From NCBI GenBank assembly GCA_000708835.1, contig DF237481.1, forward strand, positions 1 to 62,162: DNA of 62,162 bases. Direction: 5' to 3'. The stretch comes from Klebsormidium nitens (Eukaryota; Plantae; Klebsormidiophyceae). The position numbers were made by a program, and so were the translations under genes. Each line of letters starts with the position of its first letter. Position 1 is the stretch's first letter. Below are positions 1 through 62,162 of the stretch, piece by piece. The notes under the pieces were generated by a model, which saw nothing but the letters and a program-made list of their open reading frames with translations, did not search any database and had not been told where the DNA came from.

Positions 1-761
1 CGTCACACTATGTGCCAGCTCGAGATCATCGGATGTCACTACAACGATCAGCTTAATTATACCTGGTTGTCACTGTGTGCCGCGTGGAAACAGCGCCATG
101 CGCATGCGATGTGCATCATGATTGGACCTGGATATCGGCACATGGCGGGTGTACAGCTTGCGCCCATGCCCGTCTTCTCAGTCAAATTGCTTTGCCGAGT
201 GGTTTAAGTATGCAGCGAGCTGAATATAGAACGTGTTGTGCGAGGACATAAGTCACTTTTGGCTTGTAAGTACGACGAAATCCGCTGTACTGCTTAGAGC
301 GCCAGGCCGGGCTTTCAATCTCAAACAATTTGCATATGCCATGGCTGGACCAACAGGATGACAACCGTCGAATCAAGGCAGACCAGTCGAGTGTAACAAA
401 GTTTTTTACTTACATTTAAAACATAGGACTTGGCACCACAATCGAATCCTCCCTAGATTATTGATAATGAGTACTCTTGAGTTATTCTAGTCCATCTCTG
501 CCCAGCTATTAGTAGACAGCTTACGCTGCATCGTTCTGCAATTCATACCACGTTTATAACATATATCGACCTTTGACCCTAGCCTGCAAGCGTCATAACG
601 CCCAAAAACTTACTCAGCTCAAGCAATGACGCTCGTTGAGGAGCTACTGCAGCCCCTGGGACCACGCCAACCTTCGCATGACCTCCGATTGCGAGACAAT
701 CCAACGCGCCTAGAGCGCTACCTATAGCGATCCATCACGAGCTCACTTCCGCCCACATCAC

Positions 762-3700
762 CTACGCCTTTGCTCGCATCGACCCTTGGCTCGCGGGCCT
801 CTTAACCGACGAGAGCACGGGGACCGTCTTTCCCGTGTACATCGGGGGCTCCTCTTTTAGGGGGCTCGTCGGCGTTTGCGACCCCGAGAAAAGGGCGTCC
901 CCCGTGGGGGTGAAAGAACCGTCGATGCTGCTGTGTATGGAGGACGGAGTTGCGGGCGTGGAGTCGGAGACAGGGCCCCGGGCGAAGGAGAGGTGCTCCC
1001 GCGCGGCAGCGTTTACGGCCAGGACGTGCTCTATCCGGTTCAGGATGTTGGACGCCAGGCTCTCGAGCACGCGCGAGTAGCTCTCCAGGATCGCCTGACC
1101 CACGTCCTGAGAACACAGGGCATACGCTTGCGTCACTCGAGAGTTTGTGAGAAGTTTTAGTGAAACAAAAGTCTTCAGGACGTTCCCGGCATGCTTGTGA
1201 AATACTCAAAAAAAGATCGAGCAAACGGACAATGAAGGGGCTGCTTGTCCTGCCATCCAAGGAGGACCAAACACCCTCGGTAAGGACACGTTGAACAGGC
1301 TGGATGCCGACTCTACGGAGAACTCCAAACCTCCGAATGCTGAGCAAAACACCTGGAGTCAGTATGGGCGTTAGCGCGGAGTCCGTTCGCATCACTGGGC
1401 ACTTGCACCGTTTTTTAAAAATCTGCAACTCTCCCACCCCGTGTTCGCACTCTCCTAAGCCTACCCGCACAAAAAGTGGTCTTCATCTGTACTTGACCAA
1501 ATTCGAACCTCACCATCGTTTTGCTTGCCGCCACTTTGCTAGACTCCAGCCGTGCGCCCAAATATCATCGATGCAGAAGCCATGGGCAAACCAGCTGCAA
1601 ATTTCCAAGTGGCAGGAAACCAAAGGCTTCGAAGCAGCAGAATTCACAGGACACGACTGCAGAATCCGACTTTTACAGTGTCGTTTCTGAGGCCAGTTCC
1701 TCACCTTGTTGTACTGGATCTTGTACACGTGCAGCGTGGTCTGCGAGAGGCCCGGGCAGCGCAGGCGCAGGTTCCAGAGCGCGTCCATGGCGCGGCTCGC
1801 GTGCTTCTCGCGCTTCTCCAGCATGGGCCCCATCACGTTGCTCAGCGCGTTCTTGAACCGGGTGGTGCCCTCGTGGCCCGGGGAGTAGCCGTTCCCGAAC
1901 TTGTCGCGGTCCTGCGCGCAAAGAAACACCGGTTAGTGTGCTTCTGGAACCGGAACCGGAACCGGTAGGCTTTTGAGTCGCTGTTTAAGTCGCTGCTTGG
2001 GGAAATTCTGCTCCACGGGATTATCACGGACTTAAACTACCGGCCGCTTCTCAGACCAACGTTTTGCCCGCTTTCCAGATATTGCCTGCTTCCTCTTTGT
2101 CACTAACGTCGGGTTGCAAGCCGGCAACACATCCCCGCCAGCTTGTTCGCTAACCCTTTCTAACAGCGGCCCATCCACATAAATAAACCCCTCGGCCGCC
2201 CCTGGCCTTTGATCGGGTGGGACCAATCTAATCCTTGAGTCCGCTTCCACCTACCGCTTGTCGACGCTGTCAGTCAGGATGTCGCTTCCGAAGCCTTCCG
2301 CTGACCGTAAGCTTTAGCATTCACTCTCAGCAATGCAACAAAATGCCAAACGAATCAAACCCAACTACGGGCCGCCCAGCTCTAGCATTCACTCTCGACA
2401 ATGCATCAAAACGCAAAACGACCCAAACCCAACTACCAGTCCAGGAGGGCGTTCTCACCTGGTCCCCGGCCTTCTTGCCCGTCTTCCTCCTCCAGATGTG
2501 AATGGCCGCCTCCAGGTCGTTGGCGCACTTGAGCGCCGAGTGCTCGTCCGACAGCTTCACCGTCGACAGTAGCATGTCCGGGCTGAACGAGTCGCCCGTC
2601 AGCAGCCGGTACCGACCGTCGCCGAGCGCCGCGCGGCTACTCTGTAAGGTAATGGAATTTAAAAATCAAAGACGGGCATATCAGAAGGAGCTGATTAAAA
2701 TGTGCGGGAAGGTGTTATTGCTGAAAACAATAAGGTTCATGCGGGAGCAGACGGGACCATGTAAGGCCTGAGGCTGCGCAGCGAGTCTGCAAGGCGTTTG
2801 GTTTTGCATTTAGTGGACGGCGGATGCCAATCTTCAAGAATGCATCGTGATAGAGAACGCGTATGACAAGAAACACCTGTCTTTTGAGGGGCCATTATCA
2901 GGAAGAGCCAACTGCGGCCTTCCGCTCTGAGACGGTGAAAGCATTTCAAAATAATCAAAGAGTAGAATGTCGAGAACCTTTATGGGCGGGTTTCCCAGAG
3001 AAATCGAGCAAGAGCGAAACTTTTGCTCGAAGCGAAGAGAGCTGTAGGCGCTTGAGAGATCGACAAAACCCGAGCATGCTCGAAAGCGGCGAAAGCTGTG
3101 GTCGCCAAGCGTCCCTGACTTCTTTGCAGCCTCCCTAAACCTCACAAACCCTGATCTTAACCCCAATAACCCAAACCTCACCTTGGACAGCGCCTCCACA
3201 CTACTCTGCTGCCCTCCCTAAACCTCACAAACCCTGATCTAACCCCAGTTACCCCAAACCTCACCTTGGGCAACGTTTCCCAGTATGCGTCCGGCACCGC
3301 CATCTCCGAGAGCACCTGCGCGTTGATCGCCATTGCCGCCTTCAGAATCTGTTTTGCGACGCCCTTCTGATTCCCCAGCTTGCGCATCGACCGTTCGTCC
3401 AAGCCCTGCAAGCGAGAGCTCCTCTGTGAGTGAAACGACGCTTGAAGAAGTCTGGACAACCGGAACGCCTTATAGAACACGGGTGGAGAAAATATTGATT
3501 ACCAAGGCTGTGGTCAATAGTCCCTTGCTGCAAGTATCCTTCGTGCATCTTGCATTGTGTCGAACATGCTGTCGTTCGCGTTGACCCCAACCAGCGACCC
3601 AAGCAACATTAGGCACCATCCTTCTCCGCTTCCTTTCCGAAACCTCTTCCTGAGATCAATGCAAAGAAATCCTATTCAAAAAGCTCGTTCATACAGGACC

Positions 3701-6700
3701 TTTGAAGAATCTCCAATCACCTGAGCGGGAACCATAGCCTCGGGGAGCCACCACCGGTCGCTTTGGTGGGGCGTCATGCCCCCCTGAAACTCCCCGGATG
3801 AGTGCCCTGGGTCGACATACCAGAAGCCCTTCTCGGCGAAGCTGTCGAGGCACTCGGTGAGCATGGTGTCCAGCTTACGGAGCGCGGGAAGCGACGCGTG
3901 CAGGTCGGCGCGTTGCCGGAGGACCATCACCTGACAGGTGGCAGGATGTTATCGGGTTAAATTTTGAAGAAGGGTTTAGTTTCGGGCGAATTTAGGTTCG
4001 ACAAAGAAATTCAGCTTCCCCAGATCGGGGAGCCACGTGTGCAGGGGTCCGCTGCCGCAGGACCATCACATGACACGTGGCAAGTTACTGACAGCTTCAG
4101 TTCTGGGGAGACTGAAAGTGTGACGACGAGAATTTTAGCTTGCGCTGTTCGGGAACGCACTCTGTCGAAGCCCCGTCATCTGAAACGCGGCAGGATCTCG
4201 TTGGGATAGGTTCTGGATATATGTAGGTTTGAAAGAAAAGCTTTCAGCTTGCGCAGCGCAGATACCGACGCGCGTGGGTTAGGCGCTGACAAAGAACCAG
4301 CAGCTGACACGTGGCAAGGAATAACGATGGCATCTGAATGAAACAAAGTGCCAGGTTTGAGCTCCAAAACGTTGCCAACTCTGAACTAGCACTGAAGAGA
4401 TACCTGAGTTGAACATTTGAGATGCAGCCTCCGCAACTTACAACAAAGATTCGTGGGCAGCGGCAAGCAGTGCCAGGACAACAACTTCCGTTCAACTCTC
4501 TCAAAAGACTGAGCGGAAAGATGTGAGCAGCAATGTCTGGTCGGAAGTCATCGTACGAGGCAGCGCAAGCAGGTCCAGATTTCTGCCAACACATCCTCTT
4601 CCATAGTCGCAGGGTATAGCAGTCAGCTCAACGAAACCTAAAAGCGAGCCGTGAAGTTGTGGAGATTTAGACCCTTTGGATTCAAGGAGTGTCTCCCCTC
4701 TTGACTGGAGCCGATTGCACTCTCACTCACGAATAGCTTCATCTTTGCATTTCGGTGCTCGAGACAGAGCAGCCTCTCAAAACCCCTGAGATACGTACAA
4801 GTTCCAAACACGCTACAATACCCAAAACGTAGAAGTGACCAGAGGACCCTCACCTCGTGGCTGGGCCCTTTCGCGTTCTTATTCATCGACGGCACCATCT
4901 CTACAATGTGGTCCGCCGGGCAAAGCAGCCACTCTAGTTCCCGCTTCCACTTGCGCTTGCGCTCGGGGGCGAGCGGCTCCAGTTTATGCAGCTCGCCGAA
5001 CACCGCCGCTGACAGGTTCGTGAGTGCGTTGGAGATGGCGAGCGCCGTAGAGACGCCCTTGCCCCCCCCCGACATGTCTTCGCCTAGGAGGAGCTTCGAG
5101 AAGCGCTCCTTCATTTGGTCTAGATCTGCGGACGGGGGAATCCAAACGTTAGGGTCCTGTCAATCAAATCTGTAGTGTCAGAGTGTTCAAGGAAGCGGCA
5201 TCCAATTGAGCGGATGGAAGGACGAGCGTGGACTCCGGTTTGTGGGGCGGAACCCCACATCGCTCGGTTATCGATGTATGAGCAACGGTAACGTCACAAC
5301 CACGATGTCATCAGGCGCTGATGCGAGCTCGGCTTTTTTGGCCAGGGTAGTGGTTGGCCTTTGCCAGGTCGCTAGCAACCCGGCAGATAATACGTCACCG
5401 AGCGGTGACATTACTAGACACCCTCTCGCTCGCGACCGAGGTACCACGCGGGTTTTGAGGTCCGGCACTGCAAACTGCAATCCGCTTCTCCTTCCACCCG
5501 TTTTGACACCAGTGTTACTTTGAAGGTTCCATCAGACTGAGATGCCCTGCCATCTTGACCGTTCTCTCCCTCTGGCGTTGCAAAAGTTCTTCAGGCATGA
5601 TGACTCCCCGCTCCTCCTTAAGCAGGGAGCACCATGCAACGCTCGTCTTTCTGAACCATGTCCTAAGTTGCCTCTGTGACGAGCTTTCATTGCCCGCTTC
5701 CGCAAGACTTTGATTTGTATTTTTCTGCTTTCAACTTCCCAATCCGGAGGAGATTTCTAAGAGTGCTTCTGCTCAAGAGAGCATCTCTCCCGAACAGGTA
5801 GAGAAGAACTACGCATGATTGAATGAACAAAAGGCAACAGTGAAAAGATGCTCCTCTTCTGTTCACCTGTCCCTGCCAGCGCTAAGCGGGACACAAAAAC
5901 TGGTAGCGCAAAAGAACCAGAAAAGACAAGCATGATGCTCAGGAAGTGTACTGAGCTCACCCGCCTTCCAATTTTCTGGCACGCCAAATCGAGCAGTCCG
6001 ACATACCCACCTGAGATCTCTGCCTCCATTTGCCTCTGGCGTGCCTCATACGCAAAGTCATACACCAGATGGTTCTCCAAAGACGCCAGCTGGCGATCGC
6101 TGGTGGCCTCAGTCCCCTCCTCGTCGTCGTGCTGCGGGCTGTTGACAAAGTAACGACTGGAGGAGTCGCCGTTGGATTCGTCTTCCAGCAGGTTGGCCGG
6201 CCTGTTTTTGCCAAAGAAGCAGGTTCATGTCAGCGATCGTTAATATGGCATGTTTGTGCAACTTATTGGTGAGCAATTAGTGCTCATCAAACAAAAAGCC
6301 GCGCACGAGGAAGTCCAGCATTGTCACAAGATCTGCGGACCTTGCTAGGCAAACCCACCCGCATGAGCTCCTACCCAGACCCTTTTCTCCTGAACAGCGA
6401 CCAAGAGACCTCCCGGCACGCCGGAAACGTGCAGGCTCTATGACCAGAGTTACTTGCAGACTTATGACCACGTTCGTCCTTTGCCTCATTCACTTTTGCC
6501 TCCCTCCCCCATTGCACTCGGCTTGTGTCAAAAAGACACACATGATCAAAGCCAGCCCACTTACTCTGGATCCACGGGGCCCTCCCTTTGCCTTTCATGG
6601 TCCACCGGAGCCTCCGCTGCCCCTGCCCCTGGTAATCTCACATCTGACTCAGAAACACTTCCCGCCATAGCCGCACTTTCCGCCTGTCCCTCCCCCCCCC

Positions 6701-8174
6701 TGCTCTCAAGGCCTTCCACCCCCCTCGCTTCCTCCAAATGCTTCTTCCCATCCTCCCCCTGCCCCCCTCCCTGAGAGTCGTTTCTAACAGAGGGGGTCGC
6801 AGGCTCTGAAGCGGGGGTCCGCACGGCAGGCAAATCGCCCCCCCCAGTGGGGGTGGTCGGCAACGATGCCAGGCGCTTGTGCTCTGCCCGCAGGAGCGCA
6901 AAGTCCAAAGCTTTGTCAGGGTTTCCAACATGGGGGGATCCCCCTTCCGTCAAGCTCTGTTCGTTGTCAGCCTGGGGAGCGATCTCGGACCCCCCCAGAT
7001 GTTTCCGCACCAGGTCGGTCCGCTCCGCCAGCTCTATGATATCCCGGATCTGCACCCCAAACGAGCTGAGGATTTGCGCTTGGGGGGACTGCGGCCCCCA
7101 CGGGAGCCTGCCCTTTGGTCCCCCTGAAACATCGACATCCGAAGTGCTTGCCTCAAGCTCTGGGTGCGTGTCATGGAAGTCCTCCGTCTGGTCCCCCGCC
7201 CGCGACGGGCCATCCCCGTCTGACACCATCTTGCGCCGGAACTGATTGCTCGGACTGGCCGCCTCTCCACCAGTGTCAAACTCCCGCAATACAACGGCCT
7301 CCGGAACAGTCCCCCGCATGTGCTGCGCCGCGGAGGTTTGCATCGAACGAGCGCTCTCGCTTTGGGGGGATGATGGTACCACAGCCGGCAAGCCCGCCTG
7401 CACCCCCCTGTCCACTAAGAAAGTCGCTGGACCGTTCACGCTGTCGTTGCTCGCAACTGAACCCCCCGAAACTGTCCTAACCGCGCTCCAAGCGGAGGAG
7501 ACACCGGTCGCCTGCCTTTCCGGGGTGGAGCAAGGGCGGTAGGAGAATTGTCCGCGTGCAAAAGCTTCCCGCCACTTAGTAACTGGGTCAGGCGCACCCC
7601 CTGAGCGGGTCCGCCTGTCAGGGGGCGGAGACCAGGAACTAGAGCGAGAAAGGTTTGGAAGGGGGAGGGAGGAAGTAGTCCTCTCGATGGGGGCGGTGTG
7701 GGGCTTGAATGCAAAGGGGGGGTCTACCAGCTCGTCGGGGGGGAGGATGGGATTGTAATAGGCGCGATTTGGGCCCCGCTTGGGTGGGCGCCGCGAGGGC
7801 CCGAAGAAGAAGTCACGGCTGGGAAGGAGGGACGACTCTCCCGGGAGAGAAGTGCTGATGCGTTGGTCAGCCGTTTTTGGCAAGCCAGAAGTCGAGCGGT
7901 CCTGCGAGGGCGGACTGGAAGCTTAGCGACAGAACATTTGGGCGGTGTCTCTCTACACAATATTCTCAAAGATTGTATTCAACAGAGACATTTGAAGATC
8001 GTGCTTTGAGACCGAGCTGTTGCAATGGCATGCTGCACACGATAGCCCAGTCTATATCGTGAGCGCTTGACAATCTGCCGGTAACTACCAAACACGGAAC
8101 CAAGAGGACTCAGAGAGGTAAACTGACGGTTTATACGAACATGCTTCCGCACTGCGTCACTCTCTTACCCCCAT
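762..8174 (-). CDS. ROPGEF: PRONE-domain Rop guanine nucleotide exchange factor with a long low-complexity N-terminus; 9 coding exons, ~963 aa
   Basis: Exons 8169-8174, 6565-7901, 6011-6201, 4854-5125, 3721-3930, 3265-3405, 2459-2641, 1705-1911, 762-1106; all GT..AG and phase-consistent (2892 nt). PRONE motifs [62 protein letters not shown]|[18 protein letters not shown]. The 6-nt first exon (ATG GGG|gtaaga) is the least certain part. Confidence 0.92.
3130..3269. repeat. Tandem duplication (~83-bp period) of a RopGEF exon 3' end plus donor site
   Basis: cctccctaaacctcacaaaccctgatct..aacccc..a.ccaaacctcaccttgg occurs at 3130-3186 and 3212-3269; copy reads (V)EALSK|gtgag versus the real WETLPK|gtgag. 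Confidence 0.85.
4012..4319. repeat. Two degenerate intronic copies of the RopGEF acceptor plus exon 5' end (original 3871-3945)
   Basis: 4012-4083 (..gtgcagg..ctgccgcaggaccatcacatgacacgtggcaag) and 4245-4319 (cagcttgcgcagcgc..gacgcg..ctgacacgtggcaagg) align to cagcttacggagcgcgggaagcgacgcgtgcagg..ggaccatcacctgacaggtggcagg. Confidence 0.75.
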
Positions 8175-8249
8175 CCAGGAGATCTCTCAAGAAAACTAGA
8201 CCAGAGAGGGGCTGGAGAAAAGACGACGGAGGCTGCCTAGGCCTATCAA

Positions 8250-8258
8250 AAACCCTAA
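8250..8258 (+). promoter_or_regulatory. Telo-box (AAACCCTAA) near the inferred RopGEF 5' end
   Basis: Exact AAACCCTAA ~80 bp upstream of the inferred ATG at 8174. The motif is short and function is not shown. Confidence 0.3.
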
Positions 8259-8319
8259 ACCTCAAAATGACGGACTGCAGTTGCGATTGAAGGTGGCGCG
8301 CCCAGATAGAAGAGACAAC

Positions 8320-10740
8320 ATGGAGGAGGTCGATCAAGAGAAAAGGACATACCAACACTCAAACAACTTCCTTAGTGATTATGACAACAGGTGGCAATTC
8401 AAAACTGAATGTAGGACGGCTGCGTCATTGATACATAATGCAGGGTTTGGAGAAACTCCTTCAGCTCAGAGGTCTTTGCCTCCGTCCAATAACGGGGACC
8501 GGAAACGAGGTCAAGCAAGAGTTTTTGTCCCATCATGGGCAGCAGATCAAGACAAATGCCACCGCCGAGCTACCATACTTCCACCTCAATGTGTTGGCTG
8601 GAGGGGCAAACAGAAAAACACTCTCGCGAAATGGGCTCTACGCAGCTCAGGAGGATTGTTCTTCAGTAGACCTAATATTTCCTGAATTCAAAACGCTGTA
8701 CAACTTAGATAAGATAACCTCACGAGTTCCCAAATCAATAACAAAGAAGACCTTAAGTACATGCTTTCCTTGCTTCTTAGTCTCATACTTTGTTTTGATA
8801 AGAGCTTTTAATTGACACAAATCCATAACCCAGACTTTGTTAGGCAAAGCCCTTTTGGGCCAACTCAAAGATACTCGCCCGTCTTCCCCACCAAAACCCT
8901 AACCAGCTTCATGTACTCAACTTGGGAACACACTTCCACAAGCGGGAAGCTAGAGATAAAACAGGAACCTGCCGATGCATATGGCTCATCAGAGGCTTGC
9001 GAAGTGACGCCTTTCCACTTGCTCTTGCTTGAACCCAACAAGAGTGCATTCTGAACGCAAGATCTCAAAAGTCCATCCAATCATCAACCTGTTTTGGGAT
9101 CTGGCATAACCTGCCGCGCTGAATCCAGAATTGTGGGAGCACTGGTAATCCCAAGGCCGCAAGGGTTGAAAGCCAGTGCAAAACGCCACTCCTCAACTTC
9201 ATGCATGACGGCAAGTCCAGTCCATTTCGGGTTTGCTTGCTGAGGTTAGAACCCCCCCAAAGCAGTCAGTTTCAAAAGTGACAGCTGCCACGGAGAGGCT
9301 ACTGAGAAACCCTCCAGAGTCCGAATTCCTGCTCTAAGCTTGACATTTAGGTCCAGAAAACTTCAGAATAAAGCGTCGTGCAGTCTGAACTTCAGTACGG
9401 TCTCATGTTTTAGAACTGTAGCCCCTGGAGGCAAGTCCAAACTGAACACCTCACAGGGTCCTTTTGTTGAATTGGATGTATGCCGAGGGCAAATTACCAA
9501 CAAGAATGGAGTCTCCCTTGCTGTGCTGCCTTCGGGACTCCGCCTGTTGTCTGACCCTCCCGAATGGACCTGTCACAAACTGTCCAATGTCAGCCCTTGG
9601 TTGGAGATGGAAGGGCTGTGTTTGTACAGCCTTGCCATCGGCGTACTTTGGCTGGTAAAAATATGGACAAGGACGATAACTGAATGTCAGGAAAAGCCTC
9701 TCGATGACAGTACCCCTACAGCGGATCTCAGACCTCGTCGCAGCTGCATCAGTGAAGACTCCAAAAGAGTACTGTGCTACTTTGTCTGGAACGATTGAAG
9801 CTGCATCTGATCCCTGGGGCCTGGGTAACCAGAGTCTAACCCCAGCATTTTGCTGCTTAACACACCAGTGTCAAAGGCCTGTCCCAAACCTCTTGCTGCC
9901 ATCAGAGTTCGACTGCTCCATTATTGTGGTCTTCATGATGCTCACTGAACGAGCTGCTATGCGATCTTTAAGCCAGCATCCAAGATTTCTTTTTAAACCA
10001 ATGAGAACTTCATGCCGGCAGAAGGTGTGCAAGCCTTTTGCGGAGGGTGCCTTGGAAAAAACTGGGGTTGGGCCAGCAGGAAAGAGCATGCAGCAGGAGC
10101 ACCTCTTCTAGGCAAGGGGAAGGGGGATGATGTGATTGATGTAATGCGAAAGGGTAAACAATTACACGAGAGGCTTACGCATCTAAGGCCTGTGAAGCCA
10201 AAAGCTTTGGACATTCTGACACCTCCGCAAGCCACAAAGAAGGAAAAACTCAGCATGGCACCGCGCCGGGCAAGGTAAGCATCTGGGGGATAGCTTATGA
10301 ACCACAAATGAGCACCTTAGGCAACTTCAAAACCCAAATAATAGGCTAGTAAGACTCCGCATCATACTTCAAGAATAATCGAGACGCCACAAACCGCGCC
10401 AGGTTGAGCACAGAACAATGAGTTGACTCAGCTTAATTGCATCTGATCTGATGAGAGAACTTCATAATCATCCTTGCCAAATACCTAGGGTACAACACCC
10501 CACTCATGCAAAGCAGAACGGCAGCTACAATGCTGAGCTGAAAGCGCTGGGTGCCATTCCAATCGAGGATTTGCCTTCATCTCACCTTGTCTCTCTTATG
10601 AGCTACTGACACGCGTGCAGTCTGCTCTGATATCCCTTGATACATTCTCTGGCCCCGTATTCGCTAGACCAAACCGGCCTCCTGACCAGACCATTGTCAA
10701 GTGCGATGTCTCTGAACAAGATGCTCGAGCCTCTCTTTAA
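8320..10740. other. Unidentified coding-like, probably spliced region; strand unresolved
   Basis: Plus: ORFs 8438-8815, 9340-9798, 10012-10278 with a donor aag|gtaagc at 10275, and an open ~73-codon frame ending TAA near 10740. Minus: open frames (QANPKWTGLAVMHEVEEWRFALAF.., ALIKTKYETKKQGKHVLKVFFVIDLG) separated by plausible 60-70 nt GT..AG introns. No family recognised. Confidence 0.3.
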
Positions 10741-11066
10741 ACAAAAGCTACTCCCTGAAACACAACCGCGTGCCTATACAAAAACTTCTGATAAGGTTTC
10801 AAACACAATTGCCAGCACCATTGAAAGCAAAGCATTTGTCCTCCACCTTCTTCACGTTCTGAAGGACGCCTCGCTTCTCTGGGCTTTGTTCAAAATTTTA
10901 ATCGATTCGCAGAAAGCTAGCCAGCCTAGCTTACCTAGCTTAGGTAATATCCTATAGGTAGAGCTGAATGATGAACTGTGTAGAGAGAGGCCGGTAGGAC
11001 CCAGTCCCAACTTGGCAAGCGCAGTGGCACGTGCACTTTTATGCAACTCTGCCCAGTGGTTTGTGA

Positions 11067-11559
11067 CGTAGGTATTTTTGGTACCGTATACGGTACCCCT
11101 TTGTACCTAACATTAAAGTCAAGGTATATCAGGACAATATTTCCTGGGCTATAGAACCAGAGCCTAGCTTCAGGTTGAGCTTTATAATAATAGGCTCTCA
11201 ACCTTTCTGACGTGGACCAGATGTTACTTCCTCTAACCCGTGATTACGAAAAAACCATTGCTACCTATCTCCACTCACTTATACATTACTATATCCTCGG
11301 GAGTCGGAAGCCTGTATATTACGCTATACCAATTTGTAGATCTCAACTTGTTTCAACTTCCCTCTACCCGTTGCAGGCAGGTAGGTACCGAAATATTACT
11401 ACGGTAGGTTCCTACCATACGGTACCGGATACCGACCGTACCGTATGGTCCAACTTGTCAACCGTATGCGGTACCTGGTAGGTATGTACCGTATTGTCTC
11501 ACTGTTCACACAAGTGCACAGTGCACAACACTGCACATGTCCATAAAGGTACCGTGTAC
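11067..11559. repeat. GTAC/GGTACC-rich palindrome and hairpin cluster
   Basis: Perfect 18-bp palindrome ggtaccgtatacggtacc (11080-11097); hairpins ggtagg-tt-cctacc (11403-11416) and ccatacggtac..gtaccgtatgg (11415-11448). Confidence 0.6.
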
Positions 11560-11775
11560 CAGCGTTCGACACGGAGTTTTTATTCTGTCGGCTGAGAGCC
11601 GACACTTCTCCGGTCAGTCGGCTGTACCTCTGAACCGGTCGGCTTATGTCAGCCAAACACCTAAAATATACCTCGATTCTGTCGGCTTTTCGGCCGACGC
11701 CCCTCGGTTGAGTCGGCCGGGTGGCAATTCCGTCGGCTGACGTTTGCCTGGTGTGTCGGCTCGTGTCGAACACTG
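11560..11775. mobile_element. MITE-like element, 216 bp, hAT-like ends
   Basis: 14-bp TIRs CAGCGTTCGACACG / CGTGTCGAACACTG (1 mismatch); interior carries about 7 GTCGGC motifs plus reverse-complement GCCGAC copies. No clear target-site duplication. Confidence 0.6.
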
Positions 11776-13268
11776 CCACCGAGGCCCTGGAGCCTGGAGG
11801 GCCTATCTAGGTGTTGAGTCTTGACCCGGCTACCGTAGTCATCTCGAAGAAGTCGGGGCGGTTAAAAGCCCGGTCTTCTCGGGATTCTAGGGCAGGTTTC
11901 TGGCCGTTGGATTATTGCACAAGCTGGTTCGAAACTTAACAGCCAAGAAATCGAACCGTCCAATCTCGGTACCGAAAACAGCACTGCGGCCTGGGCACTG
12001 GGCAAAAGTGGGCAAAAGTAGGTAGGAGACCGTAGGACTGGGGCTAGGGTTGGCAGAACGGTCCAGACCGAACCACGGGATTGTTGCGAGGTACCCTTTG
12101 GGTGACGTTCACCGCAGCTCGCGGGCGGCGTCCGACATGATTGCAAGTTTTCCGCTTCTACCGGATTAAACGCAGACATCAGTGGGCCGTACGTCAAATT
12201 AAGTTTGAGATCCGAGAAAGACGCCGGATTGCCAGTTAAATTGTACGGCCGCTCGTGCGGCCGCCCCGAACGCCCGCCGCGCGGCCTGCGCCCCACCCAG
12301 GCCGGGACGGTACGGCAGGGCAGATCGCCCGTTGACAAAAATGTTTACGCAGAGCATGTGTGAAGTTTCGCATTGGTCGAAGCTTCATGAGGCGCATTCT
12401 AGGTTGCTTTAGCAGGACTCGCAGGGGTGACTTGCAGGTTTCAGAATTGAGGAGGCCCTGAAGGCTTCCATTAATGGTCAAACAGCAAATATGTTCCAAC
12501 AGGGCAGGATTTGTCGATCTCCAAATGGACGGGCCCAAAACACTCTGGAATGTGCTCTGAACCGGGCAATCTACATGCATTCGTCCAACGCTTGTAATAC
12601 TGATGGCGCTATTCGGATGAATCCTTCTCTCGATGCCTGTGCGTATCAAAAAGACGAAAACGTGGGGCGTTGCCGTGGCAAAGGTTCAAAGTTCAAGTCG
12701 TCAGAGATTTTAACTTGCTGGGAATCTACAGATTTTCTGTCCCGCGAAACGAAAGAGCCAGGAGCTGACAGAGATGGATATGCACTTTTACTTGACCTTG
12801 TGTGATTAATTGTACATGCTCGACTCGGAATGGCAATTTTGGGAAGCCGAGGGGCTGCCAAAACGGCCAGGTATTGCAATATTCGGCTCAACGCATCTGA
12901 TTTGTCACGTAAGAACATTGATATCCTGCCAAATGGTCTTTATCAACAACTGAACACAAGAGTCAACGGAAAAAATCCAAGTGCAGGAACAGCTCTATCT
13001 CGGCATTCAGGCACGGTCGACAAGCAATTGGCGATGAATGGGCGTTGTGTGCACTGGTTGCTCTCCAATCCTGTCCACCATAGCAACCAACTGAAAGCAG
13101 ACAGTCAATTGCATTGTAATCAATATCGAGGTCCCTGAGCTCAATCGTTTCTGGAATTGAAGGAGATGTTCAAACGGTGGAAATGCTGCGGAATGTAAGT
13201 CTTCCTAGAGAGCCTGATCTTCTGGAGGCGGACAATACCACCTTCAGCTCATAGAGCGTCAATTGTAT

Positions 13269-16200
13269 CTACTCCTTCGGCTTGTCCTTGTGTCGACCAT
13301 ACAGGTCGAAGACCTTAGAGATCATGACTCCCCTGTTGAGTGCGTGGCTATACAGGATCTGGGTCTGCAAGACTGCGAATGACGGGATCCACGCCAGGAT
13401 GCCGACTGGCATGAAGGTGATGAGGAGCATGAAGTACTCGTAGCCCTTGGCAAGCTCGCGGAGGGAATCCCAAAGGCCGGCCCATTTGACGATCGGCCGA
13501 AGAGCGATCAGCGTCTGCAGAGGGATGAAAACGACGATTGTCAGCTTCAGCTATTTTTAAAAGCTGACGTTGCAACATTATTCTCGTTTGAGATTTCATA
13601 TCACACAATTGCCTGGCAGCCGTCTCATTTGAAAGTCGTCCGGTTATCCTTTGTGTGGCGAGCGAAAGGGGAGCATGGTTTCTGCTCGTTAGCTTCGCGT
13701 ATTCTTGTCAGAACGGCTCACGTCAAGCAGCCCTTTCGATCGAGAAGCAACACGCACGTCTACTTTTTACACAAACTACGGCAGTTTTGAGACTCCGCGC
13801 CTTTGTTGACGCTTTTTCTTCTCTGTCGCTTTGTTCGTCAAGTAGTCATGTTTCTATCGAGCTACCTTTTTGCGAAGGTACTTGGTTTCCACTTATTTGC
13901 ACTATTCAATTCTGATTTCGCGCTCACTTTAATTTTTCAAGACGACGGCGTCCTTAGTTGCGCCCTCCCCTCTGCTGGACTAGATCTATCTCTTCGACAC
14001 ACTTCCAGACAACGCAGAAGGACACGAAGAACTAACGTCCCTAACCGTCGTCCGACAGCAGATTGGTAAGCTGGGTCAAAACGCTGGCCCGACCAGTCCT
14101 TGGTCCAATCCTTTCTACCATCTGAACTTTGCCTGCGTGCCCTTCGAGAAGCTAGCGGCAACACTCTCCTCCGCGAGAAAAACAGAGGAAAAACGAGAAA
14201 GCGGGCCAAAAGAGAGAGAAATCAGAGAACAAACGAGAGGCGCGAGAAAAAGCGAGCTCACGTTGAGCAGCCCCCAGGAGGTGGTGCAGAGCACGAGCAG
14301 CATGATGACGAGGTCGCTGAACTTCTCCCACACGAGCGACACGTACACGATGATCCCAATGCTGGCCAGGAACGCAACCACCTTCCAGATGCGCACCCAG
14401 TTGCTCTTGCGGCTGCGCACCTCGCCCGACTTGTCGTCCACCTTGTCGTCCGCGCCGCCCTTGCCCACGCTCGCCAAAATCTGCGGCGACCAGAAAGAAG
14501 AATGCTTTGAGACGAGCCAAGTTTTCATGCGTTGATTGAGTCTCGAAATCCCTCAATTCCTTGCTTTTCGAATCTCTCCTAGGAGGCCAGGATCTGCGGC
14601 GACCAGAAAGAAAAATACTTAAAGAGAAGCCTAGCTGTTTTTCGTTAACCGACTCTCTAATCCCTCAATTCTTCGCCTTTCGACTTTCTCCTAGCTGGCC
14701 AGGATCTGCAGCAACCACAGATCTGATTCAGAAAGGCAGGCGGGGCTTCTCAATCGACTTGGGTCCGACTTTCTCCGTGCCTGGTTTCCATGCCTGCCCG
14801 TCATCACCTCGGCGTGATGCTGCTGCTACCACGAATTATGCATCTCAAAACCTGCCTAACGATTTTCAATTGTGTTTTCGACCTTTGCAAGATGTTTGAT
14901 ATGAACACCGAAATACAGATTAGACGGGCCAGGCGAATACGAGGCGCCAATGCCAGCTTATGGTATGATTGAGATTTAGAAGACTGTCTTGTTCCTGGCC
15001 CGTTTATGGAGTTTGAGCCCCAAGTTGCCGTCCAGAGAATGAAGTCCTTCATACAAAGCTTAGAGAAACATAGGAAGCACTAGCAGCCAAACGTATATTC
15101 AAGTACTTGGACCGGAGCCCCCAAGTACGCATCAACAAAAGGGACGAAGCCAAGCCGCCACGAGAAGCAAATAGGCGGCCGATCCTGCCATCTTGCAGAA
15201 GCAGAGGAAGTGAATAGACAAACATCCTGCACAAATTTTTCAGCCGTATCTAGTTGTATAAGCAGCAGTCTTGGTTTGCACCACCAGAATTCTTGGTCTT
15301 TCAGGTACACGAAGAAGACAAACGTGGAATTACGACTTCCCAATCAGTGAGACCACCAGAATTCCTGGTCTTTCAGATAGGTACACGAAGAAGACAGAAC
15401 GTGAAGTACGACTCCCCGATCAATGACCCGTACCTTGCAGAGGCAGAGGAAGATGAGGATGGCGGCCATATGATATGGTTCAGATTGTAGAGTGCCAATC
15501 AGTTTAGCCCACTGATTTGACCTACCTTCAAACGTGCAGTCAGGAAAAGTGGAGTCAAGATCACGCATGAACAGATAACGACGCAAGAAGACGCCACAAG
15601 GACCAAGGCGGCCTCTCCCCGTACCTTGCAGAGGCAGAGGAAGATGAGGATGGCGGCCCATGATTCGGCGTAGACGATCCAGCGGTTGCTGCCCGCGGTG
15701 GCGACCTGCATGCGGTACACAAGGCCGTACTGCAGCCAGAACCAGCGCAGGTTCATAAACACCTCCAGCACGCGCCCGCTCCAGCTCGTCGTCTCCAGCA
15801 GCTCCTGGGAACAGCGAAAGAAGAAATGGGGTGTCAGGGGGGCTCAGTTTGGTTCGGACTATGTCTAGATTCTGCAAAGTGCGATGTCTCTAGTGGATTA
15901 TTGACTTAGCTTTAAGATCAGATAGAAGTTGAAACTTCTGACATTCACCTGGCTGCTCTGGTTGGATAGATTCAGATCAAAAGCCGAAGTTTGTGCGCGG
16001 GTTTGAGGTGGGGGTTCTATTGCACTCCAGAAAACAGGTCAAGTCCAAGATACTAGTCTGGACATGAGCTTTTATCCAGAATTGCAACCCTAGAAATCGC
16101 ATAGCAAACTGGTCGCTTTGTAAACAACGTTGCGAACGATAGGGGAACGGAGCAGTAGTAAATGCTGATCAGGCGAAACAGCGTACCTGCTCTTCTTCCC

Positions 16201-19200
16201 ACCAGACTTCCCAGCTGGTGTTGGAGTCGTGGCCCAGGGTCCCGGGCGTGTTCATCCACTTGAGCGCGTCTCTGTAGTCCTCAACGACCCTGCGAAACGA
16301 GTAGGAGTACAATTCAACTTTCGGCAAAATGTAAGTTCTTGAATGCGTTTCTTACATCCATTAGACTCGCACCATTAGGATTACGCGTTTCATGTCTGCT
16401 ACATCGCGTGCCTAAGAGAGTTCAAAGCCTCGAGACGGCATCCGGAATCTGCTGCAAACGATGACCTTCTTGGAACGCACAGCCGAAGTGACCGAAGCAC
16501 GGTCACAAAGATACTCGCATTTGAATAGAGGCGCCTAAAAACAGAGCAGAACATGTTCAGCTTTTCTGTAAATGAGTGACCGACCGACCGACCGACCGCA
16601 AGAGGGGACTGAGAAGTGAACAAGTCGCGTACCTAGCCCAGACGAAGCCGGACGGGTTGAAGATGAAGGGCGCCAGGAGCCACGACACGGACATGAGCCA
16701 CACCGCAAAGGTGACCAGCCCGTAGCCGCTGACCTGTATCCACAATTGTACGAAGAGTTGGTATATTTCAAACAAAACAAATCCTTGCATACCTGAAGGA
16801 GAGATCTTGAGCCAAATTCAGATTACTGCAATCTGATTGTACTCTGTTGCTTCGAAGTACGTGTTGAACTCAAAGTAGCAAGAAGATCAGGTTTTCGCGT
16901 TTGGGATGGACGTCAAAACGAAGGAAGTTCCCCTCCATGCACGATTTCATTCCAAAACATTCGGTTCAACAATAAAGTTATAAAGCTGACCTCGCCCCAC
17001 ACGCGGTACAGGATGAGCAGGAAGATGAACTCAAACGCCTTCACGAAGTGGCTGCGGCTGTAGGTGCGGTAGATCTCCGCGAAGCTGATGTGCTTGACGG
17101 AGAAGCCGCGGCCGGTGCCGCGGTACATGGCGCCGCCGTGGTTGAGCGTGCGGCCGAAGTAGTGCATCTTGGTGCCGATGTGGAACGAGAAGTAGAGCGA
17201 GGACAGCTGGAACTGGAGCTGGATGAACTCGATGATCGCCTGCGGAGAAAGGTTAGGTTCAGAAAGCAGATCCAAGAGAAATGCGCTCAATAATCGATCT
17301 CAGAAGGGAAGCAGAGGCCGAAGTAGTGCATCTTGGTGCCGATTTGTAAAGGAAGGTGAAGAGAGGACAGCTGGAACTGGAGCTGGATGAATTCTATGAT
17401 TGCCTGCGGGAAGGAGGCGGGTGAGAGACCGAAAGACTTATTTCAGGAGGAGTGGAAAACATTATAGTGATTAGAGAGACAAGAGCTGTATGGACTTCAT
17501 GGTGGCCTCCGGAGACTGCGGGGTCAACAAGAGGTCGCGGAATCGAAAAGCGAGCGAGAGGGGAAAGTGTCCCTTCGTTCAGTCCTCCGTTCTGGATGGT
17601 TGGAACCGTTTGTTTTAGTCTACCGCAGCGTTGACTCCTCTCTTTTGATCATCATTGAAGTTCTCTCAGAGAAACCAGCGGTCAGGGATCAAAATCTTAC
17701 ACCCCGAGTGCAGTCACATAATCGATGCAGCAGGTTTGAGAATTGCAGCATCTTGTTATTAAGCATCTGCTTTCTTTCTGTGGGGTTCTCACTTGGAAGA
17801 AGCCCTTGGCGAGCGAGAGCTCGACGAGCATGGGCATGGTGGTGAGCATGGAGATCTGCAGGAGCCACTCGGCGCTCTGGCTGGTGACGATCTTCTGGTT
17901 CTGCAGGTACAGCTCCTCCTCCAGGCCCGTCATCGCCAGCAGCAGCCGCGAGTACAGCAGCGCGTACAGCACGATGATCAGCAGCTGCGCGAGGTTGAAA
18001 CGGGGTTTAGGAAGCGAAAACCCGAGTTACTGATCGATTGAAGACTCAATTGAAAGACGATTCAGAAGCTAAAACTTGCAGCTTCTGCTCCAGGCGAGTC
18101 ATTGCCAGCAACAGCAACGAGTAGAGCAGCGCGTATAGCACGATAGTCAGCAGCTGCAGCGTATAGACGCCGTGTTAGAAATCGGGTTAGGAAGCGGATT
18201 AGGAAGCTGGGACCCCAGTTGAAAGTCGATTGCACTCCAACTTCGAAGCCGGTTGAGGACCGATTGTTGAAAATCTGAGAAATGAGAAACGAGTTTATAA
18301 CTGAGAACCTTGTAGATGTCTGGGTTCTGTCAAACTGGAAAAAGCAGGCCGCAGATCCTCGATCTTCAGTAGAACCCTAAGGATGACTGAAAGCAAAGGC
18401 GCTACAAAGAGCTAGCTTTTATATTTAGACCTATTGTTGTCAAGGGAGTCTGTCACTCTTGCCAATCTTCTTGTTGATCTGTTCCAACTAGACCGGAGAG
18501 ACAGACAGTGGCAATTCTGAAAAAAAGAGCCGTTTATCACCGTGGAGTTGATGTAGAAGCCGACGCCGGTGTAGTAGTAGCTGAGCATGCGGAAGAAGTC
18601 GAAGCGGTGCGCGAGGCGGTACATGTCGCGCGTGGTGACCTGCTCGCCCAGCCCGCACGCCACCTTGGCCTCGAACTTGGCCAGCTGATCGAAGCCGACG
18701 TCACGGCCCTTGCCCACCTGGATGTACTCGTGGTGCGTGATGGTGCCGCCACGGAGCGTCATGTTGAAGCCTGTAAATGAAGAGAAAGATCCTTTAGAAA
18801 GGGCCAGATATGAGGATTGGATATACGGGGCGATTTAATGATCGTACTGGTGCCGCTGTGCAGCATTACCAGGAAGCCTGGCCGCTAGTGAGTTGGCTCA
18901 ATCTGAGATGCTGACGCGATCTTCATGTTTCTTGCATCCTGTGAGGTGAAGTTGGGATGCAATAAGAGAATGATCATTGCTGTCTGCTTTCGTCTGCTAC
19001 ACTGTGAGTTATTACTGCTTCACGCTGAAGAATCTTCCTTTGCGGGCGAACGAGCGAGAGAGAGAAAGGTCTAGACTCTTCATTCCTCTTCCAGTTGTAT
19101 TTCTGCCCGCACACGCGCAAAAGCATCTGCGTAAGCTGTTCAAGAGCACAAAGAACTGTACGCAAACTTGCAGAAACTGCCCGCGCGCGCTCCACTCACC

Positions 19201-22200
19201 GGCGAACACGTCTTCCGACACGTTGATCCCCTTGGATCCCTTGCTCATGCCGCCGCGGGTGATCGAGAACAGGCGGTCGAAGATATCCGGGTGCCCGTAG
19301 TGCATCCTGACGCGCAGCGGCGTCGCCATGACGCGCTGTGCCAACGTCACGAAGCTCATCTCCTGGAGGCTCATGAAGTAAGCGAGGCTGGAGACGGAGC
19401 CGGTGAAGATGTACTCGCGGAAGCCGATGACCGCGCGGTGCGGGCCGTCGCGGCCGCGCCCCGCGGTGATGTCCAGCTCCTCCAGCAGGTTGCGCATCTT
19501 GAACGCCTCCTCGAGGTTGCAGTCCTGAAGGAAAAGGCGGGAGAGCTTAGCTTTTAGAATCTTGGACGAGAGTTCTTTTTCTGTAACGGGACCTTGGCTG
19601 TTCTGAAGTTGTCCCGTGGTGAGGCTGACGTGGCAAGAAAGAGACGCTGCTCTTGAACTGGCTTCATGCGAGACCATAGTTTAACCCAGGAAAAGGAAAA
19701 CCACAAGAAGACTAGCTACCATTTCGATCGGTCTGACCATTGTTGCTGACGTAGATGCCACAAAAAGGGTTCAATCACTTTATCACAGTCGTAAAGGCAG
19801 CGAGTATGTTGAGACAGCTTCGGTCAGTGAGCACAGATTCTCCAAGAAAAGTAACCTGACTCATGCCGCCAAGATTCTCAGACGACATTCTGCTGTAGAG
19901 TAAGTCTTACTAAGATTTCTGGCTTACCTGATTCATATCGATCGCCTGCACGCCGTCTCCCCTGGTGAAGATAAGCGCGTGATTCTGGTTCTCGGGCTTG
20001 CCCTCGCCAATCCGCATGGGCCCCGGGAGCTGCACCCGGTAGACCTCCTCCTCCTTGCCGTTCTCCCACTTCATCAGCACTGAGTAGACCTTCTTGAGGT
20101 GCTTCCCAACGCTGTTGTAAGCGGGCAGGGGCACCTCGTCTTCATAGGCAACGCGGAGGAAGGGGTACCTGAATTGCGGAAGCACGAGTCAGCAGGGTTG
20201 GAAATGCAGAGGACATTTACTCTGGTAGAAGGTGGTGCTTCATTGGCAAGGGTGGATGAGACCAGGACCTGGTCATAAAGCTGGAAGAGAATCGATTCAG
20301 ATCAGAAAGCCTGATTCAGAAACGCTTACAGTTTCCGGTGTCTGATTGTGGCGCATTTGAAAAAGCTTCGTGCATCCCCGAATGCCTGTTGGTGCTCTTA
20401 GGAAGAGTACCGAAGAATTCAGTCAGGAATGTTGTTGCCGGTCAGCCACCGTGCATATAGATCCTGCCGAGCATATTCTGGAAAAGCAAGCGGTCAAATC
20501 TCAAGAAAGCCATACATGGTTTCCGTTCATGACTTTTGCAAGATTTGCAGACTGTTACCTCTTGAGCAACTCATGGATGTCCGCAACGCGGGGGTCGGCC
20601 GTCCGCTTCTCCTGTCCGTACGTCTGGCAGGACACGACGTGCGTGAACTTGGTCCGGATGATGGCCTGGATGGTCTGCCACTTGTCGGCCTGGACGGAGC
20701 CGGCGTTGGCGCCCTTGAACGCGGGGAAGCCTTTGCTCAACTCTGCAGAAAGAAAGTCAACAGATTTTCAGAGGTGATCTTTAGTGAGAAAAGGTGGGAG
20801 CGGGGCCAAGCACTTCACAGTTATCAGACTGGTTTTCAAATGCAATCTAAGGCTCACTTGTAACTAAGCCACGTCGATCGTAAAACTGAGACAAGTCATC
20901 AGGTTCATAAGCGGCTTCAACCAAAACTTCGCCGGTACGAGCTTCATCAAGCTTAAAACCAATCTGTTTTTGGCGTAAGTCTCTAAACGACCTCATTAGC
21001 TGCACATCAAGCATCTTCTCATTCTAACCAACACGAGCCTCGTGAAAGCGCAGGTACAGAAAGCGAAAAGAACCCCACACCTCGCACAACGCGCTCCAAA
21101 ACAGGTTCCCACTCACCGACTTGGCTGGCGAGGTCGAAGAACGCCTGCAGCTCCAGCGCGCGCACGTAGTACATCATGCCGCGCACCGTGCGCGCGAGCG
21201 TCTGCCCGCGGCACGACGCCCAGAGGCGCAGCTCCATGCCCTTGTTCTTGCTCCACGCCTCGTCCTCATCCATCTTGGTGCGCTCCAAAAAGTTCTGCCA
21301 CTCGTCGGGGTACACGTTCTGGAGGTAGAAGATGATGGAGAGGCCCTCTTCGTTCTCCTTCTTGAGCTGGCTCATGGTGTAGATGATCTCCTCCTTGTGC
21401 ATGGGAGTCAGCGTGCTGCAAAAGATGAAGAGTGGGTGGTTTGAGCGCTTGCAGCGGGTCTTCGCTTGTGTCAAGATGGTTTCTCAAAGAACAATCTGTA
21501 AGCGCGCCCCGCTCCGTTTCTTATTTTTCCGCTTGTTTGTCTCAAGAGTCAACAGCCACGCTGAGATCTGCTTCGTGGAGCCAAAGGAAGCCAACTTAGG
21601 GTCGAAGCTGTTCGATCATTCACGTTCTGTATGAGCGAGGAACTGCAACCGCAATAGAACTTCAGGAACTTTCAAGTGAATGAAGCACCTAAAGCTGCTA
21701 TTGGTAGCCAACTTCAAAGCATAAACAGACCCAAAACTTGCGGTTTTTAGAGCTGTCTTGGAATGAAGTGGTCAGAGCGAAAGACCGAGCTAATTGCGGA
21801 AAAAGCAGTGGAAGTAGTGCACTCACGTGAAGGGCACCATCTTGCGCACGGGCGGCGGGCTGGGCATGTCCATGAACAGGCTGTTGGTGAACCAAATGAT
21901 GCGCCGCCTGGCTTCGTCGTTGGACGGCTCGTTTGCGTTGCCGGGGACAGCTGTCAGCAGCACGTACAGCCGCTTGGCCTGCTCCAGGAAGGGTGTGAGA
22001 TCCTTGGGTGGGTACTCAATCTCGGGGAGCGGGTCCGCGCACGCCCACAGCTCCATGCCGTTGGCGCCGTTGAGCACGCCTGACTTCTGGAGGTCCTCTC
22101 TGCAGAGTGGGCTGGGTGATGTTAGAGGGATTTTAATGACAAAAAGTAGAGAACAGAGTTTCCTTGAAGTAATCCGCGGGGTGAGATTGCTTTTAGGGAG

Positions 22201-25200
22201 GTCTGAATGAGGTGCAGGTAAACAAGGTGGAATTGAAGCTGCTTGATGATCGTGGTAAGAGGTTCAGAGTAAAAACCGAATTGATATGCTTGCGCTTGGA
22301 AGCACTTTAACAAGATTATTTCCATTAAGACGAACAGAAGGAAGTCTTCCACCCTTCTCGCTTGGCTTGATCCTTCGAGACAGATGCGAAACTCGGAGCT
22401 TGTTCCTTCACGTTTACTAGCTTTTCTCCATTGAATCTGCTCAATTTCTTGTGTTCCGTTCCGTTCAATCCGCCGGACTCCGCTCACCTGATCTTGGTGC
22501 TGATGAGGTCGTGCAGCAGGACCTCGTACACGTCCTGCATCTTTTGGACCACGTCCGGCTGCTTGTCGTGCTTCGCGGGGCCCGAGATAAGCTTCACCAG
22601 CTCGACCACCTTGTGCAGCAGCTTGGGCACCATGCCCGTCTGGCACGTGCTCATGAACGTGCCGTCCGCGACCGAGTTGTCGATGATGTCGAACAGCGCT
22701 TGCAACACCCTGCGGCGCAGGAAAAAAGTCGTCAGGGGGCTGAGATTTCGGGGTCAAAATTCAGAATATGGCACGGAAGTCGTTGCTTGATTAACTCAGA
22801 GTAGATGCATGATGATGCATTTGGAAGCATGGGGACGAAATTTTCTCTAGAACCTCATCTAGCGGCGTAGTCCAGATGTGACCGGAAGCAGCACTTCTTG
22901 CAAGGATAACGTAAGGCGATCAGGAATCAGACAGACTGATCTATCTCTCAGCAACTTCTTCAGACATATGCTTCTTGGATTCCCGTTGTCGATTCTCCGA
23001 ATCAAAGAGAGGCACAGAATTCGAATTACTTGCAGCCAAAAGGGCCTCACCTCAGCTCCGCCTGCCCTGAGACGAGCGCCTTGAGCAGGATACGCAGCGC
23101 GTTGTACGCTTCGATGACCGCGCAGCGCATGAGCTCGTCCTGCGACAGCTGCTCCCACAGCTCTCTGTCCTCGCCCTTGTGGTGCGCGGCGTGCTGGACC
23201 GCGGAGTTGATCTTGCCGGCCAGCAGGAACACGGGCCACTGGATGACCGGCATGATGCCGGACGCGTAGGGCACCTGGAGCATCAGCATCTCCCTGCGGA
23301 GAAAATTCCGGGGTCAAATTTCAAGGAGCATTTCATCTTCTGCCCGATTTCAGGTCAGAAACCTGGGTTTGGAGTTTCGGAAGACTTTGAGAGATTGGTT
23401 TACAATTGGGACATCGAATACCAAACTTTTGGGGGCAGCTTTCGAAAACTGGATGCTTTTCGTCGAGTCTCGAAAAGTGGTGATGCCGGCGGCGGAGCTA
23501 GAGACGCGCTCGCCTACCAGCTTGATTTTAGCACGGACCACCTAAAAGCTTTGCAGCACTTCATTTTTTACAGTCTTCTTAGTTTCCGAATCAAGTTCTG
23601 ACCCACCAGGATTGCATCTGAATTTGGTCACGAGGGAGCTCAGGACTACTTCTGACTTACTGGTTGCTGATGATGTCCTCCTCCCGCATGCTGGAGATGA
23701 CGTCATTCCAGACTTGCGCGAAGATGGCGGAGCGGAGGTACTCGGTGGGGGGCGTCTCTGTGACCTTGAGGCGGGACTCCGGGATGGCCTCCAGAGTCTC
23801 CTTCTTGGAAGCCGCTGACGTTCTTCGCTTCTTTCCTTTCGCCTGCAGAGGAAACGACCCAAGATTAAGTGCGAAAGCACTACAGAATTTCCCGAGGTTT
23901 CCGCAAGGGGTACAGCTCTTCGCCTTCTTATTTTGTTAGCTAGGTGTCGCGGAGCCAAAGATTGATAAGCAAGCGATAAGAGAGTGATACCCAGTTAAGT
24001 CGCATGCGCAATCCATCTTCAAGCAGATAATATGACCTTCCTGAATTTTTGGCCTCGCGTTACGTACCCTGCGGTCGTAACTCCGGATTCAAGCACGAAA
24101 AGCTTTCTTTCGTGCCCGCGTTTCTCTGAATTTCCGAAGTGCCACCGCATAAATGAAGAAGCATTGATGCTTACCGCCGCATCCTTGCTGCCCTCAGCCT
24201 TGCTCTCCGCGTTCACTTCGTCGATCGCCTGCGACATGGCGGCCGCGGTGAGGCTCTCGAAGCGGGGGAGGGGCGTCATGGGCCCGTTGTCGGCCGCCGT
24301 CTTGAGCAGGTCGTTGGGGATGAGCTTCTCTTGCAGCTTAGCGGGCAGCGTGTTGAAGCGCTGGCGGACCACGGAGAAGGTGCGGATCTGCGGAATGCAT
24401 GGAATGATCATCAGACGTGCGCTTGATGGTCTTGTTGATGAAGGGGAAGTAGGAACGAACGAGAAATTGTCGAACTGCCAGACCTTCTCAGCGGTTCCGG
24501 AGAGTTTGATTGCTCAGAGGAAAGCAGATCCATACAAGGTCCCCTCGTAAAAGCCATACAAATTTCAGACAAGCCGTGTTTCTAGATGTCAGGGACGGTA
24601 CTGGTAGCCCAGCAAGCTGATTCAATAGGTTCTCAGGTTCGCCCCACTACAAACAACAGTTCCTCAGCGAGAGCATTATCTCAACGTCAGCATATCGGAA
24701 GCTTTATATTGAACGGAGGACCCAGTGTGCATACCTCGTGGTGCCTGCCGCGCGCGCCGACAAGGCCTCCCGTCAGCGCCGAGATGACGAAGTACCAGAC
24801 GGTCATGTCCAGGAAGTACACCAGGGCGATGGGCCCCCAAAGCGCCGCGTGGCCCAGGTAGTTCCGGCAGCCGGGGAAGATGTCCCACGTCTCGTAGTGG
24901 ATGCACGTGTCCCAGAGCGGCCGCGAGTTTCCGATCAGCGGCAGCACCTGGGTTAAGAAGTTGGTGTCAGGTCGTGAATATTGGTAATGCGTACCAGTTT
25001 TGAGGTTAGGGGTTAAGATAACACGACATCGGGTTGCTGTCCTACTGGAGAAGAAGCTCCACGTCTCGTAGTGGATGCACGTGTCCCACAGCGGCCGCGA
25101 GTTGCCGAATCAGCGGCAGCACCTGGATCAAGGAGTTGATACTTGATTCATGAATTAAGTTGGCTTTGATTCCTTAAGGTTTCTGGAGTTGAGGGTTATG

Positions 25201-28200
25201 CTAAGATTGGTTTCGTGCGGCTGCTTTGTTGGAGACTCAAAACCCAGGCTTGCGTGAAGAGGACGCTGAAGCAAGGTCAACAGAGAGGAGACGCTGAAGC
25301 AAGGTCAAAGGAGAGAAAACGCTTTGCAGCTGTGCTTACGTTTGAGCTTTCTTGCTTTGGAAGTGCAGATCCAGGGAATTTGCTGACAGAACTAATGGAA
25401 TTCGAAGGACTGGCAGGAATTGCTTTCTGGTTTGATGGATTGTACAGAGGTCAAGACAGCTTTCCGGTCTGTTGACTCGTTTGAGGTGAAAGGAGTTGAA
25501 AGACAACTATAGAGCCTAAGCGAAACGCTCACCTGGTAACGGTAGCTGAACGCGAACTTGACGGTGAAGGCGCACAGCCAGAAGAGCACGTACTTGCAGA
25601 CCGTGCTGAACTTCTCCTGCATGCCACGCCCGATGTAGGACCGCGGCTGCAGAGCACAAGAACGTCACCGTTAGAGAGGAACTCCATAATTGCAGTTGAA
25701 GGATTCGCAGCCTTGACAATCGAGCAGATTTTGCAAAATTGTTGCGGAATCTTGCGGAACCTTACGTGCCTAACGCCCGCTCCGACTTCTTTGTGAAGAC
25801 GAGAGCCTCAAGATAGAGCTGCTCAGAACCATGTAAAAAAAAGGAAAACCTTCTTTTCAGCCAGGCCACCGTTCCATTTCTAAATACTCAACTTATAATT
25901 TACCGAACTCTAAAGCACAATCCAAACAATGGATGCAATTAGCAACCTGACTCTGCCCTGAGTTGTCGTTTAAGAGCTTGTGCGAGATTTATCTTACCTT
26001 GGCCCACCACCAGATAGCGGTCAGCAAAATGTTGTCCGAGCTCTCCATGCGCCGCGCCATGCCGGGGGCAAGCGTCACGACGGCCGTCAGCAGAGTGGGC
26101 GCGAGGTACGCGGCGCACGCGAGGCGGTACAGGTTGATCATCTTGAGCTGGTCCGCATCCTTGGTGTTCCTGCATTCATGAGGGTACACGTTGACTTCAG
26201 ATTGGTTTGCAATTTTCGACCTGTTTGCATTTTCCTGATGTAGAACGAAATCTCAAAAGATGATCTTATCATTCTGTAAAAACGTCTTAGAGAAACTTGT
26301 GACGTTGGGAAACCAACTTCCTTCCGAAGTGTCGAAAGATAACTAGGATCTCATCCGTCCGAGTACAACGTCCATCCTCACGACCATTCGGCTTTCAGAT
26401 TGAGCACTTGAGCGTTCGGGCCAAGGAAGTAACTTTGACATTCTCTGCGTGCATTTTGCACATCACGCTCCTGTCCGGGATTCGCCAAACGGGAAAGAAG
26501 GAGAGCTCACATGAAGGTGTAGCCCAGGGCTCCCAACCAGGCGAATGACGCCACGAGCTTGAGCCACAGGCGGAGAAGCCACGTCTTGGGAACCCTCAAG
26601 AGGATGCCCCAGTGGGCCCAGATGTCTCCAATGGCTGCAACAGAAACGCAACAACGACATCTCAGAATCCAGGTCCATCAGAAAGAAAGCAAGAGTGCAG
26701 GAGCGATATCAGGAATTTATTGAGGTCAGCAGTCGTCAAAGACAAGGAGCCCCTGCAACGTCGGATGCACTGCGTCAAAGATCCGAACGTCATCTTCTTG
26801 ATGCTACTGTAGTTGTGAATTGACCAAGGGACCGCGCGCTAGGCCTCACCTTGGATGACCCGGAAAATGGCGGCCGTGATGAAGACGGTCAGGATCTTGT
26901 GGATGGTGCGGTTGTCGCCCAAGGGATACTCCCTGACGCCGATGAAGATCATTGCCTGCATCGACAAAAACAATTTGCCATAAGGTCATGACTAAGTGTA
27001 TAGTAGGGAGTACAGTGGGTTCTCCTTTGAAAAGCTCATCCGCTCTGATGGTTCTATCGACGCCTTGCTGCAAGCTTTTCACGTCCTCACACATCAGTCA
27101 AGCTCAGTCGTTGATATCAAGCAGCCTTCTCATTTCCTGAGATGTTTGTGCCTTCCTTCGCAGATCGAGAAAATTCTAGTGTATTCGAGCAAAAGCCTCA
27201 AGCTCTCGCTTCAAACTTTTGGTTGAGTTTGAGACGTCTCAGATAATCCAATCTGTGGCAAGTGGACTCAAAGATAGATGAACAGAATGGGTTTGAGAAT
27301 CAGGTCAGCTTGCAATCGTACACGCCCCGCTCACCTGGAACGCCATGACGTGGAAGATGACCAGCCGGTCAAACACCCTCACGATCTGGAACCAGGACCG
27401 CTTCTCGATGAACAGCTGCTTGCCGCAGTTGGCGTACACCTTCTGCAGGCGCGTCGGCACCACCTTCTTCGCGTTCAGTTCGGACAGCTCAGCGGGCTCG
27501 ACTGCGTCCGCCACCTTCTTCTTCTTCGACTTGGCGGAGATAGGGAGCGCGCTCATCGGGATCTGGCCCGAGAAGAAGGACTGCGCACGAGGGAAAAGGG
27601 CGGATTAGTATGTGAGTGCAAGCTTTTCTGCCGAAGCGATCAAAGCATGTGAGAAACTCTTTCAGCTTGGACAGGCTGGACACTTGGGGCAAAATTTTCC
27701 CGAAGGAAGGTGCTTTGAGCACAAGTTTAACAAACTTGGGGCAGAATTTCCCAAAGGAAGGTGCTTGCAGCACAGGTACAACGTTTCGGCAGACAAACAA
27801 TCCGGACGTTTTGCTTGCCTTTCTTGAACACGGCAAATGTAGACTAACATTGGTCAAAGAAAGCGGGTTCTTGTTGCAATCTCAAGATGACGTATGCTGA
27901 CGGACTCACGTCCTGGCTCTCAAAGGCTGCCTTGGGTTCCACCAAGGGCCAGCCCAGCTTGAAGCACTGGGACGTCCAGAAGAACTCGTTGAAGTCGTCG
28001 TAGTTGTTCCAGTTCTCGTTGGGGCAGTGGCCGGCGCTGTTCTTGAGCGCTGACGCCCGCACGATGTCGTACAGCGGCTGGATGACGTCACGCAGGAACA
28101 CGCGGCTGACGTTCGCGTCGGGTTTCTTCGTGCCCTTTACCACCTCAGCGCACTCTGCCGCCAGCTGCAGAGATTGAAATACTGTCAATGCGGGGAAGTT

Positions 28201-30904
28201 CTGGCGAGCCTAGTGGTGGGCTTCAGGAAACCTCTAAATCAAATAGAGACAAACCTTTGCGCTCGAAGCCTAGGTTCTGCAGATCGTTGCAGCCGTTTGC
28301 GCAGCTCGAATACTTTTGCAAAAGCCGCAGCTCAACGACCAAGCCACCTTTCAAAGGTCTGCTCAGACGGACACTGTCAGAGGAAGGATTCTTTGACAGG
28401 GAAGGATTCTCTGAGGAGTGAGAAAGTCTTGAAAGGATACTCACGAAGTGGAAAATGTAGGCGAGGCACTCAGGCATGAAGCGGATGTTGGCCGCCTCCC
28501 CCCAGATGGAGAGCCAGAGCGCGATCTGCACCGTCAGCAGCTGCGCATTCTCTGGCGTCGAGGGGGGCACGCTCGGCTTCTTTGTGTGGTACTTGCACCA
28601 GCCCCGGTAGTTCTCGAATACTCGGTCCGCAACTTGGATGATGGCAAGGGGGTCCAGCTGGAAAAAGAATCGTGCGGATCTTCAATTTCTAGGCTAGTAC
28701 GAGGACTTTTATGTACTGTGACACTGACGCCAACGGCATTTGTACACGCTGAAACAGGACGGCGATGCTGTGGGAGGAAGCTGGTTGTACTTGGAGAAAG
28801 CTCGTTGCATGACAGGCAACCTTCTGGTGGAACTTGGATTGCGCCAGCGATATGGTGCAAAGGTTTCGCAGAAAAGACAAAGCGGCTTCGAGTGAGAAAC
28901 GGAGCACCATAAGTGCAGAGGTGACTTAAGGGCAGACGCTGAAAGCCAAGAAGTCAGAGCAAAAGCCTGGACCAGATCCCACAGTGAGGCAAGACAGCTT
29001 GGTAGTGAAGACTTTTTGGAGGACTCCAGTCAGCTTTACAAAAGGAGCTTACCTCCGACTGGGTCTTTGGGCCGTCTTTCAACCTGAGGTGCGCAGCGGC
29101 TAGCTGCAGGATGACGGCCTCCCGCTGGTTCCTGATGTTATCAATCTGCAAAAGCAAGCAACTAGAAGCGTCAACATGCTGGTAAAAGAAATGCTTCTTG
29201 GCCCACATCATCAGCAAGATCTCTTGACAATCAAGCAACATATCCAGTTAAAGTGTAAGGAGGATGCTAAGGGCTGGCAAAGCTTGTGCTTGAGACAAGG
29301 TCAAAGAGGCTTGAAATGTCACCTGGAAGCCAAACAACGCTTGCAGAAAGTCGAAGTGATCCCACTCCGAGTTGAGCTTGCTCTCCACCGCCCCCGGGTA
29401 CTGCATGCCATTCGTGTTCCGGAGGGCCAGCATTGCCGCCTTGATCTGAAGAGGGTACAAAGAGCAAGCTGTCAGGATATGAGATAAGCAAGCCTCTCCA
29501 GGATTTGGCAAGGCTGGTTGACATAATTGACTCTCGTTCTCGCATGGCTAGCTGAATTGGAAGCTTGGTGGTGTCAACTGCACAGTCCTGTTTTCCTGCG
29601 TGTATCTTGCGCCATGAGGCTGGTCAGCTCACCTCAGGCAACATTTTGAAAGTCTCCTGCGATCCTGGTGCAAGCGGATCCAAGGGGAGGATGTTGAACG
29701 GTCGAAGGCTGGGGTCCCGGGCAGCAATCTTGTGTCCCATCTCGACAATCTGGAAAAAAGATACCAACGCGTTTAAAGTGGTGTGTTGTTCAAGCGTCAT
29801 TGCATAGCGTGCTCTCTGACTGCAACCATGTCAAAGGGGCAACAAGAAACAGAATCATCCTCAATAGAGAGGGTGTGGCCTTTTGAGGATGTGCGGTCTT
29901 ACCTCTGAAGGGACCCTCTGCCCAACTTCTTCCGCAACAGACGTGAGCACCTCAAAGAGCACACTTGTGGTGCCATGCAACTCACGGAGTTGAGCCCTGC
30001 AGAGATTGGACTGTCAACTTTCCAAGCACAAATGCTGAGCAGCTCATGCGCCTGCTTGGGCTGCTACAGCGCAAGTACATTCACAGCCTTTCAAAGGGAC
30101 CTGCTACATGAGTTGTTACCTGAGAGCATCTTTGTCTGCTGCTGACCAAAAGCAGCTTGCGAAGGAGCATCGAGGAAAATGCTTCTAAGTGGTACAGAAA
30201 TGGTGCCAGAAAGCCAGACTTTCAACCAGAAGCTGCAAAAACAAGCATTGTAGCGTGCACCTGTCCTTTGCTGAATGCTGCTGAAGTCCGTCAGCATGAA
30301 GGTTGCAGAGCTCTGCATACTCCATGATGAAGTGCTCCAGCTCCCCCTTATCTGAGTTCCTAACTCTTGCCTCCAATGTGGACCCCTCATCCTCATCGCA
30401 TCTGTTTTTTAGCGTCTGTTTGAATTGGACAACACCTCTTTCAATATTAGCTGGATCTGCTTTCTCTGCTTCCCGCAGAGCGTGCCTCCGGCCTGCAGGT
30501 ATGCAAATGCAGTCAAATCAGAGCTCAGATCTGCTACAACAACAATTGCTTGCAAAGTGCTGACTGACGAACAAGTCATATCTGATGAGCCTGTCCTAAC
30601 TTTCGCCACCTTTTCATGGCTGAAAGCACGCAAAGGTTCCGTTGCTCCCACATCTCTCAACCACTTTTGCTAACCAGCATGAAAACCCTCCCGCTAGAAC
30701 TTCCCGTCATCATAGATGCGACAGGTGTTTTGGACTTTTGAGCTTCTCAAACTCACATAGATATGCAACACGCGGCCTTTGCTCAGCAACATCCTCTGAG
30801 CATTTTAGGACAGGCGCCAAGTGCGCCAGCATGGGGGGGACATTCCATCCTGCCACAATTAGGACTGGCTCCCTGAAGTCGTCCCCGCCCCCTCCGTGCC
30901 CCAT
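13269..30904 (-). CDS. CALS: Callose synthase (1,3-beta-glucan synthase, GT48); 31 exons, ~1983 aa
   Basis: Exons 30757-30904, 30261-30492, 29903-29996, 29633-29749, 29323-29445, 29053-29145, 28445-28657, 27910-28164, 27335-27580, 26850-26955, 26511-26634, 25998-26169, 25533-25646, 24735-24947, 24175-24387, 23661-23842, 23051-23293, 22488-22709, 21827-22099, 21117-21415, 20559-20742, 19928-20168, 19200-19524, 18541-18770, 17793-17984, 16991-17239, 16633-16733, 16187-16289, 15625-15804, 14262-14480, 13269-13514; total 5952 nt, in frame. Motifs PRVAYLC (Vta1-like N-term), WGEAANIRFMPECL, EARRRIIWFTNSL, GEGKPENQNHA, HYGHPDIFDR, INVSEDVFAGFN, HHEYIQVGKGRDVG. The start codon is tentative; a probable 5' UTR exon lies near 32180-32300. 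Confidence 0.96.
14479..14715. repeat. ~113-bp tandem repeat containing three copies of the CalS exon-30 acceptor
   Basis: atctgcggcgaccagaaag at 14479 and 14592, atctgcagc at 14704; intervening aatccctcaattc..ttttcga..tctcctag..ggccagg is also repeated. Confidence 0.8.
15282..15468. repeat. Intronic ~72-bp tandem repeat followed by a 42-bp exact copy of the CalS exon-29 3' end plus donor
   Basis: accaccagaatt.ctggtctttcag..gtacacgaagaagaca appears twice (15282, 15353); cccgtaccttgcagaggcagaggaagatgaggatggcggcc at 15427 is identical to 15618. Confidence 0.9.
16578..16597. repeat. (GACC)5 microsatellite in a CalS intron
   Basis: gaccgaccgaccgaccgacc read directly. Confidence 0.9.
17316..17410. 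repeat. Intronic copy of the CalS exon-26 acceptor plus first ~28 codons (original 17152-17245)
   Basis: ggccgaagtagtgcatcttggtgccgat..gaggacagctggaactggagctggatgaa.tc.atgat.gcctgcgg is shared; 12 substitutions; the copy runs into a stop. Confidence 0.9.
18088..18240. repeat. Degenerate intronic copy of the CalS exon-25 acceptor plus first ~25 codons and upstream intron
   Basis: Copy translates LLTIVLYALLYSLLLLAMTRLEQKL versus LLIIVLYALLYSRLLLAMTGLEEEL; the flanking intron sequence (gg.ttaggaagcg..tcgattg..actc.aa) is also duplicated. Confidence 0.85.
25059..25126. repeat. Intronic copy of the CalS exon-14 acceptor plus exon 5' end (original 24885-24951)
   Basis: ccacgtctcgtagtggatgcacgtgtccca.agcggccgcgagtt.ccga(a)tcagcggcagcacctgg; 2 substitutions plus a 1-nt insertion. 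Confidence 0.92.
25262..25308. repeat. Intronic tandem repeat, 28-bp period
   Basis: gacgctgaagcaaggtcaa at 25262 and 25290. Confidence 0.85.
27682..27779. repeat. Intronic tandem repeat, 52-bp period
   Basis: acttggggca.aatt..ccc.aaggaaggtgctt..agcaca.gt at 27682 and 27734. Confidence 0.85.
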
Positions 30905-33296
30905 GGTGCGTGCTGGCCTCCCAGCGACACCTGCATGAGCATGATGTCAGCAAACTTCAGAAGCCGCAAAAGATCAGCACACAGCTGTTGGTTTCTTGAG
31001 CTTGAAACCTTTGCCTGTATTGAGAGTTAGGCACTGCGCATAGGTATGTAACAGCAAACAACTCTTCTGCCAGTGTGGTGTACGTTACCTTGTGACCAGG
31101 GCTTTGTGCACTTCTGAAGCAGCTTAATTCCACATATAAGATGCTGGACATGCTTCTGGAATGATATTAGTGCCTGGAGAATAGTAAAAAAGAGACAGCC
31201 ACTTCAGGATTGCTCCAAGCATGTGAAAATTTCTGATCAAGCTCACCTTATGGTCTGTCAACCAGTCAGCCCTCCATGCACTGCGGTGCAAGACAGAAGC
31301 CAACAAACGCTGGACACTTCTTCAATCTTCTCTCCAAGCTGCAGCAAACGCTTTCGCCTCACAGCTCTTTGCTCTCCTCCCTTCCTGTGCAAGTGAAGCA
31401 GCTGAGCAGAATTGCTGCGTGCTGGTTATCATTACAAGTGGATACCGCCAGCTGATTGCGCTTGCACTGCCTGATTTCTTCCAATCAGCAATGAATAGGT
31501 AGAGTGAGCAGATGGAGCTGCAGAATGGAGTACCTAGCTAGGTACTTTGATTCTGTGTACCGAGCAGCAGCCTCAACTTTTGATCAGATAGCCAGTGCTA
31601 CGTCCTATGTACCTAAAACTTAAAGTGAGCAGCGAAGACCGCTCTCAAACAGTACAACTTTCTGGACTGCCTCATCTTCCTTGCGTCACGCGCTACAAGG
31701 GCAGGTACACCGACCGTTGAAAGCTGCTGCCGGCTGGCTTGGAGCAGCAGTGTCAAGATGACGAGAACACCAAAGCAATGCATTTGCCTGGTGCCCAGTT
31801 GACACGTTTCTATAGACACTTCTTGGGAACTGATCAGCATGCATCTGCCTCTGAAAGAGGGACTGGGAACAGATTGTAGTGAATACTTCACCTTATGTAA
31901 ACAGTACCGGTAGACTCCGGTACCTAGTCCAAACATTGGAAGAGTACCTGCCAGGTTTCGCCCAGATATTACGGTCAAGTTGGAATCTACAGAAGCTTCG
32001 CGCGCGCCAGGAAGTTACTTTATCGAACGGCCCTCTATACCCCGATTATTGATCGACGGCTGGATTGTAATGTTTGCAGGTAAAGCATCGTATTGGTGCG
32101 GCCGGCCAACCGCGGCCGCACTCTGGAGCCAAGGCAGAACAACGGTCGGAAGGTCCGTCCCATAAGCTTGGTCATTCTTACTGTGCCGGCGGGCGGCCTG
32201 CCCGGCCGCCACTTCGGCCGCGAAGGCGAGGGTGGCGGCTCCGACAGGCCGCCATGGCGCTGGCCCGCGGGCAATACGGACTTACAGCTGTAGTACGTGA
32301 TTATGCTGATTCATCCGTCTACAATGTTCACGACTCTAAATATCTAGTTGCAATTAAAACTCCAGAGCAATCAATGATTGAATGATTGCCATGTCTGTTT
32401 GATGGAGTCAACCAAGTCAATTGACTACTGGGTTGAAGCGACGGAACCATCAGGTCTACGTTTTCTTCTCTCTCGACGATGGTCCGACGGATGCAGCCAG
32501 CAGCCTTTCTTGCCGGCATGTCCTAGCACTTGCCTGTGTGTAGCTTCGTATGCATGATGAGAGCAGCAGTATCATGCGGGTGTCCTCGACTTAATGCCGT
32601 CTTGTTCGTTTCTAGAAGAGCCCGCTTGCAGGCGACACCGTCATTGCTTGTGACGATATGAATTGAAGCAGGCAATGCAGATGACTCTAGCCAAGGGGGT
32701 AGGAGACGACTTTCAGTTGAGATACAATCTCGCGTCCCACGTGTTGCAGGCGCAAGTTTGAGGTCACAACATGGTGGCATGAGTTTTAATTACTCATCAG
32801 AGGCAGCCTACCCCAGCAAGTGTTCTACAATGTCAAACTTCTTTGGCACCCAAGCAAAGTCGTAGCACGTTTCAGGAGATTATTTTGCTTCCACACGTTT
32901 GCTATCCATGCAGTGCAGCAAAGGACGTCTGAAACCACTGCCACGGGGTACTCGAGTAGCGCCAAAGCCAGCAGGAGCTTGACGAAGCTACTGATCCGGT
33001 GTGGAGCTACTGGAAACGACGAAGCGGCCTTCCGTAATCGTTTCGAAGATTAGCCTGTACCGCCTCCAGTTCCTCAAACAGTATGTATCTGGACGATACG
33101 TAGCAAGGCGCTGAACTGTCATTCCGCTTTTGAATCTACTCGCCACCATCAAGTTCTCGGCAGTGGACGGGCTTCAAAAGTGAGAATCTCACTTGCGACC
33201 GAATTTGAACGTCAATTGCCCGCTGACGTCAGAGCTCTGATTCGCACTTCATTTGAGGCCGGTGGAAGCCCTCTACGCAGCTACATACAAAGAAAC

Positions 33297-36200
33297 ATGG
33301 GCCGGACTCCCAGTGAACGGCCCACTTCCGGAGCCGGCAAAAGGACTGCCGACGACAAGAGCGCCGCGCGGTGGTTCGATTGGCAGGGCCCCAGTAGCAG
33401 CCAGAACGGTAGGCCCCGCACTGCTGACGTCAGCAGAAACAGAGGTGGGAGCGTGCGGCTGACGGTGATGCAAGCAGCGGCAGCCCAAGCGGCGGCGGAG
33501 GCTCAGGTAAACGTTCTTGCCTTTGTCAGAGCCGTGAGAATTGTTAAACAGGTACGAGTCTCTTTGACTATGCAAGCGAGCTTTTGCTTCAGAACGACAG
33601 GACTCCAGCTGCGTCATGCGCTTGGGTTCTCATCGTGGTAAATGCGAAGCTTCATCAAGCAGCTGCTAGTCTGCATGGAGAACTTCTGCGTGAGTTCTGC
33701 GTACTGTTGCTTGAGGTACGTATGCCCGAGAAAAGCATCCGCAGTAACTCCTCCAATAGGATGGATGTTGCAAAACATCGTTCCCCGTTCACTTGTTTCA
33801 CTCAATTACATGATGGATGTATCTTAGCTCTTCCTTGCCTTTCAATGGATTCCTCGCTTGATGCGTCGTATTCGTATTCATTCTTTGCGTTCGACGTTAT
33901 ACCAGGCAGCTTAGTCGGAGGCTGATCCGAAAACCGGAGTCTGCAGCCCGCTTGCAGATTAATCACCTCGCCAGGGAGCTTGCTCGACGCACAGACATAA
34001 GCGGCTGCATTTGAGAATTCTTGTCTCTTACGTGCGCGGCTCTTTTGCACGGACCTTCTATCGAGAAAAGACGCGAATTTTCTCAGCTTAAACAAAGTGG
34101 GTCGTCTGGCTTATGGTACGCAAAAGCTGTTGCGCATGCATAAGAAGGGCCTGCATACAGAATACTCGTCCCTGAATGAAGATCTAAAAGAAGAGAGACG
34201 TCAATGCCAACATCTGTCGTTTGGACCCATCCTTGCTTGCAGGCGAACGCGGTGCGCAACGGGCTGCCCCACAAGGGCGCCACGTCACCCAAGTCTGGGC
34301 TGCACCCGGCGCTCCTTTCTAACGACCAGAACAACTACAAGCGGCGACACGGGCTGGACCTTCAGACAACAAAGTAAATTTCGGCGTCGATCCAATCCTT
34401 GAGAGACGCTCGGGTACCAACCGGTGGTGGGGTTTTTGGGACTAAATTACATGAGCGTGACGCTGTTTGAATGCCATAAGACGGCAGTAACTGGAGGTGG
34501 ACCTGATCAGCTCCCCAATCTTTTTATCCGAGGCAGATCGAAGCTGCCATTCTTAGATCTTTCAACTTAACAAACAGGCACAGTTCCGTCCACGCTTGTC
34601 CAGCTTCACGTAATGTCTGACGGGGCACACTCTGTTTAAGGTACTAAAAGACAAACCGTGGCTTTGTCCGGAGCTGAGCCGCCACTATCCTACCCGGTGC
34701 GCTGCTGCCGTCGCGTTTCCTTCAATTGCGGGATGTCTCGCTTACGTTGCTGACGTGTATTGTCACCTTTTTCCAGGGTCAGCCGCCAGTGGTCGCACTC
34801 GGGGCACTTCCCCGGGATGACGCTCTCGTACTGGGCGCGCCGGTGCAGCAAGCTGTGGGACTTGAAACCGGTTCTGTAAAAATCATATCTTGCCGGAATA
34901 TGCCGCCTGGCCCCTGTCCCGCACGCTTCTGACGTGTAATTGTCACCTTTTTCCAGGGTCAGCCGCCAATGGTCGCACTCGGGGCACTTCCCCGGGATGA
35001 CGCTCTCGTGCTGGGCGCGGGGCTGCAGCAAGCTGTGGGGCTGCGACCACGGGGTCGGGGACGAGGAACTAGATCGGCAGCTCGATCTGCCCGAGTGGGA
35101 GGGCCGCGGGAACGATCCGTCCGTTCCGGAGTGGCTCCGTTACGAAGGTCAGTGGGAGAAGCGGCGAGCTCCAGACTTGAAGCCCCAGAAACCATGGGGG
35201 CTGTAAGAAGGCGGATTTTGGCCGCTCCGCAACAAAGCGCTGCTTGTCAGCCTAATAAAATTTCGTCGCTGGGCAAACTTTGAAAAGTCGGACACTGTCA
35301 GGGCCATTCCAACGACGAAAGCCACCTTTCTGTCTCAAATGGATGTTGTCTAATAGAAAGATACAAAAATTACAGGAAACCAGATCAGCAAAGGAAGGGT
35401 AATCGACCCAGTCACGCGCTTCAGCATTACCAACACTCAGGCCCGATTTCCTCGCAACAGGAAATTGTTGAAGATTCTCAGGCCGTTTCCCGTGACAGTT
35501 CAACAACGAAATGTTGACAAATCCAACCCCGTTTTCCGAACCCATTCCCAAACCTCCCGCTGTAACCGCAGGCAAGATCGTAAACCGGAAGCTCTCCAAG
35601 CGCTTCGTCCTGGGGTTCTGCCACCACGTGTGGGACTACAAATATCCCCCGCCGTTGATCATCGAGATCAACGGCGTTCCGACGCCCGTGAAGCGCGAGC
35701 CGCGCCACGGGGGCCTCAGCCTGGCCTTCCACGAGTGCATGAAAACCACGTGAGCAAGCACATGCATCGATTCTGCTTTTCCTTTCGGACGGCGTCATCT
35801 CAGTGCGGTTGAGTTCTATGGTCGACCGAAGTGATCAAAAGCCAGAGTTAGGCGCCGGTGGCTCTCTTGTTGGGTTCCCACCTCCGAAGTCACCTCCGGA
35901 AAGTCACGTTTTTGTTGCGACCTTTTGAGCTCCCGGCCTCTAAGGAGCCCTCAGAAAACAGGCTTGCGTTTCGCGAAACCATTGCAGGAATCGCCGGGCT
36001 CGAACCTGCGACCATTACGTTAAAAGCCCAATGCTCTGCCAACTGAGCTACGCACCCGTACATTCAAAATATACGTCTTCGTTTGAATGTGTTAGGGTCA
36101 GGTGGATTGCTGCGGTTTTTCGCGAGAGCGTTGAGGAATATATTGCAGGACGCCTCCGTGGTTATGCAAGAGTCACTATAGAACACTCAATCAAGCATCC

Positions 36201-39152
36201 AGAGCCCCTATCAACCGTTCTTTTGCGACACGGCTTCTTGACTTGTCGCAACGAAACTTCATGAGAGAGCCTGCATTGGAACAGAAGCAAGTACCTGGTT
36301 CTAGGTACGGGCCCCCAAAGCTGGTAGCGGGCGTAGCGTACAACATGTATTACGGCCTGCTACGGTTTGGAAAGGAGCACGCGGACGTCGACATCTTCTG
36401 CCGGGTAAGGCCCCCGCCCGCCTTATCCAGACGCATCTGCATGACGTCACAAAGCGACAGCACAGCGCGCGCCTCTGCTGGGCTGTCGCCGAAAGACGAG
36501 CTCCCCCGTCTCTGAAACCGCCCGGGGGTGTGAATTACCACTAAAAGGTGACCGCTGATGATGTCTTCGACGGCCTCTTACAAAGCGCCCCGCCATATAG
36601 TTTTAACGTGGTCCCTGGAGGGATTCGCTGCAGCTCTCGGGAGAGCTCAGAGAAAGTTGGGGCATGCACCTTCCTGATAACGTCGCAATCTTCAGCCGGA
36701 AAGTTCTCGAACTACACCGTCCTTGTAGTATGCACAAGTAGACGTGTCGATAAGTTGTCCAGCCGAATCGAATTCTGTGACACTTTTGGAGGTCTGTGCA
36801 AATTCGTAATCCAGTTCTTTGCATGCCAGATCCTGACGGACGAGCTCCCGAGCCCGGCGCTCTTCGCCTACATGGAGGAGCTAGAGGCGCTCCGCGGACT
36901 GCTGCGGGCTGCGGACACCGACAGCAGAAACAAGTGAGACGTTTGGTAGAACTGTCAGGGTTGACGGGCTAACTTACAACTTTGATAATCGATGCGAGCA
37001 GGCAATGCAAATCTGGAAGGAAGATGCACAGACTTATATTTTTGAGGAAGGGCTTTGACGCCTGAGCGTGTGAGAACTTTGTGTGCCTCATCAAGCAAGA
37101 ACGAGATTGATATGGATCAGCAAAGAGATTGATCAGGACGTTCCAAAACCAACAGTACCCAAAGAGTACCGATGTATCCTTCTCCACGAATGCTCGCAAG
37201 TTCTGTAATTCTTTGCAGACAGCGACCCGCTTTCCGCAGCAAAGCCCCACAGCATTCTGAACGGACTGAAAAAGAGCTCAAACTCTTTCCACATGACTGA
37301 ACGGACAAATTTCTATACTGTCCAGATCTTCGAAGCATAACGTCAGTCCTGACGACTTGAGCTGCAGCACTCACAGCAAATCGTGCGATCTGCAGGCTGC
37401 CACGTGGCCAAGTAATCCAAGTCCTGAAGGAGCGCTTCGGGGACGCCTTCGACGAAGCGCGCGAGCGCGCTGCGCGCGCGGCACTGGATGCGGAGCAGCC
37501 GCCGCTGTCGGTGCATCCCAGTTGGTACCTGGACCCGCAGAACAGCCGTAAGGCGGCGCGAATCAGTGACGTCGAGTACGAGAAGCTCATCAGCGAAACG
37601 AGGTAAGATCTTTGGGAAGACAACAGTATAAAGCTTGTTTATGTTGACTCGTCCCCTCGAATCGGCTGGTGCTGCAACTACAGGGCAATCTGGATCCAAC
37701 TTCTTTCCTTCCCAGCTGCTATGTCTGTAAGCCGAACTGCTTAAGTGAGAATGCTGAACTTTTTCCACAGTGGAATATTTCAGAAGTTGTTTCTCAATGC
37801 ATTGAATCGAAGGAAGGTCTCTTTGTCGGGAGGCTTGGCTCGTCGATTAGACCACGAAAGGTCTCAGTCCTCGCGCTTTTGAAAACCTGTCAGAAAAGCT
37901 TCACGGCCAAATCGCACGGCCAAAAAAAGGTCTTTTGTCAAACCATTCTCTCATTGTGCGGTTCCCTTTCTTTACCAGAGACGTAGACCACGGACCCTTC
38001 GCCCAGCTGGCCAAGACGCTGATCATCGAGGAGCTGCGCGCGCGCGAGTGGCCCGCCGCGCGCGGCGACATTACGCGCCGGCCCAAGTACGGCGACTTCC
38101 TCGCGTGGCGCAAGGCGAAAGTGGGCGCCACGGCTGCGGGCGTCGTCGGTTATCTAAGCCGGGCGGTCCAAACCCCGAGGGGCACGGCTGCTCGGGAGAC
38201 GGCTGATGACCGGGGGACGGCTCCGGAGGGGCCGGAAAGTAGGACCGGGGGAGATGAGAGCAGTGCCTCCGTCCAGACATCTGTGGAACCGAAGGGAGCA
38301 GTCGCATTGGGGGCCCGTGGTTCGGGTCAAAATCTTGCGCCGATAGACGAGCGACTTGTTGTCGGGAGCAATAGAAATCCTAATTCCCAGCAAGAAGCGA
38401 CCCCGATAGCGCGTCAAGACTTCCTCGCGGGGGTTAACGAAAACCGCAACTTGCGTCAGGATCCTGCCCCCTACGAGCGAGTGACGTCTGGGAGCACTGA
38501 ACAGAGTCGGGGCTCGGATCAGGATGCTGCTCCTCGAAAAGGACACTCCAAAGTCGGAGCAACAGAAAGCCGCCAGGCCGCGAACCCCCCGCAGCGAATG
38601 ACAGATGCTGACACTGCCGCGAAAGATCGAAGCGCTCGGGGCTTTGCCCCGGGAGCCCAGCAGAGTGCTGAAAGCGTCAGACTTTTCGGGCTGAAGGCGG
38701 TGAACGAGAGCGGCGAGAATTCTGACACCTGGGCGACAAAAGACCGAAAAGCAAACGCTGCTGAAAGCATCAGACCCAGTGGCCGTGAGGTGGGGCTGAA
38801 GGCGGCAGACGAGAGCGTCGAGATTCCTGGCACCCGACTGAACGGAGGCCGCAAAGAACACGATTCCGAAAGGGGGACAGCTTATGATGACAAAGGCGTG
38901 GTCGTGACCGGAAGCCGCTCGGTCGAGCGCCCGGAAGTTCCGCGGGCGCAATATCACAGCGCGGAATCTCTGAGCTCTGCCTCGGAGGACATACCCGAGC
39001 AGCTGTGGAAGGACGACCCGGCCGTTGACATCAGCAAGAAAAGCTTTGTAGAGAGGTCAGTTATGAAGGCTACAAAGGAGGAGCCTGTGTTTGCACATGG
39101 AAACGATTCAAAAATTGTGGAGCCTAGAGTAGCGTACAAAGCGCAATCTTAG
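33297..39152 (+). CDS. TSNAXIP1: Translin-associated factor X-interacting protein 1-like protein with a long acidic low-complexity C-terminal tail
   Basis: Phase-consistent exons 34243-34373, 34957-35147, 35572-35749, 36305-36404, 36830-36933, 37396-37602, 37979-39152. The spliced sequence WEGRGNDPSVPEWLRYE|GKIVNRKLSKR..FHECMKTT|YGPPKLVAGVAYN..DVDIFCR|ILTDEL resembles the TSNAXIP1 core as I recall it. The 5' exons (33297-33507, 33593-33715) are tentative. Confidence 0.65.
34751..34859. repeat. ~110-bp intronic copy of a TSNAXIP1-like acceptor plus exon 5' end (original 34930-35039)
   Basis: tgacgtgta.ttgtcacctttttccag|ggtcagccgcca.tggtcgcactcggggcacttccccgggatgacgctctcgt.ctgggcgcg....tgcagcaagctgtggg; 5 substitutions plus 1 indel. 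Confidence 0.95.
35985..36057 (-). pseudogene. trnK: Degenerate tRNA-Lys(UUU), plant-mitochondrial type, antisense within an intron
   Basis: GGGTGCGTAGCTCAGTTGGCAGAGCATTGGGCTTTTAACGTAATGGTCGCAGGTTCGAGCCCGGCGATTCCTG: D-arm intact, TTT anticodon, A- and B-box-like motifs intact, but one mismatch each in the anticodon and T stems and a largely unpaired acceptor stem. Confidence 0.75.
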
Positions 39153-40329
39153 CTCGTTCGGATGGTCGGTTGTATCTGGACCCGTCAGCGGTCCTCATTC
39201 TGCCACCGTAAGCGGCAGAGGCAGATCTCGGTTGTCGCGGGACCGCGCCGCGGGGCTTCCATTGACTCACTCGATTGCGCTCGCTTTTCAGAAATCCTTC
39301 GAGCCTCAGTAAGATATGACGCGCTTCGTCCACGAAATGAAGACCTTTTTGTGTCCTGAAAAGGCATCCGCTGGCGCGACCCGTTAACGAAAAGAGTGCT
39401 TGTCTGCGGCAGTAACCGATATGCGGCCCTCTATGAGCTTGCAAGTACGATGATTCTATGCCCAGGCTCCTCTTCCATTGTACATGCAGCTTGTCGATCA
39501 GATAAGGGCATCGCGAGCTAGCATGCGTACGATAATGACCCGTCTGCGAGCATGCTATTTTTGCACGCAAGTTCGAGATCAACTTACCGTATATGAATGT
39601 ACAAGATCTCATCGCATCATAATCTAATTGTTGTGCAATTACAATTGCACGTCACATGAGGGCATCGCACATGCAGACTGAGACAGAAGAGCGGCCGCCT
39701 GACTTGATGCCTATATATATGCTCTACAAGTACGCAATGTCTTGCTTTTGAAGATTGGATAACCATATAGGTAGAACCATGCAGCACATGTACACGATCG
39801 CCATGACCAGCAGCTCGCCGCAGCGCCATGCATGTTGGCCGTTTTATCCTTGAACTAAAAACGGATCAGAATCAGAACCGACTCGGCGATGCAGACACAA
39901 TCGTTAGACTAGTATCGTCGAGCCGGCGCGGCTATACTCGTCTTTCCAACACAACTCACATCAAACTCGGCCACCTGAACACGGGATAAGCTAATGCAAG
40001 CACCTCTACCGTCAATGGATCGGACGACCACTTCCTTAGTTGTCTCCTTAATGTACAAACATATTATACAAGAGGCTCCTCTATCTATCTATCTGATTCC
40101 AGCGGTTGTGTCGCAAGTTCGCTAGAATCATCAAGAAAGATCGAGAGCAAAAATACCGCACGTTAGGTCACTCAAACCGCAGTCAGTCCAGTGTAACCAG
40201 TACTGTAACCCTTACTGTAACCCAACGGTAAACATCAACGCCGTCATATATAGCCGTACTCTCATAATCCCTCGAGCAAGATAGGTCAAGATCAACCCAA
40301 CACCAGCTTAGACTCGCTAGCGAAAACGG

Positions 40330-43300
40330 TTAAAGTCGATCCACCGTCTCAGTAACGCCGCCATGCCCGAGCAACGTCTGCCGAGCCTCCCGGAAAACCC
40401 CCCGCACTCGTTCTTCCTTCAGCCGTACGTTCTGCTCGCGCAGATATAACCGGTCCCCGTCCGCCCACCCGCCCCTCCATACGCTCCCGGTGTCCGCCAT
40501 AACCGGGTCGTCCAACGCGTACTTATCTAGGAGGCTGCTCTCCGCAGCCTCGATCTCATACGCTATGTAGTGTAGCCCGTGTTCACGTGCCGGCATTCCG
40601 TCGTACACCTCGGCAACGCGCCGGACGCCCCAGGGGACCACCTGCGTCCGGAAGATGACACGTGGCGTTGAGTCGAGAATCGAGCGAGGCAATCTGAGGA
40701 GACTATGGAGAAGCGTGGCGTGCTTCAAGAGGGTGTATGCACAACCCTGTCTCAAATGGAGTCAGAGAGCGACCGTGAGACGGCCAGCTTGCTCCCGCCA
40801 AGGAACAAGAGGCAAGAGTCTATCCACGTCGGGGCGACTTTCAAGTTCAGCATCCGTTTGTACGGTCGCCGCGTGCTCACACAGTTAACACGCCTCCTTC
40901 AAATGAAGAAACAACACACAAAATAAATAAAGGTTCGAGGAGAGTTCTGATGCGCATTGAACAAAGAGGAGACCCGTCGTGATTTGCACGTAGAAACAGG
41001 GGCACAAACGTTCCAGAAAGGAATGAGCGGAGGGTGGTGGGATAACAAAGCGGCAAAGCTTGCTTTCGCAAGAACGGGCACCCACAAAAGCCATGGCGCG
41101 CGCCCCGATTCACTAATGCCAGAGCCAGAGCGGTTTCAAAATATTCGGGACCGCAAACTCGCGGTACCCACCTGGATGAGCGCGGCCCCCGGGCGCATGA
41201 AGACGAAGTACGTCAGCGCCGCGCCGTGCACGCCCATCAGGACGTCCAAACCCTGGACCGTCCGAAACACCTCCTGCAAAAGTTCGGACGCTTCATTAGG
41301 CACATCTTCTGGGGGTCCGGAAACTAGAGCGAAGCAGCTTGAGCGGTGGATGCACATAGATCGATTTCAGCGATCGTGCACGCCCATCCGGACGCCAAAC
41401 CCTGCATCGTCCGAAACACCTCCTGCAAAAGTTCGGACGCTTGGGTAGGCGCAGCGTGGAGGCTCCAAAACAAGGTAAGCGAATTGAGCGGTGCGTTCCT
41501 AAAGTTTGGATTTGAGCCGAAGGTCGGTTGAAAGAAGCGTCCGCTTGAATTGAACAAAGTCCCGGTTTAAATCCGGTTTGAAAGGCAGTCTGCTGGACTT
41601 CGCAGACAGGGGATAGCAGCTGCGGCCTCTAGTATGTTTGCAACGCTACATCGAATGTCTCTGATACGATCCTCTTTGGTTGATGTAAGAAGCGAAGTCT
41701 TGAGAATTGAGCGCTCTTGAAATGAAGCTGCGGGAACGAATTTGTAACAAGCGGACCCTCCAAACAAGATACTAAGAACCTCGCCTTCTTGCTGGTTCAA
41801 GAGAAAGGAGAAGGGACCAGTAAATGCCGGACTATCGTGACAGCCATCTAGATAAATATCTGCTTAAGGGCCCTTGTAAAGACAAAGGATGGTCGAGTGG
41901 CGTAAAGTGAAGGTCCGTTGAACACTGACGGATTCCGTGACAGAGCTTTAGATGGAGAAGGGAAGCAAGCAAAGGTGGAGCCAGTTATCTGCGAGAGCAG
42001 ATGAAGCAAACGAATCCAAAGGGTAGATGAAGCAAGATCAACAAGAAGGAAGGTGGAGCGAAGGGATCAAGGGAATTGGGAGCAAACGGAATGAAAGGAA
42101 AGAGTAAACCAATGATCTAAGAGAGAGTTTCGAACAAACGGAGTAAGAGAAAATTCGAGCAGATGAAACAAGGAAAGCCTCACTTCTAAGCTGGGCGACT
42201 CGTACGAGAACGACAGCTCCTCCACTTGGAACCCCTCCTCCTCCGCAATCTGCGCAACCCGGTCGTGGTTTTCGATAACCCGACCGGAACCGTTCCTTCG
42301 CACAATCCCCATCCGCAGCTTCCTTTGCCCGCTCAAACCCGTTTTGTTAATCCTAGTAGCCGCCTCCTGCGAGGAGTCTTGTGCGTCCGCTTCACCTCGC
42401 AACTCACCATTCTCAATCGGGCTGCCGTTGACCTGATTCCCCTCGACCGGCGTATCCTTGACCCGGTTATTATCGACCCGGTTATTGCTAACCATCCCCA
42501 GATGCTGCGCAAACATCTCGCTCATACGAGCCAACCGTACACCCCCCGGCATCCGCTCCGGGTCGACGGTCAAATACCCATGTATCTCTAACCCCACTGT
42601 TAACCGCTCTAAACACCAGCTAACCCCGCCTTCCCCCAGGTTCACCAGCGGGAACTCGGTGAAGATCTCCAGAAACCGCTGGTATTTCCGAAGCCACGGT
42701 TCAGGGGCGTCAGAAACGAAGAGCCGAACTTTGCGGTGATATCGCTCGGTAGATACGAACAGGGGGATCAGAACATCGGTAAACTCGTGGAAAGCGTTGC
42801 CGGTCCACCCCCCCGTGGAGAAGACGATGCCGGGGACGTCGGACACGTGGTCGCACTGGGGGCTGCCACGTGGCTCAAGCTCCTAAGATGGAGATGATGC
42901 TCGTTAAGGGTCGAGAGAGTCGTAAGGATGACTATCACTCAGGATTGTGGAGCGTAAGCAGTTTCTAAGTTGGCATCGTTCTTCTGAACTTGTTACGTTT
43001 TATGGCCGAACTCCGAGATGCTTATTGTGTCACTGATGATTTGCTTTCGGAGAGGCTTGCGTGGATTTATTGTGCAGTTTGTATGACCTACTCAAGATGA
43101 TTGCTCCAGTCGGTGGACCTGCGTATGCACCCACTTGCACGTTCTTCCACACCAGCTCAAACACCTAATACGGATGGCCATTACGTCCGCACCGAAAAGA
43201 AGAGCGCACTTGAAATGAACAGCACAACAGGTATACGCAATTTCCTAACCTTAATTTCCTAACTCCCAACTTTACCCAGGTCTCAGCAATCTCACTTGCG

Positions 43301-45722
43301 CGCTCTTGGACACCAGCTCGAACTCCGAAATGCGCGCAGTCAACATGTCAATATCCAGAAAACAGCGCAGTCAAAACGTGAGGCTTGACAAGTGTAAGCA
43401 GCGCAGCACCAAAAAGATCTTCCCCTTAACATTTCCATTATATCACAGCAACTCGCTTGCACGGTCCTGAAAGTCATCTCGTACTCTTTGATCGGGCAGG
43501 CATCATGTTCGCATTTATAAGATCAGCACGATGAAAAAGAACGGCTTGTTGCGCAGCACCCAGAATAAGGCAAACTCCAATTATGTCAAATGTCTCAAGT
43601 GGCGCAACTCACTTGCATATTCTTTGATACCAACTCGTACTCCGTGATCCGAGCAGCCATCATGTCCGCATCGTACTTTCTCGGTTGCGGCCGGACGCGC
43701 ATCGACGGGCCCAGCGGCTCTTCCCTATGCGTGTACACTTCCACCACAGTGGAACCGGTCTGGATTCGGACCGTCCCGTTCAGCCGACAAACGTCCGTCA
43801 TCCAGGAGCTCCTGTCGCACCCAAACTCCTCTTTGGGGGCCTCCTCAAAAGTGAGATCATTTGTCACAGACTCGTGGGTGCTTTCCTTCTTCGGGGCCTC
43901 TTCTTTCTTGGGGGTTTGTTTAGGCGTCGTTTCCGCATCTGCACCGCTAGGGACCTCTTCATCTTTGGGGGTTTGTCTGGGCTTCGTTTCTGTGCCCCCC
44001 TCGCTGGGGCCCTCTTTTGTGGGGGCTCCACCGTAGTGCTTTTGTTGCCCCTCGCTGCTGGCCCCTTTTTCTTCAAGTGTTTTGTTGGACTCACTTGGCA
44101 ACCCAATACTGCCACTGGCTTCTTTCTGGGGGGTTTTGCTAAGCTCTTCCGGCATACCCCCCTGGCTAGAGGGATCCCCCTGAGTGGGCTCCTTCCCTTC
44201 CCCCTCGCTCCTTCCTCCGGCAGGACCCCCCTGGTCTCCTTGCCCTGCTTGTTCTTCAGAATGCTCCCCACTACTTGGTGTGGATTGAACAGAACTTGTT
44301 GCATTGATCCCCATCATCTCTGCGCTTCGCTTTACTCTGTCAGAGACGGACCCTCCTTTTGACTCTTCTTTGTCCTGGCTCGCTGCCTTGCCCTTCAAGA
44401 GAGGTGTGTCAGCGTTACTTGACTCCTGGCTTGGCTTGGGGCTTAACCCAAAACTCAACTCCATTCTTGTCCAGTCTGCTTTTCCCACACGTCCATTGCA
44501 CAGGGATGCTTGTCCCCACCCCTGGAACAGCTGCCATGACCCGCACTCTCCTGACATCATCACTGGAACAGAACAAAAACAGATGTCAGAGAAATGGTTG
44601 TGGAGTGCCGGTTGGAGAAATCTGGTTCAGCTCATGCATGATTGGCACTTGCACCTGTGTGTGAAAGAAATGGTCAATAATGTATAAATGCTCCATATGC
44701 AGATAAGTCTTGGCAGTTTTTTCTGTGCGGAAACCCAATGTTTTGAGCTTGAAGATTCACAGATGTTAGGTGGAAATACCAAGTACAGTCGTTTGTTGCA
44801 AGCCCTAACGAGCATGACTTGTTTCCCCCCTCGCTCCCGTCAGCAGCTCAATCAAATGAAGCATGCATTTGCAAGCACTCCATTCAGCAAGCGGGCCTCG
44901 TACAAGACATTCAAGCGGTTCGGAAATCATCGAAGCAGAGGTGGGCATTCAGCGCCCAACTAGGATTGCACGCAATGCATTCGCCACATGCCAAAATGTT
45001 ATGCTGTCTCCTAGATGATGTGACAAGCAATCTGATGTGCTGCCAGCATGAGTCGGAAGACACGAAAAGACCAGCGCGTGAGTTTTTGGCTCACTCTATC
45101 CAGACACCAGACCTGGGGGAGTCCCTATCATTTCTACAGTGTCAACATTCAGTTCCCCTGGATAAGGTGATACTTTGCTACATTGAGTTGAACTCTTATT
45201 ATCAAGTTTCCTGTCACCACAAGAAGCATTTCCTTCATCAAAGATGACAAATTGTTTGAAATCTACAAAGAAACCCGACTGCTTGGTTCAACCCCACTCT
45301 GCCTGTCCAGATTCCTAAGGATCAGCTCCTAGACAAATAGCGCATATCCGGGGAGTCCCCCTCAAAGCCCACAGCGGGCAGCTGACGACATCAGAAGCTA
45401 AAGTATACACATAGGTTCATGGCGAAGCTTGAAGAATCACACCATCACATCAGCAGCTACAGATTAACAGCTTGAGAAGTGCAGCTACTAAACATCTGGG
45501 GAACACTCTTTTTTATTCAATCTTCTTCTATTTTCAAGTGTTCTGAGCTGCGAGTACCCTCAGAAAAAGAAGGGGAACAAGAGGGCAGGGGAAGTGAGCC
45601 CTACATGACCCAGGGTCCTCATTTGCAAGCCTCTTGCCCAGCAGAATGCCCCCCACAATCAAGACTAAGATCAGCACCTGTATGCCCAGTAGTAGCTTGG
45701 GCTTCCTTGTACAGATCTTCAT
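40330..45722 (-). CDS. Glycosyltransferase family 61 (DUF563), plant xylan arabinosyl/xylosyltransferase-like type II membrane protein
   Basis: Exons 40330-40641, 41172-41273, 42184-42882, 43613-~44560 and an N-terminal TM exon starting at 45722 (MKICTRKPKLLLGIQVLILVLIVGGILLG). Motifs FSTGGWTGNAFHEFTDVLIPLF and VLMGVHGAALTYFVFMRPGAALIQ|VVPWG. The junction between the first exons is not resolved. Confidence 0.88.
41375..41442. repeat. Intronic copy of a GT61 acceptor plus exon 5' end (original 41225-41293)
   Basis: cgtgcacgcccatc.ggacg(t)ccaaaccctg.a.cgtccgaaacacctcctgcaaaagttcggacgctt; 3 substitutions plus a 1-nt deletion. Confidence 0.9.
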
Positions 45723-46488
45723 TATGAACGAGCTCCTTTCTTTCTAGGGAGCCCAATTCTTGGACTCACTCCTTGGACGTTACGGGCATTTCACTGAAAT
45801 ATAAGCTCACTGCAGAGCATTGGCTCAATCCCATAGCAAAGCGCTTCACGTGCGCTCTGAGCATCCTGCTCTGATCCTGCCAGCAACAACTTCAAGATCA
45901 AGACAAGCTGGTGTTGATTGGTCTTGCGGAGCTCTCCGTCCGACGCCATTTTCATTTGCGAGTCCTCACACATGACCGGAACTCTCATAGCACTGATCTC
46001 CTGACACTATCTACTCTTGAACTCTCGTCCAGCAGTCTATACGGTACATTGATCGTGTGTGTGGTGTTCCGGCCCTCGTGCTCCGTTCACAGGTGCATGA
46101 GCACATATCCAGGTTCCGGAAGCTCTGACGACAAGTGACGAGCACACTGCATGGTGGAAGCTGCCGACAGCAGCAGCAGCCGACTCCCGAGTGAAATTGT
46201 GCCATATCCCGGCGGCCGACTGCCGCAGTCACGGTGTCGCCGCCACTGTCGCCCTGGCCCCTGAGCCCGGGGGACTTCCGACTCGGCGGTCGCCGAGTCC
46301 GAGTACGTCGGCGAGTGATCACCAGCCTCCTGGTTTTCCGGGCACGTTCGAATTGCGCGAACGTCTATCATCCCGTTGGTCTGAGTTTTGAGATACTGAT
46401 CGACGCTCACGATCAGTCTGAATCTGCTTCCAAGGGCATCGAACGGTCTGTATGAGTCGGCTTGACCAAAATAACCACCGTCACGTTA

Positions 46489-46859
46489 TTAAACCACCAC
46501 CGGGGGTATAAATAGTGCTGGTTACCAGCTTTGCCATAATCACCTTTCGCAACTTGAAAATTGCGACGGGCGCATTGGGGCGCAACACTTACAACAAGGT
46601 CCTCCGCCAGCAGAAAAACAAGCCGTTTCTTTCCGTTTTGAGCGGCGGTTTCGACCTGGCCTCGCTCTGTTGACTAAAGTCGAGCGATAGAAAGAAAGAC
46701 CGCCGAAAACAGCGAAGTAATGCTTCTGTTTTCGGATTTATAAGCTCAAATTCCAATAAGTTGGAAGCATGCGCCTTCGGGCCGAAATTTGAATTCCGGT
46801 GGCCGTTGGCGAGAATGACAGCCGGTTTGCCCCAAGTTATACCCCCGGTGGTGGTTTAA
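46489..46859. mobile_element. 363-bp MITE with perfect 19-bp TIRs flanked by TTAA on both sides
   Basis: TTAA|ACCACCACCGGGGGTATAA (46489-46511) ... TTATACCCCCGGTGGTGGT|TTAA (46837-46859); no long ORF inside; lies upstream of the GT61 gene. Confidence 0.88.
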
Positions 46860-47713
46860 GGTACATTACGGGATGTGTTCAAATGTCCAAGTCAACGCTG
46901 AGAGCGTTTACGTTGCAGCTGAGTCTGCGTCAGCTTTCTAAGAAGTCACTTTCTGAATCAATTTCTATGAAGTCACAGAGCATGTCCGAGTACCCTAGGT
47001 GCAGCGCTGAAGACTGAATCAAAGAAGCCAAAGTTTCATATGAAAGCGGCATGACATACTTGCTAGATAGCATATTCGAAGATTCACAGTGTTTGAGCGA
47101 TATATTACCGCGTAAGTGCCGCATAATTCAAGGCGCATAAACGCCTACGATTTGTTGCACGCGACATTGCATGCACTGGCACAGTGACAACGACATACGG
47201 CGGTATATTATATGCCACAGCTGTCGGTGATTGTCTTGGTCCTTGGAACCGGCAGCCACTGAGCCATGCATGTACTCATGTATCATGCGCTTTATGGAGC
47301 CAGCGAATCAAACCAGGCCTTTGATTGACAACAAATCACTTGCGAGTATGTACCTGCAATCGTTGCAATGTGGTACGCTGATCTCATCCGAATGAATGAT
47401 AGTACTCCAAGCTTTTGAAGATACGAACATTGAGGATCATCAAATCATGTGCGTTTCAACATTCCATACTGACACAAAACAACCATCACTGTGCCTTTCA
47501 GCGCTGACTTTGTCCTTAAAACTAGATCGACCTTTCTTTGTCGTTGCTGTCATCAAACATGCGCATGCGAACGACATCCTCAGCACACTGAATGCATAAT
47601 CGACACCATTGAACTCGTCAAAAGGCCTGAACGAGGCTAGCAAACACCGAGCAGTGCCGGTTAGCATCCATTTGAAACTACCGAAGCAATGGGCGATGTT
47701 CCCAATGGAATGC

Positions 47714-50700
47714 CTACCTCAGGTGCAACAAGAGAGTGTCAGGCGCCTCTAAGTACCGCTTCCATGCTTGACAGAATGAAGCTATGCTTGCCCCATCAAT
47801 TACTCGGTGATCAGCGGACCAACTAACCTGCAGAGTTCCAACCAGAAAACGGCTTTATCGTCAACATGCTTGTAGGAGATGCAATTGATCCATCAGATCA
47901 GCGTGTCAAGCATTTGCGTTCCGAAGCGAGCGGAATTTACAAGTAGACCCATCGCGAACCTCTTAAAGCTTGCTGAATGAGGAGGAAGAGCGACTCTGTA
48001 CTTTCTCTGGGACCCTGAGGATCAGGGATGAAGGTCGGATCCAAAGAAGCCCAACAAAGACAGTGAGTCGCGCTTTCAAAGCAGATCCAAGCAAATCCGA
48101 AACATCGAGCAACGCAAAGTGGGGCTTGACGGTGAGGAAAGTTTGGACGTTTGGACGCCTGTCCTCAAATAAGCAGAAGCTTGGATTGAGATTTGAAGTA
48201 GCCCTTAAGTTTCTCACAAGTACGTGCTAGCCAACAACTTCCGCTCCATGTGGCGTGGATCACAAACCTTGCTCGAACACCATTTCGATTTGGAATCACT
48301 TTCAAGCCGTCCCTCTGCTCGAAGTCGTTAACCTATAGCTCTGCTGAATCTCGATTATACGAGGCCTGGCTTCGGGAAAGTCGCACTTGACCCTCTTTGG
48401 GAGAGAGCCCCGCACCTTCGCAAACACGTGCGTGCTTAGGGGTTGCTTATAACGACCCGCAAGACCCGCGGTTACGGCCAAGTTGCTTGAGAATCTCCAT
48501 AGAATTTTCACAGAACTCGCACGCTGCAAGTTGTTGCAAGCAAATGGAATCAAGTTTCCTTGTTTCCGTGTTTGGACAGGTCGGAGAACGAAGCACCGCT
48601 CTCCCTGTGGTCCTTACCAGCACGATCGCGTGACTTATTGAGCAGGTTCGGAAAGTCGAAGTCATGCATACGTACGATGTACGAACAATCCAATATCAGT
48701 AGAGACTACAAGAGAGCCCAACAAAAGAACGAAAGGAATAAATGGATGAAAGGAATGAAAAGAAAGGAAAGATGGAAAGAAATGGACGCCGCACGGCCTC
48801 AACTCCCCCTCCCCCCCCTCACCTGCATTACTGCCACTGGCCGCAGCTCTCCCCCCCGGTACCGAGGCAGCGTTTGCACCTTTCCCAGAGCGACGATGGC
48901 GACTTCGGGCAGATTGATGAGGGGCGTAGCGTATGTACCCCCTATCGTGCCCACGTTTGACACGGTGATTGTGCCCCCCTTCAGGTCGTGGTCGGGCAGC
49001 CGGCCCGCTTTGGCGAGGCCCTGGAGCCGCTGCATTTCCTGAGCAATCTGCAAAGAGACGATACTTTGCAAGTTGTGCGCCCTGGAAAATTTCAGGCTTT
49101 TTGCGGTTTCGGAAAGGGCTTTTGGAATCTCTTGGGGGAGCGGTATAGGTGGTGGAGAAGGGGAGTGCAGTTGCGAGCAGCGAAGGGTTGCGAAAAGCCT
49201 CTCACTGAGCAGAAGATAGGAAAGCGTGACAAACAGAAATAAAATCAACGGCGTGTCGTGAATGGGTGTACGACGAGTTCTTTATCTCGGTTTCAGGACG
49301 GCAATTGTGGAGTCTACAAACTGGTGCAGACCTGGATCAGCGCGGGCCGAGGACCGCCAAGAACGCAGCTGCGACATTTGACTCATGCACTCAGCGCCCA
49401 AGTAGACTCTTTTTGAAGTAGTCGTACGACTCGCGACAACTTTCCAGTGCTTTTTTCGTGATTTTCAAGATGCGGCGACCAAGAATTCGTACGCCGCTTC
49501 TGAGTGGTCGCCAAAAGCTCACCTGTTTAACGGTAAGGTCTTGGCAATTCTTTACGTTGGGCACCACTAGGCCTTGGGGCGTTGCCATGGCAACTCCAAT
49601 GTTGTGGGACGCTGCAGGGCAGAGGAGGCAACGATGCTTCATTGCATTGGTTAACGAAGGTTAAAGAAGCTGCCCCCTGGCCTCTTTTCTGGAAGAACAA
49701 CATATCGACCAAGGAACGAGGCGTCCGCAGGAACTTGCATTGAACGTTGCAAATTTAGCGAAGCCAAACTACGTCACGGACGTAATCGCCGGGAACGATC
49801 TGCCAAATACAAGGCACAACATTTGCAGGAGGTCAACATGAACAGCCAGCACATTCTGACAGGTGCAGGATATGTGCAGCTTGTGACATGCAAGCGTCGT
49901 CTGCTGGGGGTCAAGCCTGAAAACAACTCAAAAGAGAATATGGGGGGATGGCTTCTAAGTGCGGCCGCCAATGAGGAAAGAGATTGTGACGAGGAAGTAC
50001 CACCGCAACGAACCTTTTTCTGCCAAACTTTTTTCGAACGCTTAGTCTCCGTGCGGGAGACCCGTGTGCTGGACTCATTCAGACCAGTGCGATGGAAACG
50101 ATCAACGATCTCTGCTTTGTCGACCACATTTGGGAAAGAAGCGAACCCACCTCGGCAGGTCAGCTCCGTCGCATCCGCGTTCACCGTCGCGTTCACCTCC
50201 GGAAAGTCCCGCAGCGCAGCCGATAGCGCCTTCATGATCAGCGGCATGTACGTCACCTTGACATCAGCGCCCCCAGCCACTGCCGCGGCCGCCTGAAACC
50301 AGCAGACATTCTTGAGTCTTGGGCTATCTTGAAACCGCACTTTCAGGTCTCCAAGTAAAGAAGGTATTCCATGTGCTCACTGAGCTTATTGGATGTAGAT
50401 ACCCGCACACGCCCCACGAATGACGTCACCGTCTTTCTGACTCCTCGTAAACGGAGTCTACGACCGTCACGGCACTTGCTTTGCCGAATGCCGCAGAAAA
50501 GAACGAGGCACAAGGCAACCGTGCCAGCCTGGAACAGGTGCGAAGAACTAGGTATGGAGACGGAAACCAGACCTGTAGCCGCGTCCGCAGCTCCACCAGC
50601 CGGTCCATGTCGATCTCCTCGCAGAAGGTGAAGTGCGGGACCTCATTCGCGGCCGCCATGCTCTTAGCCATGGCGCGCCGATAGCCCCTGCGTGACGTCA

Positions 50701-53700
50701 GCGAACAACGTCAGCAAAGTACGGCGCATTTTTGTCGATTTCATAAAGTGGGACCGCGGAAACACCGACAGGCTGAAGAGGTGGCCTTCTTTTTTGCGAC
50801 TTTGCTGTCGGTTCAGTTTCGTAAGTACCCCACGGGATACGTATGCAAACAGAACTCTCTTGTTGACCAGGTAGAAGGGCAGCTCATCAGTGGGATGCTA
50901 TGCGTCATGAAGCTCGTGTCTAGCTCTTGGTTAACTCATACGATTCTTCCTGCTGCCATGTCTGCTTGCTAAGGACTTTCATGCAGCGTGCTGCCGATCC
51001 GCCAAACTCCACAAGATGATAGCTTCGCTGCAGTTCCAATGCTTTCACCCTCAGAATGGCCATGGGAGGCGAATCCAGGAGAAAGATGCTCATTATTTCG
51101 CAGCATTTTAGCAACAAGGCCACAGGAGACAACCACATAAATGGCCTTAACAATGCACGGGCTGTTGCAATCACCTTAAAGGCACCACTTTGTCGCCCTC
51201 AGACGCAGCAACAGGAACCGGCCGTTCCGGCGCCTCGGGCCTGAGTGGTTCTGTTACGGACACGCTTTTGGGTTCGGACACTGTCGCAGGCGCATCCTGG
51301 GGCACGTCCGAAACGCCTCCAGCCTGCGGACACAAGCGTACGAAGCTGCTTCAGCTTCTGGAAGTACCATCTGGCGGATCGGCGACCAAACGGCCGGAAT
51401 GCCCGTTGTCCAAGACGCCGAACGCGGTACTAGGTGTTAAATTCCGCGGCGACAACAAAGCAGAATCCACTACGCAAGGAATCTACTAAACACCACGTGG
51501 CTGGTCGCCCTACTTAAGTAGAAAAGGGGAAGAAGCCAAAAGCGATGGCTGATTGCAAACAAAAAGGCAATAATTCTGCCAGCTTCTGCATTCAGCGGCA
51601 CCCTAGTCTTGCGCACAGGAGCGCCACCCCATCCTCACGGGCACGCAGATCGACAAGTAGTTCAGAGGCGGTCAATCGGAGAGAAAGGCGGAAGCTACGT
51701 GCTATCAAACATATTTCAAAGGCCTGGAGGGATACTCGACCCACTCCGTTCGTCTTACAGTCCCTTTCACCGCCGGAATCCTTAAAACTATGCTTCTGCT
51801 GATTGGAGCGAGTTGCGACGATACTTCAGGAGAAACGAGGCCGGGTGCGTACCTCTCGCGTCTCCTCAACACCTTGTGAGACTGCCACGAAACGAAGGAC
51901 GTCGCCTTTCAGAACGCGGCCCTCCGGTCCGGTTCCCACCTGGAAGCAATGCAATCTTTGCCTGAGCATGTGCTCACCAAAAATATTCGAGCCGTCAAGC
52001 CGTCATCGTTACGGTGCCCATCTGAAGGCCGTCGATTAATGCAATAAAGCTTTGTCTTCAAAGATTCTCATAACTCTCCCTGACCCTGTGACGTTTCCCG
52101 CACTGACCGGAAGCAGAATGTACAAAAAAGCTAAGCTAAGTTCGTAGTCAAATTAAAGAGGGCTTGACGTCTATGACCTCAGGCGAGAAGGAAAATAAAG
52201 AGAGAGCTTTGTTGCTGAGTAAAAAGAGACCTGTCCATGACAATGATACGTTCGCACTTGAGCATATACCAAGACAAAAGTGGAATCGGAAGCTTGCCTC
52301 ACCACGTTGCTAAGATCAACCCCGTACTCTCTCGCCAAGGCCCTCACTGCGGGGCTCGCTGATGCTTTGTGCTTAGGTCCATGGCCCCCTGTTCCCGCTT
52401 TCGGCGCGTGCTCGGATATCACCGATGCTGTAACAGGCTCCGATGCAGACGCCTTGTGAGCGGCAGCAAGGGCGGGCTCTTCTGATGACGTGGCAGGCTC
52501 GGGTTGGCCACCTAGGGGGGTCAGGTCGCACAGCGTTTCTCCAACCTGTCACAGTGATGCATAGCGTTTGAGAACGACACAGTTGAGAGTTCTTTCACGT
52601 GATGCTACCCGTTTTGGATTGGACAAGACATTGGCTTCGAGCACTTCACTTGGCAGCACATTGATTACAACCCAGGACAAGGGTATTTCGCCGACTCTCA
52701 TGAGGTAAGGTTGAGTAGAGGCCCTGTAAGATTTCACACTCTTGTTTCATACAAAGCTACAGAAACTGAAGCTCTATAAGACAGGAAGCAACCGGACACT
52801 GCTAATATTGCTAACGGTAGCCCTTCCAGATAGTCGACCCACGATCGCTGACTCTTCGTTTCCATATTTGCCCACTGAACACATTTGGCTAGCAGGCAAG
52901 CCATGTCAACGAGCGTCAGTTGCTGTGTGACCATGTTGACATGAAAGCATACACTAGCATTTGCATTCGACCGCTGGCATGTAGTCCACCAATTATATAC
53001 AGTACTGCAATCAAAGAACAAACTCGTCCAACAAACAGCTCATCGAAAGCGCGACTTGCCGAAAAACACCTGAAAATATTTCAAACTCTGACAGGGGCTG
53101 CGGACCATACCTTGACAATGTCTCCTGGCTGGAAGTAGATCTTGCGGACGGTGCCTGCGTACCGGCTGGTGATCTCCACTGAGGCCTTGTCGCTTTGCAC
53201 CTCGCAGAGTAGATCAAACTGCTGGACCTGCACCGAAAGATCAATCATCCTGGTCAGCTAAAAAGGGCAGATCAAGCTCAAACCGGTCCTTTAAATTGCA
53301 GTTTTTTTACTGAATGCCCTCAACTGCCTAGCTATGCTTTGGGTTGGACTAACGCCTTCGGTACGGTTGCTAGCCCCAAACAGAGTTTCTAACTCAAAAG
53401 ATAGCATAGGCGACTAGTAAACTTCAAAACAGAGCATGCCTGTGCGAGTTCCCAAAGCAGCTCAAGGACACCTGCAAAACCAGCTTTTCAGGGGAGACAC
53501 AGGTTCCTTGAAGTGAACAGCGAGCTGCTGGAAGTCATGTTGTCTTGCTACTTTACAAGGAGAACCGGAGTCCAATCAACCAAAAGGAGCGCTCGAGCAA
53601 GCAACCCAAGCACTGTTGCTGGCCCCATGACTAGAGGTGTCCAACTTGCAGAAGGAAAGAAGCTGGTGTATCGAAGGTGTGGTAGCACCTACCTCCTGCC

Positions 53701-54412
53701 CTTCCTTCACATTCCATTTGAGAACCTCGCACTCCGCAATGCCCTCTCCAGTTTGAGCGAGCAGAATATCGTAGACACCATCTTTGTTGAGCCCAGGCTT
53801 TGATGCAGGTGCTGAAAACTCTCGCCGTTCGTGCCATAGGTTATCCCAAGAGGTGCATCTCTGTTCATCGAAAAGTAAGACAGCATTTGAGGATGCATTC
53901 CTTTTCGGGCAAGCAGTGAGGATTGAGGTGGCAACCTTCTCAATTCAAAGAGAACGTGGCAAGTCAATACTCCGCACTCCACTTGGGTATACAGAAGTAC
54001 CACTGGATATAATCCAGTCATCAAATGGCAAGAAGACCAGCCACAGATGCGGTCTTTCAATGACAGCTCCATCTCATCGACTCATTGGCTCTAAAACCGC
54101 TCAACTCAGAGTAAAGGTAAGGAACAAGGTGTGAGCACAAATAGAGCGCCAATATTTCAACAGACAGCTGCATACAGACCAACAAGGTGTTGCTGAATGT
54201 GCAAGTACCTGTGCAGTAGTCCAGCTTTCCAGCAACAGAAACCTTTGACGTGGTGCTTCTGTAAGGGAGCTCAGCAAGCGCACGCTTTGCTTATGGTTGG
54301 CCTCCTCTGAGACTATCCTCCAGGCGGATGGATTTGATTGTGTCTCGACGCATACAGTGGCACTTCTGAGGCCCACCCGGAACCGAGTGAGCTGCCAGCG
54401 CAGTGCATGCAT
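47714..54412 (-). CDS. DBT: Dihydrolipoyllysine-residue (2-methylpropanoyl)transferase, E2 of mitochondrial branched-chain alpha-keto acid dehydrogenase; ~550 aa
   Basis: Exons 54209-54412, 53693-53860, 53111-53227, 52303-52545, 51853-51939, 51175-51323, 50573-50687, 50151-50292, 49523-49611, 48823-49047, 47714-47827. Arg-rich presequence, lipoyl domain [21 protein letters not shown]3-binding [23 protein letters not shown], catalytic [13 protein letters not shown]. Confidence 0.93.
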
Positions 54413-54661
54413 GGTGGCCTACGCGAACAGTATGTTTGAACTGAAGAGAAGGAAAGTAGATGAATCAATCTGCGATAGGCTCAAAGAGGTGCTCGTGGGG
54501 AGGAAAAGCGTTCAGAGCAACCATGGCTTGCATTGAACTCCTGATCAAAGCCTATTAGGGAGCTTTCAAATCTTAGGCTTCAGCTGCTGACTGTGGCACA
54601 GTGTCTCTTGGATTGGAAGTTGGAACCCTAACTTACAGCTGAGCGTCATCTCACACCAGCG

Positions 54662-54679
54662 CCACGTCAATCCACGTCA
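54662..54679. promoter_or_regulatory. Tandem CCACGTCA (bZIP hexamer-type) motifs between divergent DBT and ATP-delta genes
   Basis: gCCACGTCAatCCACGTCAt: two exact copies with 10-bp period. They may fall in a DBT 5' UTR intron. Confidence 0.35.
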
Positions 54680-55044
54680 TGTGCTATGTATTGTCATCAG
54701 AGTTTTGTCGTATGCAAAGAGTAGAGAGTTCAATGCTTCAAATTCAAAGTTTCCATTCTACTGAAGTCGTTAAATGGAATATTTGTTCATACTAGTTTGC
54801 TGGCGCCATAGCTTGGCATGTCGACTCGGAGGCAGGGGGGAGCATGCTGAGCACTTCATTCAGAATCAAATTGTGAAGAGTCAATTCAAACACACGGGAT
54901 TGGCTGCAGCACGCTCCTGGAGGTGGGGTACAGAGCTCAAGTGTCTACAGCAGGCGGTGCCATATTCCCCCAAGAGTGGTTTGCTGATAAGGTTGAAATA
55001 CCCAAGGAGGAGCTGCTCTTTTTGATCTGATAACCAGCGCAACG

Positions 55045-58000
55045 ATGCTCAGGCATTCCGTCCGGTCCTTTGTCAGGGCCGGTCGGTCGCTCAGATTGCG
55101 GTATGCAGATGCTGGGGAGGGGGGGGCGCCTGCGCTCGTGAGCAAGGAGGAGTTGAAGAAGGAATGGAAGAAAGTGGCCCCGAACCTTGATCTCCCAAAG
55201 TTTCCCGGCGATCTGCTACCCGCCAGACAAGAAGTCCCAAGCTCAATCCCTGAGAAAGTGACCTTGAACTTCCTTCTCCCTCACGACAGCCTCTTTGAAA
55301 AGGAAGAGGTGAGTGCTGGTGGTGGAAGATGAGAAAGTGCAACTATTGTTGGGATCTTGCTGTTGTTGCTGCATTGGCGGAAGTTTCCGGTTACGCTCAC
55401 GTATGGAGAAGGGTTTCAGCCTTCCTGATACACAGGGATGGAGAAGCTGATCGCCAAATTGGCATTGCATCCTGTGTTCAGCCGTACGGTCAACTGCAGA
55501 GATATCGTGGCACAAGTTGAAGAAGGAAACGCACAATGTGGCCAGGGCTTAACTGGCACTCCACATTGGATGGCTGTAGATTCTCACTATTGAAGTCACC
55601 ATTATCAGAAACTCTTATATGTGCCCGGCTTTCACTAGGTTTGCTGGTGAATGCTTTGGATTGCTTCGTCAGTGCATGCACCAACCTGCGCATCCAGCAG
55701 AAATCATAGAGCAAACTGTGCGGCTATGATCCTAACCCTAGACAAAGGTCTGACGGGTGAATCCCCCTTGAATTTAGGATTAATGTACTCATGGGATAAT
55801 TCGAGCACATTACCAAGTCACTTGAAGAGAAGCCAGATTACTTCTTTCCCTTATACTCTTTGCTTCTCTTCTTGCTCGCCTGTCCTTTGTTCCCCTCTTC
55901 TCTCCCTTCCATCGTAAACATCAATAAAATCACCAATCAATGCAAGTCTGGCTAACCTTTGCGAAGATCCTCTCACGTGGTTTTCTGCGTCAGCATAATG
56001 CTAATCACCTCTTAACGACACACCAATCCAGCACCCGTGCTGAGAAAGAATGCACTGATCAAGCCTGTTGGCTGTTTGTCCCCCGCTTCTCTATGCTTCG
56101 ATACAATTGAGCGCGCACTAACCAAAGCCACAAGTCTTGACGTTGGCAATTCAAGCCAGTCTTTCCGCCACACTGGGCACCCCCTCTGGATACATGCTAA
56201 GGGAGTACACAGTGCCAGCTCCACTGCGCACTCAACGAGCTAAACACGATTTAACCGTGCACCAACCCATCCCTCCACCACATTCTTCCACCAACAGATC
56301 AAGTGATCCTCCGCGCCACCAGTGGCTAGATGGGCCTCCGCCCTGGACATGAGCAAAACTTGAGTACAATGTAATCGTGATCCAAGCTAACGAAGCACCA
56401 AACAAGCTTAATATGTTTTGACTAAGCACTAATCCAACCACGTCAACAGGTGGACCAGTTATCCTCCCTTCCACCACCAACCCAGGGCGTGTCCGCCTCA
56501 ACGCGTGTCAACCGAGTCTTGATCAAACAGTAATCATGGCCAACTTAACAAGGCATCAGCCAACTCAAGTACCATGCGCTAACCCAGCCTTGACCAACTT
56601 CGTTAAGCAGGTGGACCGAGCCATCCTCCCCGCCACCCCCGGCCAGCCGGGAATCCTCGCTGAACATGTTACTACCTCTATAAGTGTGGTTTCATCGATT
56701 TTACCTCGTGAGCACTATTTAATCTTTTGACCAATGTGCTAACCCAAGCGTTGACCAACGTGGTTACCAGGTGGACCAAGTCATCCTCCCCGCCACCACC
56801 GGCCAGACAGGCGTCCATGCGAAACATATGGCGAGCTTCTTATCAAGGGAACAGTGACTATACTTATCAACTCTGTGGGGCATTCTGGGGCAGTTCAGTT
56901 TACAAATATCCCTTGCAAGCGCTAACCCTGCCTTAACCGACTTGGTTACCAGGTGGACCAAGTCATCCTCCCCGCCACCACCGGCCAGATGGGCGTCCTC
57001 CCCGGCCACGTCCCCACTGTGGCGCAGCTCCGGCCAGGCCTGCTCGAGATCTCCAAGGACAGCGAGATCACCAAGTTCTTTGTTAGCAGCGGCTTCGCCT
57101 TCATCCACGCGAACTCGGTGACCGACGTGATCGCGGTCGAGGCGGTGCCCCTCGACAGGTGTGTGCGCTTTCTCATCTGGTTTGTCTCCCCGGTGTTATC
57201 CTTTTGCTTGCATCATCCAGCCGTTTCCCCATTGTTCTGGTTGGGATTGAGGGCGACATCCCCGCAAACTCGGTGACCGACGTGATTGCGGTCGAGGCGG
57301 TGCCGCTCGACAGGTGCGTGCGCTTCGTTATGTTGTCGTCTCCTAATTGGCATCCTTTTGCTTCCGGTTCTGAACCGTCTTCGTTCCTGATTTGATTGTT
57401 GGTGAGGCTGACTCGCTTCTAGAGGTCTTATCACTTCGCTGTGGTGTCATTTCCATTCCTTGTTGGCTCCGAGTTCCATGGCTTCTGTGGTGCTGCCTTT
57501 GCTCTCGGGAAAGTGCCATCCAGACAGGTCCGCGCACTTCGTTGAGGTTTTTCGTTTCTTTTTTGCGGTTTGTTTGTATTCAGTGCTTCCCATTGCTGAT
57601 GTCATCAAGATGAAGGAGGTCCCATCAGACAGGATCATGCTGGTTAAGGCACTGCAAACCCAACTCTGGACATCCCTTGTCAACGTTAAGTCTGCATCTA
57701 TGAAAATTTTGCTTCTAATTTGCCCTTCTATAGTCTCCGCTCTAACTCCTAAGCACACGTTAAACACTTTAGGTGCCTCTTCAATCCTTTGCCCGTACCA
57801 GCGAGGCTTTTATGCTGGTCAGATTTGCGAGCAATCAAAGTCCTTTCGGTTTCCAATTTGAAGTTTCTGGCGACCTTTTACAATTTCTGGTTGAAGCCTT
57901 CTCATGCACTCTTGACATGACGTGATACACGTCAACCAGTCTGTAAGTGCGTACCCCTTTCGCTTCCACGACTCCTCCTGCTTCGGATTCAGTGGTTCGA

Positions 58001-58826
58001 TAATCCTCGCCTGATCTTATGCATTGGTCGAAACGGATCTCTCAGGCAAGACCCATCAGGAATGGTATCACCGTCATGCTTGGTTTGCTATTTATTATCT
58101 CTCCAGCTTCTGTGTTAACTTGGTCTCCGCAAAAAGTTAAGCCTTCTGGTGCTTTCTCGTCTTAGCACCTACATCAGAAGGACACGTTTGATGCAATTGG
58201 CAGGGCAGGATGGTTCCAGACAGAGTGTGCTGATTGCAGATTTGCGCCCAGCATTTGGTACTTCTGGCTCAGATCCTGGCCTTTAGCTGCGGATGTCTGC
58301 ACAGTCTAAAAGGGGCAAGCTTCGGATTCAGTGTTGCTTTTATCAATTGATCAGCATGGAGTCGCTTGGGCGCGCAGATCAACGGTTTTCCAGGGCAGGG
58401 CGCCTATTTTAAGGCAGGGCGTCGAACGGCTTTATTGTAACCAGTCTCTCTTGGTAGATCCGGATGCTCTCGTCGATGTATTCAGGCGCATCGAGACAAA
58501 TCACACGAGGGAAATAAGCGTGTGTCAAGATGCTTCCATCGTTCCACCCGATTTTGTTGCAGCTCGAAACCCGATTGACAGGACAAACGGATGTTCTCAT
58601 TCAGCATACAAGAGCCTGGTTCTGAAGTCGTCTGTGACAATACTTACACGAATGCTCGTTTTTAACACTGCACCTTCGTTCCTGCAGATTGGACCCTGAG
58701 GAAGTGAAGAAGGGCCTCAATGAGTACGTCGCAAAGCTTGCTGCTGCCGAGTCAGATGAGGATAAGGCCGAGGCGCAGATCGGTCTTGAGGTGCACAGCG
58801 CTATGAGCGGGGCGCTAGGTGTGTAG
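55045..58826 (+). CDS. ATP5F1D: Mitochondrial F1-ATP synthase delta subunit; 3 exons, 202 aa
   Basis: Exons 55045-55308, 56953-57158, 58688-58826 (609 nt). Sequence [17 protein letters not shown]|[59 protein letters not shown] matches plant F1-delta. Confidence 0.96.
56290..56857 (+). repeat. Four progressively degenerate copies of branch point, acceptor and 5' end of ATP-delta exon 2
   Basis: Acceptor-like AG at 56769, 56609, 56448 and 56296 versus the real one at 56951. The three nearest copies are followed by gtggacc..atcctccc..ccacc, with gctaacc or actaatc upstream; the 56296 copy starts mid-motif (atcaagtgatcctcc). Confidence 0.9.
57263..57640 (+). repeat. Copies of the ATP-delta exon-2 3' end plus donor in the following intron
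   Basis: 57263-57325 is near-identical (3 exonic substitutions). Degenerate copies lie near 57512-57540 (gtgccatccagacag|gtccgcgcactt) and 57595-57634 ([13 protein letters not shown] versus [13 protein letters not shown]). Confidence 0.8.
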
Positions 58827-59868
58827 CTTAGATTGATGCTTCTAAGTGCACTATATCCGTCAATCCATGGACCTAGTTCTGCCAAAATTTGAAGCGAGAT
58901 CGTTCTGCCTACTGCAACGTTCATTGTTGATTATCAAAGTTGGTACAACAGCAATTGGCAAGCAATACTTGTCCTCTGCTGTGAACGCCTCAGTGGAGTG
59001 TTTGTTGACGCTTATGCAGTCTCGAGATGAAACTAGTTTCAGCCTGAGGAGAGTAAGCGAGATGCATCATGTGCCCGGTTTTGACAACTAATTCATGCAT
59101 GTATGGTCCATGTACTTTCCTAACGCGTGAGCTCGTACATGGGAATGTGCACAAGCTCCATTTGGGCATGCAATGGTCGTGGCTCGGTTGTGGACGGACA
59201 TTATTTCTGTATTGTTGGTGCATGGCTGCAACATGAGTCTTAATAGGAACGGATAAAAGCCTGAAGAGCTATAATATTGGAGCCGATCGCATGATGTTCT
59301 CTTTTACACGCCGTAGCCACCTGGGCCATAGGCTTCTCATGGCATACATAATTTGATTGAGTGTAATGTCATCACTATTCTTCCTCAATGGCTGACCTTC
59401 AATCGGTGGCCCTCAGGCAAACTACTTATAAACGAGTGCGCTGGGGCTCTAATCACAACCAACTAGATCGAGCTTCCTATACCCCTCAATCTTCCTTGCA
59501 GCTGCAACGAACCAGTGGACTAAAGTCACGTATTCCTCCTCGTCGTGCTTGGGTCCCTATCTATCCAGAACAAGAGGACTCATCAGAGTGCGTCACACAT
59601 ATGATATACATGATGCGCATCATGCCCGGCATCATGATGGCTATACCATGATCTCACTGATCATGATCATGCTGCAAGGATGGAATTGCGAACATTGTGC
59701 AGTCCATCAGGAGTCCTACATTGAATAGGTAGGCAACTTTGAAGCTAGCTATAATCTAACGAACAGCAACGTACTTCGCACTTAGTATGAAAGTTGAAAC
59801 GGCAGTTCACGGTTTCTCCGGCAACGTCGGGCGTCTCCCTCTGCCTGGATATGAGATAAAAATAGTAT

Positions 59869-60650
59869 TTAGTGAAAGTACCCGTAGTTATAACCGTCGA
59901 GTCCCAACGCCCAAATGCCAATGGTAAATGTCGCTGCCACTGAGCCGAGAAAATGCTCAGCTACTACCCTACTGTGCAGTCTACGGAGGACAGTAGATTT
60001 GGCAAATGCTACAATGGCGTCGAGCATGGCCGTCACAGGACAACAGAGCATTGCGTACGCTGCAGCTATGGTTCTCATCCTTTTGGCTCGTTGGGTGAGG
60101 CTGCGGATGGCAGTTGGTGAGCATGCTGCTGATTGTGTTGAGGACGCCCATTTACAAGCCCTGAAGTGCTGGCTTGCGTTTCGTGTGGTGTCTTTCAGAC
60201 TGCAAGAGAGCTGTCAGCAATGGCTTCCCAGGCTAGGGCTGTGTACGAGAGGGGCTCCCCTCCCAGGTCCTCTAGCAGGTTGTCTGGCTCGATGATCTCG
60301 GAGGCGGCATCCAAGGGCAACTGCATCTTCCTGCTCAAGTACAGCCCGGAACGGCTCGCCAAGACAGCTAGCCTGAGGATGGGGATCGCTGTCAGGGGCG
60401 CAGTTGCTTTCCAGGTGGGGGTCACCTCCTTTCGCGTCTCCCCTAGGACGTGCATCAACCTCCCTGAAATCGCTTTGTGGCACACTGAAGTTCATATGCC
60501 CAACGAGCTCAGATGGCCAACAAGCTTGCGATTGACTTACCCATTGCTTTTGCATGTTGTGCATCAAGGCTCCTTTCTGGAACTCCAGGTTCAAGCATCT
60601 CTCGCATCTTGTCCTTCTTGGAGAAACTCAGGTCCTTTCCATGCTTTGCT
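59869..60650 (-). CDS. Possible spliced hypothetical protein fragment
   Basis: Phase-consistent 77-nt intron (gtaagt..atttcag, 60464-60540) joining ..LDAQHAKAMG|RLMHVLGETRKE..EIIEPDNLLEDLGGEPLS..; a hydrophobic ORF at 59869-60078 may be a last exon. No family recognised and the plus strand is also open. Confidence 0.35.
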
Positions 60651-60725
60651 TGCAGGGTGAGGTGGATGAGCAAGGGGACCGCACCGAACGGCCAGCCAGC
60701 AGGTCTGCGCAAGAAGGGTTTTGAC

Positions 60726-60921
60726 CCTGGCGCCAGCCAGGGAAAAACTCACCGGAAAATCCTGGCGGCCAGCCAGGAAGTACCGTAAGCGGGCAAGCAG
60801 CCCGCCAGGATTTGATGTTTTAACCGGAATTTTGAATTTTCCAGCCAGGAAAATCACTCTTTTACCGGAAATTTTCCAAAACCAGCCAGGATTTACCGGA
60901 AAAATCCTGGCTAGCGCCAGG
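60726..60921. mobile_element. 196-bp foldback/MITE-like element
   Basis: 16-bp TIRs CCTGGCGCCAGCCAGG / CCTGGCTAGCGCCAGG (1 mismatch); internal arrays of CCAGCCAGG (x4) and ACCGGAA (x4); no clear TSD. Confidence 0.7.
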
Positions 60922-61144
60922 ATAAAAAACACAAATATAGGGTGCACTGCGCAGGGTTTACCTTCGGTGCGGTCCCCTGGATGAGCCCATCAAGTCGGAT
61001 CTCATGAGCCAGATTAGAATCAGCAGGGGTAAGTCACAACGTTGCCAAGTGGGTGCTCTTTGTTCAGCTACTGCACCTAAAGATCAAGGGCTGTGCTTAG
61101 GTATTTTGTTTTCTACCTACAGAACGCGGTCGATCAATCTGCAG

Positions 61145-61766
61145 GAGCATTCTGAATGCTATGGTGAAAGAAGGTTGGTCTGCCATACCTCTGAGTACCG
61201 AAACATTGCCTCTTTGACAGACGATCCAGAACGTGTATCCATCTTTGAGCCCGGCGCAATCAACATGGATCGCTCCATTGCGAATTCGGTGGAGAAGCAG
61301 AGGTGGGAACTGTACGATGCTGACGGGCGGCCCCAGCAGCAGATTGAGACCATTATTGTGGAGGAGGCAGTAGAGGTGAGGAAGCTCCTTTTCATGCTCG
61401 ATTCTGACCCATGAGTCATTGTGGCTGGCATTGTGGCAAGGTCTGCAGACTTCCGTGACTTCTGTCTCGCATATTGTCCATCCGCATGCTTGTGGATGCC
61501 AAAGAAACGCGGCAAAATTTGCCAAGAAAGGGCCAATCTGGACACCATGGTCGAAAGCTCTGGGTACAGTGTATGTGGCTCTCGAACCTCAAAATCGAAG
61601 ATCTTTCTCATGGGTGCAGAGCGAGTCTGCCTATGCCCAACGCTTCCAAGCTGCCTCCAGCCCTACCAGCAGAAGTACCTCGAGCAGAGAAAGTACGTCG
61701 CCAACGATTGTGAAGGTGCCTGGGCAAGCCGTGCTGGACTTCTTTGAGGACAACCTGGACCCGCAG
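61145..61766 (+). CDS. Two exons of a hypothetical protein, probably continuing beyond the window
   Basis: ctgcag|61145-61375|gtgagg (..FEPGAINMDRSIANSVEKQRWELYDADGRPQQQIETIIVEEAVE) and gtgcag|61620-61766|gtacgt; both open in phase 0. No family recognised. Confidence 0.4.
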
Positions 61767-62162
61767 GTACGTTCCAACATTACTGCAGGATGCCCACAGT
61801 CCCTGGTTGCAAGTCTGTAACCCTTGTTATATTGCAACAGCAAACAGCAAAGGGACCAACCCAAGGACTTGTAGATTGCCATCAGTGGTCTGAAGGTTCT
61901 GCTGTGGGACTCCTTGACTCTGGGTTTTCTTCAAAAGCTGTGCCATCAAAAGGTGGTCAGCAGGATCCGAAGGTCCTCTTTTGAGGTCAGATGTCTGCTG
62001 CCTGAGATGTCTACACTCATCCTTGCAGGCTCTGCCGAAGGAGGGGGCACCCGAGCACGAGCCACGTGAGTCCAAGGTATGGAACATTTGCCGAGCATCA
62101 TTTCTTTCTGCTTCTCATGGGTACAAAGTGAGGGCCAAATTTGGATCGGTATGCTTAGCATG

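Follow-up and report, generated by a model that had tools for sequence, protein, structure and literature searches.

The stretch of DNA analysed here, called the window below, comprises 62,162 nucleotides of Klebsormidium nitens contig DF237481.1. It carries on its forward strand a three-exon gene encoding the delta subunit of mitochondrial ATP synthase, with the Pfam domain PF02823 in exon 2. The gene was searched exon by exon, and its layout is as follows. Exon 1 (55045..55308) has 88 codons from the ATG and ends at a donor GT at 55309; RNA contigs cover it together with its joint, and its orthologue in L022, a contig of a close relative (SRR23617307), is 97% identical in amino acids and 90% in nucleotides. 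Intron 1 (55309..56952) is a phase 0, GT-AG intron of 1644 nt. Exon 2 (56953..57158), also present in RNA, encodes the PF02823 β-sandwich (E 2.8e-16). Intron 2 (57159..58687; 1529 nt, phase 2, GT-AG) is retained at about 1–2% of depth in three RNA runs. Exon 3 up to the stop (58688..58826) has an RNA joint and an orthologue in L028. The same three-exon structure is found in the RNA and in the relatives, with no new intron between duplicated AG/GT sites. Protein hits to the sequence are plant-like, which fits Klebsormidium nitens. An exact look-up of the exon-1 read-through ORF gave no match, and a scan of metagenomes returned only distant relatives, with protein identities of at most 72%.

Within intron 1 are four or five dead copies, of about 160 bases each, of the start of exon 2 together with its splice site. 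A sequence-only reading of the window had listed five AGs of which only the last leads into the full exon. The AGs were found, starting at 56296, 56448, 56609, 56769 and 56951, with spacings of 152, 161, 160 and 182 nt, and the complete domain-encoding exon indeed follows only the last of them. All units are on the forward strand. W1 (56250..56353; AG 56296-56297) is missing the 4 bases with which the exon begins and carries the in-frame TAG noted in that reading, a CAG to TAG change at 56327-56329. W2 (56412..56508; AG 56448-56449) has the reported 1-nt deletion, about 7 nt past its AG. In W3 (56569..56670; AG 56609-56610), the first codons translate as [12 protein letters not shown]. W4 (56727..56830; AG 56769-56770) had been described as identical to the exon over 12 codons and matches it for 37 nt, that is, 12 codons and one base; the identity with the used junction spans 47 nt in all (56761-56807 and 56943-56989) and makes this segment a candidate conversion tract. 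W5 (56916..56952) is the functional branch region and acceptor AG (56951-56952), with a weak polypyrimidine tract. The branch-like CTAAC or CTAAT ascribed to every unit fails for W1, which has none within 45 nt of its AG. A probable sixth and oldest copy, W0 (56109..56188), has lost its AG and lies about 147 nt further upstream than W1, at the expected period; it is the only extra nhmmer match and a weak one (local E 0.008, window-wide E 0.32).

The units are 47–77% alike and form an array of direct, adjacent, head-to-tail copies of a local segment, which occupies the last 655 nt of intron 1, or 40% of the intron (49% with W0). W1 to W4 each score above every shuffled-query control. Tandem Repeats Finder did not detect the array. 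That the unit might be a dispersed repeat was checked with an nhmmer profile, which found no other copy in the 62-kb window.

The array copies are silent in the main transcripts. The RNA joints of X13 and X15 connect the donor at 55309 to position 56953, at a depth of about 1000; joints of exon 1 to W1, W2 or W3 were not seen in the RNA contigs, and no RNA contig holds the W4-specific tail. An apparent joint to 56769 in X5 was considered as alternative splicing and rejected, as the contig terminates there, its last 30 nt falling within the 37 nt common to W4 and W5. Logan contigs lose rare isoforms, and nonsense-mediated decay (NMD) could mask use of the copies. Splicing to any copy would lead to a stop after 2–39 codons, so that rare use of these border-spanning units and their pseudo-sites is possible and could be hidden by decay. 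In position weight matrices (PWMs) built on about 35 splice sites, the used acceptor, W5, scores 0.7 against a mean of 8.1 for the 34 acceptors of the window, and the copies score 0.5–4.8. Since the last AG is the one used in the main transcripts, though it scores no better than the copies, it is position that decides, and not strength.

Exon 2 is also followed by a donor-side copy, missed by the sequence-only reading. This segment (57257..57410, forward strand) is a head-to-tail repeat of 57102-57256, contains 57 nt of exon end and 98 nt of intron start, and is homologous across the entire period (z 3.7), as are three other copies. Its GT at 57314 is unused, although the copied donor, 155 nt downstream of the used one, has a PWM score of 11.1 versus 9.7. 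The exon-adjacent site thus appears to win on both sides of exon 2, as exon definition would predict. Intron 2 contains no copy of the exon-3 acceptor.

Other parts of the window show the following. A callose-synthase-like gene, named from sequence motifs (13270-29445, reverse strand, 27 exons), has acceptor copies at introns 9, 20 and 21 and donor copies at intron 25. In the same gene, 14473-14717 holds a repeat of 113 nt with only about 8 exon bases. The segments 17152-17245 and 17316-17409 match perfectly over two runs, of 29 and about 27 nt, which flank a patch with about 40% divergence; such a mosaic is of the kind that gene conversion leaves. Junction copies are also seen in a RopGEF-like gene (763-5125, reverse strand; offsets 139 and 82), in a glycosyltransferase-like gene (41172-43989, reverse strand; offsets 149; 156 and 317) and at an unnamed exon (34734-35042, forward strand; offset 181, 91% identity over 130 nt). 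The segment 60660-60950 is AT-rich, with many short inverted and direct motifs, and resembles a transposon terminus or MITE.

The array is not special to the essential ATP synthase delta gene, as the window holds about 12 duplications that span a junction, this one included. Our model of the window has 35 introns in four genes, all GT-AG and with consistent phases, and 9–10 of them carry copies of their own borders. In the callose-synthase gene, introns without a copy have a median length of 351 nt, and those with one acceptor copy measure 553–585 nt; an intron grows by one period with a copy. Copy counts per junction are overdispersed (maximum of at least 4, P ~0.007), so that further copies seem likelier once one exists.

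The exon-derived parts of the copies decay neutrally. In the nine nearest copies, substitutions at the three codon positions number 17:15:32, versus 3:1:22 in orthologues. The former counts fit 1:1:2, the pattern of release from coding selection, and on this comparison we rejected capture from a diverged allele, with its exon conserved and its intron diverged, as a general cause. With this pattern and with stops after so few codons, the array copies are without the traits of alternative exons. On the intron side, several copies are homologous through the whole period (z 2.7–6.0 versus other junctions), and roughly half of all copies show no detectable homology in the far intron part. Within the array, the spacers of W1/W2 and of W2/W4 are weakly homologous, those of W3/W4 lack significant similarity, and whole-period homology of W4 is weak (z 1.7). 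Given the dissimilar W3/W4 spacers and the far intron parts without homology, duplication with filler DNA is possible.

The arrays are specific to lineages. At the orthologous intron, which the earlier reading had singled out for comparison across species, copy number does vary: L022 carries three or more copies at this acceptor up to the end of its contig, which stops short of the functional exon, and the distant relative (L023, L025 and L027; exon 2 about 82% identical in nucleotides) has none at the exon-2 acceptor. The units of the window and of L022 pair in order in a global alignment, and their tails group by species, the L022 tails sharing a motif that is absent from the window tails. 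With this motif difference, the L022 copies would either have originated after the split or have been homogenised. At the exon-3 acceptor, which has no copies in the window, the distant relative carries 3–4, with periods of 111–136 nt. Arrays at different junctions in the relatives indicate that the process acted independently within one gene.

The exon-3 acceptor arrays of the distant relative, L023 11570-12287 and L025 11625-12395, come from one metagenome sample. The gene is about 97% identical between L023 and L025 up to the array, and the arrays barely align. L025 has only this gene in common with L023, differing 3′ of exon 3 and in both flanks; it has Ty3-like pieces downstream. Array hypermutation was considered from this pair and is not established, as the divergence of L025 is also raised 3′ of exon 3 and its flanks are different. 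An old haplotype or a paralogue explains the gap as well as fast turnover does.

The explanation that we think probable is a neutral, self-reinforcing array of head-to-tail duplications that straddle the junction, extended and partly refreshed by misaligned exchange. Each period would hold about 100 nt of intron tail followed by some 60 nt of exon head. The junction would first be copied by a local duplication, about 150–180 nt in length. The spliceosome would then take the last AG, or the first GT, beside the intact exon, leaving the mRNA unchanged, as seen in the main transcripts, and the intron longer by one period. The spare exon head, freed from coding selection, would decay, in line with the substitution counts above. 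Finally, the copy beside the junction may promote misaligned exchange, which would add further periods, some of them from older copies, and short gene-conversion tracts may reset similarity around the junction. With misaligned exchange and conversion, identity would drop away from the exon only roughly and would not date the copies. Much of what the sequence-only reading had proposed is kept in this scheme: repeated duplication of the same junction, older copies lying deeper in the intron and silence of the copies in mature RNA are all supported.

It is tempting to go further and to propose an active, junction-directed process that copies roughly nucleosome-sized pieces, with the exon part refreshed by recombination; we offer this as a tentative idea, possible rather than probable. 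An alternative is that the mutation itself is targeted to junctions, breaks or template switches preferring exon borders through chromatin or co-transcriptional splicing. Each event would then copy the junction as it stands, by synthesis that is error-prone or adds filler, the intron side would differ from birth, and no later conversion would be needed. Self-comparison of the window gave 15 local duplications, of which 12 span a junction, versus the 21–29% predicted by geometry (P <1e-4). This excess still has P <0.01 with the visibility of interior copies halved, but it is marginal or gone at a four-fold visibility bias (P 0.02–0.12). The window periods of 164 ± 14 nt also speak for targeting, whereas some short units of the window (68–113 nt) and the periods of the distant relative, given above, speak against it. 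The intron side of the copies is about 31% substituted in its first 25 nt versus about 18% predicted, individually so in 4 of 10 copies. In favour of conversion, the combined P across the same number of copies is ~1e-5 for over-conservation of the exon side and 6e-5 for long perfect runs, in tests whose exon-part ends were picked by eye and whose copies were detected via the exon side, which favours the conversion result. The excess divergence of the intron side would follow either from conversion of the exon part or from error-prone synthesis at birth, and detection via the exon side produces a bias in this direction too. The sharp difference between the exon-3 arrays of L023 and L025, so alike upstream, would also agree with targeting, but L025 may be a mosaic or a paralogue and the divergence perhaps old. 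Targeting leaves unexplained why W3 and W4 have derived states in common (see below), and on balance we hold it to be rather unlikely.

Under a stricter model, every event would independently copy the working junction, and the copies would age by position. This is the ladder that the sequence-only reading expected, and it is partly borne out: the near pair resembles the used junction more closely than the far pair does, and decay is strongest in W0. The order is nevertheless one of two tiers and not monotonic, the identities to the used junction being 0.75, 0.75, 0.59 and 0.64 for W4, W3, W2 and W1, so that W3 equals W4 and W1 exceeds W2. Likewise, the tree of the units, which rests on about 110 nt, is star-like rather than a ladder; it has no well-supported branch and joins W3 and W4 weakly (80/86). 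Plain 1:2 decay fits about half of the window's single copies, but in W4 the 37-nt perfect run adjoins a stretch of 23 nt with 11 differences (P 0.003 if decay were uniform). In addition, W3 and W4 share five states in the distal head (P ~0.013). Three of these are at non-synonymous positions at which the outgroup has the functional state; it follows that the changes arose in a copy. W4 combines W3-like flanks with a centre identical to W5, at few informative sites, and looks like a sister of W3 whose centre may later have been overwritten from the working junction. This pattern suggests duplication of copies from copies plus gene conversion, and the strict model appears improbable.

Still harder to sustain is the proposal that the copies are functional, kept by selection as ratchet points for recursive splicing at AG/GT or as decoy acceptors linked to NMD. 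Exon 2 starts with GT, so W2 to W4 are AG/GT sites, and the exon-derived parts are kept better than plain decay predicts. Moreover, exons starting with GT occur at 3 of 6 acceptors with copies versus 2 of 29 without; put the other way, 3 of 5 GT-starting acceptors carry copies and 3 of 30 others do (Fisher P 0.03, post hoc, small sample). Against this, the regenerated donor scores 0.3–0.9, where true donors score 0.8–14, and the GT is deleted or changed, with the AG kept, in W1 (56298) and in two of three L022 copies (3545 and 3726), two of these three changes being 4-nt deletions. Recursive splicing is unlikely with a regenerated donor so weak and a GT so often lost. The distant relative, as noted, does without copies at this acceptor, and joints to W1–W3 were not seen.

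The array was also compared with independently assembled reads. DNA contigs of X3 over 55916-56687 and 56838-57366 have zero differences from the window, and a contig of X5, an RNA run of another study, has one difference over 56397-56798; among the contigs listed, none crosses 56799-56837 or the whole array. The X5 difference is a G to C at 56491, in W2, in a low-depth contig. Two X3 DNA contigs run partly off the stretch, with about 240–255 unrelated letters before 56164 and 57232, perhaps short repeats common to other loci. No strain variation of the array was seen among the four runs. An assembly artefact is highly improbable: W4 and W5 do share 47 identical bases, at which short-read contigs break, and no single piece spans the array, but the units differ from each other by 25–40%, contigs assembled separately in two studies agree and a relative has a similar array.

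Intron expansion is usually ascribed to transposons and small insertions. The arrays described here point to a way of intron growth that is apparently undescribed. One copy means about 165–200 nt extra on a 350-nt intron, and 40–49% of intron 1 is such DNA. They also amount to a natural experiment in how splice sites are chosen, one that opens exon definition and positional choice to direct testing in a streptophyte alga: 182 nt upstream of the used acceptor lies an ignored one that matches it over 47 bases, and a better-scoring donor is ignored 155 nt downstream. If conversion refreshes the copies, similarity is unusable for dating them. A junction-directed process, if true, would be a major undescribed route of intron growth and a lasting source from which latent splice sites and new exons could be drawn.

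Several known systems share features with these arrays. Tandem duplication of exons gives rise to mutually exclusive exons, in which whole exons with both splice sites are duplicated and stay under coding selection. The array likewise places exon-derived copies in an intron; its copies, in contrast, are partial heads with neutral 1:1:2 decay, frameshifts and stops. In intron 7 of human F7, a 37-bp VNTR (IVS7) contains silent 5′ pseudo-sites (PMC1557585). There, as in the array, the tandem unit spans an exon–intron border, the pseudo-sites are silent and the exon-proximal site is chosen. F7 IVS7, however, is one donor-side minisatellite of near-identical 37-bp units, whereas the units of the alga are 150–190 nt long, 25–40% decayed and mostly on the acceptor side, and about a quarter of introns carry them, at junctions that are specific to the lineage. 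Intron gain by tandem genomic or internal gene duplication, in which duplication of an exonic AGGT segment creates a new intron (PMC3265369; reviewed in PMC3443670), is similarly intragenic, includes splice signals and leaves the protein intact; in the alga, it is an existing junction that is duplicated, no new intron arises and the old intron gains one period per event. Recursive-splicing AGGT ratchet points are strong, conserved motifs in long introns (PMC6110457). The array resembles them in having intronic AG/GT sites upstream of the true acceptor and differs in its weak donors, lack of conservation and spacing of about 160 nt. Introner elements and intronic transposons (PMC9860276) add intron DNA lineage-wide from one dispersed family, while here each unit copies its own local junction and none is found elsewhere in the window.

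A literature search that covered few subscription journals turned up no account of such arrays, whether for Klebsormidium or, at this scale, for anything else. Neither the F7 precedent nor that of intron gain by tandem duplication covers arrays of decaying 160-nt junction copies that affect about a quarter of introns. The ATP synthase delta locus adds a comparison of splice strengths, a codon-position test, evidence against a simple ladder and a swap of the array junction between relatives.
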